Source: Amphiscolops sp. MND2022
Lineage: Eukaryota
Direction of reading: 5' to 3'
NCBI GenBank assembly: GCA_964187785.1
Contig: OZ076418.1
Location: 35,402,001 to 35,466,000, forward strand
DNA length: 64,000 bases
Positions 1 to 64,000 of the stretch are shown in pieces; the stretch's first letter is position 1; each line of letters begins with the position of its first letter. The notes under the pieces are model-generated. The model made no database searches and was not told the DNA's origin. It saw nothing but the letters and a program-made list of their open reading frames with translations. The position numbers and the translations under genes were made by a program.

Positions 1-761
1 GGAACTGTGTGTGAAATTTTGATGCCCACTATGATTCAATCAAAGTATGAAAAAATAACAGTCAAACTAAAGCGGCAAAACGGTGCTTGATTGCGGTAAA
101 AACTCACTGGGAATAATTTGTCAAAAGAAGAAATTCTGAATCCTTCTTTTTGTGACACTTGCTGATTCTGAAAAAGTTTCTCAATTTCAAAACTGAACTC
201 GTGAAGGAAGGGCATTGAAGTACATGAACTCCACTTTTTTTTCGATGGTTGATAGTTTTTGTGAGTTGGTATTGAAATAATTCAGTGAAATAATTAGGTG
301 AAATAATTCAGTGAAATAATTCAGTGAAATAATTCAGTGAAATAATTCAGTGAAATAATTCAGTGAAATAATTCAGTGAAATAATTCAGTGAATTCCACT
401 AAATACTGCAGTGGAAATAATTAGGTGAAATAATTCAGTGAATTCCACTAAAACACTGCAGTGGAGTCCACTGCAGCTGATAGTGGATTCCACTGCGGCC
501 ATCGGTGGAGTCCACTGCAGCGTTCAGTGGAATCCACGGCAGTGTTTTGTGGAATCCACTGCAAGATCCGAATGTTTAAGGTATTTGATAGTTAAATCCA
601 ATGCTTTGCAGCGAAATTCGCTGCAGAAAAATCGCCAAAAGAGTGGAATCGACTGCAACGTAATAGCATTTGTTAGTGGATTACGCTGCACGCTTTCCAA
701 AACTGCCGTCCAGCGAAATCCACTGCAAATATTCAAAATACCCACTTTTGGCACTGTAATG
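1..761 (+). mobile_element. Right end of the large TIR DNA transposon (previous tandem-unit copy of 46196-62678)
   Basis: Near-identical to 61931-62678. Ends in the TIR ACCCACTTTTGGCACTGTAATG (740-761) followed by the 2-bp TSD AC (762-763). Subterminal GTGGA(A/T/G)TCCAC motifs at 461, 483, 505, 527 and 549. Confidence 0.85.
273..440 (+). repeat. 13-bp minisatellite (GTGAAATAATTCA)n in the transposon subterminus
   Basis: Directly visible tandem. The second copy (~62200-62357) is one unit shorter, since the offset between copies changes from 61930 to 61917. Confidence 0.9.
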
Positions 762-1167
762 ACGGTACTGTGTTTTGAAAGATAGGTCAAATACAGGTCC
801 CACACGACCGTGTTCCTCGAATATTAGCTACTTTAGACGTATGATATGGTACTGTATGATGAAAGATAGATCAAATACGAGGCCTATACAAATGTGTTCA
901 TGGAATCTTAGCTACTTTAGACCTATAGTACGGTACTGTATCTTGAAAGATAGGTCGAATACAGGTCCTATACGACAATGTCCATCGAATATTAGCTATT
1001 TTAGACGTATAATATGGTACCGTATGATGAAAGATAGATCAAATATGAGGCCTATACAAATGTGTTCATTTACGTCCTAACTACTTTAGACCTATAGTAT
1101 GATACTGTATTTTGAAAGATATATCGAATATAGGTCCTATACGACCGTGTTCATCGAATCTTAGCTC
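762..1167 (+). repeat. 84-bp minisatellite with alternating A/B units (168-bp dimer), part of the Polinton-like arm
   Basis: GATAG(G/A)TC unit starts at 781, 865 and 949, with 1033 and 1118 continuing the period. The array continues on the other side of the DNA transposon (~45905-46195) and recurs inverted at ~29790-30470. Confidence 0.9.
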
Positions 1168-1365
1168 AGGCATCAATTTTCTAGAAACTTCAAAATTTTA
1201 AAGTGAGCTCCCTGAAAACTTGGAAGCTAATACGAATATAACCCAGCATTTCTGGAAACGAGGGATCAAGGAGTATCTTTTAAAGCACCGTTTGCGACCC
1301 AAATGGTAATACCTTTCGGACAGAATTTACGATAGATCACCTGTATTTTTTCTCTGGGTTTCTAC

Positions 1366-1674
1366 TGATATACCAGATATCTATGTTGCTTGATTTTATA
1401 TCATTCCCCCAACCCCCGTATGTCTAGACTTTATAACAAATGCACTTCATCAATATAACTGATTAATATTCTAGATGTAAACTTGATGTACCCACTTTAT
1501 ATTCTGTACGATGCATTTTGATTTAGAACACAACTATAATTCATTCTTCACCAACCAGTTGTCTTCTTTTACGACCTAATATCTGCAGCTCTATTAGTGT
1601 CTCTTAAAGTACTAAGATCAAATGAACATTCCATCTTCGTCCCACTGATCTATAGTAAGAACACAAGTACTTTA
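1366..1674 (+). repeat. 5' LTR (TG...TA)
   Basis: Matches 19111-19420 apart from two substitutions I could see (ctaTgttg/ctaCgttg, gaTtaat/gaAtaat) and an apparent 1-bp difference in a C-run. Confidence 0.95.
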
Positions 1675-1676
1675 AC

Positions 1677-1690
1677 TGGTGCGACCATCT
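1677..1690 (+). promoter_or_regulatory. Putative primer-binding site
   Basis: TGGTGCGACCAT begins 2 nt after the 5' LTR. TGG is complementary to tRNA CCA. The cognate tRNA was not identified. Confidence 0.65.
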
Positions 1691-1756
1691 CGTTTCTTTC
1701 CTTTTCTACAACCAATTTTGTAATCCAAATTTTTTTTTCTCTTTCACAAAATCTTC

Positions 1757-1959
1757 TGTACTAATCACCCACCGTGATTCGACCTCGTAGTCGGTACAAA
1801 CGCAATTCTTCTTCTGTACTAATCACATATTGTGGTTCGACCTAGTAGTCGGTACATCAAAACTTTCTGTACTAATCACCTTCTGTGATTCAGTTACGCA
1901 CTGGTACACTATCTTCTCTTGTACTAATCACCTTTTGTGATTCAGCTCCTGCTGGTACA
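1757..1959 (+). promoter_or_regulatory. Four tandem three-way-junction RNA motifs in the 5' leader (candidate packaging/dimerisation signal)
   Basis: Units at 1757-1798, 1815-1856, 1868-1908 and 1920-1959. Closing stem TGTAC/GTACA; hairpin AATCAC-n5-GTG(A/G)TT; second hairpin with compensatory changes CGAC/GTCG, CAGT/ACTG, CAGC/GCTG. Confidence 0.75.
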
Positions 1960-2709
1960 CCCGTTTCTTTTCTTATAACCATTTTTCATACTTTAACTCT
2001 CTAATATACCTTCCTTTTCATTTTTGTATCGCTCCTTTTCCTAACCCACATTTCTTCACCATCACTTCACAATTCTCCATATTATTTCATGCCTTCTTTG
2101 AATGACTCCGTTTGTATTTGTTTAATCCTCCTTTATATTTTTGGTCTTTGCGCAATTGTTTTGCTCCTTGTTGACAAATTCATCCTGCCTTTTATTCCCC
2201 ACGCCTTTGATCAATATAGAACTTCATCACTTTAATAATTATATATGTTTCTCACCGAAAATCTTGCCACTATTATCCTTTTCGTTTCCTATATCTTCGC
2301 CATGATCGTTTTTCTAATGCTTCTTATTGAAAAAATCGTTCACTCTCTTTTCAACTAAATTCCCTTTCTTTCCATTTTCCCTTTTTCTTTCCCTATCACC
2401 TCCTTGATTTTTCCGCTTATTTTATTAACACCTCCCCTATCCTTTCGTACCATTCTCCTTTTCCTCACTTTGTTTGAACCTCCTCTTCCTTCACCCCACT
2501 CCCCTCCTTGCCCTTTTCCAACTTCTTTTTCTTTCCCTTTTCCTCATAACTACATCCATATATTTTTATCCCTCTTTCCTCTCCTTTTACACTTATCTTC
2601 GCCTCAAAATCCATCGGTACTTTCATCCTCTTCCTACTGAACCATCTATTCACCCTGACGTAATTATGGATTGGATTTGGTTACATTTCAATCCTCATAA
2701 ACACTCCTA

Positions 2710-5430
2710 ATGACTGATTCACATCTCCTTCTCCCCCTTCCTTTCGCCTCAAACCCCTCTCAACGTATTACCCGTGATATTTCACACACTCTTCTCCCAT
2801 TCCTCAACAATCTTATCTATAATTCAACCACTCCTCTTTCTTTTGAAACCTACCCGGAAGATATTTACACTACCCCACTAATTCGTGAACATCATGATTC
2901 CTATTTATATTATATTGCCACCAACTCACTTCTTCCAAATTCTGACGAACCCCCATTTTCTATTCCGTTCACTTCTCCCACAACTCACTGTGATACTTTT
3001 CAAAAAAATATCCATCCCAATAATATTCAAATTCCAATCGCCCATGTATTTACAACTTTTCTAAACAATCTCCAAGAAAAAAATAACCTTCTACCTAAAC
3101 ATGTTTTTAACCCTTCCTCCATTCAAGAACTTCTTCAAAAGGAATCTCTTTTTGACCTTCCTAATATTGAACAATTTCGCACTATTGAAAATAATCCTCA
3201 CCATTGGCTTTTCACAGATATACTTCAAATTCATCACTTTCAAAATCAATTTTTCCAAAATATTACCCTCAATAAAAATACCAAAGAACAAATTCAAATA
3301 TACTCCCTTTTTCTTCGCAAATTCTTCCGACATAATTACCAACTAATTTGGCATTCAAAATTTCAAAATGCCTGTAAAAACTTTCCGCAACAATTCACCA
3401 CTGATGAACTTCTACCTTTCCTCGATACTACTGATAACCAACATCCCCACTATTATAACCTTCTTGAATTTCCCTCCTCTCATTTTGTATATCTTATCTA
3501 TGATTCTAATAGTATTGATAAAAGCCTCAATCTTCCTCCTCCTGTCCGCCCTTATTTCCATCAACCCAATATTCCTCCTTCGAATGAGACAATTTCTACA
3601 GCTTCTATTCAAACTCTCTCTTCCTCGTCACATTCTGTGACAAATCCTACTTCATCTTTAACTCGACATATCTCTCCCCCTACCTATCAAGACACATCTT
3701 TAAACCACAACAATCCTCCTTCTACTTCTCAAATCACAACAATTCACAACAATCCTCCTCTCTCTCATTCACCCAATCAATACACAACCCCTTCTAACAC
3801 CCCACCTGCTGTTATTAGTAATCCCGTTCAACATTCAACTTTCCAAATTCCTTCATTAAACCCAATTCCACTTTCTTTAAATACCACTATGCCTGCTCAA
3901 TTTTTTTCTCAAAATCCTCCATCTTCTTCTACTCAAAACCATTCTACTCTTCAAACAACTTCTTCCACAACCCAATCTACATCATATAACCCTTATATTT
4001 CTCTTTATCCTACCTTTCAAAATTTCCCCACTAACTCTTTTCAACCCCCTCCAAATCCCCCTAATTCGCTCCCTCCCACTTCCACATTATCATTCAATCC
4101 TTCTTCCTCTTATCCTTCATTTCCTTTTCCAACCACTCCTTCTGTTCCTTTTGCTGCCCTTTCCGACCCTATTAAACTTTTTGATGGCTTAGATCATACC
4201 TATCCTCCAGAAAAATTCTTAGCCCACCTCAGCGCCCGTGTTACATTTCAACTTGGACCTCAACCTGTAGATATTCACTCATATTTAACTTGGCATTCTC
4301 GCCGAATGTCTCTTCTGTATTGTTCCCTCACAGGAACTGCTTCCAATTGGTATGACCGTCTCCCACAAGTTTATAAAGATGATTGGTCATCCTTTCTTCA
4401 AATTTTTAAGAAACAATTCTATTCCCAAAAACACGCATATCATGCTCAAATTGAAGCTCTTTCCCTTCTTAAAAAGGATAATGAAAATGTCCGTCACTTC
4501 GCCCTTAAAGTCGAAACCCTTGTAAAACAAGGTTGGTACAATGAATATCCTTCAACGATTAATCTTAAATGTAATGAAACTTTTACCCGTGGTCTCCCTA
4601 AAAAGTTAAAAGATTTCGCTAACAAACGTCAAGTTAAACATATTTCAAGTTCATTAGAACCATCAATCCCATTTCATTCTCTTGTTAATATGGTTGATTC
4701 CGAAGATATTACTCTTGAAAAAATTAAAACTCAAGAACTTTCCCTTGAAATTAACAATTTGTCTAATACCTTCCAACAGAATACAACAATTCAAGATTCT
4801 CCTCCAGAACCTCCACAAGTTCAAGTAATGGATCCTAATAATAAATCAAAACCCCAATTCAAAAAATATTGTTCATTCTGCCATAAAAACAATCACTCTG
4901 TTTCAACTTGTTTCCGCCGTCTCAATATGCTTAAAGAATCAAAACCACAATCTAGATCTCCGACTCCCACATTTTATCAACATTTTAAAAATCCTTCCAA
5001 TAAACCTCATTATTCTCCCCACCGTAGTCGAAGTTATAGTAATCCTCCTCGCAAATCTTCTCGCGACACTCGATATCAATCCCGTTCCTATTCACGTTCA
5101 CATTCACGTCCCCGGTATAATACTAAAACCTACTCCCGAACATATTCGCCTTATCACAATCGTGATAGATCTCGATATGATAAACATTATAACCATACTC
5201 AATATAAACCATATCTTCTACACGCTCATATTATAGTTCTAATTCCTCCCGTAGTCCCTCTAAATATTACCCTCGTTCTCGTGAACGTTCCTCAAATTTT
5301 AACACCTCTACCTTCAACAGATATAATTCTCCTTATCGTCCTCCTTCTAAACCACGTAATGATCGCTATCGTAGTAGATCTCATTCAAACTCGCACAACC
5401 ATCCTCAAACCCAATACAAACCCTCTATAA
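2710..5430 (+). CDS. gag: Gag (capsid-like region, CCHC knuckle, RS-rich tail); joins Pol after a 1-nt frameshift at ~5210
   Basis: LFDGLDHTYPPEKFL capsid-type region and CSFCHKNNHSVSTC knuckle. The RS-rich sequence continues in the -1 frame from 5214 straight into ORF 5499. Confidence 0.9.
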   Translation: MTDSHLLLPLPFASNPSQRITRDISHTLLPFLNNLIYNSTTPLSFETYPEDIYTTPLIREHHDSYLYYIATNSLLPNSDEPPFSIPFTSPTTHCDTFQKNIHPNNIQIPIAHVFTTFLNNLQEKNNLLPKHVFNPSSIQELLQKESLFDLPNIEQFRTIENNPHHWLFTDILQIHHFQNQFFQNITLNKNTKEQIQIYSLFLRKFFRHNYQLIWHSKFQNACKNFPQQFTTDELLPFLDTTDNQHPHYYNLLEFPSSHFVYLIYDSNSIDKSLNLPPPVRPYFHQPNIPPSNETISTASIQTLSSSSHSVTNPTSSLTRHISPPTYQDTSLNHNNPPSTSQITTIHNNPPLSHSPNQYTTPSNTPPAVISNPVQHSTFQIPSLNPIPLSLNTTMPAQFFSQNPPSSSTQNHSTLQTTSSTTQSTSYNPYISLYPTFQNFPTNSFQPPPNPPNSLPPTSTLSFNPSSSYPSFPFPTTPSVPFAALSDPIKLFDGLDHTYPPEKFLAHLSARVTFQLGPQPVDIHSYLTWHSRRMSLLYCSLTGTASNWYDRLPQVYKDDWSSFLQIFKKQFYSQKHAYHAQIEALSLLKKDNENVRHFALKVETLVKQGWYNEYPSTINLKCNETFTRGLPKKLKDFANKRQVKHISSSLEPSIPFHSLVNMVDSEDITLEKIKTQELSLEINNLSNTFQQNTTIQDSPPEPPQVQVMDPNNKSKPQFKKYCSFCHKNNHSVSTCFRRLNMLKESKPQSRSPTPTFYQHFKNPSNKPHYSPHRSRSYSNPPRKSSRDTRYQSRSYSRSHSRPRYNTKTYSRTYSPYHNRDRSRYDKHYNHTQYKPYLLHAHIIVLIPPVVPLNITLVLVNVPQILTPLPSTDIILLIVLLLNHVMIAIVVDLIQTRTTILKPNTNPL

Positions 5431-5498
5431 ATCTTACACATCCATCTACACCACCTCCTCAAACAAACTCCCAAACAGAATCTATTTTTGAAATCAAT

Positions 5499-8400
5499 AT
5501 GTATCATCCTAATATCTCCTCGCCCCAATTTTCTTCCACTTCCTCTGAACATGCTAATGCTATTACACCTTCCACTTGGTTCGTTAATCTATATATTTTC
5601 AAACCTAGTGAAGATACCTCTATTCCTTCTAAATTAGAACTCTTATTTCTTCTTGACAGTGGTGCATCCATTTGTGTATTAAATTTACCCACTTTTACCA
5701 TTTTAGCTGAACACTTCTTAAAATGTTCAACACATTCTCCACATCAAAACGAATACAAAACGTTAACTGTTGCCAATAAATCCGAAGTACCCATTCTTCA
5801 TAATATAATACTTACACTCCATACTTCTCTTAATGGAAATACTCGTACCCTTGTTATTCCTTTTGCAGTCGCATATATTAAATATAACATACTTGGAACT
5901 CCCTTCTTTGAAAAATATGTTAAAACTCTTAATATTGAAAACATGTTCCTCACATTTAACACTCCACACGAATCTCGTATTAACACTCTCCCTTTTACAG
6001 CCCATAAGGAAAAAGATTATCCATATTTTTCATATATATACACAATTAATGTTAAAATCAAATTTTATTTTAAACCCAACGCATCGCAAATTATTCATTT
6101 CCCTATTCAACCGACACTCCCGCTCACATTTAAAACCTCCGACAATGAAGTTATATTTCCTTCTACACCTCATCCATTTTTTAATACACGCTTCAATTCC
6201 ACCTTTAATTTTCTCCAAGTCTATCAAAATGTTAAAACTGAACCTTCAACCTGTTCTGTCATCATTCAAAATATTACACATCACTCCGCTACCCTTACTC
6301 CTGGATATATTGGATATATTGAAGTTCCTGCCACAAACATTCAACCCTCTCGCTATAAAGTAAATGATGTAAATTCTTTAATACATTCCGTATTCCATTC
6401 TTATTATCCTGATCTTTCAGAACCAAAACCTCCCCGTAGACGTTCTTCTCTCCGCAATCCTCAAATTGAAATAAACAATTTGCAGCCTTCCCAAATTTTA
6501 ACACGACCCCTTCCACCTTTACCATATTCACCAGATACTCAACAATTTCTTAACAAATTCAAATTTCAATATTCAGATGTTTCTGATGAAGAATATTTAC
6601 AACTGTGTTCCATTCTTGTCAAATACCGCACATGCTATGCAACACATAAAAATGATGTTGGTCAAATAGCTACCCCTTTTCGAATTCGCCTTAAACCCAA
6701 TGCTAAACTTCAAACCCAACGTCCTACCAAAGTTCCTATTCATTATAGGGAAAAATTGAAAAAACTTCTTGATGAATTAGAAAAACACAATATCATTCGC
6801 CAAATTGGTTCCACTCCCTCTGATAAATCCATCTATGGTACCACGTTTTTAAATCCTCTCATCATCATCCCCAAAGGAGACACTATTAAAGTTGTTTTAG
6901 ACGCACGTCATCTTAACTCTAATACCGATCAATCTTTTGAATCTTGGACTATTGAACCTTTAGCTCCCCAACTTGCACGCGCTAACAAAAAATTTAAATC
7001 CGCTATTGATCTTATGTATGCTTATGCTCACGCTCCATTAGATGAAGAAACTATTACTTCAACCAGTTTCTCCTCCGGTGACAAACTTTACGCTTTTATT
7101 CGTGGATTTTATGGTCTTAAAGGCCTACCCAATTTTTTACCAAACAAATGTATTCATTTTTCCAAAAACTTATTGACCAGGGCTTTGCACTAGTTTATAT
7201 TGATGACATCCTTCTTCTCGCCCATACCAAACCTCATATGTTAAATTTAATAGAACAACTTCACCAAATTTGTCAAACAAATAATCTTAAAATTGCCCCT
7301 GAAAAATCCTTCTATATTCTTCTCACTGTTAAATTTCTTGGACATGAAATTGGCAATAACACCATTAAACCTATTTCTTCCAAAATTGTTGCTATTCACC
7401 AATTAAAAACACCTACTTCTAAAACTGAATTAATGCGCTTCATCGGATCAATGAATTTTTACTCTAAATTCATCAATAAACTTCATATTTCTTTGAAACC
7501 TTTTTACACTCTTCTCCATGATGACATTTCATTTAAATGGACTCCTGAGTTAGACAAACTCTTTAATCAAATTAAACTTTCTCTTTCCAAAGATGCAGAA
7601 CTTGCTATTCCCAATACTACCCATCCATTCTACATAACAGTAGACGCCTCTTTAATAGGTTTAGGCGCAGTCTTATTTCAACCGAACTCCAAAAACAAAA
7701 TGCAAATAATTTCCTATAATTCCCGTATTTCAACAACCCAAGAACAAAAACTCTCTACTTATGATAGAGAACTTTGTGCTATTACCTTTGCCCTTTCCCA
7801 ATATGAATTTATTATTATTGGCTCCAAATTTCCTATAACTGTTTTTACAGATCATAACCCTATTCTTTTCCTCTTCACACGCAAAGGCAACCTAACTCCT
7901 AGACAATATAAAGCTCAAATGCTATTAACCAAATTTTCAAACTTGCAAATCATTCATACCGCTGGTACAAACCTTACTGTAGCTGATATGCTCAGTAGAG
8001 ATTTTTCAACTATTAATGCTAAAACTTGCCAACTCCACCATAAAACTCTTCCTCCTCATATTGATTTCCTACAACTCAAACAAAATAATATTTTGAAACC
8101 TATTCATTATCTCGTAAAACATGAAGATGTACTCCCTACACAAAAAAATGATTCACACTTAAGATTAGCCGATTATGGTGATGATCAATTTACACTCCGT
8201 ATCCAAGATAAAGGCAATGTTGTTAAATATACTCCTCTTGACTCCTTTTCTTTTCAATCTGTTTCCTCATTTTTAAATAAATACAAAAAACCTGTCAAAA
8301 ACAAAGTTAAAACTCTCCTCCAAGAAAACCCTCTTTTAAACGAAACTGATTTATATGACACAGACGATCCTGTTCTTAAACGAATTCCTCAACAATATTC

Positions 8401-10624
8401 ACAAACATCTCATGAACTTCACACCCTTTTTACAGAAGTACAACATCACTATTTTAACGACATTAATTTGTCACAAGATATTCTAACCAACTTTATAAAC
8501 TCCCCTCCTATTATTAATCATACTCTTCACAGTAATGCTATAACACCAACTTCCCCAAAAACCATAAATACTCAATCTTTGCCATTTTTTGACCCTTCCT
8601 TCTTTGCCCACCGTAAGGCATTTGACAATTTTTTCCTTCCTTCTGACACCTTCTTAACATTACCCATCTTACTTCAAGCTCAAAAGGATGATCCTGTTCT
8701 TTCTACAGTATATACATGGTTAAAACAAAAACAGAGACCTCACTCTTTGACCCCAATTATTAAAGCAAATTCTTTTTTATATACATATTACAAACAATTC
8801 CAACATCTATATCTAGACCCAAACTCTCACCTCATCCAATACTATACCCCCAATTCTCGAATTTTTGAAGAAATTTTTCTTAAAACTCAACCCTCTATTA
8901 ACCAGACACGTATATGTTTACCATTTAAACTTTTTTATGCCGCATTTAATAAAACACATTCTCATGGCCACTCCGGTGAAAAACTCTCTATTAAAACTTT
9001 TAACCAATTTTATTTTATTCCTCATCTACCTTTATGGTTCTCAATCTTCACCCATGACTGTATTGACTGCCAGACAAACAAACATTTTCCAAATAAACCC
9101 CAAAACATTTCTCCTCCCCTTCCCTTTTATGAAAACGCTACTCACTTTAATTACCGGATTTCTATGGACACTAAAGGTCCTATTTCCCCATCTTCTCAAA
9201 ACAACTCCTATATTTTTGTTATTATTGACGCATTTAGTCATTTCGTCGTTACTAACCCAGCTCCTAACATTAATTCCAAATATGCAATTCAAACTCTTCT
9301 CCATCATTGGATCACAAAGTTTGGTCCCCCTCAATACCTTGTCACAGATCGAGGTACTGAATATATTAATCAAGACATGGCTCATCTTTGTTCTCTCTTT
9401 CATATTAACCATTCACCTCGAACTCCCTATTCACCATGGACCAATGGTTTGGTCGAAGTCCAAAATAGAAACCTTGGAACTCATCTCCGGATATTTTTAC
9501 AAAATCCTCCTACTAACTGGTCATTTCAAACTCAAATGTACGCATATGCTCATAATACAACACCTCTTTCTCAGCTTAAACTTTCTCCATATCAGATCGT
9601 TTTCCATACCCATCCTCGCATACCTCTCACCTTTTCCCTTAATCTACCTCGAGATGCTCAAAAAAATTGTATTGCAACTTATTGCGAATCTCTTTCTCCT
9701 CATTCACATTATAGTACTCAAGATCTTAACCCATTTTTTCATTCTCTTCTTGACAAACCCATCTCCTCGTGGCTTTTAGCAGCTGAAACCGCAATGCTAG
9801 AAATATATTCAACTGTTCACCGCCATATAAACCATAAACTCAATTCCCTAAGTTCTACATTTGAAACAACCCACTTGAAACAACTACCTCTTAATACCTT
9901 CGTTATACATACAAACTTTAAACCAGTTAATTTTTCAAAAAAGCTCAAACCTCTCCGAATTGGCCCCTATAAAATACTTAAACATCTTTCTGAAGTAACA
10001 TACGAGCTCCTTTCTCAAGATGGCTCTACATTTCAAACTCACCGAAATCATATTCTGCCATATTACCCTAAAGAACCTATAATTTTTCCATACATTAAAC
10101 ATTATCATTCTACCCCTTCTCTTATTAACAACCCTGATACTGACTCTTACCAAGACACCTTTTCTCAATTCTCCTCTTTAGATTTACAACATAATTCTAA
10201 TTCGTCTCAGACTCCTCCTTCCTCCAAATCCAAACACTTTAACAGCTTCCCCCCTTCCATTCCTAACTACCAAAACCTTTCACATTATTCTTCCTTACAA
10301 GATCATTTAGACCATATTCCTTTCTCTACTACCAAACCTTTACAATCTTCCTCCTCTCAAGATAATCTTGATAATACAATAGACTCTCACGATTCAGATT
10401 TTGAAATGCTTCCAAATCCTATTTATTATTCAAACTCCTCACCTAACTCTTTCCCTCAGTTCTTTCTTCGTGTTGCTGATTCCCCTGATACTTCTTCATC
10501 TTCTTTACTTGAATCCCCCAATGAACCAACTTACCAACGAGCTCCTCATTCCCCATACATTTTACGTTCCCTCCCTCCTCGACATTATAATTCATCCAAA
10601 CCAAACATTAGCTTTCCTCCTTGA
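5499..10624 (+). CDS. pol: Pol: aspartic protease, RT, RNase H, integrase (split by a 1-nt deletion in a T-run at ~7133-7138)
   Basis: Protease LLDSGAS. RT VLDARHLN, AIDLMYAY, RGFYGLKGLPNF, VYIDD. RNase H TVDASLIGLGAVL, YDRELCA, TDHNP. Integrase HSHGH..CIDC, SMDTKGP, VTDRGTEY, NGLVEVQN, plus IGPY (GPY/F) motif. Confidence 0.95.
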
Positions 10625-10979
10625 TTAATATTCATTTTTTAAATGGATTTTCTCTCTCCTATTGTCCTCAGTCTAGACTTTTTTAAGTTCGACATGTGAC
10701 AATTTAATTAACCATTTTCTTCTAGTTCCATCTCCCCATTCTATCTCAAAAACACAAGCTGAACAGTTGCTTTCATCAAGACTGTTGCTTTCATCAAGAT
10801 TTGTTGTCATACAGAAACCATTAATATACAAAATCTAATCTTCAATTCTTTTCCTTCAATTCATTCATCATTGTCTCTACTTCCAATACTAATATCTGTT
10901 CATCCCTTCCTATTTAATAATAATCTTAAAAATTTGTTTTTTTTTCTTTTTTGTTTCCATCCTGGATCTCACTGTATTC

Positions 10980-12302
10980 TTGTCCGACTCTTCCTCTCGA
11001 ACCTCTTCTACCGTTTCAACTGACATTATACCTTCTTCACAAACTTCTGTATCAACTCAACAACCTCCTTTAAACCCTATCCCAATTACCCCTTCTTTAG
11101 ATACCACCCCTGTTAATACTCCAACCCATACTCCTCTTCAAACCTCTGTACCTCAACAAACTCAAACTTCTTTAACTCTTCCACTCTCTGATACAGAATT
11201 TCCTTTTGACATAACCCCTAATCATTCTCCACCTTCCTCTTCCTTTCATATTCCTGATCCAAGTGACATTAACCCTACTCTTCTTCGAAATATTAATAAC
11301 CCCACTCTTCCTCGATTAAAACTTATTCCTACTTCTATAAAATCTTTTCGCCGTCGCTCCCAATTAGATAATTCTCTTTCTATCCCTCCACCTTGTTCTC
11401 ACACCTCTACTAAGTCTTCTTTACCTCCTCCTAAACCTCTTAAAATCCCCGTACTTGAATCTATTGATTCACTCCAGAAAAAATCAGATTTGAGTGAGAT
11501 CGATTCAACTACTTCCTCTCTTCTTTACCCACGTCTTCCACTTTCCAATTCTGCTTCTAAATATACAACTTCTTCCTTAGATAATCTTCTTGACACTTCC
11601 TCTGAATCTACTATTCGCCATCCCCTTCGTCATAGATATAATCTCCGTAATAACCGTCGTCCTTCTCCTTCCCTTGCAAGCACTAACTCTTCTCTTTTAC
11701 GCCACCACGCTCAATCTCTTTCTTCAGAATCCCTTTCAAACGCAGAAAACACTCCTACTTCTGGAATTGACACTGTCTTTTCTCAACGTTCCTCTATTTC
11801 TTCTTATAATCACACTGGTCATCTTTTCTCTCGCCCAACTTCTCAAAATTCCAGTCTTCTTTCATCTGACAATCACTTACTTAACATTGATCTTACCACT
11901 GATCAATATTCTACTCCTCCTACACCTAATCGTGTCGATTATCCTCTAATTGTAAATCATACACTTGTTAATAGCCCCCGCCAAGATCCTCGTTTTCTTC
12001 ATCTTGCCACTCATAAACTTAATTCAAATCTCCATATTTCCGACACACGTCGTCGTAAAGAATTTCTCCGTCTCGAAGAACCGAGTTTAGAACTTAAATT
12101 TGAAATTAACGTCAAATTCCATAACTTAAGTCCTCATCTCATTCCTTCCCATACAACAATAAATTTTAAATCTCTTCCCCATCCATTTATTGCCACCAAT
12201 CTTAGTCTTTTTGTTAGTGATCATCCACCATTTCGTCTTTTACACGGTTCAATTACTTTTCTTAATACCCTCACCTTTTTAAAATACACTGCCCAATTTT
12301 AA
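10980..12302 (+). CDS. Ser/Pro/Thr-rich accessory ORF (440 aa) with no AUG codon
   Basis: Open for 1.3 kb between pol and env. Basic patch RHRYNLRNNRR. The only Met in the ORF-track translation is the initial TTG. Confidence 0.6.
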   Translation: MSDSSSRTSSTVSTDIIPSSQTSVSTQQPPLNPIPITPSLDTTPVNTPTHTPLQTSVPQQTQTSLTLPLSDTEFPFDITPNHSPPSSSFHIPDPSDINPTLLRNINNPTLPRLKLIPTSIKSFRRRSQLDNSLSIPPPCSHTSTKSSLPPPKPLKIPVLESIDSLQKKSDLSEIDSTTSSLLYPRLPLSNSASKYTTSSLDNLLDTSSESTIRHPLRHRYNLRNNRRPSPSLASTNSSLLRHHAQSLSSESLSNAENTPTSGIDTVFSQRSSISSYNHTGHLFSRPTSQNSSLLSSDNHLLNIDLTTDQYSTPPTPNRVDYPLIVNHTLVNSPRQDPRFLHLATHKLNSNLHISDTRRRKEFLRLEEPSLELKFEINVKFHNLSPHLIPSHTTINFKSLPHPFIATNLSLFVSDHPPFRLLHGSITFLNTLTFLKYTAQF

Positions 12303-12306
12303 AAAA

Positions 12307-15077
12307 ATGTTCTTCCTTTTTTTAACTCACTATATTATTTTCTCCCTTCCCTTCTCTTGGTACTTTCTCAAAATTCTCCATCTTCCGATCATGTAGATCC
12401 CAATGATCCCCATATTTCGGACCTTTTAGTCTCTCACTATGATTGCTCTAAACAACATAATTTAAGACAGTTTAGTCTTACCCGAGTTCAACCATGCGTT
12501 CAAGCCCCCTCTGCTTTTGAAACAACACGCGCTATTGTCAATGTCTTTGTTCGTGCTAAAGCTAAACGCCTTCGCGCTTGGACCTGTGAAGCATACATAA
12601 AACGAGAAAAATTTGTCTGTGCCCAATCTGATTACAAATATCGTCGTCATGACCGTACGGACTATCATCAAAATACCATGGAACGTCCTCGTACTCTTGA
12701 TCCAACCGAATGTAAACACGCTATTCGTCATTTAAACGGAACTCATAATCCTCAACTCGATGCTTTTAATTATTCCAATTCTTTTACCTTTTTCAATGAT
12801 ATTCAAAAACAACGCCTTTTAGAAACAAAACAACCTCCTTTTCGTATTACTAAACTCAATACTTATCATTATGGTGCTTTTGCTTGGATCACCAATTCAC
12901 AATTAGTATTAAACTCAACTCTGAAAGAAAAAGCTGTTTGCTGGGACCGCTATGAATATATTATTGAAAAAGACAGATGGTCTCTCATCGTAAAAGAAAT
13001 TGAAATCACTTATGATGACAAAGAAAATAAATTAATATATCATGGACATACTTTACCTTGCCTCCACGACGATGGTTTTTGTAAACCAACAATATTAACA
13101 CCTTTCACCATTGTTTGGTTTCCTGAAGACCTTTGTTTAATTTTCTCTATTCATTCCTTTATTGGTCGAATGTCTAAACTCAATAACCGCTATTGGCTTG
13201 AAACTGAACATTTTTTTAATAATCATTTCTCTACTGAGTCAGCCAATTCTCCTTACCACGATACCAAATCTCAAACACGTCTTTCTCGCTTTGAAATTTT
13301 TCCTGAAAACAAAATGTTTTGTAATAAACCTACCCCCTTACATCTTACGCAATATCCTGACTTGTTTGTAACGTACACCGAAGGTTTTAATATGCAAACT
13401 GCTAAACATAATCCTCTTCAACTTCCCCAAGACGAACAATACAACCAACTAACCACCCAGTTAATATCTGGAAAATTAATTCATACTAAAGATAAACTTC
13501 TTTTCCCTGCCCTAAATTCTTCGAATAACTTCGCCACCATCGATTATGAAGCTCATATTAACACTAAACTTGATTACTCAATAAATCATGTTTTTAAAAG
13601 CATGTCTGTTGCTGAACTTAACACTCTTCACACTATATGTGAAGTCGAACGTACTCAACTTTTAACCATACTCGCTATGTCTGTTAAAAATCCACAAATT
13701 GCTGGTTTCCTCTTAACCCAAAATCGTAGCAACTTTTTATATGTTGAAGGCTCTACTGCCTGGTTATATGACTGTCCTCATCACCTTTCACCTCTCTATA
13801 TTGCTGACCAATGTTATGACAAGATTCCTGTCAATTATCTTGACACTGTCATGTATGTAGATCCTATTACACGTCAAACTTTTGAATATGCTAACCAAAT
13901 ACCTTGTGAAAATAATCCTCAAAATGTTATTTCTCTTGACCCAGACACCGATCAATATTACGTTCTAACTCCTCAACCTATTGAAAAAGATCCCCCTCTT
14001 CTTTTTGAACCAACTCAAATTCAAACCGCTATTAGCCCGAATACTTTCACCGCTCAAGACGCTGGCATTTATTCACAAAAAGAATTAAAACATTTTTGGA
14101 ACCGAGTTTTATTCACTAAACACTCTGATAATACTCTCCAGCTTCTCGGAAAAGCTATCAGTTATGAATTCATGAATCAACAATCTGACAATTCCTTTCC
14201 TAGTAATCCTTATCGATCACTCCGAATTGGTCTTCATGACTACATGTTAAACCTGACCCCATTCTTCTCTCCTGACTGGTTTACTAATGCTTTCATCAAA
14301 CTTTTTGGCTATCCATGCTACATTCTAACTCAATGTGGAATATACTTCTCTACTGCTCTTTTTCTACAATTCGCTTTCAATACACTCTTTAGTATTTACC
14401 GTTCATTCACTGTTCGAAATCTTCTTAAAAAACAAATTTCCGTAATAACTGCCTTAGGATTTGGTTTCTTTGGCACTATTACCAAAACCATGATGACTGC
14501 TATGATTAAATCAACTCATTCATCTTCAGATTCTGACGATTCTGATTCTCCTCATTCCCCTTTAGCAAAAAATAATACCACGTCTTCCAGTTCTAAATCT
14601 CGTCCTCCTAAATATCATACAAATATTAAAACAAAACTTCTTAGTTTAAAAAATAAAAATCCCATGAACAGAACTTCACCAAACTCTTCACCTATTAAAC
14701 CCCCCTCTTCCTCGGTAATTCATGCTACTTCCATTAATCCTACACACCCCCCTAACACCGAAGATTATTCGCCTCCACCTCCAAATTATAATTCTCACCT
14801 TTCATCTCATAATAATCTTTCTTTCCCACACTCCCAATTACCTTCATTATCTTCTCCTCCATATTTTCATAATTCGCCTCTTCCTGATGACACAAATTGT
14901 GATAACTCTTCTACTGATTCCCCCATTCATAATCCCTGGCAATCTACTAAAATGTATCCTCCTACTCCGCCACCAATTAAAACTAATGACATTCCGTTAA
15001 CTTCTGTCAATAATATTCTTGACCCACCTGACAGTCCTGTCAAAGTTTATTCTTCTTGTCGCTTCCCTCCAGAATAA
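12307..15077 (+). CDS. env: Envelope glycoprotein resembling chuvirus-type (class III, gB-like) fusion proteins
   Basis: Signal peptide MFFLFFNSLYYFLPSLLLVLS from ATG 12307 if one T is restored in the run at 12317-12323. Cys pattern HYDC..NLRQFSL..VQPC..WTCEAYIKREKFVC and WLYDC..ADQCYDKIPV..MYVDPITR..QIPC. Hydrophobic TM segments at ~14310-14510, then a long S/P-rich tail. Confidence 0.8.
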
Positions 15078-15398
15078 TATCTTTATCTTTCACTTTATTA
15101 ATTCTCATTCTGAATCTTAAACACCCTAACCTAATTCAATTTACATACTAATATTCTACCTCTTTTACATAATAATTATAGTTCTTTTAAAACCACTTCC
15201 TTTTTCATTTTTCATCATTCTTGCTTTCACTCTGGTCACCCCTACTCACTTTTTCCAAACATATTTCTTGAACTTTTCTATAACACCTTACTTTCATCTA
15301 AAACTCATATAATCTTTTCTAAATAGAAAACGCACATTCGTATAACTTTACCCAAACGCACATTCGTATAAACTATTCATTTTTTCTCTCCAAACAAA

Positions 15399-16874
15399 AT
15401 GGTCACTATCAATCCTGATGAAGAACTCCTTTCTAGTATCGCATCTTTGTCACCCCCTCTTTCTCCTAAATCTGGTACTCTTGATCTTCCTCTTACAAAT
15501 GACCCCCTTCCTCTTAATTCTAACACTACTCCAGAACCTACTGTAAATAGTAATTCCACCACTTCCCAATCCAATAAACCATCTTCTAATATTCTTAAAT
15601 CTCGTCATTCTCCCACTCCACCCCCAAATAATCTTCATATCACTATTGATAATCATCCCATTCCTCCTAAAAAGAAATACAATATTCTCGAAGATCCTGT
15701 CTTCATTGATTCTGGTATTTTACCCCCAACTCTTCAACCATTAAAAACTCCTACCCAATCTAATACAATGACTGACGAATTCCTCCGTACTCATCCAAAT
15801 TTTAAAGCTAACCTCCCTTCATTGTACATGACCCCCACTACTTATAAATTTCGCTTTCCTCAAGATCGTAGTTTTGACCACTATGTTGCTTATGCTTCCA
15901 AAAATTTACCACAACTCGCCTATTGGCAAAACAATCGTGTTCGTTTCTTCCAATTCCAATTCAACCTTCTTAAACCAACCCAACATGATTTAAATACCAA
16001 TCCCAATGATATAACCACAACTCCCTCTGTTAAAAAACTTCATCACCAAACCTATCAACTTTTTCTTCAACACAAACATCCTCAAAACTTCATCTTCCAA
16101 AATCATAAATTTACTTCTCCATTTTCATACCATTCTCACTATTCATTGAATCACCTCTTCACTATTGGAACAATTCGTAATTATGATCCTGTAAAACAAT
16201 ATTTTGTTCTCTCTTCCTATCATGATCCTACTCGGCCGTTATTTGTCCCTCAAGAAGCACTTAATGTAAATGACGATTTCCTACTTCCTACACACATTCC
16301 TAACGCTGTTCAAAACTTCTTCCCAAAAATGACAAAATTAGTAGAAACACCTCTTGATGATCATTCTCGTTCACTCTACACTGCATTAGTTCGCAAACAC
16401 TATTCTCTTGCACAACTCAATTTTATTATTGCAAAACTTTCATCTTTTATTCTAAAAAAACAATACAAATATTTCTCATTAAACATCTCTGATGAAATCC
16501 TCCAAACTCTTCCTAAACATACTCCTCCTAACACTACGTCTGAACCTTCACACATTTCAGCAATCCCTCCTCCATCTACTTCGTATGTTCTTCAAACTGC
16601 CAATCCTAATGTTTGCATCAATTCCTTCTCTTGTCCCACAGACAAATTTGTCTCAGAAATACTTACTCTTCTTCGTCCACATGTTGAAATTGCTCCTAAT
16701 ACTGATCCTTTTGTTATGTTAAACCACATCTTTGACACTTTCCGTAATCTTCAATCTCTACTTCAACTACACTCAACTGATATCCAAAATTTAACGATTT
16801 CTACAATTCATGTTAACGATTTCCTTAAAAAACTTGTTCTACTTGAAACTCCTTCTCAATTCACTTACTCTTAA
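15399..16874 (+). CDS. Accessory ORF of unknown function (491 aa)
   Basis: ATG-initiated and uninterrupted, sense to gag-pol, inside the LTRs. P/S-rich N-terminus followed by a globular-looking region. Confidence 0.7.
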   Translation: MVTINPDEELLSSIASLSPPLSPKSGTLDLPLTNDPLPLNSNTTPEPTVNSNSTTSQSNKPSSNILKSRHSPTPPPNNLHITIDNHPIPPKKKYNILEDPVFIDSGILPPTLQPLKTPTQSNTMTDEFLRTHPNFKANLPSLYMTPTTYKFRFPQDRSFDHYVAYASKNLPQLAYWQNNRVRFFQFQFNLLKPTQHDLNTNPNDITTTPSVKKLHHQTYQLFLQHKHPQNFIFQNHKFTSPFSYHSHYSLNHLFTIGTIRNYDPVKQYFVLSSYHDPTRPLFVPQEALNVNDDFLLPTHIPNAVQNFFPKMTKLVETPLDDHSRSLYTALVRKHYSLAQLNFIIAKLSSFILKKQYKYFSLNISDEILQTLPKHTPPNTTSEPSHISAIPPPSTSYVLQTANPNVCINSFSCPTDKFVSEILTLLRPHVEIAPNTDPFVMLNHIFDTFRNLQSLLQLHSTDIQNLTISTIHVNDFLKKLVLLETPSQFTYS

Positions 16875-16891
16875 ACCTCTCTCTAACTGTA

Positions 16892-17698
16892 ATGACATCT
16901 TATCCTCCTTCGACATTGGCATATCCTCTTCTCAATCAACTTCTGGACTCTTCGCTGCCATTCCCTGTTTCTTCCACTTCTTCAACATTCACTCTTCCAA
17001 CTGTTGCCGCTACCTCTTCATCATTCCCCATTTCTTCATCATCCGCATCATCCACTGTCGCATCTGTGATATCATCCAATGTTGCATCTGTAACATCTGC
17101 TGTTTCACTATCACCCATTTCTTCTTTCGTCAATACTACAGCTTCAAATACATCTGCCTCAACTACACTTCCAGTGCTTTCTTCTTCTATTTCGTCTCCA
17201 GTTTCATCGATCGAGTCTCCTTTCTTCCTTCATCCCAAAGATGCTGTTGCCACTTCTCCACATTTCCAACAATATTCAGCCGTCCGCCAATTGACCCGTG
17301 ATCTTCAACAGAAAAAACCCAAGCATCCCAGACGTCCACACTTGCCTTCCGATATAATTCATCAACCTGTTCGTCGACTGGTCCACACAGTGGTCTATAA
17401 ACAAAAGTTGAACCAGTATATAGAGGCCCTCAAATTGTATGAAAAACACATTGATGAACTTATTGAACAAACTACTTTTGAACTAGATAAAATTCATAAT
17501 AAACCCCCCTTTCCAAATTGCAATAATTTAAAACGCCTCAGCCCATACAATTATCCCCTCTATCTATTCAAATCCCTTCTAATAATTGCTATAATCATTA
17601 TAATTGTTTCTCCTCTAATACTCTCCATTGTTCACATGTTCCTATCAACTATGCTATTCATTCACATTTTCCTCCCCCTCCACCTTCCCCGGCCTTAA
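16892..17698 (+). CDS. Accessory ORF of unknown function (Ser-rich N-terminus, helical charged middle; probable frameshift at ~17530)
   Basis: Starts 17 nt after the previous stop. A -1 frame opening at TTTAAAA gives a C-terminus (QLSPLSIQIP...PPPL) more similar in composition to the element's other ORFs. Confidence 0.55.
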   Translation: MTSYPPSTLAYPLLNQLLDSSLPFPVSSTSSTFTLPTVAATSSSFPISSSSASSTVASVISSNVASVTSAVSLSPISSFVNTTASNTSASTTLPVLSSSISSPVSSIESPFFLHPKDAVATSPHFQQYSAVRQLTRDLQQKKPKHPRRPHLPSDIIHQPVRRLVHTVVYKQKLNQYIEALKLYEKHIDELIEQTTFELDKIHNKPPFPNCNNLKRLSPYNYPLYLFKSLLIIAIIIIIVSPLILSIVHMFLSTMLFIHIFLPLHLPRP

Positions 17699-19110
17699 TC
17701 CCCATTCGCATTGAAGCCATAACCCCCACTTTTCAACCCCCCTCCCCTCTAAACGATTTAGACCAGTTGGTAACTTCGTTGAACGACGTTGACTAAAGAA
17801 TCATTGATTAAATATTTTTTGAATTTTTATCATTCATATTCTGAACATATTCACTTTGTCTGTTTTCAAACACATCTTTTAACCCCCCATGTTTTTCTTG
17901 ACCCTTATAACCTCTACTATTGTACTATACCTTCCATTTTTTCTAAATTTTTCAAAATTTCCTCACTAAAATTCCCATTTTTTTCCCGAAATCTGCTTGT
18001 AACTTCGGTTCTAACAAATCAGTTTTTTCAAATTCTATCTTAGCATGATGCTTTTGACCTACTTACTCTTAAATGCTGGAGCTATCCATTTTCCTCCCTT
18101 TTCTTCACCATTAATAAACTTTTTGAACCATAATTCCAAATTTTTTCTCTTCCTCCCAAATCATTTTTTGACTTTACTCCTCTTTAACTTCAATTCAACA
18201 AAATCTCTCCTTTTTAATCTTACTCCTACTAAATCATATGTTCAAACCTACTTACCTCGGTATCTAACTCTTCTTCACTTGCTTTTTAACAAACTAAATT
18301 TGCGTGATCAAAACATTTCTTCCATTTTCTCAATTGAAAAAATACCTGTATGTGATATAAATTTGAACAAATATTGACTCATATGGCTTTGTTTTCGCTT
18401 AAAATTTGCTTTCTTACGCCGCCTCTTTGCTTTGAAATTCTGACGTCTCATTTTAGTTGATTAAAAAGGCCCATAAGACAAACGCTTAGTTAAAAAACAA
18501 CTAAGAATCTTCGGCTTCTTGCATGAATTTCCTCGTCAATTAGGCTGTCAAATTTTGCCATCTCTCACTTTTCATGTTCTCCTCCTTGTCAATCAAACTT
18601 TTACCGCCTCGGAAGATACTAACTCATTCGTCCTGTACAACATTTTCATGAAATCTGAAACAATTTTGCTGAATTCGTAACCAACATGAACATGTCGAAT
18701 TTCAAATATAGAACTGAAAATTATTTAAAATAAAATTTTTCTTCTTCCTCTTCTTCCTTTCCTATTCTCTCATGTATTCCTGACCTATTAATTAAAGTTA
18801 ATACCTCACTCCCTTGAAGATACTTTTATTTACACTAAAAACATCGAAAAATGCCCGTAACTCACGAAAGGAAAGATATGAAGACAACTCTATAATTAAA
18901 ATTTTTTTTTATTATTATTCACAAAATATATGAAGACAACTTTTCAAATGAAAACCCCTATTGCAAGATTATTAAAATTCCTCCTTTTTCTCTCTCTAAA
19001 CATATTGAACTAAACTCCAACCTTTTTAATGGAACCCCAATTTCCAAGATACCTTTTAACAATAACTCTAAAAAATTTTTTCCTTTCTCTTTTTTCAAAA
19101 CCCGGTCGGA

Positions 19111-19420
19111 TGATATACCAGATATCTACGTTGCTTGATTTTATATCATTCCCCCAACCCCCCGTATGTCTAGACTTTATAACAAATGCACTTCATCAAT
19201 ATAACTGAATAATATTCTAGATGTAAACTTGATGTACCCACTTTATATTCTGTACGATGCATTTTGATTTAGAACACAACTATAATTCATTCTTCACCAA
19301 CCAGTTGTCTTCTTTTACGACCTAATATCTGCAGCTCTATTAGTGTCTCTTAAAGTACTAAGATCAAATGAACATTCCATCTTCGTCCCACTGATCTATA
19401 GTAAGAACACAAGTACTTTA
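19111..19420 (+). repeat. 3' LTR (TG...TA)
   Basis: Direct repeat of 1366-1674, followed by the TSD CTAC. Confidence 0.95.
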
Positions 19421-20363
19421 CTACATAGTCAAGTATTTCCCAGTGTCTAAAAAGTCTAAAATTTTACATGGATTTAGAGCTCTCGGCTAGTTATCTCTTC
19501 CTTGATGCCGAGAATTACCTAGATTGTCTGGATGAATATACTTTGCTTTTCACATTAGTCATGCCATCTCAACAACATGAGACTGACAACATTTGTCAGT
19601 TATTAAAGCAACTCTGAAGTGAGTCAAGTTGAGTACGCAAAAACTTCAGTAAACAAGCTGACTCACGTTCAACAGCTGTACCAGACATTCACACATACTG
19701 TGACGGTACCGCTTTTGATCTTATTCAGCGTCGCGCTCTGCAGAGTCTGTTTGCTTAAAAATTTTTTGACTGTTTGACTGACGTTAAAAACAAATGCCAC
19801 CCGAGACATGCTATTGAAGCTAATGTTTAATGATTAACCACATGTACAAAGGGCCAACGTCTCTTTCATGTTTACGCAGCGTGTCGCTCTGTTTGTCCGA
19901 TCTGTAATTTACAACCACGGAAATCTTTGACACTCGGGACATAATTAATGAAGCTACTGTTTAATGAACAATTACTAATACAAAGGATCGGCGTTGCTTT
20001 TTTGTTTACTCAGCAGGTCGCTCTATTCATTCAATCTGGAAATGGCAAAAACATATCTATTGATCCAATATCAATTTTGCATCCGGTCGGCTCGACCAAA
20101 ACAAAAAACCCATACTAAACTTGTTGACGATCAACAAGCGAAAGGAAATGAATCGAATATTGAGGTCTTGTTTCTTTTTCAAGCATTGAGATCTTGTTTC
20201 AAAACGTTCATGAATTTTTCCAACTGAAAAAAAACAAAGCTATTGTGATTTTTTCAAAAGTTTGTGCCAGATGAACATTGTTTAGTCTAGGACAAGTTCT
20301 CTCTTGTGTCAAGTATCACCGCGCTTTGGTTTACTTCTTGTTAGTACTTCTTCTTCTTTAAGT

Positions 20364-20735
20364 ATGTTCTCTTCTTTCAGCTCTCTCACATTCTCAAAAG
20401 ATCTCGAGTTTGGAGACACCCATTGTGTTGTGGCTTCATCTGAAAAACGACTTGTTCGTGTGACGACAAACACCAATAAAAACAGTGGCATCACCTACAT
20501 CAACATCGAACTCTTCAAGAAAAAAGAGGATAAAGATGAGTATCGCCTGCAACAGAGAGTGGGACTCACTGTCAAGGAGTTTCAGGAAATTATAGCGAAT
20601 GTGGAAAACATTAACATGGGCCCTCCCAATCCTTAAAGTAGTATGGGGGAGAAAAAATTCAACAAAAGGATTGCTCAAAGCGATACGGGGGATGCTGAGG
20701 TTAAGAAGCAAAAACCTGCTGATAAGAAGGAATGA
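20364..20735 (+). pseudogene. PC4/Sub1-like ssDNA-binding protein (premature stop at 20634-20636)
   Basis: KRLVRVTT..GITYINIELF..RVGLTVKEFQEIIANVENI resembles the PC4 pattern. The inverted copy (28193-28547) reads through the stop but is frameshifted elsewhere. Confidence 0.55.
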
Positions 20736-21664
20736 AAGGCCTTACAACTCACTTCAAGAGTAATTACAACAGACAAGTTTTGTTTTTGTTTCTAGTTTTA
20801 GTCTGTCTTTCGATCCATGAATCATAGGTTTTCGAATGTTTTTTAATTCTATTAAGCTTTTTGTTTGATGTAAACTGCTATATTGCTTTCTTTTTGTTCG
20901 GCGCTATTTTTTTAAACTAAACTTTCCATGACAATATCAATTAATATGTGTCGTTTTTGTTTCCATTTCTTTTTTTCCTTTCCTCCTCCACGCTCTATCG
21001 CAGTAACGTATTGAATAATGTATTTGTTCCCTTCCTATGCTTTCCGATCTTTGCCTGTCTTTAAAATTAATCCGTGATTTAATTTTTTTCAGTGTGCTTT
21101 ATTCAATTTCAATCTCGTTGCACTCTCTGTACGTTGTTGAACTTTTCACTTTTCAGCTAAACCGCACGTTTTTTCTCACTTCGATACTTTTGTTCAATTT
21201 TCATCTAGAATGAAATAATCTATGTTCGATATGAACCTTTTTTTCATCTCGTGAGTTTTTAATTCAGTTCTATCATCCCATTTTTTTTGTTCGGGTAGTA
21301 TTGGGTATTGAAAACACTTCGTGTATAACTACCCGAAAATCATTTTGTTCACTGCTTTATTTTTTAAAGCTACTTTGGTGGAAAACATCTTTTTCCGAAC
21401 GTTTTTAGGTAAAAAATTGTTTTGATGGCGTTTATCAAGAATATGCAAGCATCTTGAAACTCGAGTTGTCTCATGCTACGGTAAAATATGTGTTCAAAGC
21501 GACTTTTTTGTTTTTCTTTTATCGATTTGAAGTGATTGTATCAACTATTCTTTCACAGTTTTTTGTAGACAAAACATGGTGGAAGCAATGCATGAACGGC
21601 ATCCGGATTTTTTCAAACAATATGGGAAAAACTTTCAATATGTGGTGTTGAAAAAGGAACCAAA

Positions 21665-23670
21665 TGTCGCACGCATGGATAAATTTGCTATTTACTGTTT
21701 CCTCTTTTCAAGGGACTATTCAGTTGTTATCTGTATTAGTCAGTTCAGCATCTGTTGCATTTTGCAAAGTTTTTTCAGGCGACCTTTATTGACTGGCAAT
21801 GAGTAAGAATAGCTTACTCTGTGTTATTCTGAAAAGAAGTGCCTTGCGTGTACGTGCGGACAAAGGAAATTGCGTGAGTAAGTGCAAGGTTGTGCGCGTA
21901 AATGAGCAGTCTGAGGAGAGGGAAAGTATAGGAAATGAAACTGTTGAATTATATCGAGTGAAGTTACATTAGTAAGGAGTGAAATTTACTAGGCAGAGCA
22001 GTATTTATTCCATCTTTACAAATATCAGTAGTTTCTGAGCCAAAGGGAAATTTGTTTTCAGCCAAAGTAATATTGCCTTTACTTATTTGAATTTATTGCA
22101 AGTTATTCATGAAATTTAGCAACGAAGAAATCATTGAACTTTCATTTCAGTTCAGAAAATTTATCAGAATACAGAGTTTACAATGCGTTGTAGCTTTGAC
22201 GGAAATAGTTTTCTTTTTGTGTCTCTATTCAATTTTAAGGTGAATAGCATCAAGACTTTTGGGTGAATAAATTTATTTAAGACAGAATCAGTTTATTAGT
22301 TAGAGTAAATGCTTGTAACGTCAACCTCGTAAATTCGAAGTCGCTCTAATAGAAAATATTCTAAGTTAGAGTTTAAGATAACCGCTGAGTGAAATCTGCG
22401 GGAAAGTTTCTAAGTTAGAATTTCAGATAACCGCTGAGTGAAATCTGCGGAAAATATTCTAAGTTTGACTTTAAGATAACCGCTGAGTGAAATCTGCGGA
22501 AAATATTCTAAGTTAGAATTTAGGATAACCGCTGAGTGAAATCTGCGGAAAATATTCTAAGTTAGACTTCAAGATAACCGCTGAGTGAAATCTGCGGAAA
22601 ATATTCTAAGTTAGAATTTAAGATAACCGCGGAGTGAAATCTGCGGAAAATATTCTAAGTTAGAATTTTAAGATAACCGCCGAGTGAAATCTGTGGAAAT
22701 AATTCTAAGTTAGACTTTAAGATAGCCGCTGAGTTAAATCTGCGGAAAATATTCTAAGTTAGACTTTAAGATAACCGCTGAGTGAAATCTGCGGGAAAGT
22801 TTCTAAGTTAGAATTTCAGATAACCGCTGAGTGAAATCTGCGGAAAATATTCTAAGTTAGAATTTTAAGATAACCGCCGAGTGAAATCTGCGGAAAATGT
22901 TCTAAGTTAGACTTTAAGATAACCGCTGAGTGAAATCAGCGGAAAATATTCCAAGTTAGAAATTAAGATAGAGAAGGAAAAGGGAGAGTGAAAAATCTCC
23001 ACTGAGAAAACATTTAAGTTATTTTGAACTGACCAAACCGGGGACTAAGATGGACTGAGGAGAATTCTCTAAGATAAGTTGAGCTTTGCAGAAGGGGAAG
23101 AAGTGAATTGGGAAGCAAAGGAAATTTTCCAAGATAAAAGTCAAAGAAGGGAAAGGGGAATGGAAATATAGACTTTTTAAGTCTAAGATAAGCTGCCACA
23201 AAGTAAGGGGAAAATAAGCAAGAGTGAAAGGGGAAATAAGAGTTGAGGGAGAGAAGAGGGAGAGTAAGAATAAGAGAGGAGAAGTGAAGGAAGAGAAGGG
23301 AAGAGGGAAGAGAGCTGCTTAAGTTGAGCTCAGCCTTTCGGCGGGAAGATTGAAGCTCCAGCCTGTGCGCGTGGTTTAAATTCAAACCGAGCACTTCTGC
23401 TAGCTGGCATGTTTTGCTTACAACCAATAGTGGCTGTGCTTCATTTTCGAATCTGCGTGGTAAGTAATAGAAATTTTCACTTGTGCAATTCCTTTCCTGC
23501 AGTACTTCCTTATAATTACTTCCCTTTGCGGCCGCCGTGTTATGGCCGCTATTTATTTTATTCCCTTCACTTTCTTCGCCTTCACACAGCGTTAGTTCTT
23601 TTTCCTGTTTCTTTTATGCACGTGCCATTTCTCAGATAAGAATTGTTAGAGCGTTAGTCATAGCGCGACA
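21665..23670 (+). mobile_element. Solo LTR (~2.0 kb)
   Basis: TGTCGC...GCGACA termini. 4-bp TSD CAAA/CAAT (one mismatch). Absent from the inverted arm, where GGAAC-CAAT-GATTGG is contiguous (27242-27245, minus strand). Confidence 0.85.
22353..22969 (+). repeat. ~49-bp tandem repeat (~12 copies) inside the solo LTR
   Basis: Unit AAGATAACCGCTGAGTGAAATCTGCGGAAAATATTCTAAGTTAGACTTT repeated head-to-tail with no spacers. Confidence 0.9.
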
Positions 23671-26600
23671 CAATGATTGGGCATGACATTCCTTCAGGAT
23701 CGAATTACGCATTTGGAGTTCATGCGTCCACCTCTGATTATGTTTGCGGCTTTGAAAAACAACCACATTACCATGTTCTTTTAGAGTGCGATTCCAATAA
23801 TAGAAAAGGTTACAATTTACCCTGCCTCTATTCAACTTTCTGTCTATTGTTGTCGGATTGTTCGAGTCTTGTCATGTAAGGTGAGATTATGAAACGTCTG
23901 CAGGTTGCAAAGCATTACAACGTAAAGGAAAACAAAACCTTGCTGGCTCAGGGTCGGCGCAAAGTTCCTCTTGTTCAAATCAGACGAGACAAAGGTGTTC
24001 AAACGGTTTTTTACCGGCTGCAACACTTAGCCGAATTCAGCAGTTGATTCAAGGTCCATCGGCTGCAACTTTGTGCAGAATAGACAAAGTTCTCATTGAC
24101 AAAAACGGATACGTCGACACTACTATTTTATATTTTTCGATTGACAACTTCAAAACTTTGTGAATTGCATAGTTTGAAATAAACTGCGGTATCAATACAA
24201 TCTCAAACCACAGTTTTTGTGTCAAAGTCAACAAATGGTTGGTAGAAAAATTTGTTTACAGGGCAAAATTGAGCCGTCAGGCTTCAGTAAATTTGATAAT
24301 TGTGTAGTGGCATTTTTGTATTGTCAGTAGTTCAATTGAACGTAGCCCATAACTTGTGTTACGAAACATTACAAACCATGAAAAAGTAGAAATAGAACTA
24401 CATGATTTACAGAAGAGTAGACTTCATACATGTAAAATTAGTTCAACACTTGTACTGTTTAGACAATGAGTCAGCTCAGATAGAGATAAAGTGTTCCAGG
24501 GTACAAGCGTGATTTATTCAAGAATATATACTCAATGATTAACACTGCAGTACATGCTTTTTATGCGTTTGCAAAAGTAAATCTTTTCAGCTTAGTCAAG
24601 CGGCTATTTGCAATCAATTCTTTCAAAACTCAACTCGAAAAGTCACCGTAGAGCAAAAACGCTGATAGAATGTGTCCACGCATACACATCATTGAATTTT
24701 GATTCTTCCTAATTCCAAAAGTGTTTAGTGGCAAGTAGAAATATTAGTTTTGAAGATCAAAAATCAATTTAGAGTAGAAATACAGAACAACCAATTTGTC
24801 TTTTTCGAAATTTGATCTCTGCTGAACAATTGGGCACATTCTTCATTTTATCAGCAGCTGTGCTACCATGAAACCACCAATGTAGACTTTCACTGCTGTG
24901 TGTGGTAACTCGCGGTTCCCATTTTACGAAACTTGGTTCAACAAAACAATAGCAATAGTTGAAGAAGTATGGTGTGAGGACGTTTGGTCGATAAAAAGCT
25001 CAGTTTCAATCCCAAAAGACTTGTTCATTCTGCTTAGAGCTGAGTGTATATTGGGAATTAATCCAAGCTTCTTCAATTCATTGGACACTGTAGAAAACCT
25101 ATTCACTACAAAAAATAGTTTATGATCGTTTCGAGTTGCCGTATGGTGTGCGACAGCTTCTGGTTGACTGTCGAAATATACCCTTTTCGGAGAATCAGCT
25201 CGGTTGCATGACGGACTTGGAAAGTTTAGAACGGTACTGGGATATTGCGAGTTCCCCTGAATCACCACAAGAAGCTTCACGTTCTCTGTCGCCAACGATT
25301 GCCGACACAATTCAAGAGCAAATTGCTAGTGACAGTCCAATCAAATCAGAAACTAGCCCAGTTAAGGAATGCCCGCCAGCGCCAAAGAAGTATAGAGTTG
25401 AAAAATTCAAAAGGCGGCATTTGAAATATCTAAGCTTGATCTCGCAGACGTTTAACAAACTTATAATGTGATGTTTTATAATTTGTTTCATTATTGTTCA
25501 ATTCATTGCTTGAATTTTGACATTCAAGTCATTGTGTAATAAACTTTTCTACAGTCTTTTCCCTAATGCCTAGCTTGATAACCTCACAAAAGTAAATTTG
25601 GGCTATTTTGAGTATAAACATCTATTAAGGTTGATACGAAAAAAAATATTGCAGCTTGTCTCAACAAGCAGACAGTGAGTGAGGAAAAAACAACAATAGC
25701 CAAGCCTTGATGGTAAACAAGCCTTTACTTATAATCACTCTTCTAGGTAAAGCCAACTCTTTTCAGAAAACGAAAAATGATTGAGAAATCTTTTGATAAG
25801 TTATCTTCACAATGTCCATTTGAAGTCATCCCTTTTCAGACTTTTGTCGTTGAATACGAACTCCAATACGGAACCTTGATTGTTTTTCGAAGAATTGGTC
25901 GATGGTCTCGGTTAAAATTGAGTTTTTCATTGCTCGGTCGACGCGGTATCCAGCTGCAGTGATTTTCATTTGTCTCCTGAAAGTTTTTTCATCTTTTCTC
26001 TTGACGTTTTCCAAGTACACTGACAAGATGAAAGGGCCTTTTAACTCCCTTTTGTTTGGATCCACCAATTCTACTGTCTCCGAATCTTGTCTCCCCCATT
26101 GGCTCCAGGATAGGTTTGAACGTTACCTCAATTTCGCCCACGTGTTCACACTGTAGGTTGAAGCAAGACTTTGCAAGAGTTTTACTATCGACACACAATT
26201 CAGGTTCTTGCTCACTAACGATAACAGCTGCGAAGGCCTTGAGGTGCGCGAACGCTTCCTTGTCAGTTTTTATTATAGCCATGCACTCTCTAATACAAGT
26301 ATTTGTCAAAATGGGTGTGCAAAAACCCACAGTCGAGTCCAAATGAATATCGCATAAATTTGTGTGTAGATCACCAGGCATTATCTGAAGTACAGCAGAA
26401 CCTTTTGTACCTACTATTTATGGTTCAACCATGATCTTTAAAACTTTTGGCCACGAAAATTTAATTCCGTACCTTCAATTTGAGTCCGAACGAATTTTGA
26501 TACCCATTTTTCAGTTTACCAGTGAATCGAGGTGACAAGGTCTTTTCAAAAAATATCTTTCTCAGATTTACATTATAATAACACTTTGTCTGTGCTGAAA

Positions 26601-27036
26601 ATGTAAGTCAAGGCGATCTGGAAAGCAATTGAGGTTCAAGAAGCTCAATTTTGCCCTGTAAACAAATTTTTCTACCAAGCACTTGCTGCTTTGACACAAA
26701 AACTGTGGTTTGAGAGTGTATTGATCCCGCAGTTTATTTCAAACTGTGCAATTCGCAAAGTTTTGAAACTGTCAATCGAAAAATATAAATTAGTAGTGTC
26801 GACGTATCCGTTTTTGTCAATGAGAACTTTGTCTATTCTGTACAAAGTTGCAGCCGATGGACCTTGAATCAACTGCTGAATTCGGCTAAGTGTTGCAGCC
26901 GGTAAAAAACCGTTTGAACACCTTTGTCTCGTCTGATTTGAACAAGAGGAACTTTGCGCCGACCCTGAGCCAGCAAGGTTTTGTTTTCCTTCACGTTGTA
27001 CTGCTTTGCAACCTGCAGACGTTTCATAATCTCACC

Positions 27037-27330
27037 TTAAATGACAACACTCGAACAATCCGACAACAATAGACAGAAAGTTGAATAGAGGCAGGGTAAA
27101 TTGTAACCTTTTCTATTATTGGAATCGCACTCTAAAAGAACATGGTATTGTGGTTGTTTTTCAAAGCCGGAAACATAATCAGAGGTGGATGCATGAACTC
27201 CAAATGCGTAATTCGATCCTGAAGGAATGTCATGCCCAATCATTGGTTCCTTTTTCAACACCACATATTGAAATATTTTCCCATATTGTTTGAGAAAATC
27301 CGGATGCCGTTCATGCATTGCTTCCACCAT
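27037..27330 (-). CDS. Short ORF with a possible HUH (rolling-circle Rep-like) motif; the left-arm copy is split by the solo LTR
   Basis: QPHYHVLLEC in the left arm (23760-23790) and QPQYHVLLEC in this copy. Only the motif-2-like segment is recognisable. Confidence 0.35.
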   Translation of the reverse strand: MVEAMHERHPDFLKQYGKIFQYVVLKKEPMIGHDIPSGSNYAFGVHASTSDYVSGFEKQPQYHVLLECDSNNRKGYNLPCLYSTFCLLLSDCSSVVI

Positions 27331-28192
27331 GTTTTGTCTACAAAAAAACTGTGAAAGAATAGTTGATACAATCACTTCAAATCGATAAAAGAAACACAAA
27401 AAAGTTGCTTTGAACACGGATATATCGTTGCATGAGACAACTCGAGTTTCAAGATGCTTGCATATTCTTGATAAACGCCATCAAAACATTTTTTTACCTA
27501 AAAACGTTCGGAAAAGGATGTTTTCCACCAAAGTAGCTATAAAAAATAAAGCTGTTAACAAAATGATTTTCGGGTAGATATACACGAAGTGTTTTCAATA
27601 CCCAATACTACCCCGAACAAAAAAAATGGGATGATAGAACTAAATTAAAAACTCACGAGATGAAAAAAGAAGTTCATATCGAACATATTTTGTTTCATTC
27701 TAGTTGAAGATTGAACAAAAGTATCGAAGTGAGACAAAACGTGCGGTTTAGCTGAAAAATGAATAGTTCAACAACGTACAGAGATTGCAACGAGATTGAA
27801 ATTGAATAAAGCACAGTGAAAAAAATTAAATCAATGATTACTTTTAAAGACAGGCACAGATCGGAAAGCATAGGGGAAGGGAACAAAAACATTAGATCAA
27901 AAGTAAACATTATTCAATACGTTACTGCGATAGAGCGTGGAGGAGGAAAGGAAAAAAAGCAAAGGGAACAAAAACGACACACTTTTCAAAATATTGTTAT
28001 GGAAAGTTTAGTTTAAAAAAACAGCGCCGAAAAAGAAGAAAGCAATATAGCAGTTTACATCAAACAAAAAGCTTTATAGAATTAAAAAACATTCGAAAAA
28101 CTATGATTCATGGATCGAACGACAGACTAAAACTAGAAACAAAAACAAAACTTGTCTGTTGTAATTACTCTTGAAGTGAGTTGTAAGGCCTT

Positions 28193-28547
28193 TCATTCCT
28201 TCTTATCAGCAGGTTTTTGCTTCTTAACCTCAGCACCCTTCGTATCGCTTTGAGCAATCCTTTTGTTGAATTTTTTCTCCCCCATACTACTTCCTGGATT
28301 GGGAGGGCCCATGTTAATGTTTTCCACATTCTCTATCCCCACATTCCACATTCCCCACTCTCTGTTGCAGGCGATACTCATCTTTATCCACTTTTTTCTT
28401 GAAGAGTTTGATGTTGATGTAGGTGATGCCACTGTTTTTATAGGTGTTTGTCGTCACACGAACAAGTCGTTTTTCAGATGAAGCCACATCACAATGGGTG
28501 TCTCCAAACTCGAGATCTTTTGAGAATGTGAGAGAACTGAAAGTCAT
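28193..28547 (-). pseudogene. Second, frameshifted copy of the PC4-like ORF
   Basis: Inverted duplicate of 20364-20735 with indels. Confidence 0.55.
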
Positions 28548-29789
28548 GGCTGATTTTTGATATATTTTGACGGGTGATTATGCTGTGCTACCGATGATCT
28601 CAAGACAAAAGTCTGAAACAAATTGAGAACATACTTAAAAAAGAAGAAGTACTAAGAAGAAGTAAACCGAAGCGCGGTGATACTTGATACAACAGAGAAC
28701 TTGTCCTAGACTAAACAATGTTCATCTGACACAAACTTTTGAAAAAATCAGAATAGCTTTGTATTTTTTTCAGGTGCAAAAACTCATGAACGTTTTGAAA
28801 CAAGATATCAATGCTTGAAACAGAGACAAGACCTCAAAATTCAAATCATTTCCTTTCTCTTGTTCATCGTGAACAAGTTTAGTATGGTTTTTTTGTTTTG
28901 GTCGAGCCGACCGGATGCAAAATTGATATTGGATCAATAGATATGTATTTGCCAATTCCAGATTGAATGAATAGAGCGACCTGCTGTGTAAACATAAAAG
29001 CAACGCCGATCCTTTGTATTAGTAATTATTTATTAAACAGTAGCTTCAATAGTTGTGTCCTGAGTGTCATTGATTTCCGTGGTTGTAAATTCCAGATTGG
29101 AAAAACAGAGCGACACGCTGCGTAAACATGAAATCGACGTTGGTCTTTTGTACATGTGATTAATCCTTAAACAGTAGCTTCAATAGCGTGTCCCGCGTGG
29201 CATTTGTTTTTAACGTCAGTCAAACAATCAGAAAATAATTAAGCAAACAGACTCTGCAGAGCGCGACGCTGGATAAGATCAAAAGCGGTACCATCACAGT
29301 ATGTGTGAATGTTTGGTACAGCTGTTGAACGTGAGTCAGCTTGTTTAGTGAAGTTTTTGCGTACTCAACTTGACTTGCTTCAGAGTTGCTTTTATAACTG
29401 ACAAATGTTGTCAGTCTCATGTTGTTGAGATGGCATGACTAATGAAAAAAGCAAAGTATATTCATCCAGAAGTCTAGGTAATTCTCGGCATCAAGGAAAA
29501 GATAACTAGCCGAAAGCTCTAAATCCATGTAAAATTTTAGACTTTGCGGACTTTGTGAATAGATCTCTAGACATTGGGAAATACTTGACTATGTAGAAAT
29601 CTAGAGAAAAATTACAGGTGATTTACCGTAAATTCTGTCCGATAGGTACTACCATTTGGGTCGCAAACGTTGCTTCAAAAGATACTCCTCGATCCCTCGT
29701 TTCCAGAAATGCTGGGTTATATTCGTACTAGCTTCCAAGTTTTCAGGGAGCTCACTTTAAAATTTTGAAGTTTCTAGAAAATTGATGCC

Positions 29790-30470
29790 TGAGCTAAGAT
29801 TCGATGAACACGGTCGTATAGGACCTATATTCGATATATCTTTCAAAATACAGTATCATACTATAGGTCTAAAGTAGCTAAGGCGTGATGAACACATTTG
29901 TAGAGGCCTCATATTTGACCTATCTTTCATCATACAGTACCATATTATACGTCTAAAATAGCTAATATTCGTTGGACATTGTCGTATAGGACCTGTATTC
30001 GACCTATCTTTCAAGATACAGTACCGTACTATAGGTCTAAAGTAGCTAAGATTCCAAAAACACATTTGTATAGGCCTCGTATTTGATCTATCTTTCATCA
30101 TACAGTACAATATTATACGTCTAAAGTAGCTAATATCCGACGGACACGGTCGTGTGGGACCTGTATTTGACCTAACTTTTAAAATACAGTACCGTCTTTT
30201 AGGTCCAATGTAGCTAAAATTCGATGAACACATTTGTGTAGGATTTTTATTTGATCTATTTTTCAAAATGGAGTACCATACTATAGGTCTAATGTTGCTG
30301 ATATTCCTTGAACAAACTTGTTTTGGCCACATATTTGATCTATCTTTGATCTTACAGTAACATACTAAAGGTCTAAAGTTGGTAACATACGATGAACACA
30401 TTTGAATAGGCCTCATTTTCGATCTAACTTTCAATATACAGGACCATACAATAGGTCTAAAGTAGCTAAG
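29790..30470 (-). repeat. 84-bp minisatellite (~8 units), uninterrupted copy
   Basis: Reverse complement of the arrays at 762-1167 and 45905-46195. Contains the empty site of the DNA transposon (30194-30195). Confidence 0.9.
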
Positions 30471-31358
30471 AAATTGAACACAATGAAACCTAGTAACCCT
30501 GGGCATATGGAATTTATTCTCCAGTTAGACGAAAACAATGCAGGACTGTACAGCCCATTTGATTTCAGAATAGTATCGATACAGCTTTTTCAAAGATCAG
30601 AGAACAAGTAACTTGATTCATCTTCGCTTGATTTACACGATATGACCTGGGGGTAATTTGATCTAAGTCTAATTGACTACTATCTGTTTTACTTTTGGCT
30701 TAAAAATACAGTACTAAAATTGGCGCAGTGGATGTAAAAAAAACCTGCAATTGATCATACACTGTTACACTGGGCCACACGATACCCAAGAATTGGGACG
30801 AGAAGCAGGACAAGGGTTTGAAGTTTTGATAGCGTGAACTGTTTCTCTTGAAAACCCAAAACTCGGTGATTTCACAAGGGGATATCTTTGATCTTGTGTT
30901 CTAATTAACTGAAAAACTAAACGCTTGGAAGCTTAGAATATGAGACGAATAGTATCAGTGGTAGACAGCCGACTGGTAAAGTTTCGCTTGATTGGTACAA
31001 GAATCTTGCCATTTACAGCCTAAAACTAGACAAATAAAAATGAACCAAGATTTGTTAAGGTCTTAGAGTTCTATGTATTTCGACCCTTTTGCTCAGTATG
31101 GACTTCTGTAAAATGCACAACTTGCTTCCTATCGAACCGCACAATGCGGCCTAGAATCCAGTCAGTTATCCAACCAGCGGAATTAAATGAGATTACAAGT
31201 CAGTCATGGACACTCTTGAATTTGGGTTTCTCATTTCCGATGAATGGCTCCCGGTGGAATGAGGGGGGGGGGGGTGCTCAAGCACTAATACTACTGCAAA
31301 AGCTGACTTCGCATAAACTTCAATTAGTATATATAGGTCGTATTTTGACTGTTGGGAA

Positions 31359-31431
31359 GGTCTCGTGACATAGTGGTTAGAGTCTTTGATTTTCATCCCT
31401 GAGGTCCCCGGTTCGAATCCGGGATTTGGCA
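31359..31431 (+). ncRNA. tRNA-derived Pol III-type unit (not a functional tRNA) near the Polinton-like terminus
   Basis: A-box-like TGACATAGTGG, B box with perfect T-arm CCCGG-TTCGAAT-CCGGG, and T5 at 31435-31439. Acceptor and anticodon stems do not pair. Confidence 0.6.
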
Positions 31432-32479
31432 AAATTTTTACAAACTAACCCACCCCCCCTAAATTCGGCCACCATATATAAAATCAAACTACTACGGGGC
31501 TCAAAAGTTAAACAAAACTTGTTTCAGAAAGAATGTATTGAAGACTATCAACCTTTTTAGGAAATATTGTGTTTTTTGTGGATTTGTTGCAATTCACGGC
31601 TATTGATTCCCAACGTTGCATGACAAGCAAGAATTTGCGTTCATTGATTCTAAAAACAGCTTCATGATTATGTCAATAGTGCATTACCTCAATATTCGAT
31701 GTATTTGTTCTCAGGGCTACGTATTTGAGTGATATATATCAATGATCAGGTAGTCACAATACTCCCCGCTCATTCGGCCTACACCCAGTATTTTTATTAG
31801 AACACTTTTGTAAGAACACCAGACTCCGAACGTCAAAAATTTTTAGGGACACCACAGACGCTGAATTTGAAAATTAATTGGAAAATACTTTGAATTACAA
31901 ATCAACATAAAAAAATCATCAACAAAACACATCCAATTTCAGAAGGACTAATATAGTCAATTGTTTTTTTTCGGTAGTTAGTTTTATATTTCTGTGGGGT
32001 TTTGTTGTAGTATGTGATTTTTAATACGAGCCAACTATTACCATGAAGAGCCAATTGGAGCGGTTCACACACTGGTCACTTGTATCGCACACTCAACTCT
32101 ATCACGCGTGGATGTGAAAATTTAAGCCTCGGGTTTCTTGAAGTTAAGAATACCTCGAGCTTCAATTTGTAGAAAATGTAAGAACATTTTGAGCCTCATT
32201 TTGGCGGATATTTAAAACCAATTGACCCTCGAATTGTGTTCTTTTGAAAAACTACGTGTAATACAAACATTCACACAATTTACTTCGAGGTTCCGCAGCA
32301 ACAATGCATGTTGAATTCTAATTAGGGACAATCAGAATTTTATCAGTAGTGCACAGTGAACAAAAAGCGTCGAAAACTTGTTTTAAACACTTGATGTTTA
32401 CCTACGTAGAAGGGTCTAGGCTTGAACCAGCTCTCAGTTGTTCAGTTTGATTTATGAGCTGAAACTGAAAATGAATGTT

Positions 32480-34270
32480 GTGTTTTTGAAGTTGAATTTT
32501 CGGATAAAACTATTGTTCTCTGCATTGTGTACCGGATTGAAAATTTTCGTCAATCGCAATTATTCTCTGAGTTCGAGGAATTGCTTTAAGAGCTGAAGGC
32601 ATTCAAAGAAGAGACTACTTTATTTGGCCACTTCAATATAGATACTTTGCAAGATAGTCCAGATAAAATGAAATATGAGTCACTGCTTGCTGCCTATATT
32701 TTCCAGATCCGAAATTTTGAGCCCGCACACGTAACTCCCAAGACTGAAACATGCCTAGACCATTTCATATCTAATAAAATTATTTTCAACTGAAATATTG
32801 AAAACAACGATAAGCGACCACTATTCTGTTTTGTTAAAAAAATCCGGATGCAGAAAAAGGTAGGCTTGATGATACTTTCAGTATGCGGACTTTGAAGGAA
32901 TTGAAGGGGTGAAAGCCCATCAAATTTTCTGTTCGTGCTGGATCAAAAATTGAACAAAATTCTGTTGAAATTGGATATTGAAAACCTGAAACTTCTACTC
33001 CTAATATTATTGTCTAAAATGTGAATAACTTTCCCCCGAACGATGTCATCATCCAAACAATACTCCTGACAGTTGGGTTAAAAATAGCGTAAAAAATGTC
33101 ATAAACAACCAAGGTAAAATGTTCCAATAAATGTCTGAAATCCAACCGATGATAATCATCGTTTATATGAGAAACAACGCAATAATGTCACCACGATTTT
33201 TCGTAAGGCCAAACGAGAAAACCATTTGAAAAAACATGGCAGAAATGCAACAGCTAAAACAAAAAACAAAGCATTGAAAACACATAAAAACTATGTCCTT
33301 AGGTTCCAGGATTACCCAGAACTAGCTTGAACAAACAAATCACTACTTCAGGGTCGCGTCTGTCATTCAAGTTACCTATGAAAAACTTGACTTTCAACAT
33401 GTCAGCTAACGAAGTTTCTATGGTCATTTTCCTCACTGACGAACTAGGATTCGGGAAAAATATCTCAAAGATGAAAAACAAGAAAAGTCAAGGACATGAG
33501 GGTATTAGTAGTGAAATCCTCAATGCTGTTCGTCAATAGTTGGACCTTATCTAGCTGTTGCTTTCAACAGAGCAATAGGAAACGAAAAGGTCCAAGTACG
33601 TTTAAATTTTGCAAAAAAATTCCACTATTCAAAGAGGGCGATAGAGCTAAATTGAAAAACTCCCGACCGATTAGTTTATTGAGTTCTCCTAGCAAAGTTC
33701 CCTGTATCGACGAATGATCAATTTCTGTCAAAGATATAAATAATTTACATTTGCACAATTTGGTTTTCGATCGAAAAAAATGTATGCTGATGCAAAAACA
33801 CGTCATGGAGTACATGTCGGATGAGATTGATAAAAAGTGTCTGGGACATGCTTGTTTTATAGATCCACAGAAAGCGTTTGATACACTTGATCATGATATC
33901 TTACTGACAACATTGTCTGAATATGGTTTTGGAGGTGAAGTCAATAACCTTCTGAGGAGCTATTTAGGTGACCGAGTTTAACACATCAGTGTATCACGTG
34001 AAACTACCAGCTGTCAAAAAACTGAAACGGTCGTACCAAAAGTGTCAATTCTACGGCCATTATTGTTTATACTTTACATCATAGATTTAACGAAAAGTGA
34101 TAACAACTGCAAGATAGCACCTTTTGCAGAGGACACCATTATATTGAATACGAATCAGTAAAACGAGACAGGGATTCAACAACACTATAACGAGTTAATC
34201 AATTGGTACACAGCGAACAAACTCTCTGTTAATCTGGATGAATGTGAAATCTGGCCTTTCGGTTCAGGAA
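32480..34270 (+). pseudogene. Decayed L2/CR1-type LINE ORF2 (APE endonuclease + RT)
   Basis: Endonuclease motifs IVYR, FGHFNID, TCLDH, ISDH. RT motifs RPISLLS, FIDPQKAFDTLDH, VPKVSILRPLLFILY, FAEDT, NKLSVN. Many stops and frameshifts. Confidence 0.85.
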
Positions 34271-36583
34271 AACCAGGGGAGGAGTCTAACCTATACCCAG
34301 GTAGACGAGACTGATTGCGGATTTTGGCTAGACCACTCAATTGAGATTTCGTGACAGTACAGACTATCCTTGTACTTGTGATATTTTACGTTTGATCACA
34401 AGTTTATTGATCACAAGATATTTACGTTTGAAGTTTATTGTTCAGTGCGTAGAGCTAACTAGTTGGTCCGATAACGGTGTAACAACTGTCACTAGTTAAA
34501 ATGGGGGGCAGAGGTTTGAGTAGGTAGGGTGCACCTGGTGATTCAAGGAAAACATTCCCACACGTTACAAAAAAAACAAGCTTTCGCAATTATACGTAAC
34601 AGGATAATACGATCTAGAGGGGCTGCCCACTAGCTACCGAAACCTAAATTCACACGTAGATAAAGTAGGTTCACACCTGAAACAACTTTGAAATAACGTT
34701 TGGGATGGTTTACATGTTTTGACATGTAGAGCAAGGTATCAGTCTTCAGTCATTAGATAGAGTTACCGTGTTTTGTGTTTTTGTCTCAGCTTCTTTTTAA
34801 AAAAGTGAGTGCCTCGTGCACACGCTTGAAACGTAGGAATGAGTTGGAAATGGGCCATGAAAAGTCATCCAAACTGATGTACACGGATTTAAACGCCGAT
34901 TTTGGCCAAAGCGACGTTTTCAAAATTCAGCGCAGTACAGACGATCTGTTCTAGTGTGTTACCTTGTGCACTGTTTTTAATCTACATTTCAAGATCCCGA
35001 TTTACTGGGAGAAGCTATCAAGCTATACGGCAACGATAGAACAGCCAGCCGAGGGTACAATGAGAGGCAGAAAATTGGCTCTATCCTTTGATTTGGGTCG
35101 CCAGGCTAGTTCGAAAAACTTCGGAAAAATGCCTTTTTGCGAACCTTTTTGTGTGATCTGTTTTTGTCACTTTTTCAACTAGAAAGTTACCAAACGACAA
35201 CAAACTTCGAAGCCATTGTCACCGGGTGGAACGAGGCTAGTGAAAAGGTCAAATGGGAGCACAGATGCTCCGTTGATGTTCCAATCACGAACAGATACAG
35301 ATAAATTGGCCAAAGGTTCACTCTAAGGAACGTTACGGCAGGCAAAACATGGTCAATGTGTTGTCCCAGTGGTCATAGCACTGAACTTCGCCCCCGATTA
35401 GCTGTTCCCGTTAGTTTAAAGGCACTGTTGGAAACTTTTGGCTTCTTTCGCTCATTCTGAGGTCGAAACGTCACAGAATTTTTCTCGAAGGCTGACAACA
35501 TCCTCTGTGCAAACGTTTATTTTGGTGGCAATTAGAAAAAATAACCCCTTTTTTGGTGGTCTTAGGATATCTAGGAGCCAACACAAACGTTTAAAAAACT
35601 CTAGACTGACTCTCCTACACACATCGTTTTTACTGTTTGAGATTTTATGCTTCGAGTTACCAAAAACATTGAGCGCCCAAAGGATTTTAATAAAGTACTC
35701 GGACACTCCTGAAACAAGTCGAAAATGAAGTTTTTCAAATACTTTGTCTCGCTAGGAAGACGTGGCGAACCATCTCAGAGTTTATTATCTGTGCCGTCGA
35801 GCTAACAGCAGCACAGGAGGGATTATTACATCAATTTTTCTCCCAGTAACAACTTTGTGTGTCTTGTGTTGCTAAAACAACAAAAAGCCCTTTTTTATCA
35901 TAAAAAGCCTCTGAAATAGTGCTCTATCGGCTTTTTTGATTCCTATTGCATTGAAAATCAAACCTATGAAAGTTGTAAGCTACATTTTATCAAGTTAGCT
36001 GTGGCTGATCCCAGCGCGCTTGTGCTCGTACTAACAAAAATTTCAAAAATGCCTAAGGTGACGTTCTAGATACTTGTGCGCTAAGAATCGCTTTTCTCAA
36101 GGAAAATAGGTTCAAAAGCACATACTGAGTTGCAATAGGGAAAACTAGCATGACCATATATTTCCCAAAAGCATTACAGTGCATAGGCAAGCTATTTTGA
36201 TGCTTTTCGTGGAATCAGGGACCCGAAATTTGAAGAAAGTTGTGGAATTGATGGTGAGGGTGTCTTGGATTCCACGCCATTACTGCTGCTATTGTTTTCA
36301 TGGCCATTAAACAATGAATGCTAATTTGGTGGAAACCAGGATACTAAAGTCCGATTTAAATATTGACGTACTATCTCCTTTGGTAGTTGTTTCCTTACAG
36401 TTCAAGATATCTATGTGGTTTCCACGACGTATGTATAAAGATTTAGTTTTACATTCCAAAGTTGTTTTCACGGCCACTGAACAATGAAGGCTTTTTAGGT
36501 GGCAAATTTAGTCCATCATATCTTTGGTGCGAACAAAAAGCCGGCCTATTAGTATACTAATATGAAAAAAGATTTTATGATAA

Positions 36584-36630
36584 TTTGGTCCCAATCGTGA
36601 GTAAAAAAAATACTCACGATTGGGACCAAA
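36584..36630. repeat. Perfect 20-bp inverted repeat with a 7-nt A loop
   Basis: TTTGGTCCCAATCGTGAGTA-AAAAAAA-TACTCACGATTGGGACCAAA. Confidence 0.9.
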
Positions 36631-37853
36631 ATATTCATAATTAATTTCACATTTGAATTACATTTTTAGCCGATTTTCGCTGCTATTAGAAGTCAGAGAG
36701 ACAGAAGATGTCCAAAATGTCTTTCGTGAAAAGAATATGTTTTCATACGATACTTCAAACAGTCGATAATCTGAGCTTGATGGATGGTCTCTGTTGGCGC
36801 CAGTCAATTGCGAGATCAAAAACTCAAATTCGAACGTGACTGATGAAACACACAACTCAAAACACTCAGAAATTTTGTCAAGATTTGAACTGGAAAATTA
36901 CAAAGTTCAGCAGAAATATGCCTGAGGGAAAAAACACCATCCCCCTTTTTTTGAGAAGCACTTGTCCAATGACCCTGAAACTTAGCATGTATATACTAAA
37001 GGTGCTAACTCAACTCTCACTCAGAAAATCGAACCTCGTGTCGCCCCTGGGTTCGGGGCAATTAACACCCACGGAGATCTGGGTCGGACCCCATGAAAAC
37101 CCAATTTTGATGTCTTATTAAGTATGTGATTTTCTCATTTGACCTTAAAGAAAATGTAACTCCGTTGACATTTATTAGCTTTACTTTGTGTAAACATACT
37201 TTCTAGCCTACCTAACCAACATGCCAAAGCCACCACATAGTTTCTTTACTAAGCCAATAACTTTATTTTATGCTTTAAATGTCATTTATTTATACAACAT
37301 ATTTCAACTGATATTTGCTTATATTTACTGTAGAATTGTAAACAATATGTTTACCATTATTAGATAGAGATTTTCTCCACTGAAAAGCTATAGTCAAGTT
37401 GGGTTTCAGGACCGCGAGACTAATTAATCAACTTCTCAATCTTCACAACTGTTCGCTAGAGTTAAAGCGACTAAGTAGCTACTCTCATAGTTGGAGAGCC
37501 GGAGCGCCTGAAGATACTGTAAGGGAAGTGTGTGCAGGATTACATCGGATCCAATTCAGTGCAAAAAGGAATCGCAGGAGATTCCACGGGTCACATCGGA
37601 CCCACCAGTCAAAGATACAGTCCTTTAAAACACGAAACCAGGATTTGTTTAGTGACGGTCCACAGCACTCAGCAACGTGGGTCACGGCGGCGTAAAGTTT
37701 GTCAAGCCTCAGCGCAGGATAAGGGCAAGCAGCCGTTACATTTGGTCCGCCGACCCAGACAAGAAGAAGACGAGGACAAAGACGTCTCGTCGGTGGACAA
37801 GTGAGAAGTTTGCCCGAGAAGAACAAGTGTCTGGATCTTGGAGTCTCTGACTT

Positions 37854-38045
37854 TGTGTCTCTTGGAGTTTGGGCTACTGTGTCTCTGGGAGTTTGGGCTA
37901 CTGTGTCTCTGGGAGATTGGGCTACTGTGTCTCTGGGAGATTGGGCTACTGCGTCTCTTGGAGATTGGGCTACTGTGTCTCTGGGAGATTGGGCTACTGC
38001 GTCTCTGGGAGATCGGGCAACTGTGTCTCTGGGAGATTGGGCTAT
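37854..38045 (+). repeat. 24-bp tandem repeat (~8 copies) in the BEL leader
   Basis: Unit TGTGTCTCTGGGAGATTGGGCTAC. Confidence 0.9.
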
Positions 38046-38084
38046 TGTGACTTTGGGAATTGAGTTCGATCAAAAAGGAAACAG

Positions 38085-41000
38085 ATGGCTGAACCAAAGA
38101 AAATTGATTACAAAAAAATCGACAGTCAATTGAAGAAGTCTATGGACAGGCCCCAATGGGAGAGCAACATGAAAGCAATTCGAATGTTGGAGGCAAAAGT
38201 GGATACAATACATGCTGAGCTGCGCAAAGACAACATGACAAACGAGCACCTTGCAGATCTTCTGCCAAACCGGCAAGATCTACTGACCAGATTGGACAAA
38301 CTCTTCGAGGCGAACAAATTGCTCCTGAAAGCCAAGTATCGGCCAGAATGGACAAAGAATAAAAAGTTATCCAGGTATCGTGATGAATTAACGTCCTTGG
38401 AAGGAAGAAGTAAAAACATTGGTCAGATGATCACAATGATGAGAAGCCTGAAATATGAAGGACAGTTGAAGGAGTTCCTACAGCTTCAAAACTGCAAAGA
38501 GAACTGTGATGAAATGATTGAGAAAAACGAATATGATGTCGAAAAGAATCGGGATGCGTTTTGCAATTCAGAAGATTACAAAGCATTGCTAGAAAACAAT
38601 GAAGAAGCTCTCAAACGGAGAGCTGAAATTGTGGTTGAAATGAATGGGATGTTGAAACCTGGTGGAGATACTTCGATCTACCGTGAACTGCACCGCATGG
38701 AAGGAATATTAGCCCGTGCCCATGTGAATTGGCAAGAGCTACAACTAAAATCCCGCGACAATTCACCACAAAAGGAGCAAGAACCAGACGAGGAGCAGAA
38801 AGAAGACAATGGTCATAACGCGGATGACAGCCAAGAGCGAAGCAAATGTGCTAGATCCTTGCCAATAGAAGAATTGAGCATACACTCGCGAAGTAAAAGA
38901 ACCAAAAGCAACAAAACGTCTGTGGTTTCAAATACATCAAGTGAAAGACGAATCCTTGATCTGGAGATAAAAGATTTGAAAGAGCAAGAAGAACTGCAAG
39001 CTCGCCTGACGGAACTGAAACAAAAGGAAATAGCTGACCTGCAAGAAGAGTTGGCTCGCAAAGCTAGAAGAGCTGAAAAGCAAATAGAAAGAGCGAACGT
39101 GTCGAGCAGTCGTGGTTCTAGCCTGAGACGCATACCACCGGTTGAGATTCCAGATGACAATTTGACGAAAGTCTCTGAATGGATGGACAAGACAGAAGAA
39201 GCTAAAAACGTGGCATCGTTGATTAACGTGTCATCAGTACACCCGCAAACGTCCGTCTCAGCACCAGTGATTACAGTACAATCGATGCATGGAGGACAAT
39301 GCTCCGCGCAAGTGAGGGACTTGAAGCCCTCATTGAAACAGGTCATGACCACAGAAGCCGCTGTGCGAGGTATTGGAAAGGACAGAGAAAAAACTGTCAA
39401 AGATGTTGGCAGTGAAAGAGCAACAGCACAACCAGAAGTGAAATTCGCCTTATTGAAGCCGTCGATGACTCTCAGTGCAGACCCGAATCGGTTACCGCCT
39501 ACGTTTGGAGGCATCCAGAATGGTGCACTTCAAGTTCCACAGCTCGCAAACATACAGAAGCAGTATATGCCAAGTCAAGCGCCAAACATAGCGTCAAATG
39601 CGAGAAACGACCACTTCATCAGATCCAGCTTGCCAAAACTGAAGTTGGCAGAATTCTCAGGTGATCCATTGGAGTGGCCAGAATTGTCACATCTATTTCA
39701 AGCAACCGTCCACGCAGCAAATATAGATGACAGTGTAAAGATGATACACTTGAAAACAATGGTAACGGGCAAAGCTAAAGAGGCGATTGCTGGCCTCGGG
39801 TACACAGCTGAGATGTACAATGCGGCGTGGAACGTGCTAGTTCGAAACTTTGGAAAACCTCAGATGGTTCTGAATTCTCAGCTGAAGCGAATATATTCCT
39901 TTCCTCCAATGAAACCTTTTGAGGGAAACGCATTGATCAAGTTTGCAAGAATAGTGTCCAGTTGCGAGAATGTTTTGACACAATTCAACTACGTGGGAGA
40001 CCTAAACTCAGAAGGAGTTCTGGGCAGTGCCACAAGGAAGTAAACACTGGACATGAAAACGGAGTGACTCCTTTATGTCAAGCAAATGAACCTGTATCAA
40101 CCGGGACTCGCTGTGTTTAGTGAATGGCTCAATGATATAGCAGAAGTACAAGATGAACTGCTTCTATCTTCAAACCCGAATGCCGATCGCGCGAAGTCGA
40201 GCTACAAAGAAAAGGCAAAAAGTTCCACGTTTGCAACTTCAGCCACAAACACAGCCAGTGACAACTCGAAATACCAGCGAGAGTGTGTGCTGAAAGGTGG
40301 CAAACATTCAATATGGAAATGTTAGAAGTTCAAGAAAATGAACGTCGAACAGAGAGGAGAAAGGGCGAAAGATCTGAAGCTGTGCTTCAAATGCTTGTCA
40401 GAGGCACATCAGATGAGAAATTGCTCTGGTATATTCTGCGATGTAAACGTTTGCGGAAAACCTCATCAAAGATTGCTACACAGATCATACAAGAACGTGG
40501 AACAAAAGAAAAATGTTGAAAATGTCGATGTGGTCTCCAACCTGTCATCAATGAAAAGCAGTGGTGTGCTTCCAGTCATTCCAGTAACGATAGGCAGTGG
40601 GAGTAAAACACTGAAAACCTTCGCTTTGTGCGACTCTGGGGCAAGCTTGTCCTTTGTGGACGAGAGCCTGATGGAAACGGTAAATCTGACGGGACAGCCA
40701 GTGGATTTGAATGTGGCAGGGATTCATGGAACGTCAGATATTAGTAGCAAACGACTTCGGGTCAAGATTGGAGATCAAGACGGAAAAGTCAAATAAAGAA
40801 GACATCATGGCCTATAGTCATCCCAACGTAAATGCGGGAAATCGATCGTACGATCTCAAGAATTTGAAGGAAACATATCCTCACCTGTCCGCATTGAAGG
40901 ACTCTACAGTCAACTTGGGAGATGTCAAAGTTATCCTGGGTCAAGATTGTTACCACTTGCATGGAGCCTTTGGGTACAAAAAATGTGGAAAATCGAAACC

Positions 41001-41190
41001 TTGGGCCGTATTGAGAAAAGATGCTCAGTTGACCATTGCCTCAACAAGAGACTGCTAAGCTCGCCACTGAAAGTTTCGGTTTTGCAGATGTGGATCCATT
41101 GGTTGATCAGATGAAAACTCGGTGGGGCATGGAATCGTATACTTCCCACTGCAGCGTATCCGAAATGTCCAAGGAAAATAGGGAGAACTC
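38085..41190 (+). pseudogene. gag: BEL/Pao gag-protease, disrupted
   Basis: LPKLKLAEFSGDPLEW (BEL gag). Three Cys/His knuckles (C..KGGKHSIWKC, CFKCLSEAHQMRNC, CDVNVCGKPHQRLLH). Protease ALCDSGASLSFV. In-frame stops at ~40041, 40065 and 40323. Confidence 0.88.
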
Positions 41191-42109
41191 ACGAGACATA
41201 TTCGTTGTAGAAAGAAACTGACAGGAAGTCAGTACTAAATCCCTCCTCTTGGAAATCAAGCTAAATTGGCAAGACGAAATGCACCTAGCTGTGGGTGACT
41301 ATGTGGTAGTCAAACAAGACAAAAATATGGGTTTCTCATTTACAGAAGAAATGAACGGACATGAAAGTTTTGCAATTGAATCAAACATCCGAACCTTGGA
41401 AGAATTTAGTGTGAAGCTTGATTTGCTGAAAAAGAATATAGATGTCGCCTCCGTACGACAGCATGTGGAAGAAAAACAACCAACTCAAATGCAAGCCGTG
41501 AAGTTCGCTGCCAAGACCTTAACACTTGAAGATGGAAAAAACTGTTCTCAAATAAACAAAGTGGTTGAATTCGGTAAAGAGTGTCAAGCCGAACTTCATG
41601 AATATTCAAGAGGAAAAGCAATGTACTGAAGACACTCCAGTGATTTGTTGGAACGCAACCAACCGTATAAAGACAACGCAGGTGATGGAGCAAAAACCGT
41701 AAAGATGTCATTTTGGAGAAAACATGATGTTGAGCCGAAAGAAAAACTGCTGGAAAAAATTTTTCCAAACGACAGTGAATATTGTAACAACTGTTTAGGT
41801 AATGGAACCTCGGGAATGGATGCAGTGGCACAAGCTAACCCTATAGTGTACACTCAACTGAGCAGTGGTCACGGCAAGCAATTCGGGAGACGAGGTTGGA
41901 AATTTGAACACAGCTCATACCTATTAGATGAAATGGACGAAGGGGTTCCACTGAATCAAGATGGCATACTAGAAGCAAAAAATTCGACAGATGAAGTTGC
42001 AGGCAAAATATCACGAAACGCGAATGGGTTCTTCAAAAGCCCCACCAACAACAAGCTGTAAAATTGGGCCGGCCGCATTATGGAAAGAAGTGATGATGCA
42101 ACGTGACTC

Positions 42110-42355
42110 TTTTGGAAAATGCATCAAAGAAGGAGTTCGACAACTTGAAGTGAATGATTTGGTTTGGATAGTGGATGAGAATGTGTAAAGAGCACAACTT
42201 AAGATGGGGAGAGTGTTAGGATTCTATCATGGAAGCGATGGGCGAGTGAGATCAGCGCTGGTGAAAACTGATGATGGAAAACTCAAAAAACCAGTAGTGA
42301 AACTGGCACCCATGTTCTACGAAAGTGTTTTTCGGGAGAAAAACAGGGCCGCCAA
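42110..42355 (+). pseudogene. BEL/Pao integrase C-terminal remnant
   Basis: LEVNDLVWIVDEN..MGRVLGFYHGSDGRVRSALVKT..KPVVKLAP. Confidence 0.8.
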
Positions 42356-44483
42356 TGTTGGCGCCGGTCAATTGCAAGATCAGAAACTCAAATTCGAACG
42401 TGACTGATTAAACTTACAACTCAAAACACTTAGAAACTTTGTCAAGATTTGAGTTGGAAAATTACAAGTTTCAGCAGAAATATGCCTGAGGGAAAAAACA
42501 CCATCCCCCTTTTTTTTGAGAAGCACTTGTCCAATGACCCTGAAACTTAGCATGTATATATTAAAGGTGCTAACTCAACTCTCACTCAGAAAATCGAACC
42601 TCGTGTCGCCCCTGGGTTCAGAGCAATTAACACCCACGGAGATCTGGGTCGGACCCCATGAAAACCCAATTTTCATGTATTAATAATTATGTGATTTTCT
42701 CATTTGACCTTGAAGAAAATGTAACTCCGTTGACATTTAATGTTTTTACATTGTGTAAACATACTTTCTAGCCTACATAACCAACATGCCAAAACCACCA
42801 CATAGTTTGTTTACCTAGCCAATAACTTCATTTTATGCCTTAAAGGTCATTTATTTATACAACATTTTTCAACTGATATTTGCTTATATTTACTGTAGAA
42901 TTGTATACCATATGTATACCATTATTAGATAGAGATTTTCTCCACTGAAAAGCTATAGTCAAGTTGGGTCTCAGGACCGCGAGACTAATTAATCAACTTC
43001 TCAATTTTCACAACTGTTCGCTAGAGATAGAGCGACAAAGTAGCTACTCTCATAGTTGGAGAGCCGGAGCGCGTGAAAATACTGTAAAGGAAATGTGTGC
43101 AGGATTACATCGGATCCAATTCAGTGCAAAGAGGAATCGCAGGAGAATTCACGGGTCACATCGGACCCACCAGTCAAAGATACAGTCCTTTAAAACACGA
43201 AACCAGGACTTGTTCAGTGACGGTCCAAGGCACTAAGCAACGGATCAGGGCGGCGTAAAGTTTGTCGAGCCTCAGCGCAGGATAAGGGCAAGCAGCCGTT
43301 ACAGTCTCGTCGCCGTCTTGTTACTCAACACTTCGACCAGTCAGAGACAAACGGTTTGAATTGTCGGTAGTTCTTTTAAAATTCTTCCAAAAATCATATT
43401 TTCCATGTTGGCTGCGTTTAATTGAATTGGGGAGTCGGGAACACTCACCTCAGCACACCCATCGATCGGGTGGAGCTGGGCACATCCATCGTCTGTATAC
43501 ATCGGACATACCAAAAACTCTGAAGTAGGCTTTGAAACATCTTTCACAACATGTCTGACGGTTTTCGAGCGATTCGCTATGCCATTAAAGCGGTACCCAC
43601 TAATGTGAACCTACAATTTCGGACGACGCCTGTCAACAGATACCCTTTACGGAAGCATACCAGCGGCATTCGGAAAAGTTCCCTTAAAAACAGTCTTTTT
43701 ATCTGCAAATAACATCAAACTTTTTGAAGAATGTAGGAGAAACTCTGGGTAAACATTTCCTTCCAGGGAAAATTCTTTCTTGGCGTCAATCACCACGGAG
43801 TCAACACTTTTAAAACCATTAAGTGAAGTACTCCAGAGCGATTCCTCGGTTGTTGCCAGAAAATGGATATTTCCATGTAACGACAAGCCGTCAACGTCAC
43901 TTCTCCGTTCATGAAGTTGAAGAAACCTATGAAATGAATCTTTGCACGGGATAGGCGCCCGAAGCCATGAGCCCATTTTGCTCCATGAATGTCCCGTCAG
44001 GAGGAAGTCCTGCTTCTAAGGAGCACATGTCGTCCTATTCCAGTTTGTAATTGCTGTCAGTAACGTATATTATGCTTTTTCTCTTCGTAATCACTCAACT
44101 TCGAGTTTAGAAAAAAAACGCAACACAGGTGGTGACTTTCCACCTTCTAAACAAACAAGTTTGTGAGGACCAATGAAAACAATTACAATTAACGTGCTAA
44201 AAGATCGAACAAAAGAAACTGTTATATGCAGCTTTTGCGTCATCGTTTGTGCCTACAGTTTTTTTCTCCCTTCTCATTTGTGTGACAAGAAACTCGTTCT
44301 GCATTAACATTTTCGCTTGCGTCAAATTGACAATTTTGTTGTTTTTCTTGACATATAGTGTGCATGGTATTTTCTTTCACTTCCTGTGTTTACATCAATG
44401 TTGTCAAAATCAGACATCTTGATTGCACGTTTAGAGCTTCAGCGTTTTGTACTGTTCGTTGTCTTGTCAGAGGCATAACGGGG

Positions 44484-46195
44484 AGTAGTTTGATTTTATA
44501 TATGATGGCCGAATTTAGGGGGGGGGATTAGTTTATAAAAATTTTGCCAAATCCCGGATTCGAACAGGGGACCTCAGGGTTGAAAATCAAAGACTCTAAC
44601 CACTATGCCACGAGACCTTCCAAACAATCAAAATACGACCTATATATACTAATTAAAGTTTATGCGAAGTCAGCTTTTGCAGTAGTATTAGTGCTTCACA
44701 CAATTCATGCAAAAATTGAAAATACTTGAAAATCTTACAAAAACCCGGAAAAGTATCTGGAACAATCAGAAATGAAAAAAAACCGCATCGTTGACATCAG
44801 AAAACAAAAAAAGATATAAAAAACTGTCAAAAATGTAAACACCCCCCCCCCCCCCCCCTCCACACTCTACATGCAAAAAATTGAAAATTTCCAAAGTTTT
44901 CAAATATCCCAGAAATGGTGCGAAACATACAAAAACTTGTTAAAAGCGTTGCAATCATCAATATTGAGGGGAAACGGTCCCAGCAAACACTTCCTTAGGA
45001 CATGTAAAATCTCAAAATTGAACAAAACCAGAAAGCGGAAATTTGCTTTGACTCGGAGTTTTGCAGCAAGTTTTTGATCGTGGAAGACAACTAAAACTAA
45101 ACTATTAGAAGTATTCTTTCTGTAAACCTCATTCCACCGGCAGCCATTCATCGGAAATGAGAAACGCAAATTCAAGATTGTCCATGACTGACTTGTAATC
45201 TCATTTAAATCCGCTGGTTGAATAACTGACTGGATTCTAGGGCGCATTGTGCGGTTCGATAGGAAGCAAGTTGTGCATTTTACAGAAGTCCATACTGAGC
45301 AAATGGGTCGAAATACATAGAACTCTAAGACCTTAACAAATCTTGGTTCATTTTTATTTGTCTAGTTTTAGGCTGTAATTGGCAAGATTCTTGTACCAAT
45401 CAAGCGAGACTTTACCAGTCGGCTGTCTACCACTTATACTATTCGCCTCATATTCTAAGCTTCCAGGCGTTTAGTTTTTCAGTTAATTAGAACAACAGAT
45501 CAAAGTTTTCCCTTTGTGAAATCAACGAGTTTGGGTTTTCAAGAGAAACAGTTCACGCTATCAAAACTTCAAACCCTTTTCCTGGTTCTCGTCTCAATTC
45601 TTGGGTTTCGTGTGGCCCAGTGTAACAGTCTATAATCAATTGTAGGTATAGTTTACATCCACTGCGCCAATTTTAGTTTTGTATTTCTAAGCAAAAAATA
45701 AAACAGATAGTAGTCAATTAGACTTAGATCAAATTACCCCCAGATCATATCGTGTAAATCAAGCGAAGATGAATCAAGTAACTTGTTTTCTGATCTTTGA
45801 AAAAGCTGTATCGATACTATCCTAAAATCAAATGGGCTGTACAGTCCTGCAATGTTTTCGTCTAACTGGAGGTTGAATTCCATATGCCTAGGGTTACTAG
45901 GTTTCATTGTTTTCAATTTCTTAGCTACTTTAGACCTATTGTATGGTCCTGTATATTGAAAGTTAGATCGAAAATGAGGCCTATTCAAATGTGTTCATCG
46001 TCTGTTACTACTTTAGACCTTTAGTATGTTACTGTAAGATGAAAGATAGATCAAATATGTGGCCAAAACAAGTTTGTTCAAGGAATATCAGCAACATTAG
46101 ACCTATAGTATGGTACTCTATTTTGAAAAATAGATCCAATAAAATTCCTACACAAATGTGTTCTTCGAATATTAGCTACATTGGATCTGAAAGAC
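44484..46195 (+). repeat. Outer part of the left inverted arm of the Polinton-like element (next tandem-unit copy)
   Basis: Begins AGTAGTTTGATTTTATATATG, preceded by ACGGGG (44478-44483). Reverse complement of ~30194-31493, plus a ~430-bp arm-specific segment at ~44698-45128. Confidence 0.85.
44545..44617 (-). ncRNA. Second copy of the tRNA-derived Pol III-type unit
   Basis: Reverse complement of 31359-31431; A box TGGCATAGTGG. Confidence 0.6.
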
Positions 46196-47339
46196 CATTA
46201 CTGTGCCAAAAGTGGGTTAACACACTTTTGTGCTATTAAGTCACCGAAATCCACTGACATACTTTTAAACATGTATTTCACTGATTTTCATTGGATTCCG
46301 CTGTTGCCTGTTTTGGATTCCACTAACATATCTAGCTAATGTACAAAATTGTGTGCACCGAAATCCACTGATTTTCACTGCCAACCGATTCAACCAATCG
46401 CGTCAGCTTATTTCAACTTTCAGCGAAATTCGCTGAACCTTGCAGTGGATTCCACTTCAGCTTACAGTGGATTCCACTTTGGCTTACAGTCGATTCCACT
46501 TTGGCCTACAGCCGATTCCACTTTTCAACTTGTGGAATTGACTGCAAAACGAGTGGAATTGACTGTAAGCCAAAGTTGAATTCACTGTAAGCTGAAGTGG
46601 AATCCACTGCAAGTTTCAGCGAAAGGACAGATCAATGAAACATATATAATAACTTTCTAATAATCTTCTTTGATTTTTTCATGCTGAAACAAACCTTTTG
46701 GCCCTTTAGTTTTGTCCCCCCACACCTGTTTTAACAAATTATATATATTTATTATTAATAATTTATTATTAATTTATCATGCAGGAACGGCGAAAAATTT
46801 TCGATTCAGCGAAATATTCGATAAAACGAAAACATGCTAGTATGACCTATACTGTCGGGGATTTTTATTCGTTTACCCGAAATTTTGATTTCGATATTTA
46901 GCCGATATTCGATTATCCGAATCTTACTGTAATTGCAAAAACAACATCTTGAAAAGTGTAGGGAAAAGGAAAAAGTTCCAGACTTTTTGTTTTTGTTTGT
47001 TTCAGGTCAAATTCATACAAATTCTGTGAAGCAATCGGCGAATGGTGGGAACTTCAAAATCACTCTTTATGGTTGCAATGTTTACAACTTCAATGGTTAT
47101 AACTCACACCTGATGCGTTCCTCTCTTCTCTATTATTATAAAGTTCTCTCCTTATTATAAAAATTTTGTTAAAAGTTTTGTTTACGTCTTTCTTTTTGTC
47201 ATGATAATATGTAGTTTTTTACAATTGAAAAAATTTTCTTCACCATTTTTTGCCAAGAACTTGTAGTGCTTGAACTGTGTTCACTGTCAACTCACGGTCG
47301 AATAACAACAGAATCATTTGCTGGCAAATCCTCTATACA

Positions 47340-50300
47340 ATGTCAACCGACTCACGGTTGATAACCAACTCACGGTGGAGACAAAAAAATCAGTGGAAAA
47401 TTAGTGAAAAATACGGTTGTATGCCCCAGGATAGAAAAAAAGACTCCGTAGAGATAATGATGATTTGGGGACGTAAAGCAATTTTCCCTAATACTACACA
47501 AAAATATGTAATAGTTCCCTAACTTTAAATTACATGACTACTGGAAATGCTAGTAAACTTTTGCCAGACAGACGATCTTATTCGAAAATTACCAATTAAA
47601 GGACAGCCCCAGGGATCTGTTTTTCTTGCGTCGAAAATAATGAAACTTTTAATTCTGCGGGGCTATAAAGACTTACCTTGGAACGAGAAGAGACGAAAAT
47701 TCGTTGCAAAATATTTCAACACCAGTTTTTTTCCCGATGTCGGTACTTTTACAAATGATAAATTTTTTTCTCAACATGAGATGGTTGAAGAAACACCCCT
47801 TGAAGTAACATTCCAAGAAGAGAGAGTGCTACAGAAGACACCAGAAAATGATAATTCACAAGACCAGCAACGATCAGATATGAATGTAACGCAATTACAA
47901 CTCAAAAGGTGGCACAGAACTAATAAGAAAACTTTTTGGTCCAAAGTCCTGAATTTTGCTTGAATGCATGGTATACCTATTCACGGATTAGCCACAGTTC
48001 TCAAAGAACAGCATCAGAAACTTAGCATATGGCGAAAAAGAAGCGCAAGCGGTAATCACATTCGAGACTTGTTCACGGGTCTTTTGGAGGACAGAGGCTC
48101 CTCCGAATGCTTCAGGTACGACCTTTCAATCAAAATGAAAACTGGCAAAATGGAAGATACCCTCAATGCAATTCGACAAAGGCTAGTTTCGGTTGGTTTA
48201 GGTGGTGGCAGCCTAGTACCGTCAATTCGTCACATCAAAAGAGCTACTAGCCTCATAATGAAATTGTTTGTTACAATTTGCGAGCCTGAGCGAACCTATT
48301 CTGGATTTCGAGTCAGTTTACTGAAAGCAGTGACGTTTGCGTCATTAGTTTTACTGCAAAATACCAATCTTGAAGGCCTTAAAATTGACATTTGGGGTGA
48401 CGGTTGCGAAATAGGGGGGGTTGAGGTAACGCGTCTAGCATTCAGAATTTTGAACACCACAGTTAGCAGTCAATCATCGAAAGCTGTCTTCTGTTTTGCA
48501 TCATATCGTGGCAAAGATGGCCGATATGCAATGGAACAAAACTTTGGTCCGTCTATCCTGGGTAAGCAAGAATCTGGATGGCTATACCGCCAGACAAAAG
48601 AACTACAAGCCTTGGGCGTTGAAATTACATACAGTGGTGACAGCCCGTTCTTGACGCGTTTGGTCCTTGGAATTTCAACTGAACGTTCAAGTTCTCATCC
48701 GTCACAACTTCCGATATATGTATGCGATGAAAATTTCCTCCCCACCCGCTGCTCAGATGTCGATGGAAGACGAACATCTTTGAAGATCACATTCAGACAA
48801 CATGTTCCTAGAGAAGCATTAGCAAGCATAATCGATGTCAGAACAATCTGCCCAGACGCTACACACATGATAACGCGTTGCACTGAGAATGATATTAGAA
48901 GAGTGGCTCAGAAGGTAATTAACGACAAACATCCCTGGGAAGCTTTGAGCATACAGCGCTTTGAGAAAAATTTGACCAGCCGAGAAGCTAAAAGACCGTC
49001 TTTTCAGTTCAATATCACCCACAAGAACGTAGGTAAAACCCCAGGAACAGTAGGACCACTGTCATTAGCGGGGTCGAATGCACTTACAGTTATAGCTGAA
49101 ACAGAAGAACTTAGAATTGCTCAATTTGGGACAATCACGAACCTTTATGACGGAGTTTGGACGACCGAGATACTACTCGGAAGTGAGGATGGATACAACT
49201 TGGGGGCTGCAAAAGTACTTAAGTCTTTACATCCACATTTATTTGACAAACGGGACCCCATAAATCCAAGAAACGAAGAAAGATATATATCAATGTATGA
49301 CGCTTGTGAGCTTCTACGACAAAGTTTAAACCAGTGTGCAATTCTGTTGATAACTCAGGGAACATTTGATGTCGACACTTACAAACGATGGGCTGAAACA
49401 TACTTTCAAATCAATTTGCTCCTCTTCGGGCGAAAGGGGCTGTCACCATACAAGCTCAAGCTTCCCTTGATAGCCCAACTAGTGGAGAGCGGACACATCG
49501 AGAAGCCATGGAATCACCTCTGCGAAGGCTTGGAAATATCGAACCACAATGCGAATAGAAATTTTCAATCCCGAACCATGAGAGGCGGTGGCTCCATTTA
49601 CCATCAAGATCCATTATTTCTGGATACTGCATTTTCGTTTTGCCGGTTCCTGGATATTTCTTCAACAAGTTCCGAAAAAAAATATCCAATGTCATTGAAC
49701 ATGTAAGAAAAACACTCACGACTGAAGAGACTTTAGAGGGTGCCAATACTTATCTAGACATTTGTAGAACTCCCTTGGCGCTACCCTGCCTTGCCGTTGG
49801 CGAAAAGAGAGAATTTTGCGACCTTCTACGAGGATTGAGATTTACAATTGTAGGTAGGTTCAAGCGTGGGCTCACACAGGATTTCCTCAAAGATAGAATT
49901 TCCGAAATGGGAGGCGTCGTTTATGAGAAAGAAAACGCGGAGAACATAATGAAATCCCATTCAAATATCTTGAATTTTTACGTTATTGTCAAAGACGAAG
50001 AGGACCTAATAAACGCGACCGGCGATAAACATCAATTGGAAGCCATGAGAAGAAAACTGAAGCTCCATAGACATTGTACCGCAAGCGAGTTGTCAACAGA
50101 CGCCGAAAGCAGAGAAGATGAAAAGTGTTCAACAAAAAAGAAGTTGTCTCCTGCAGCTTTGGCCTGCAAAAGATTTGCGTCGGGGGGTTTCATGTTCATC
50201 ACTGTTGAATACGTACTCGAAATGATGAAAAATAACGTCATTCTGGACCCTGAAAGTTATATTATAAGGCCTGGACTCTTGATCAACCCGATGAAAATTA

Positions 50301-50425
50301 ATGACATGCGACCACTCTTGATGGATCAAATAGATGATAACAAATCAATAGCGAATACGTCAGCCATTGTGGCCTTGAAAAGATACCGAAACGGCCTAGT
50401 GAAACAACAAAACTCCAGCAGATGA
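47340..50425 (+). CDS. RAG1/Transib-like DDE transposase with a C-terminal BRCT-like domain (~1000 aa when joined; one in-frame stop, one homopolymer frameshift)
   Basis: GT-AG intron 47508-47567 joins the frames in phase 0. Motifs KIDIWGDG (D ~48399), YSGDSPFL..VLGI (D ~48639), CPDATH, SPYK..CEGLEISNH (E ~49533). BRCT-like LRGLRFTIVG..LKDRISEMGGVV and FITVEYVLE..LDPESY. TGA at 47961; A8 run at 49675-49682. Confidence 0.7.
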
Positions 50426-50569
50426 TCGACTTTTACTCTGATTTCTGCAAATGCTTGTTACAATAAATGATTTCGAAGACATATGTTTTAATCTTTGCTT
50501 GTGGTACTAATTTAGCTTTTGAACATTTTTTTCTCGGAATTTTAGACAAGAAATCTTAAACATTTTAAA

Positions 50570-51520
50570 AGGGGTACATTTTAACCAATTTAAAAGGGGT
50601 ACATTCAGTAAAGCGTTAGTTCTAAATAGACTTTATTGCAGTGGATTCCACTATTCTGGAAAGTGTTCTTCATCCTGCGAAAAGCGAAATGCGAAATTGA
50701 CTAACATATACCAATACATTGACAGTGGATTCCACAAACAAATGCTTAAACATTTGCAACCCAATTCAAAAGGGGTACATTCAGTGAATTATTAGTTCTA
50801 AATAGTCTCAAGTTTCTATTGCAGTGGATTCCACTATTCTGGAAAGTATTCTTCATCCTGCGAAAAGCGATATGCGGAATTGACTAACATATACCAATAC
50901 ATTGACAGTGGATTCCACAAACAAATGCTTAAACATTTGCAAAACAATTCAAAAGGGGTACATTCAGTGAATTATTAGTTCTAAATAGACTCAAGTTTCT
51001 ATTGCAGTGGATTCCACTATTCTGGAAAGTATTCGTCATTCTGCGAAAAGCGATATGCGGAATTGACTAACATATACCAATACATTGACAGTGGATTCCA
51101 CAAACAAATGCTTAAACATTTGCAACCCAATTCAAAAGGGGTACATTCAGTGAATTATTAGTTCTAAATAGTCTCAAGTTTCTATTGCAGTGGATTCCAC
51201 TATTCTGGAAAGTATTCTTCATCCTGCGAAAAGCGATATGCGGAATTGACTAACATATACCAATACATTGACAGTGGATTCCACAAACAAATGCTTAAAC
51301 ATTTGCAAAACAATTCAAAAGGGGTACATTCAGTGAATTATTAGTTCTAAATAGACTCAAGTTTCTATTGCAGTGGATTCCACTATTCTGGAAAGTATTC
51401 GTCATTCTGCGAAAAGCGATATGCGGAATTGACTAACATATACCAATACATTGACAGTGGATTCCACAAACAAATGCTTAAAAATTTGCAAACCAATTCA
51501 AAAGGGGTATATTCAGTTAT
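50570..51520 (+). repeat. 183-bp tandem array (~5 units, alternating A/B variants)
   Basis: AAAAGGGGTACATT at 50592, 50768, 50951, 51134, 51317 and 51500. Each unit has two GTGGATTCCAC motifs. Confidence 0.92.
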
Positions 51521-52429
51521 TTATTAGTATACCCAGCAAAAAAATCAAATCAGGCTACATTAAATAAAATTGACAATTAACTCCCTCATAGTCGTGACGA
51601 AAGAAATCTTGAACAAAGTTAATGATCAAAATCAACATACCGTATATACCGGCAAAGAAGCCCCCTCCCCCTTTTTTGAGTTTTTGGTGGTCAAAAGTTT
51701 GGCGAGGGGCTTATACGATGAACATAAAACGAAGACAGTTTTTTTCGGAATCAAAAATTTGGCATGATTTTAGAGGATGTTGCAGTTGATTTCTTTTTGA
51801 GGAAGTTTCAGAGCCCGAAGAAATGACAGATGATAACTCCACTTTTAGTCCGTGAGAATTGAAAATTGAATTTATATCAAGAAAGTTCATTCAATTGACA
51901 CTTATTGAACTTTTATTTTCTTTCAATTTTCTAAAGTGCGTTTCCAAAAATTTTGGTAGGTTAAAACGAGTCATTTTGTATTCTAGAAGGAGTTTGCTCT
52001 CTTTCCATTTTTCAATTCGCTTCAATGTTTTGTTTACCATTCATTTGTTCAACACTATTCGTTCACTCAGCACAATTGGAATGAACCTGACGAAAGTGTC
52101 AATTTAGTAAACTTGTGTGCAAATGTAGTGGTATAAGACAAAACTGTTACACAAGTTTACGGAACCGAGAATGCTAATTCGATTTTGATTGGCTGCCGAA
52201 GTGGATGTAGGAAATGTTCTTCTAGTTCAGGAAATTGATTCTTTGTCGTTCGACCTTTCAATTCAACAGCTTGCTAGTTTTGTTTAATTCAAGATACATT
52301 CGTTAAGCCCTTCTCTTACCTTTGTCTAATTCTAGATTCCCTAAACGTTGCCTGCTTCCTCATTCCACAATGGTTGGTTTCTTTCTTAAGAATGTTTTAC
52401 ATCTACAATTTGGGATACGAAGTAAAAAT

Positions 52430-52880
52430 TTCAGTTTTAGTTGGAAAAAATTGAATATCCACTGTGAGTATAAAAAAACTGTTTTAATACACACCGCTTT
52501 GGTTTTGGTACTTACCGTGAGTAAGTTATTGTACTCGTTTTTGGTATCCACCGTGAGTAAAGTATTATCCTGCATTTGTACAGAAATTTTTTGTATCCAC
52601 CGTGAGTAGTGGAAAAAAACTTTGGTTAGAAAAAAAATTGTACACACTGTCAGCAAAAATGTTAGTTTCAGTTGGAAAAATTCGAGTATCCACCGTGAGT
52701 AAAAAAACTCAGTTTTAAGAGACACCGCTTTGGTTTTGGTACTTACCGTGAGTAAATTATTGTACTCGTTTTTGGTACACACGGTGAGTAAAGTATTGTC
52801 CTGCATTTGTTTAGAAATTTTTTGTATCCACCGTGAGTAGTGGAAAAATCTGAGTTAGAAAAAAAATTGTACACATTGTC
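52430..52880 (+). repeat. ~240-bp imperfect duplication rich in GTATCCACCGTGAGTA motifs
   Basis: Motif at ~52455, 52544, 52593, 52686 and 52824. Confidence 0.75.
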
Positions 52881-53555
52881 AGCAAAACTGCTCTTGAATT
52901 TTCATACAAAATTTTTGGTTTCCCCCGAGTAGTAAAAACGAATCTGAGTTTGAACTGCCATCCTTTGAACAGGCCTGAGTGAAAAACTGTTCACAATTTG
53001 CAGAGAAATCTGGGAGTAAAATATTGTTATCGAATTCGTGGGTCTTTTCTGCTACAACCCCTCCGCCCCTCCCAGAAGTTTACTTCCATCCCACTCAATT
53101 CACCAAGAAGTGAATCAATATGAAGTCAATCTTATACAACAATTCTTGTCCTAATTTTTGAAATGTTGATAGGTGTTCATCATTAAGAAGTGAATCATCA
53201 GAGAGTGAGTCGAATACCTCGATTCTTATCCTGACAAAAAAATATTGGGGATAATTTTTAAAGAATAGAGTGGGGGAATAACAGAAAAGACCCGAATTCG
53301 ATCTCTATCTCGTTTTAAGGGAAAGCAATCGAATACCCATGTCAAAGACTAATTCTTTTTGATACTCAACTGTTGTCAGATGAAATCAGAAAGCAATCAC
53401 ACGATATGAAGAAAAGATTAAAAGTTGTTGTTAACATAGACAATCAAATTAAATTTCGCGATAGCAAGATCAAAGTTTTTACATAATATTTGAAAAATTA
53501 GGTATACTCAGTTTTTCTGAGATAACATAGGCTGTAAAAAGTCGACTGTAAAAAG

Positions 53556-53628
53556 CCGACACGATAGAGACTCGAACCCACGATCTTTGGCTTCATAGTC
53601 TAGTTGCTTACCACTCGGCCATAGCGCG
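53556..53628 (-). ncRNA. tRNA-derived Pol III-type unit or tRNA pseudogene
   Basis: A box TGGCCGAGTGG, B box GGTTCGAGTCT, T5 immediately downstream. Anticodon stem does not pair. Confidence 0.55.
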
Positions 53629-53868
53629 TTGTAATTTGTTTGTTTTTTTAACCATATTGTTAAACAACTGAGATATTTATCTCCATTTTAAAATGATGGC
53701 GTTCTAAATTCATTTGTGGTTTGGCATGTTCTGTTTTTTTTTGCTTGTTCGTTTCCTCTTTTTTCGGATTGGAAAAACAGGTCTTTATTTGAAATGGGAG
53801 GTTGTAATATCTTTTAGCGGTTTGAAATTTTGGCGTTTACATGTAAGACGCTTCGAGGATAAACTATA

Positions 53869-56800
53869 ATGTTGTTTTTGTTTCTACAGACTGAATACAG
53901 CTGCCCCAACTGTTCGTACAAGTCGAACCGCCGCACGAATTTTGAGAGGCACCAAAAAACCTGCGGTACAAAGCAGCCGCAAAACAAAGCCTGTCCCCGT
54001 TGCAAGAGGGTCTTCGCCACCCTTGTAACGCTCAAGCGGCACATCGAGAAAGCGAGGTACTGCACGACAGACATACCCCAAAATGAAAGAAAGTACAGTA
54101 AGTAGATCAACTATGTCAACTATTTGCGGCTCTTTTCGTTCCCCCCACCACATTTTTCATGAAAAAAATAGTGAAAAACTTATATCACAAAGACATGAAT
54201 ACAAACCAGTAAAGCCTCAAATTTATATTTTTTCTTAGTGTGACAGTTTAGGATTTAGATACAAATAAATACGAACATAATACTAACATAAAACGAACAT
54301 AAGGATAGTCTGCAAGTTTTATATAATCTGCGTTCGTTAGTTTACTTTTTATTCAATAAAATTTTATAGGAACTGCCAACCCCAGCAAGAAATATCCTTG
54401 CACATCCTGTAGTGAGGAATTTGCCCGGAGTGACTCCCTACAGAGACACCTGGAACGATTTCCCCTCCACAAAGACAGCGACATGGCAATGACGAGCGAG
54501 CCTAGTCGACGGGCGTACGAAGGGTCAAGTCTCTTCGTAAAGTACCTAGAGGACATGCCGCTATCAGAGGAGCCGTGGAACTGCTGCAGGTGGGAAAATC
54601 AGCAAGAAGACGAAAACGGCATGGTCTTGAAAGCACTCTCTCGTGGCCAGCCGATATTATGGAAGAACGGGGCTATGAACTCGCGAGGTTTGAAGCTCCC
54701 AGTTTTGCCCGCTGAGGACTTCGTCCACCAAGTGGAGTTCTTGCTGCAGCACTTGGCTAATCCTGCAGCGAAGCTTGCTGCAAAGTCATCACGGCTGCCA
54801 CAAGAACAACAGGTGAACATATCCCGCCATTCTTTGTATTTTTCGAATTTCACAAACTTCATTCAAGTATAGCGTTTTACCATTAGTGATAAAATTTATT
54901 GTATACGTTGAATCAAAACATATTGAGATTTAGTATCCACTAGGGTCATCGTTGGCAGTGGATTTCACTGTAAGTTATCTAAACATTGGTAAAGTAATTT
55001 CAAAGGAGTATGCTTGAAATATATATTTTTGAATTTTAGGTCAGGTCTTTAACAGTGAGAGAGTACCTGGACGAGCAGCGAGCGGGGCCCTCAGCAGCAC
55101 CCACGGGAACATTTCCTGTCAATGTCATTGACATTGCACTCGAACGGAATGTAAGTTTTTTTATCATATCTTGGAAGGGCTCATATTGGAAAAAATTACT
55201 CTTTGAATTTGGTGTCTTTACAGTGCCAAAAGTCAGTGAAATACATGATGCACCCTTCTATTGTTCAAATTTTTAGCAACTAAATGGATGTTGAAATTGG
55301 CGACCACTGTAAGGAGTCTTTGTTCTGAAACCGTTTGCTGAGGTCTTGTCGTTTTGGTTTAGTTTTTCCAAGTACCGGATTTCGTCAGACACTGTGCGGC
55401 CGATCATCTGGCAGATGAGTGTGTGGATGCAGCAGCGCACTTCACCGAGGCTACATCCAATTATTTGCTGGTCTCAAACGACCAGTGTCTCACGCCGTGG
55501 CATGTCGACTTCTCCAGCACGACTGCCTTTTATACTGTCGCCCGAGGACAGAAGACCTTCTGGCTGGTGGAGCCGACAAGCTCAAAATTGCAGCTCTTTG
55601 AGGAGTGGAGCAATATCCCCACAAAAAGGTGAATGTACTCAGATCATGCACTGAAAACATACTCATCTCAAAGTCGACATTTTGCGAAGAGCACATTATC
55701 AATCATGCACATGATTCAAAATCATTGAACCAGTTGTTTCGTTTAAATTTATACTAATTTGTTTTTATTTAGACCAACTTCCTTCGGGAACCTGAAGGCC
55801 CTGACAGGTGGGGTCCACAAACTTGTGGTGGAAGCAGGCGACATCCTCGTTTTGCCTGCACGCTGGCCACATATAGTGGCAACAAAGGGAGACGCCATTG
55901 CTTTTGCCTCCAACTTCCTCGCTGTCACACATTTCCCTCTGATTGTGGACAGTCGCCTCAACGCCAGTCAGCAGGAAATAGACGACGAAGAGGTTTTTCC
56001 CGGAGTTGTTCGTGTGTATGCTGTGCTACAGTTTAAAATACGACAACTCCAGCGAAAACTCAATTCCCTGAGAGGATCATGGAGTCCCCTCTTCTCCAGC
56101 CCACAACTGACTCTTCTGAAAGAGCAGATCAGCAGTGAGCTCGACGCCATCAAAATGGTAATCAATGTTTGTTAATTATGAATGGTAACTGATAATGTAG
56201 AAAATGTAGATAATGTAGAAAAGAACTAATCTCTTCCACGGACTGGGTTGTGAACTACGGATTTTAATGGTTCTCGTTTGGAACTGCCTAACAATTTAAA
56301 CGTATTTTTTCAAATGTAATTGTAATTTTGCACATTTCTCATTGAATTCGCTCTTTTCATCATTGTCAATGGCTTTTGTTACCAGGTGTATCCAGCTTTC
56401 AATTTGAATCAACTGGGATTGAGGGGTCCGGAGAAGCCCTATTGCGACCCAAAAGGGCCACTGTACGCCTTCACAGGGACTGTGAAGGACGTCCGAATTG
56501 GGCCTACACACCAGGCCGAAATCCCCGAAATGTCACAGAAGGGAAGGAAACGTGACCGCAGCATCCTTCAAAAGGAGGAGGACGTCTTCGATATAGGTAA
56601 GAAGTAGCAATTGTTGATGTCATAATTTTCGAAATCTTGATGTTAAACCTTTCATAGATATTTGACCACTAGTCTATCGGAAAACCTTGAAATTGTATCT
56701 GTTGAAAGAAAATCACAAACCCCATCGTTATGATCTGTTTAGACATCCTGCCGCCTCTCATTGCAAGCTGCGACACTTTCAAAGAGTTTTTGAGCAAGAA

Positions 56801-56876
56801 AGTTGCTCTCTACAAGCTGGCCTTTGCAACGAGCTTACATTGCAAAAGAAGCCTCGAGAAAAATTCACTCTGGTGA
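53869..56876 (+). CDS. Spliced C2H2 zinc finger - JmjC (KDM2/KDM7-like) - ELM2-like protein
   Basis: Phase-compatible GT-AG exons 53890(53869)-54097, 54370-54812, 55040-55150, 55363-55628, 55773-56157, 56386-56596, 56743-56876, with AATAAA overlapping the stop. Three C2H2-type fingers. JmjC PWHVDFSST..GQKTFWLV..AGDILVLPARWPHIV..FASNFL. ELM2-like VRIGPTHQAEIP. The true 5' end is uncertain. Confidence 0.85.
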
Positions 56877-57044
56877 ATAAAGAAGCTGCCTGGAGCAAAC
56901 TTTTATAGTTTATTGTTTTTTATCAAACTTTTTAGTTTAGAATTGAACAGAATTTATTTTAAAATTTACTCTTTTATATTGGTTCGCAAATGTTCGAGCA
57001 TTAGTTTGTAGAACTCACTTTTAATGTATTGAAATACGTCTGTC

Positions 57045-57415
57045 GATTCCGCATATCGCTTTTCGCAGGATGAAGAATTTTTTCCAGAATAATGGAATCC
57101 ACTACAATAGAAACTTGAGTCTATTTAGAACTAATAATTTACTGAATATACCCCTTTTGGATTGGTTTGCAAATGTTTAAGAATTTGTTTGTGGAATCCA
57201 CTGTCAATGTATTGGTATACGTTAGTCAATTCCGCATATCGCTTTTCGCAGGATGAAGAACACTTACCAGAATAGTGGAATCCACTGCAATAGAAATTTG
57301 AGTCTATTTAGAACTAATAATTCACTGAATATACCCCTTTTGGATTGGTTTGCAAATATTTAAGCATTTGTTTGTGTAATCCACTGTCAATGTATTGGTA
57401 TACGTTAGTCAAATC
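57045..57415 (-). repeat. Two inverted copies of the 183-bp unit
   Basis: Reverse complement of the 50570-51520 units. Confidence 0.88.
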
Positions 57416-57741
57416 CACTTATTGTTTCTGGCTAGATGCATTTAGGTTTAGTAGAACGTTTGTACCAAAAATCTGAATGTGCAAAAACCAAAGTAACAAA
57501 GCATTATTACGTATCGGGAACAGTTCTGAATAATAATTTGAAATTATCTACTGGGGAGAATTTTTCAAGAAAGTAGTCGCAAGTGAAAAAAGTTTTTTGA
57601 CATCATTTATTGTAACAAGGACAATACTACTGTAACAATCGAATTAAGAAAAAGAATTTTATCAATGCAATACCAACAAAAAGACCATTGAATTTATTTA
57701 GGGTAACAAAACAGACGCTTTTTGAAGATGTATTTGCACAT

Positions 57742-59082
57742 TTACTCACGGTGGATACCAAAATTGCTACCCCTATTGGTCAACAAAGTATTCAATGTGC
57801 GCATGTTGAATGTTTTGCCTGAAGCTTTGTCGATGGTCTCCATTTTTTTGTAGTGGCCTTCAGTTGTAGTTATGTGGCACCTGAGTGAGAACATCATAAA
57901 GTCGCGATGTTCCGTGAATTTCAAAGTCTTGATCAATGTTGCAGGCTCATCTTCAAGCGTATCTGGAATGATGTCCCAGTTCTGGCCCAATATAAAATCT
58001 AAGCTGTTGTAGCTTCCCAAGTTTCCCGTTTCAACTTCTATTGAAAATTTCACGTTTTCTCTGCTTGAGTCCGACTTGAACCCACAGACACGTTTTGTGA
58101 GCTCTGTTGCAGGTATCATGTTTGTCACAGTTGATGACTTCTTGAACGACAAACCAACACATCTCTTAATTGCAGAAAAGACTGCAAACGTTCTATCAAC
58201 ATCATTATCAAGAGTGAAATGTTTGATTTCCACGTTTTTTAAATAGTCCGAGATCTTTAACGAACAATTGTTTACTGGCATCCTAAGTTCGCAGTCTTCG
58301 TCGTCCATGGATACCATTATTGCAAATGGTTTCAACTTCTGTGCACTGTAGTACAAATCCTCCACTTTGAATTCCGTTCCAGACAAAGTAATAATGGATC
58401 CTTTTTGACAAATTCCATTGACACATGGTACATAGCTTAATTTGACATCAACATCGGTTTGCGGTATCAATGCTGAAAAGTCTATTTCTGGTATTTGTGT
58501 TTTAGGTCTTTTCTGTTTTGGTTCTTCCCGATGTTCCTGCCTCGTCTCTTCAGCTTCCTCGTCGTCTTCTGCTTTCTCATCGTGAACATGGGTATCTTCC
58601 ACTGAGTTCTTCAAATAACAATAAGGGATAAATCTAAACATTTTGTCCATCTCCACGACACACTCATGGGTAAATGGGTCATTCGTCGAAATAGTTCCCG
58701 TTTTGATTTTTCCATGGGAATCAATAAAACAATGCCCCACACACTCACAATCGGGTAGCCAGAATGTCACAGGCTCGTTTTTTTGCAGTCGGTTTGGGTT
58801 ATACGACAGGGGTTTAGAACGCTTTCTCGACATGACTGGTTGCGAATGTCGTGCTTTTCTAATGTTCCACCTGTTTGGGTCAGGACGCAATTCTAGGGGA
58901 ATTTCAATTTTCTGCAGACGATTGTTCCAGTCGATCCATTGGATTTTCAGAGACCAATCACTTATGAACGCTATTATCTTCGCAGACTCCCAAATATAGG
59001 TTTCAGGGTCGAGGATTTGGACAATTTCATTCAATATAAAAGTTTGCAGAAGCATTGTAGTGGAGATTAAAGTTGACTTCAA
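57742..59082 (-). CDS. 446-aa ORF with a possible N-terminal Tudor/Agenet-like domain
   Basis: Uninterrupted ORF. EIVQILDPETYIWESAKIIAFISDWSLKIQWIDW has the aromatic beta-strand pattern of Royal-family readers. The remainder is unrecognised. Confidence 0.6.
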   Translation of the reverse strand: MKSTLISTTMLLQTFILNEIVQILDPETYIWESAKIIAFISDWSLKIQWIDWNNRLQKIEIPLELRPDPNRWNIRKARHSQPVMSRKRSKPLSYNPNRLQKNEPVTFWLPDCECVGHCFIDSHGKIKTGTISTNDPFTHECVVEMDKMFRFIPYCYLKNSVEDTHVHDEKAEDDEEAEETRQEHREEPKQKRPKTQIPEIDFSALIPQTDVDVKLSYVPCVNGICQKGSIITLSGTEFKVEDLYYSAQKLKPFAIMVSMDDEDCELRMPVNNCSLKISDYLKNVEIKHFTLDNDVDRTFAVFSAIKRCVGLSFKKSSTVTNMIPATELTKRVCGFKSDSSRENVKFSIEVETGNLGSYNSLDFILGQNWDIIPDTLEDEPATLIKTLKFTEHRDFMMFSLRCHITTTEGHYKKMETIDKASGKTFNMRTLNTLLTNRGSNFGIHRE

Positions 59083-59478
59083 CAGAAAGAAATACTTGAG
59101 CTTACTCTGAGCATAAACTGTTCAAATTTGTGCAAAGTGATTACCAGGTGTCAACACATAAACTGCGCGAAAAAGAGGCTAATTTTACGGTGATGATCCT
59201 AAAAGAAGGTGTAATTCCGTTTTGAGCGCTCAATAAAAGTAATTATACTAGCAATTAGCTTTTAAGCTCATCTCGTGAGTGTTAATATATTTGAATAGGC
59301 ATTTGAGTCCCGAAAGGACTCAACCACCGTAATAAACCTGATAACACTCACTGGTTGAAATTATTAATTTAGTCACTGTGAAGTGCAATGGGTGAAATCG
59401 AGTCTCTGCTAATTATGAAAACGACGCTTTATCGAAAAAATTAATTTCAAAATTGTCATTTCTTTTTACATCATAATT

Positions 59479-61461
59479 TTGATTCATTCAGCGAAATCCA
59501 CTGTCAAGATTTATTCTCCTAGTTTTATGAATACTTCTACAATGCCTGACAAAATTACAAATCTAGAATCGACACGCATGTGTCCATCCCAGACTTCTAC
59601 ACCTGTGCAACAGTCACATCGACGATCTACCGACTGGAATGTGCCGCCAGATTTCCTCAGTAATGCATCCATGTTTTGTCCGCCATCTTATTCGCCAATT
59701 CCATCGGCCCCCGAGGAGGGTTTCTTCAGTGCAACTAGAATGATGAACTCTGATGGGATCGAGCACTTGATTGAACATACGCCCACAGAAGCTCTAGAAC
59801 ATTTACTGCAGAATGCTCACAATCTGACTCAAATTCCTTTGCCGCCTGAGAACCCACTACAACAGGACCCCCCGTCACAGAATTCACTGCCTCACCAGAA
59901 CTTGCCACCCCAGAGCAATGTGCCCGGGACCAATGTGCCACCCCAGCTCAATGAGCCACCCGGGAAGCGTCCATTTGACTCCCAGTGCAGTGAGGATAAT
60001 TCAAGTAACAGTCAATCCAAATGTGCGAAAGTTACTCACTTTGACAACAACATGTACGAAAGAACGTTGGCTAAACATGTCCAGGCATCGAAAGAAAATG
60101 TGGGACTAGTACAAAAAGCTAAGTTGGAACTCTTTCGATGCATAATTACAACCCTGTTTATGTATGCGGTACCACCTATGCTTGAAAGTTCCATCCGGAA
60201 TGTCTCGGTACACTCAGTTGTGCAAATCGTGATGGATCACGAAGAAGATTCACTGAGCGACGCCTTCAATCTCTGTGTGGAACACACAATTGGATCATCG
60301 GAACGAACAATTCACAAAGTATCCGGAAGTCTTGTTGAAGCATTGAAAGTATATTTGACACAAATTCGGCCATTTTTTGTTACCAATCACACCAAGTTAG
60401 CCATTGTTCGATACGAAAAGGCCGACAAATGTCCAATTATTGCAGAGTTATTCTTTGTGAATTCAATTGGTAAAACGGACTTCCGCGTTAAATCTGTTGT
60501 AGATCTTTTCATTTCAAGCAAAAAAGCAGAAACAAAAGATCAATATACATTGAAAGGTAAAGTCGCGGAACTGATGCCCCTTTCCAATGACCCATGCTTC
60601 AAAATCACCAAGCTGAAACATGCAGTGAATTTGGTTCTTTCGAATGTTGAAGGTTTCGACAAAAACGATGTGAGAAACGCTGTTCGCGCTCGCCAAGACC
60701 AGCAAAGGTACACTCGCCAGTCAGCCAGGGCCTTGTTATACTTTGAACACGTTTCTGGGAAAGTTGCTATTAACTGTCTTGAGTCAAGAGTGGCGGCATT
60801 TTTTCAGCGACAAAAGTGGACTTCGCTGGAGGATAAGAACCAGGACGTGAAGAAAGTGACAGCGCAGTTATTGATTCTCTCTAACAACCAGTCAATTAGA
60901 AAATCTTCGCAGGTACCTGAGAGCAGTGGAATTCGGTATGCTGGACTTGCTCATAATTTGCCATATGAAGAACAAATTTTGTTGTCGCAACGATGTGAGA
61001 CGCAGCTGTGGCCTGGAATCTGTTTGGCCAAAATGTCAAAATTTGGGAGATGTGTGATTGCCACACAGAAATTTTCAAAGGACGACATTTTGATGGATTA
61101 CCATGGCGAGGTGTATTTAAACATGTCATTGAGCCAAGTCCTCGAGAAAGAAGGTGTGGAGCAAGAGTTCGTTCTGGAGGTTAAAAGTGGCGCCTCTAGA
61201 AGAATCATTGATGCCTCCAAAGAGATTTGCCCCCTTCACCCAAATATTCGCTGCCCTGGACGTCTTGCCAACCACTCGCAGTTGAAATCAAACGGCGCCA
61301 ACATGAAGCCAACAGTGATCGAATTGTTTCAAAATGGCAAAAAGATTGTAGTGTTCCGAGCTACACGTGATATTCTACCATTTGAGCAGCTCCGTTTTGA
61401 TTACAATGACCCCATTGCCAATCAACTTTTCCATGAAGATTCTCAACCGATGTTTGACTGA
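59479..61461 (+). CDS. SET-domain (KMT5A/SET8-like) methyltransferase with a degenerate tyrosine-recombinase-like middle region
   Basis: SET motifs FGRCVIAT, DYHGE, GRLANHS, QLRFDY, with no post-SET Cys cluster. The middle region IRNVSV..LCVEHT..LVEALKVYLTQIRP..LFFVNSIG resembles a YR fold. Confidence 0.85.
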   Translation: MIHSAKSTVKIYSPSFMNTSTMPDKITNLESTRMCPSQTSTPVQQSHRRSTDWNVPPDFLSNASMFCPPSYSPIPSAPEEGFFSATRMMNSDGIEHLIEHTPTEALEHLLQNAHNLTQIPLPPENPLQQDPPSQNSLPHQNLPPQSNVPGTNVPPQLNEPPGKRPFDSQCSEDNSSNSQSKCAKVTHFDNNMYERTLAKHVQASKENVGLVQKAKLELFRCIITTLFMYAVPPMLESSIRNVSVHSVVQIVMDHEEDSLSDAFNLCVEHTIGSSERTIHKVSGSLVEALKVYLTQIRPFFVTNHTKLAIVRYEKADKCPIIAELFFVNSIGKTDFRVKSVVDLFISSKKAETKDQYTLKGKVAELMPLSNDPCFKITKLKHAVNLVLSNVEGFDKNDVRNAVRARQDQQRYTRQSARALLYFEHVSGKVAINCLESRVAAFFQRQKWTSLEDKNQDVKKVTAQLLILSNNQSIRKSSQVPESSGIRYAGLAHNLPYEEQILLSQRCETQLWPGICLAKMSKFGRCVIATQKFSKDDILMDYHGEVYLNMSLSQVLEKEGVEQEFVLEVKSGASRRIIDASKEICPLHPNIRCPGRLANHSQLKSNGANMKPTVIELFQNGKKIVVFRATRDILPFEQLRFDYNDPIANQLFHEDSQPMFD

Positions 61462-61930
61462 TGGAATCGTCAGAAAACTCCGTTTACAAAACACTTTTCT
61501 TTGTTGTGTATTCAATTTTTCACTACTTTCGTTATAATTTCACTTGTATGTAAACACTGATTGCTACAAGTACAAATGTTTGTTTTTCGTAATATCGAAA
61601 CAAAACACCGTAAATTACATTTTCCCTTGCAACGTCTTCTTCACTCGAATTTAGATTTCCATTCATCATTCGGCTTGTAATTCATTTTGAAATTTTGGTA
61701 TCCGCCTTGAGGTATTTGAAAAATGGAAACTAGTTGTACCTAAAATACACTAAAATACACGAAAGAGCTGTGTGTGGAATTTGATGTAGAATTGATAAGG
61801 TCTCCGTTGCAGTCAGCAGTATGCTTGAAGTGAGTTTTCCGGAACCAAATTTTGGTATCCACCATGAGGTAAATGAAAAATGTAAGCTAGTTATACCTAA
61901 AAGTATGTGTGTATAACTAGGTAACTAGCA

Positions 61931-64000
61931 GGAACTGTGTGTGAAATTTTGATGCCCACTATGATTCAATCAAAGTATGAAAAAATAACAGTCAAACTAA
62001 AGCGGTAAAACGGTGCTTGATTGCGGTAAAAACTCACTGGGAATAATTTGTCAAAAGAAGAAATTCTGAATCCTTCTTTTTGTGACACTTGCTGATTCTG
62101 AAAAGGTTTCTCAATTTCAAAACTGAACTCGTGAAGGAAGGGCATTGAAGTACATGAACTCCACTTTTTTTTCGATGGTTGATAGTTTTTGTGAGTTGGT
62201 ATTGAAATGATTCAGTGAAATACTTAGGTGAAATAATTCAGTGAAATAATTCAGTGAAATAATTCAGTGAAATAATTCAGTGAAATAATTCAGTGAAATA
62301 AGTCAGTGAATTCCACTAAATACTGCAGTGGAAATAATTAGGTGAAATAATTCAGTGAATTCCACTAAAACACTGCAGTGGAGTCCACTGCAGCTGATAG
62401 TGGATTCCACTGCGGCCATCGGTGGAGTCCACTGCAGCGTTCAGTGGAATCCACGGCAGTGTTTTGTGGAATCCACTGCAAGATCCGAATGTTTAAGGTA
62501 TTTGATAGTTAATTCCAATGCTTTGCAGCGAAATTCGCTGCAGAAAAATCGCCAAAAGAGTGGAATCGACTGCAACGTAATAGCATTTGTTAGTGGATTA
62601 CGCTGCACGCTTTCCAAAACTGCCGTCCAGCGAAATCCACTGCAAATATTCAAAATACCCACTTTTGGCACTGTAATGACGGTACTGTGTTTTGAAAGAT
62701 AGGTCAAATACAGGTCCCACACGACCGTGTTCCTCGAATATTAGCTACTTTAGACCAATGATATGGTACTGTATGATGAAAGATAGATCAAATACGAGGC
62801 CTATACAAATGTGTTCATGGAATCTTAGCTACTTTAGACCTATAGTACGGTACTGTATCTTGAAAGATAGGTCGAATACAGGTCCTATACGACAATGTCC
62901 ATCGAATATTAGCTATTTTAGACGTATAATATGGTACCGTATGATGAAAGATAGATCAAATATGAGGCCTATACAAATGTGTTCATTTACGTCCTAACTA
63001 CTTTAGACCTATAGTATGATACTGTATTTTGAAAGATATATCGAATATAGGTCCTCTACGACCGTGTTCATCGAATCTTAGCTCAGGCATCAATTTTCTA
63101 GAAACTTCAAAAGTTTAAAGTGAGCTCCCTGAAAACTTGGAAGCTAATACGAATATAACTGAGCATTTCTGGAAACGAGGGATCAAGGAGTATCTTTTAA
63201 AGCACCGTTTGCGACCCAAATGGTAATACCTTTCGGACAGAATTTACGATAGATCACCTGTATTTTTTCTCTGGGTTTCTACTGATATACCAGATATCTA
63301 TGTTGCTTGATTTTATATCATTCCCCCAACCCCCCGTATGTCTAGACTTTATAACAAATGCACTTCATCAATATAACTGATTAATATTCTAGATGTAAAC
63401 TTGATGTACCCACTTTATATTCTGTACGATGCATTTTGATTTAGAACACAACTATAATTCATTCTTCACCAACCAGTTGTCTTCTTTTACGACCTAATAT
63501 CTGCAGCTCTATTAGTGTCTCTTAAAGTACTAAGATCAAATGAACATTCCATCTTCGTCCCACTGATCTATAGTAAGAACACAAGTACTTTAACTGGTGC
63601 GACCATCTCGTTTCTTTCCTTTTCTACAACCAATTTTGTAATCCAAATTTTTTTTCTCTTTCACAAAATCTTCTGTACTAATCACCCAACGTGATTCGAC
63701 CTCGTAGTCGGTACAAACGCAATTCTTCTTCTGTACTAATCACATATTGTGGTTCGACCTAGTAGTCGGTACATCAAAACTTTCTGTACTAATCACCTTT
63801 TGTGATTCAGTTACGCACTGGTACACTATCTTCTCTTGTACTAATCACCTTTTGTGATTCAGCTCCTGCTGGTACACCCGTTTCTTTTCTTATAACCATT
63901 TTTCATACTTTAACTCTCTAATATACCTTCCTTTTCATTTTTGTATCGCTCCTTTTCCTAACCCACATTTCTTCACCATCACTTCCTTTTTCACAATTCT
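61931..64000 (+). repeat. Start of the next copy of the ~61.9-kb tandem unit
   Basis: Matches 1-~2070 with scattered substitutions and small indels, including the same TIR/TSD junction and the same LTR insertion site. Confidence 0.95.
63283..64000 (+). mobile_element. 5' LTR (63283-63592), PBS and leader of the duplicated env-Gypsy element
   Basis: Preceded by the same CTAC. Carries the 5'-LTR-specific variants and the four three-way-junction units. Confidence 0.95.

Follow-up and report, generated by a model that had tools for sequence, protein, structure and literature searches.

A Ty3/gypsy-type element with a chuvirus-G-like env gene and a conserved, probably CTG-initiated ORF upstream of it, in the genome of a probable acoel

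Layout of the element, its relatives and the host

The window, that is, the whole 64,000-nt stretch of contig OZ076418.1 (assembly GCA_964187785.1) that was analysed, contains an LTR retrotransposon of 18,055 bp (LTRs included) with the following features, in window coordinates:

1362-1365 (+): left target-site duplication (TSD), 4 bp, repeated at 19421-19424
1366-1674 (+): 5' LTR, TG...TA, 99.0% identical to 19111-19420
1677-1688 (+): PBS-like motif TGGTGCGAC..., with the same start in 6/6 elements
2710-5430 (+): gag, Retrotrans_gag with one CCHC knuckle (Pfam and ORF list)
5208-10624 (+): pol, PR-RT-RNase H-IN(GPY), RT motif YIDD (Pfam and motifs)
10962-12302 (+): ORF4, Met-free, 446 codons, conserved CTG start with A at -3 and G at +4
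12307-12365 (+): env start region; in the window copy ATG 12307 and the signal-like stretch 12309-12365 lie in different frames
12420-14300 (+): env ectodomain, PF24664 family, best stretch 13485-14183
14322-14492 (+): env membrane anchor region, two moderately hydrophobic segments
14508-15077 (+): env cytoplasmic tail, Ser/Pro-rich, 189 aa with 39 Ser and 35 Pro
15399-16874 (+): ORF6, 491 aa, soluble, no known family, in all four families
16892-17698 (+): ORF7, Ser/Thr-rich, weakly conserved, dN/dS 0.29
19111-19420 (+): 3' LTR, pair of 1366-1674

Judged by domain order, motifs and the LTR, PBS and TSD, the carrier is a Ty3/gypsy-like (Metaviridae) element, in agreement with the original prediction of a Gypsy-type carrier. 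The pol domains are gypsy-type (RT_RNaseH, Integrase_H2C2, rve and GPY/F), follow the order PR-RT-RH-IN and include YIDD and GPY. The gag-pol-env anatomy is common to this element and the Drosophila errantiviruses (gypsy, ZAM), and the TSD of gypsy is likewise 4 bp long. A 4-bp TSD and a PBS were present in 6/6 elements examined, the LTR ends being TG...TA in family 1 and TG...CA in families 2-4; the PBS-like motif had no match in the tRNA table in Supplement 1 of PMC13524379. Two other identities were rejected: BEL/Pao, as the gag is Retrotrans_gag and DUF1759 is confined to a separate element at 38085, to which no similarity was found; and Troyka, on the ends and the 4-bp TSD, Troyka elements having CG...CG ends and a 3-bp TSD (PMC12440569).

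The window copy is a broken, passively duplicated copy. Its gag quits the gag-pol frame near 5210, whereas gag-pol is a single ORF in other copies, its pol is split into two frames within RT (7121-7193), and it is missing ~640 nt found after ORF6, just upstream of ORF7, in 8/9 other copies. The window lies within a ~61.9-kb tandem duplication, the flanks of which match at 99.1-99.4% (window with L055-L057). In the duplicate element, pol contains a ~590-nt insertion that matches the BEL-type LTR found at 37153-37740 of the window; an in-frame Met is present in the env of the duplicate, but this env is broken further down. The BEL/Pao-type element of the window (36792-43303; DUF1759 gag at 38085-40043; LTRs of ~950 nt at 93.7%) apparently sits inside another repeat. 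The gypsy-type element is itself inserted in another repeat (758-1365 and 19418-20380), an intact copy of which lies inverted at 28613-30199, and a strong C-over-G skew (GC skew -0.3 to -0.7) is limited to the element (window 2000-19000).

At least four families of ~18 kb with the layout gag-pol-ORF4-env-ORF6-ORF7 are present in the genome, env being ~50-58% identical between families. Among the scored matches, those to env at 95-100% identity number at least 70, 50, 63 and 50 in the four families, and the ectodomain is stop-free in 62 of the 70 family-1 matches. Five other elements were delimited by coordinates, with LTRs 17.7-18.8 kb apart; since their LTR pairs are 99.5-100% identical, the amplification is recent. 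A search of the genome with the PF24664 profile (see below) gave 5,702 candidate places, of which 68 were scored, with env frames of ~700-950 aa and many further lineages; env genes of this type are very abundant in the genome.

Between the window copy and a divergent family-1 copy (dS 0.6-1.0), dN/dS was 0.03 for the env ectodomain, 0.04 for the anchor and 0.18 for the tail, 0.06 for pol, 0.065 for ORF6, 0.11 for ORF4 (0.06 for its C-domain) and 0.29 for ORF7. By these ratios ORF4, ORF6 and ORF7 are under purifying selection. According to PMC6431247, Burro of planarians (>30 kb) and the foamy-like ERVs of fish (up to 17 kb) are likewise large LTR elements that carry an env and can code for accessory proteins; at 18 kb, the present element is smaller than Burro and Ogre and similar in size to the fish ERVs. 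It differs from both in kind, as Burro carries an F-like env in frame between gag and pol and the fish ERVs belong to the Retroviridae (PMC6431247).

The host is most likely an acoel, as read from one mitochondrial contig: the COX1 of the assembly follows the invertebrate mitochondrial code, with AAA standing by context for Lys, AGR for Ser and ATA for Met, and its best named homologues are those of acoels (75% and 73%), with other phyla at 61-67% and a more distant acoel at 62%.

The env product and its family

The stop-to-stop env frame at 12303-15077 (+) is open for 924 aa. A signal peptide, a YDC start, a cysteine block, a membrane anchor and a Ser/Pro-rich tail had been predicted for the product, and all of these are present in that frame, the anchor being moderately hydrophobic; however, ATG 12307, where the gene had been placed, is off the env frame, and the spacing of the cysteine block was loosely given, its literal pattern having no match in env. 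ATG 12307 lies one frame off and opens just 29 codons. An in-frame Met precedes YDC in 10 of the 11 other env copies fetched (the 11th was unreadable, with an internal stop), so that the window copy must be broken near 12307-12330, by either mutation or sequencing error.

The hydrophobic N-terminus (aa 3-21) has the top Kyte-Doolittle 19-mer mean of the protein, 1.71. YDC occupies aa 46-48 (12438-12446) and is followed by an N..SL..V..C pattern, the majority pattern among 22 env homologues. The cysteine block reads C491...C504-Y..IP....YVDPITR....IPC535 (aa 491-535, 13773-13907). The two anchor segments, aa 674-692 and 712-730, have only moderate hydrophobicity means (1.41 and 1.31), and two internal 19-mers are as hydrophobic; in the homologues the anchor columns are strongly hydrophobic. 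Signal, cysteines and anchor are retained in env homologues down to 25% identity.

Against Pfam, the window env matches PF24664 (Monjiviricetes_fusion) in two stretches with 95.8 bits (cut-off 27; E 2e-27), and no other family at E ≤ 0.1, the baculovirus F and gypsy env families included. The same family is matched by 22/22 aligned homologues, and nothing else in Pfam (E ≤ 0.01). Given these matches and the ectodomain dN/dS of 0.03, a chance resemblance is rejected. The prediction of a chuvirus-type glycoprotein instead of an errantivirus F protein is thus borne out at the level of the family, and by its profile match the window env is a chuvirus-G-like (PF24664) family member. The match expresses membership of the family, not special closeness to chuviruses: compared through the family profile and not with a named Jingchuvirales G, the env scores well above the cut-off, and it differs in residing in a retroelement and in its long Ser/Pro tail. 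A class I, F-type errantivirus env was rejected, there being neither a Pfam match to the F or gypsy env families nor an R-x-K/R-R furin motif in the window env; the gypsy and ZAM elements of Drosophila have a baculovirus-F-like (class I) env with a furin site, and the present element has neither.

Env is assigned to class III by family, through the PF24664 label and published work. A long env helix, ending CE...NP ahead of the cysteine block, may resemble the central helix of gB. PDB sequence searches with env alone and with a profile of 112 env sequences gave 0 matches at E ≤ 10, as is expected at such distance, and the ESM Atlas gave no usable match for env or ORF6. A predicted chuvirus glycoprotein is described as resembling the herpes gB-type class III proteins in a preprint (10.64898/2026.08.30.748148), and the same glycoprotein is termed chuvirus-like and gB-like in PMC13524379 (Chary & Hayashi, eLife).

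We propose that Env would be a type I membrane glycoprotein, forming trimers on virus-like particles and fusing these with host cells, and that the element would pass by means of Env from soma to germline, like the Drosophila errantiviruses. It might be argued from the missing furin motif and the likewise missing structural match that the env-like gene no longer serves as a particle fusogen, acting instead in receptor blocking or particle-free cell-cell transfer, or that it is not a fusogen. We regard this as highly improbable: no part of the element is as constrained as the ectodomain, the signal, cysteines and anchor are kept across the distant homologues, and env is retained within hundreds of young elements. 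The furin site, moreover, is not always kept in gB-type env (PMC13524379).

Probable long association of env with a gypsy pol

The independent capture of a class III fusogen by a Gypsy-type element, as originally suggested, is not supported by the genomic setting of the relatives. Six distant env lineages sampled in the genome, 26-29% identical to the window env, lie downstream of a related gypsy pol in 6/6 cases, and a related env is likewise downstream of a gypsy pol in the unrelated metagenome contig L036. Trees of the env ectodomain and of the integrase core (11 rows, ten lineages) contain no well-supported split in conflict and have in common the splits {families 1-4}, {1,1b}, {2,3}, {f5,f6,f7,f9} and {f5,f7}; both have long branches and are free of reference sequences for chuvirus G, the env of Anakin or published errantiviruses, and L078, which has a broken integrase and is close to L075, was excluded. 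A quick 31-row env tree, in which many branches are long and no row is a named reference, was not used to draw any inference about a donor.

As env adjoins a gypsy pol in all six distant lineages and the trees do not conflict, long co-inheritance is indicated in place of a fresh capture, and ancient co-inheritance of env with pol is, on these sequences, the simpler reading; an exchange may have taken place long ago, where families 1-4 have their base. An independent and fairly recent acquisition of a chuvirus glycoprotein by this lineage, comparable to that by Anakin within the BEL/Pao group, is very unlikely. In addition to the linkage in 6/6 lineages and L036 and the agreement of the trees, the nearest env relatives outside are just 24-35% identical, and 0 of 23 pattern matches in viral contigs could be confirmed as env relatives. 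PMC13524379 also argues for an ancient env-pol association. Anakin itself, a mosquito Pao-chuvirus hybrid (PMC7642597), is alike in having a chuvirus-like glycoprotein in an LTR retroelement amplified by retrotransposition, but is of the BEL/Pao type, whereas the present element has a Ty3/gypsy-type gag and pol.

Neither would such a capture be a novelty. According to PMC13524379, chuvirus-like or gB-type env genes reside on many Ty3/gypsy elements: one search found 114 elements with an Anakin-type glycoprotein adjoining a gypsy pol, and gB-type env genes occur across metazoan phyla; an earlier paper had regarded the gypsy association of such glycoproteins as fragmentary only (PMC10084718). 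A class III-type env on a gypsy backbone is therefore already known from print, and ordinary by itself. The HSV/gB-type "ancient errantiviruses" of PMC13524379 resemble the present element in the Ty3/gypsy pol, in env lying 3' of pol, in the chuvirus-like/gB-type glycoprotein with signal, ectodomain and anchor, in being multicopy, in the tRNA PBS and in env-pol congruence. The present element differs from these in its size (~18 kb), in three extra conserved ORFs and in a 1.7-kb pol-env gap that contains ORF4. The prefilters given in PMC13524379 admit a pol-env gap of ≤1,000 nt and, for most non-insect genomes, ≤10 kb. Acoels are not named in its main text or 7 supplements, and the main text contains none of the terms accessory, non-AUG, CUG, leaky and splic-.

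Proposed expression of ORF4 and env, and the accessory ORFs

ORF4 has no Met in 4/4 families. It begins with a CTG in the context A..CTG.G in 17/18 copies; the sole exception, L071, has CTT at this place and is interrupted by an internal stop. The families are homologous from this CTG onward, and the length of open frame ahead of it ranges between 6 and 85 codons. Among the Leu codons of the element CTG is rare (10/522), and among the 62 alignment columns with Leu in four families the start column alone is CTG in all four.

The tract from the CTG to the env AUG measures 1,174-1,511 nt and is poor in ATG. ORF4 of the window is ATG-free in all three frames; over the tract, ATG in any frame occurs 0 times in five family-1 copies and 2, 3 and 2-3 times in families 2-4. 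Pooled over four families (one copy per family, expectation from dinucleotide content), 7 ATGs were observed versus 35.5 expected (P 7e-9), a count that does not amount to four independent trials, as the families are related. The seven ATGs open uORFs of 1-17 codons. In 11 other regions of the window element the observed/expected ratio of ATG was 0.6-1.3, and the 321-nt env-ORF6 spacer had 0 versus 1.0.

A conserved near-cognate codon in strong context and an AUG-poor tract to the next ORF are thus both present. CUG initiation requires A/G at -3 and G at +4 according to PMC3542737, where scanning of ~895 AUG-free nt after a non-AUG ORF is described for the rice tungro bacilliform virus. The conserved CTG and the AUG desert are best modelled, by analogy with tungroviruses, as the mark of a non-AUG start followed by leaky scanning, a combination that PMC3542737 describes for the rice tungro bacilliform virus and others. 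The similarity lies in the non-AUG first ORF and in the long AUG-free tract that leads to leaky scanning downstream (ORF I-II-III); the difference is that the tungrovirus is a plant pararetrovirus with a pregenomic RNA and shunting (PMC3542737), while in the present element a subgenomic ORF4-env RNA would be used. Such an RNA would begin between the pol stop (10624) and 10962; a minority of the ribosomes would start ORF4 at the CUG, yielding little ORF4 protein, and the remaining ribosomes would scan through 1.2-1.5 kb poor in AUG until they reach the env AUG and produce Env.

In insect errantiviruses env is made from a spliced RNA. This precedent, together with the SL trans-splicing used by acoels (30.2% of genes in the acoel genome paper, PMC9911081), speaks for a class III-derived env expressed differently, in that cis-splicing, SL trans-splicing or separate promoters would give rise to ORF4 and env, and the CTG would belong to a cis-element. 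We consider this unlikely, since no AG acceptor is conserved around the beginning of ORF4, with none in the 150 nt that precede the ORF in 3 family-1 copies, the AG nearest to the env AUG lies at 3, 15, 48, >60 and >60 nt in five elements, and the depletion of ATG in all frames over 1.2-1.5 kb would be left unexplained.

The model of CUG initiation and leaky scanning is limited to the clade of families 1-4, as the six distant lineages are without ORF4 and mostly show weak depletion: in 5/6, 7-12 ATGs were observed upstream of env versus 11-18 expected. In the sixth, L074, which also is without ORF4, the 1,300 nt upstream of env have 1 ATG versus 10.8 expected; this tract is perhaps a long scanned leader.

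We think it probable that the explanation as a whole holds, namely a recently amplified env-bearing Ty3/gypsy element, an "errantivirus" as Chary & Hayashi broadly use the term, of a probable acoel host with a gB/chuvirus-G-type fusogen (class III by family) that has long been together with pol, and with ORF4 and env on a bicistronic RNA. What is new here is the probable acoel host, the four ~18-kb families with extra ORFs under selection, and the CUG with its ATG-poor tract. In the literature searched, to which most subscription journals and Repbase reports did not belong, we found neither such elements in acoels nor a CUG/leaky-scanning env in LTR retrotransposons; the mechanism is known from plant pararetroviruses and RNA viruses and, within that literature, is novel for the env of an LTR retrotransposon. 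We give an even chance to the proposition that acoels harbour a "complex" enveloped Ty3/gypsy lineage of ~18 kb, with three accessory genes of no known family, in which ORF4 and a class III fusogen are expressed from one RNA through a CUG start and leaky scanning over >1.2 kb, and that this lineage remains infectious inside the animal and is a main driver of its gigabase genome.

The elements extend the env-bearing Ty3/gypsy group to animals near the base of the bilaterians and so close a gap in the case made for their pre-Cambrian origin. They have a retrovirus-like complexity, with accessory genes under strong selection, and survey size filters could miss such elements. The CUG with the AUG desert offers a testable answer to a question left open in PMC13524379, that is, how gB-type elements express and use Env, and with hundreds of young copies, in animals that lend themselves to laboratory work, tests by RNA analysis, ribosome profiling and microscopy are easy.

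The N-terminal half of ORF4 is rich in Ser, Pro and Thr and has an RYNLR motif, and its C-terminal domain of ~130 aa is conserved. As the RYNLR motif echoes the pol tail, our best guess, held with low confidence, is that the ORF4 product is a basic, disordered accessory protein binding nucleic acid or Gag. ORF6 has 28 homologous matches, 43-97% identical; its product is a conserved, soluble accessory protein, which could, speculatively, antagonize host defence. Pfam gave nothing credible for ORF4, ORF6 or ORF7 (best E 0.02-0.19, below cut-offs), and PDB sequence searches with the ORF6 profile and the ORF4 C-domain profile gave 0 matches at E ≤ 10. The metagenome contig L036 (13,166 nt) contains gag, pol, a PF24664 env and, downstream, two mutually similar accessory ORFs; an SH3-like likeness of ORF6 to an accessory ORF of L036 was dropped (hhalign probability 0.2%).

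Two alternative-frame ORFs were also noted. One, of 320 aa within the integrase (8817-9779, +), is 320-321 aa long in 7/8 close copies and absent from the divergent family-1 copy and from families 2-4, and was set aside as a probable by-product. The other, of 200-250 codons, lies at the Arg/Ser-rich gag-pol junction (~4830-5430) in 4/4 families (L058, L049, L067 and L070) and could be a product of composition or of a frameshift. Downstream of env in the L074 lineage, an ORF with a MATH/TRAF domain (L080:821-1852, E 8e-22) recalls the MATH_TRAF_C of Burro, and at 59527-61461 (+) the window contains a single-exon ORF of 644 aa with a SET domain (E 5.5e-9).
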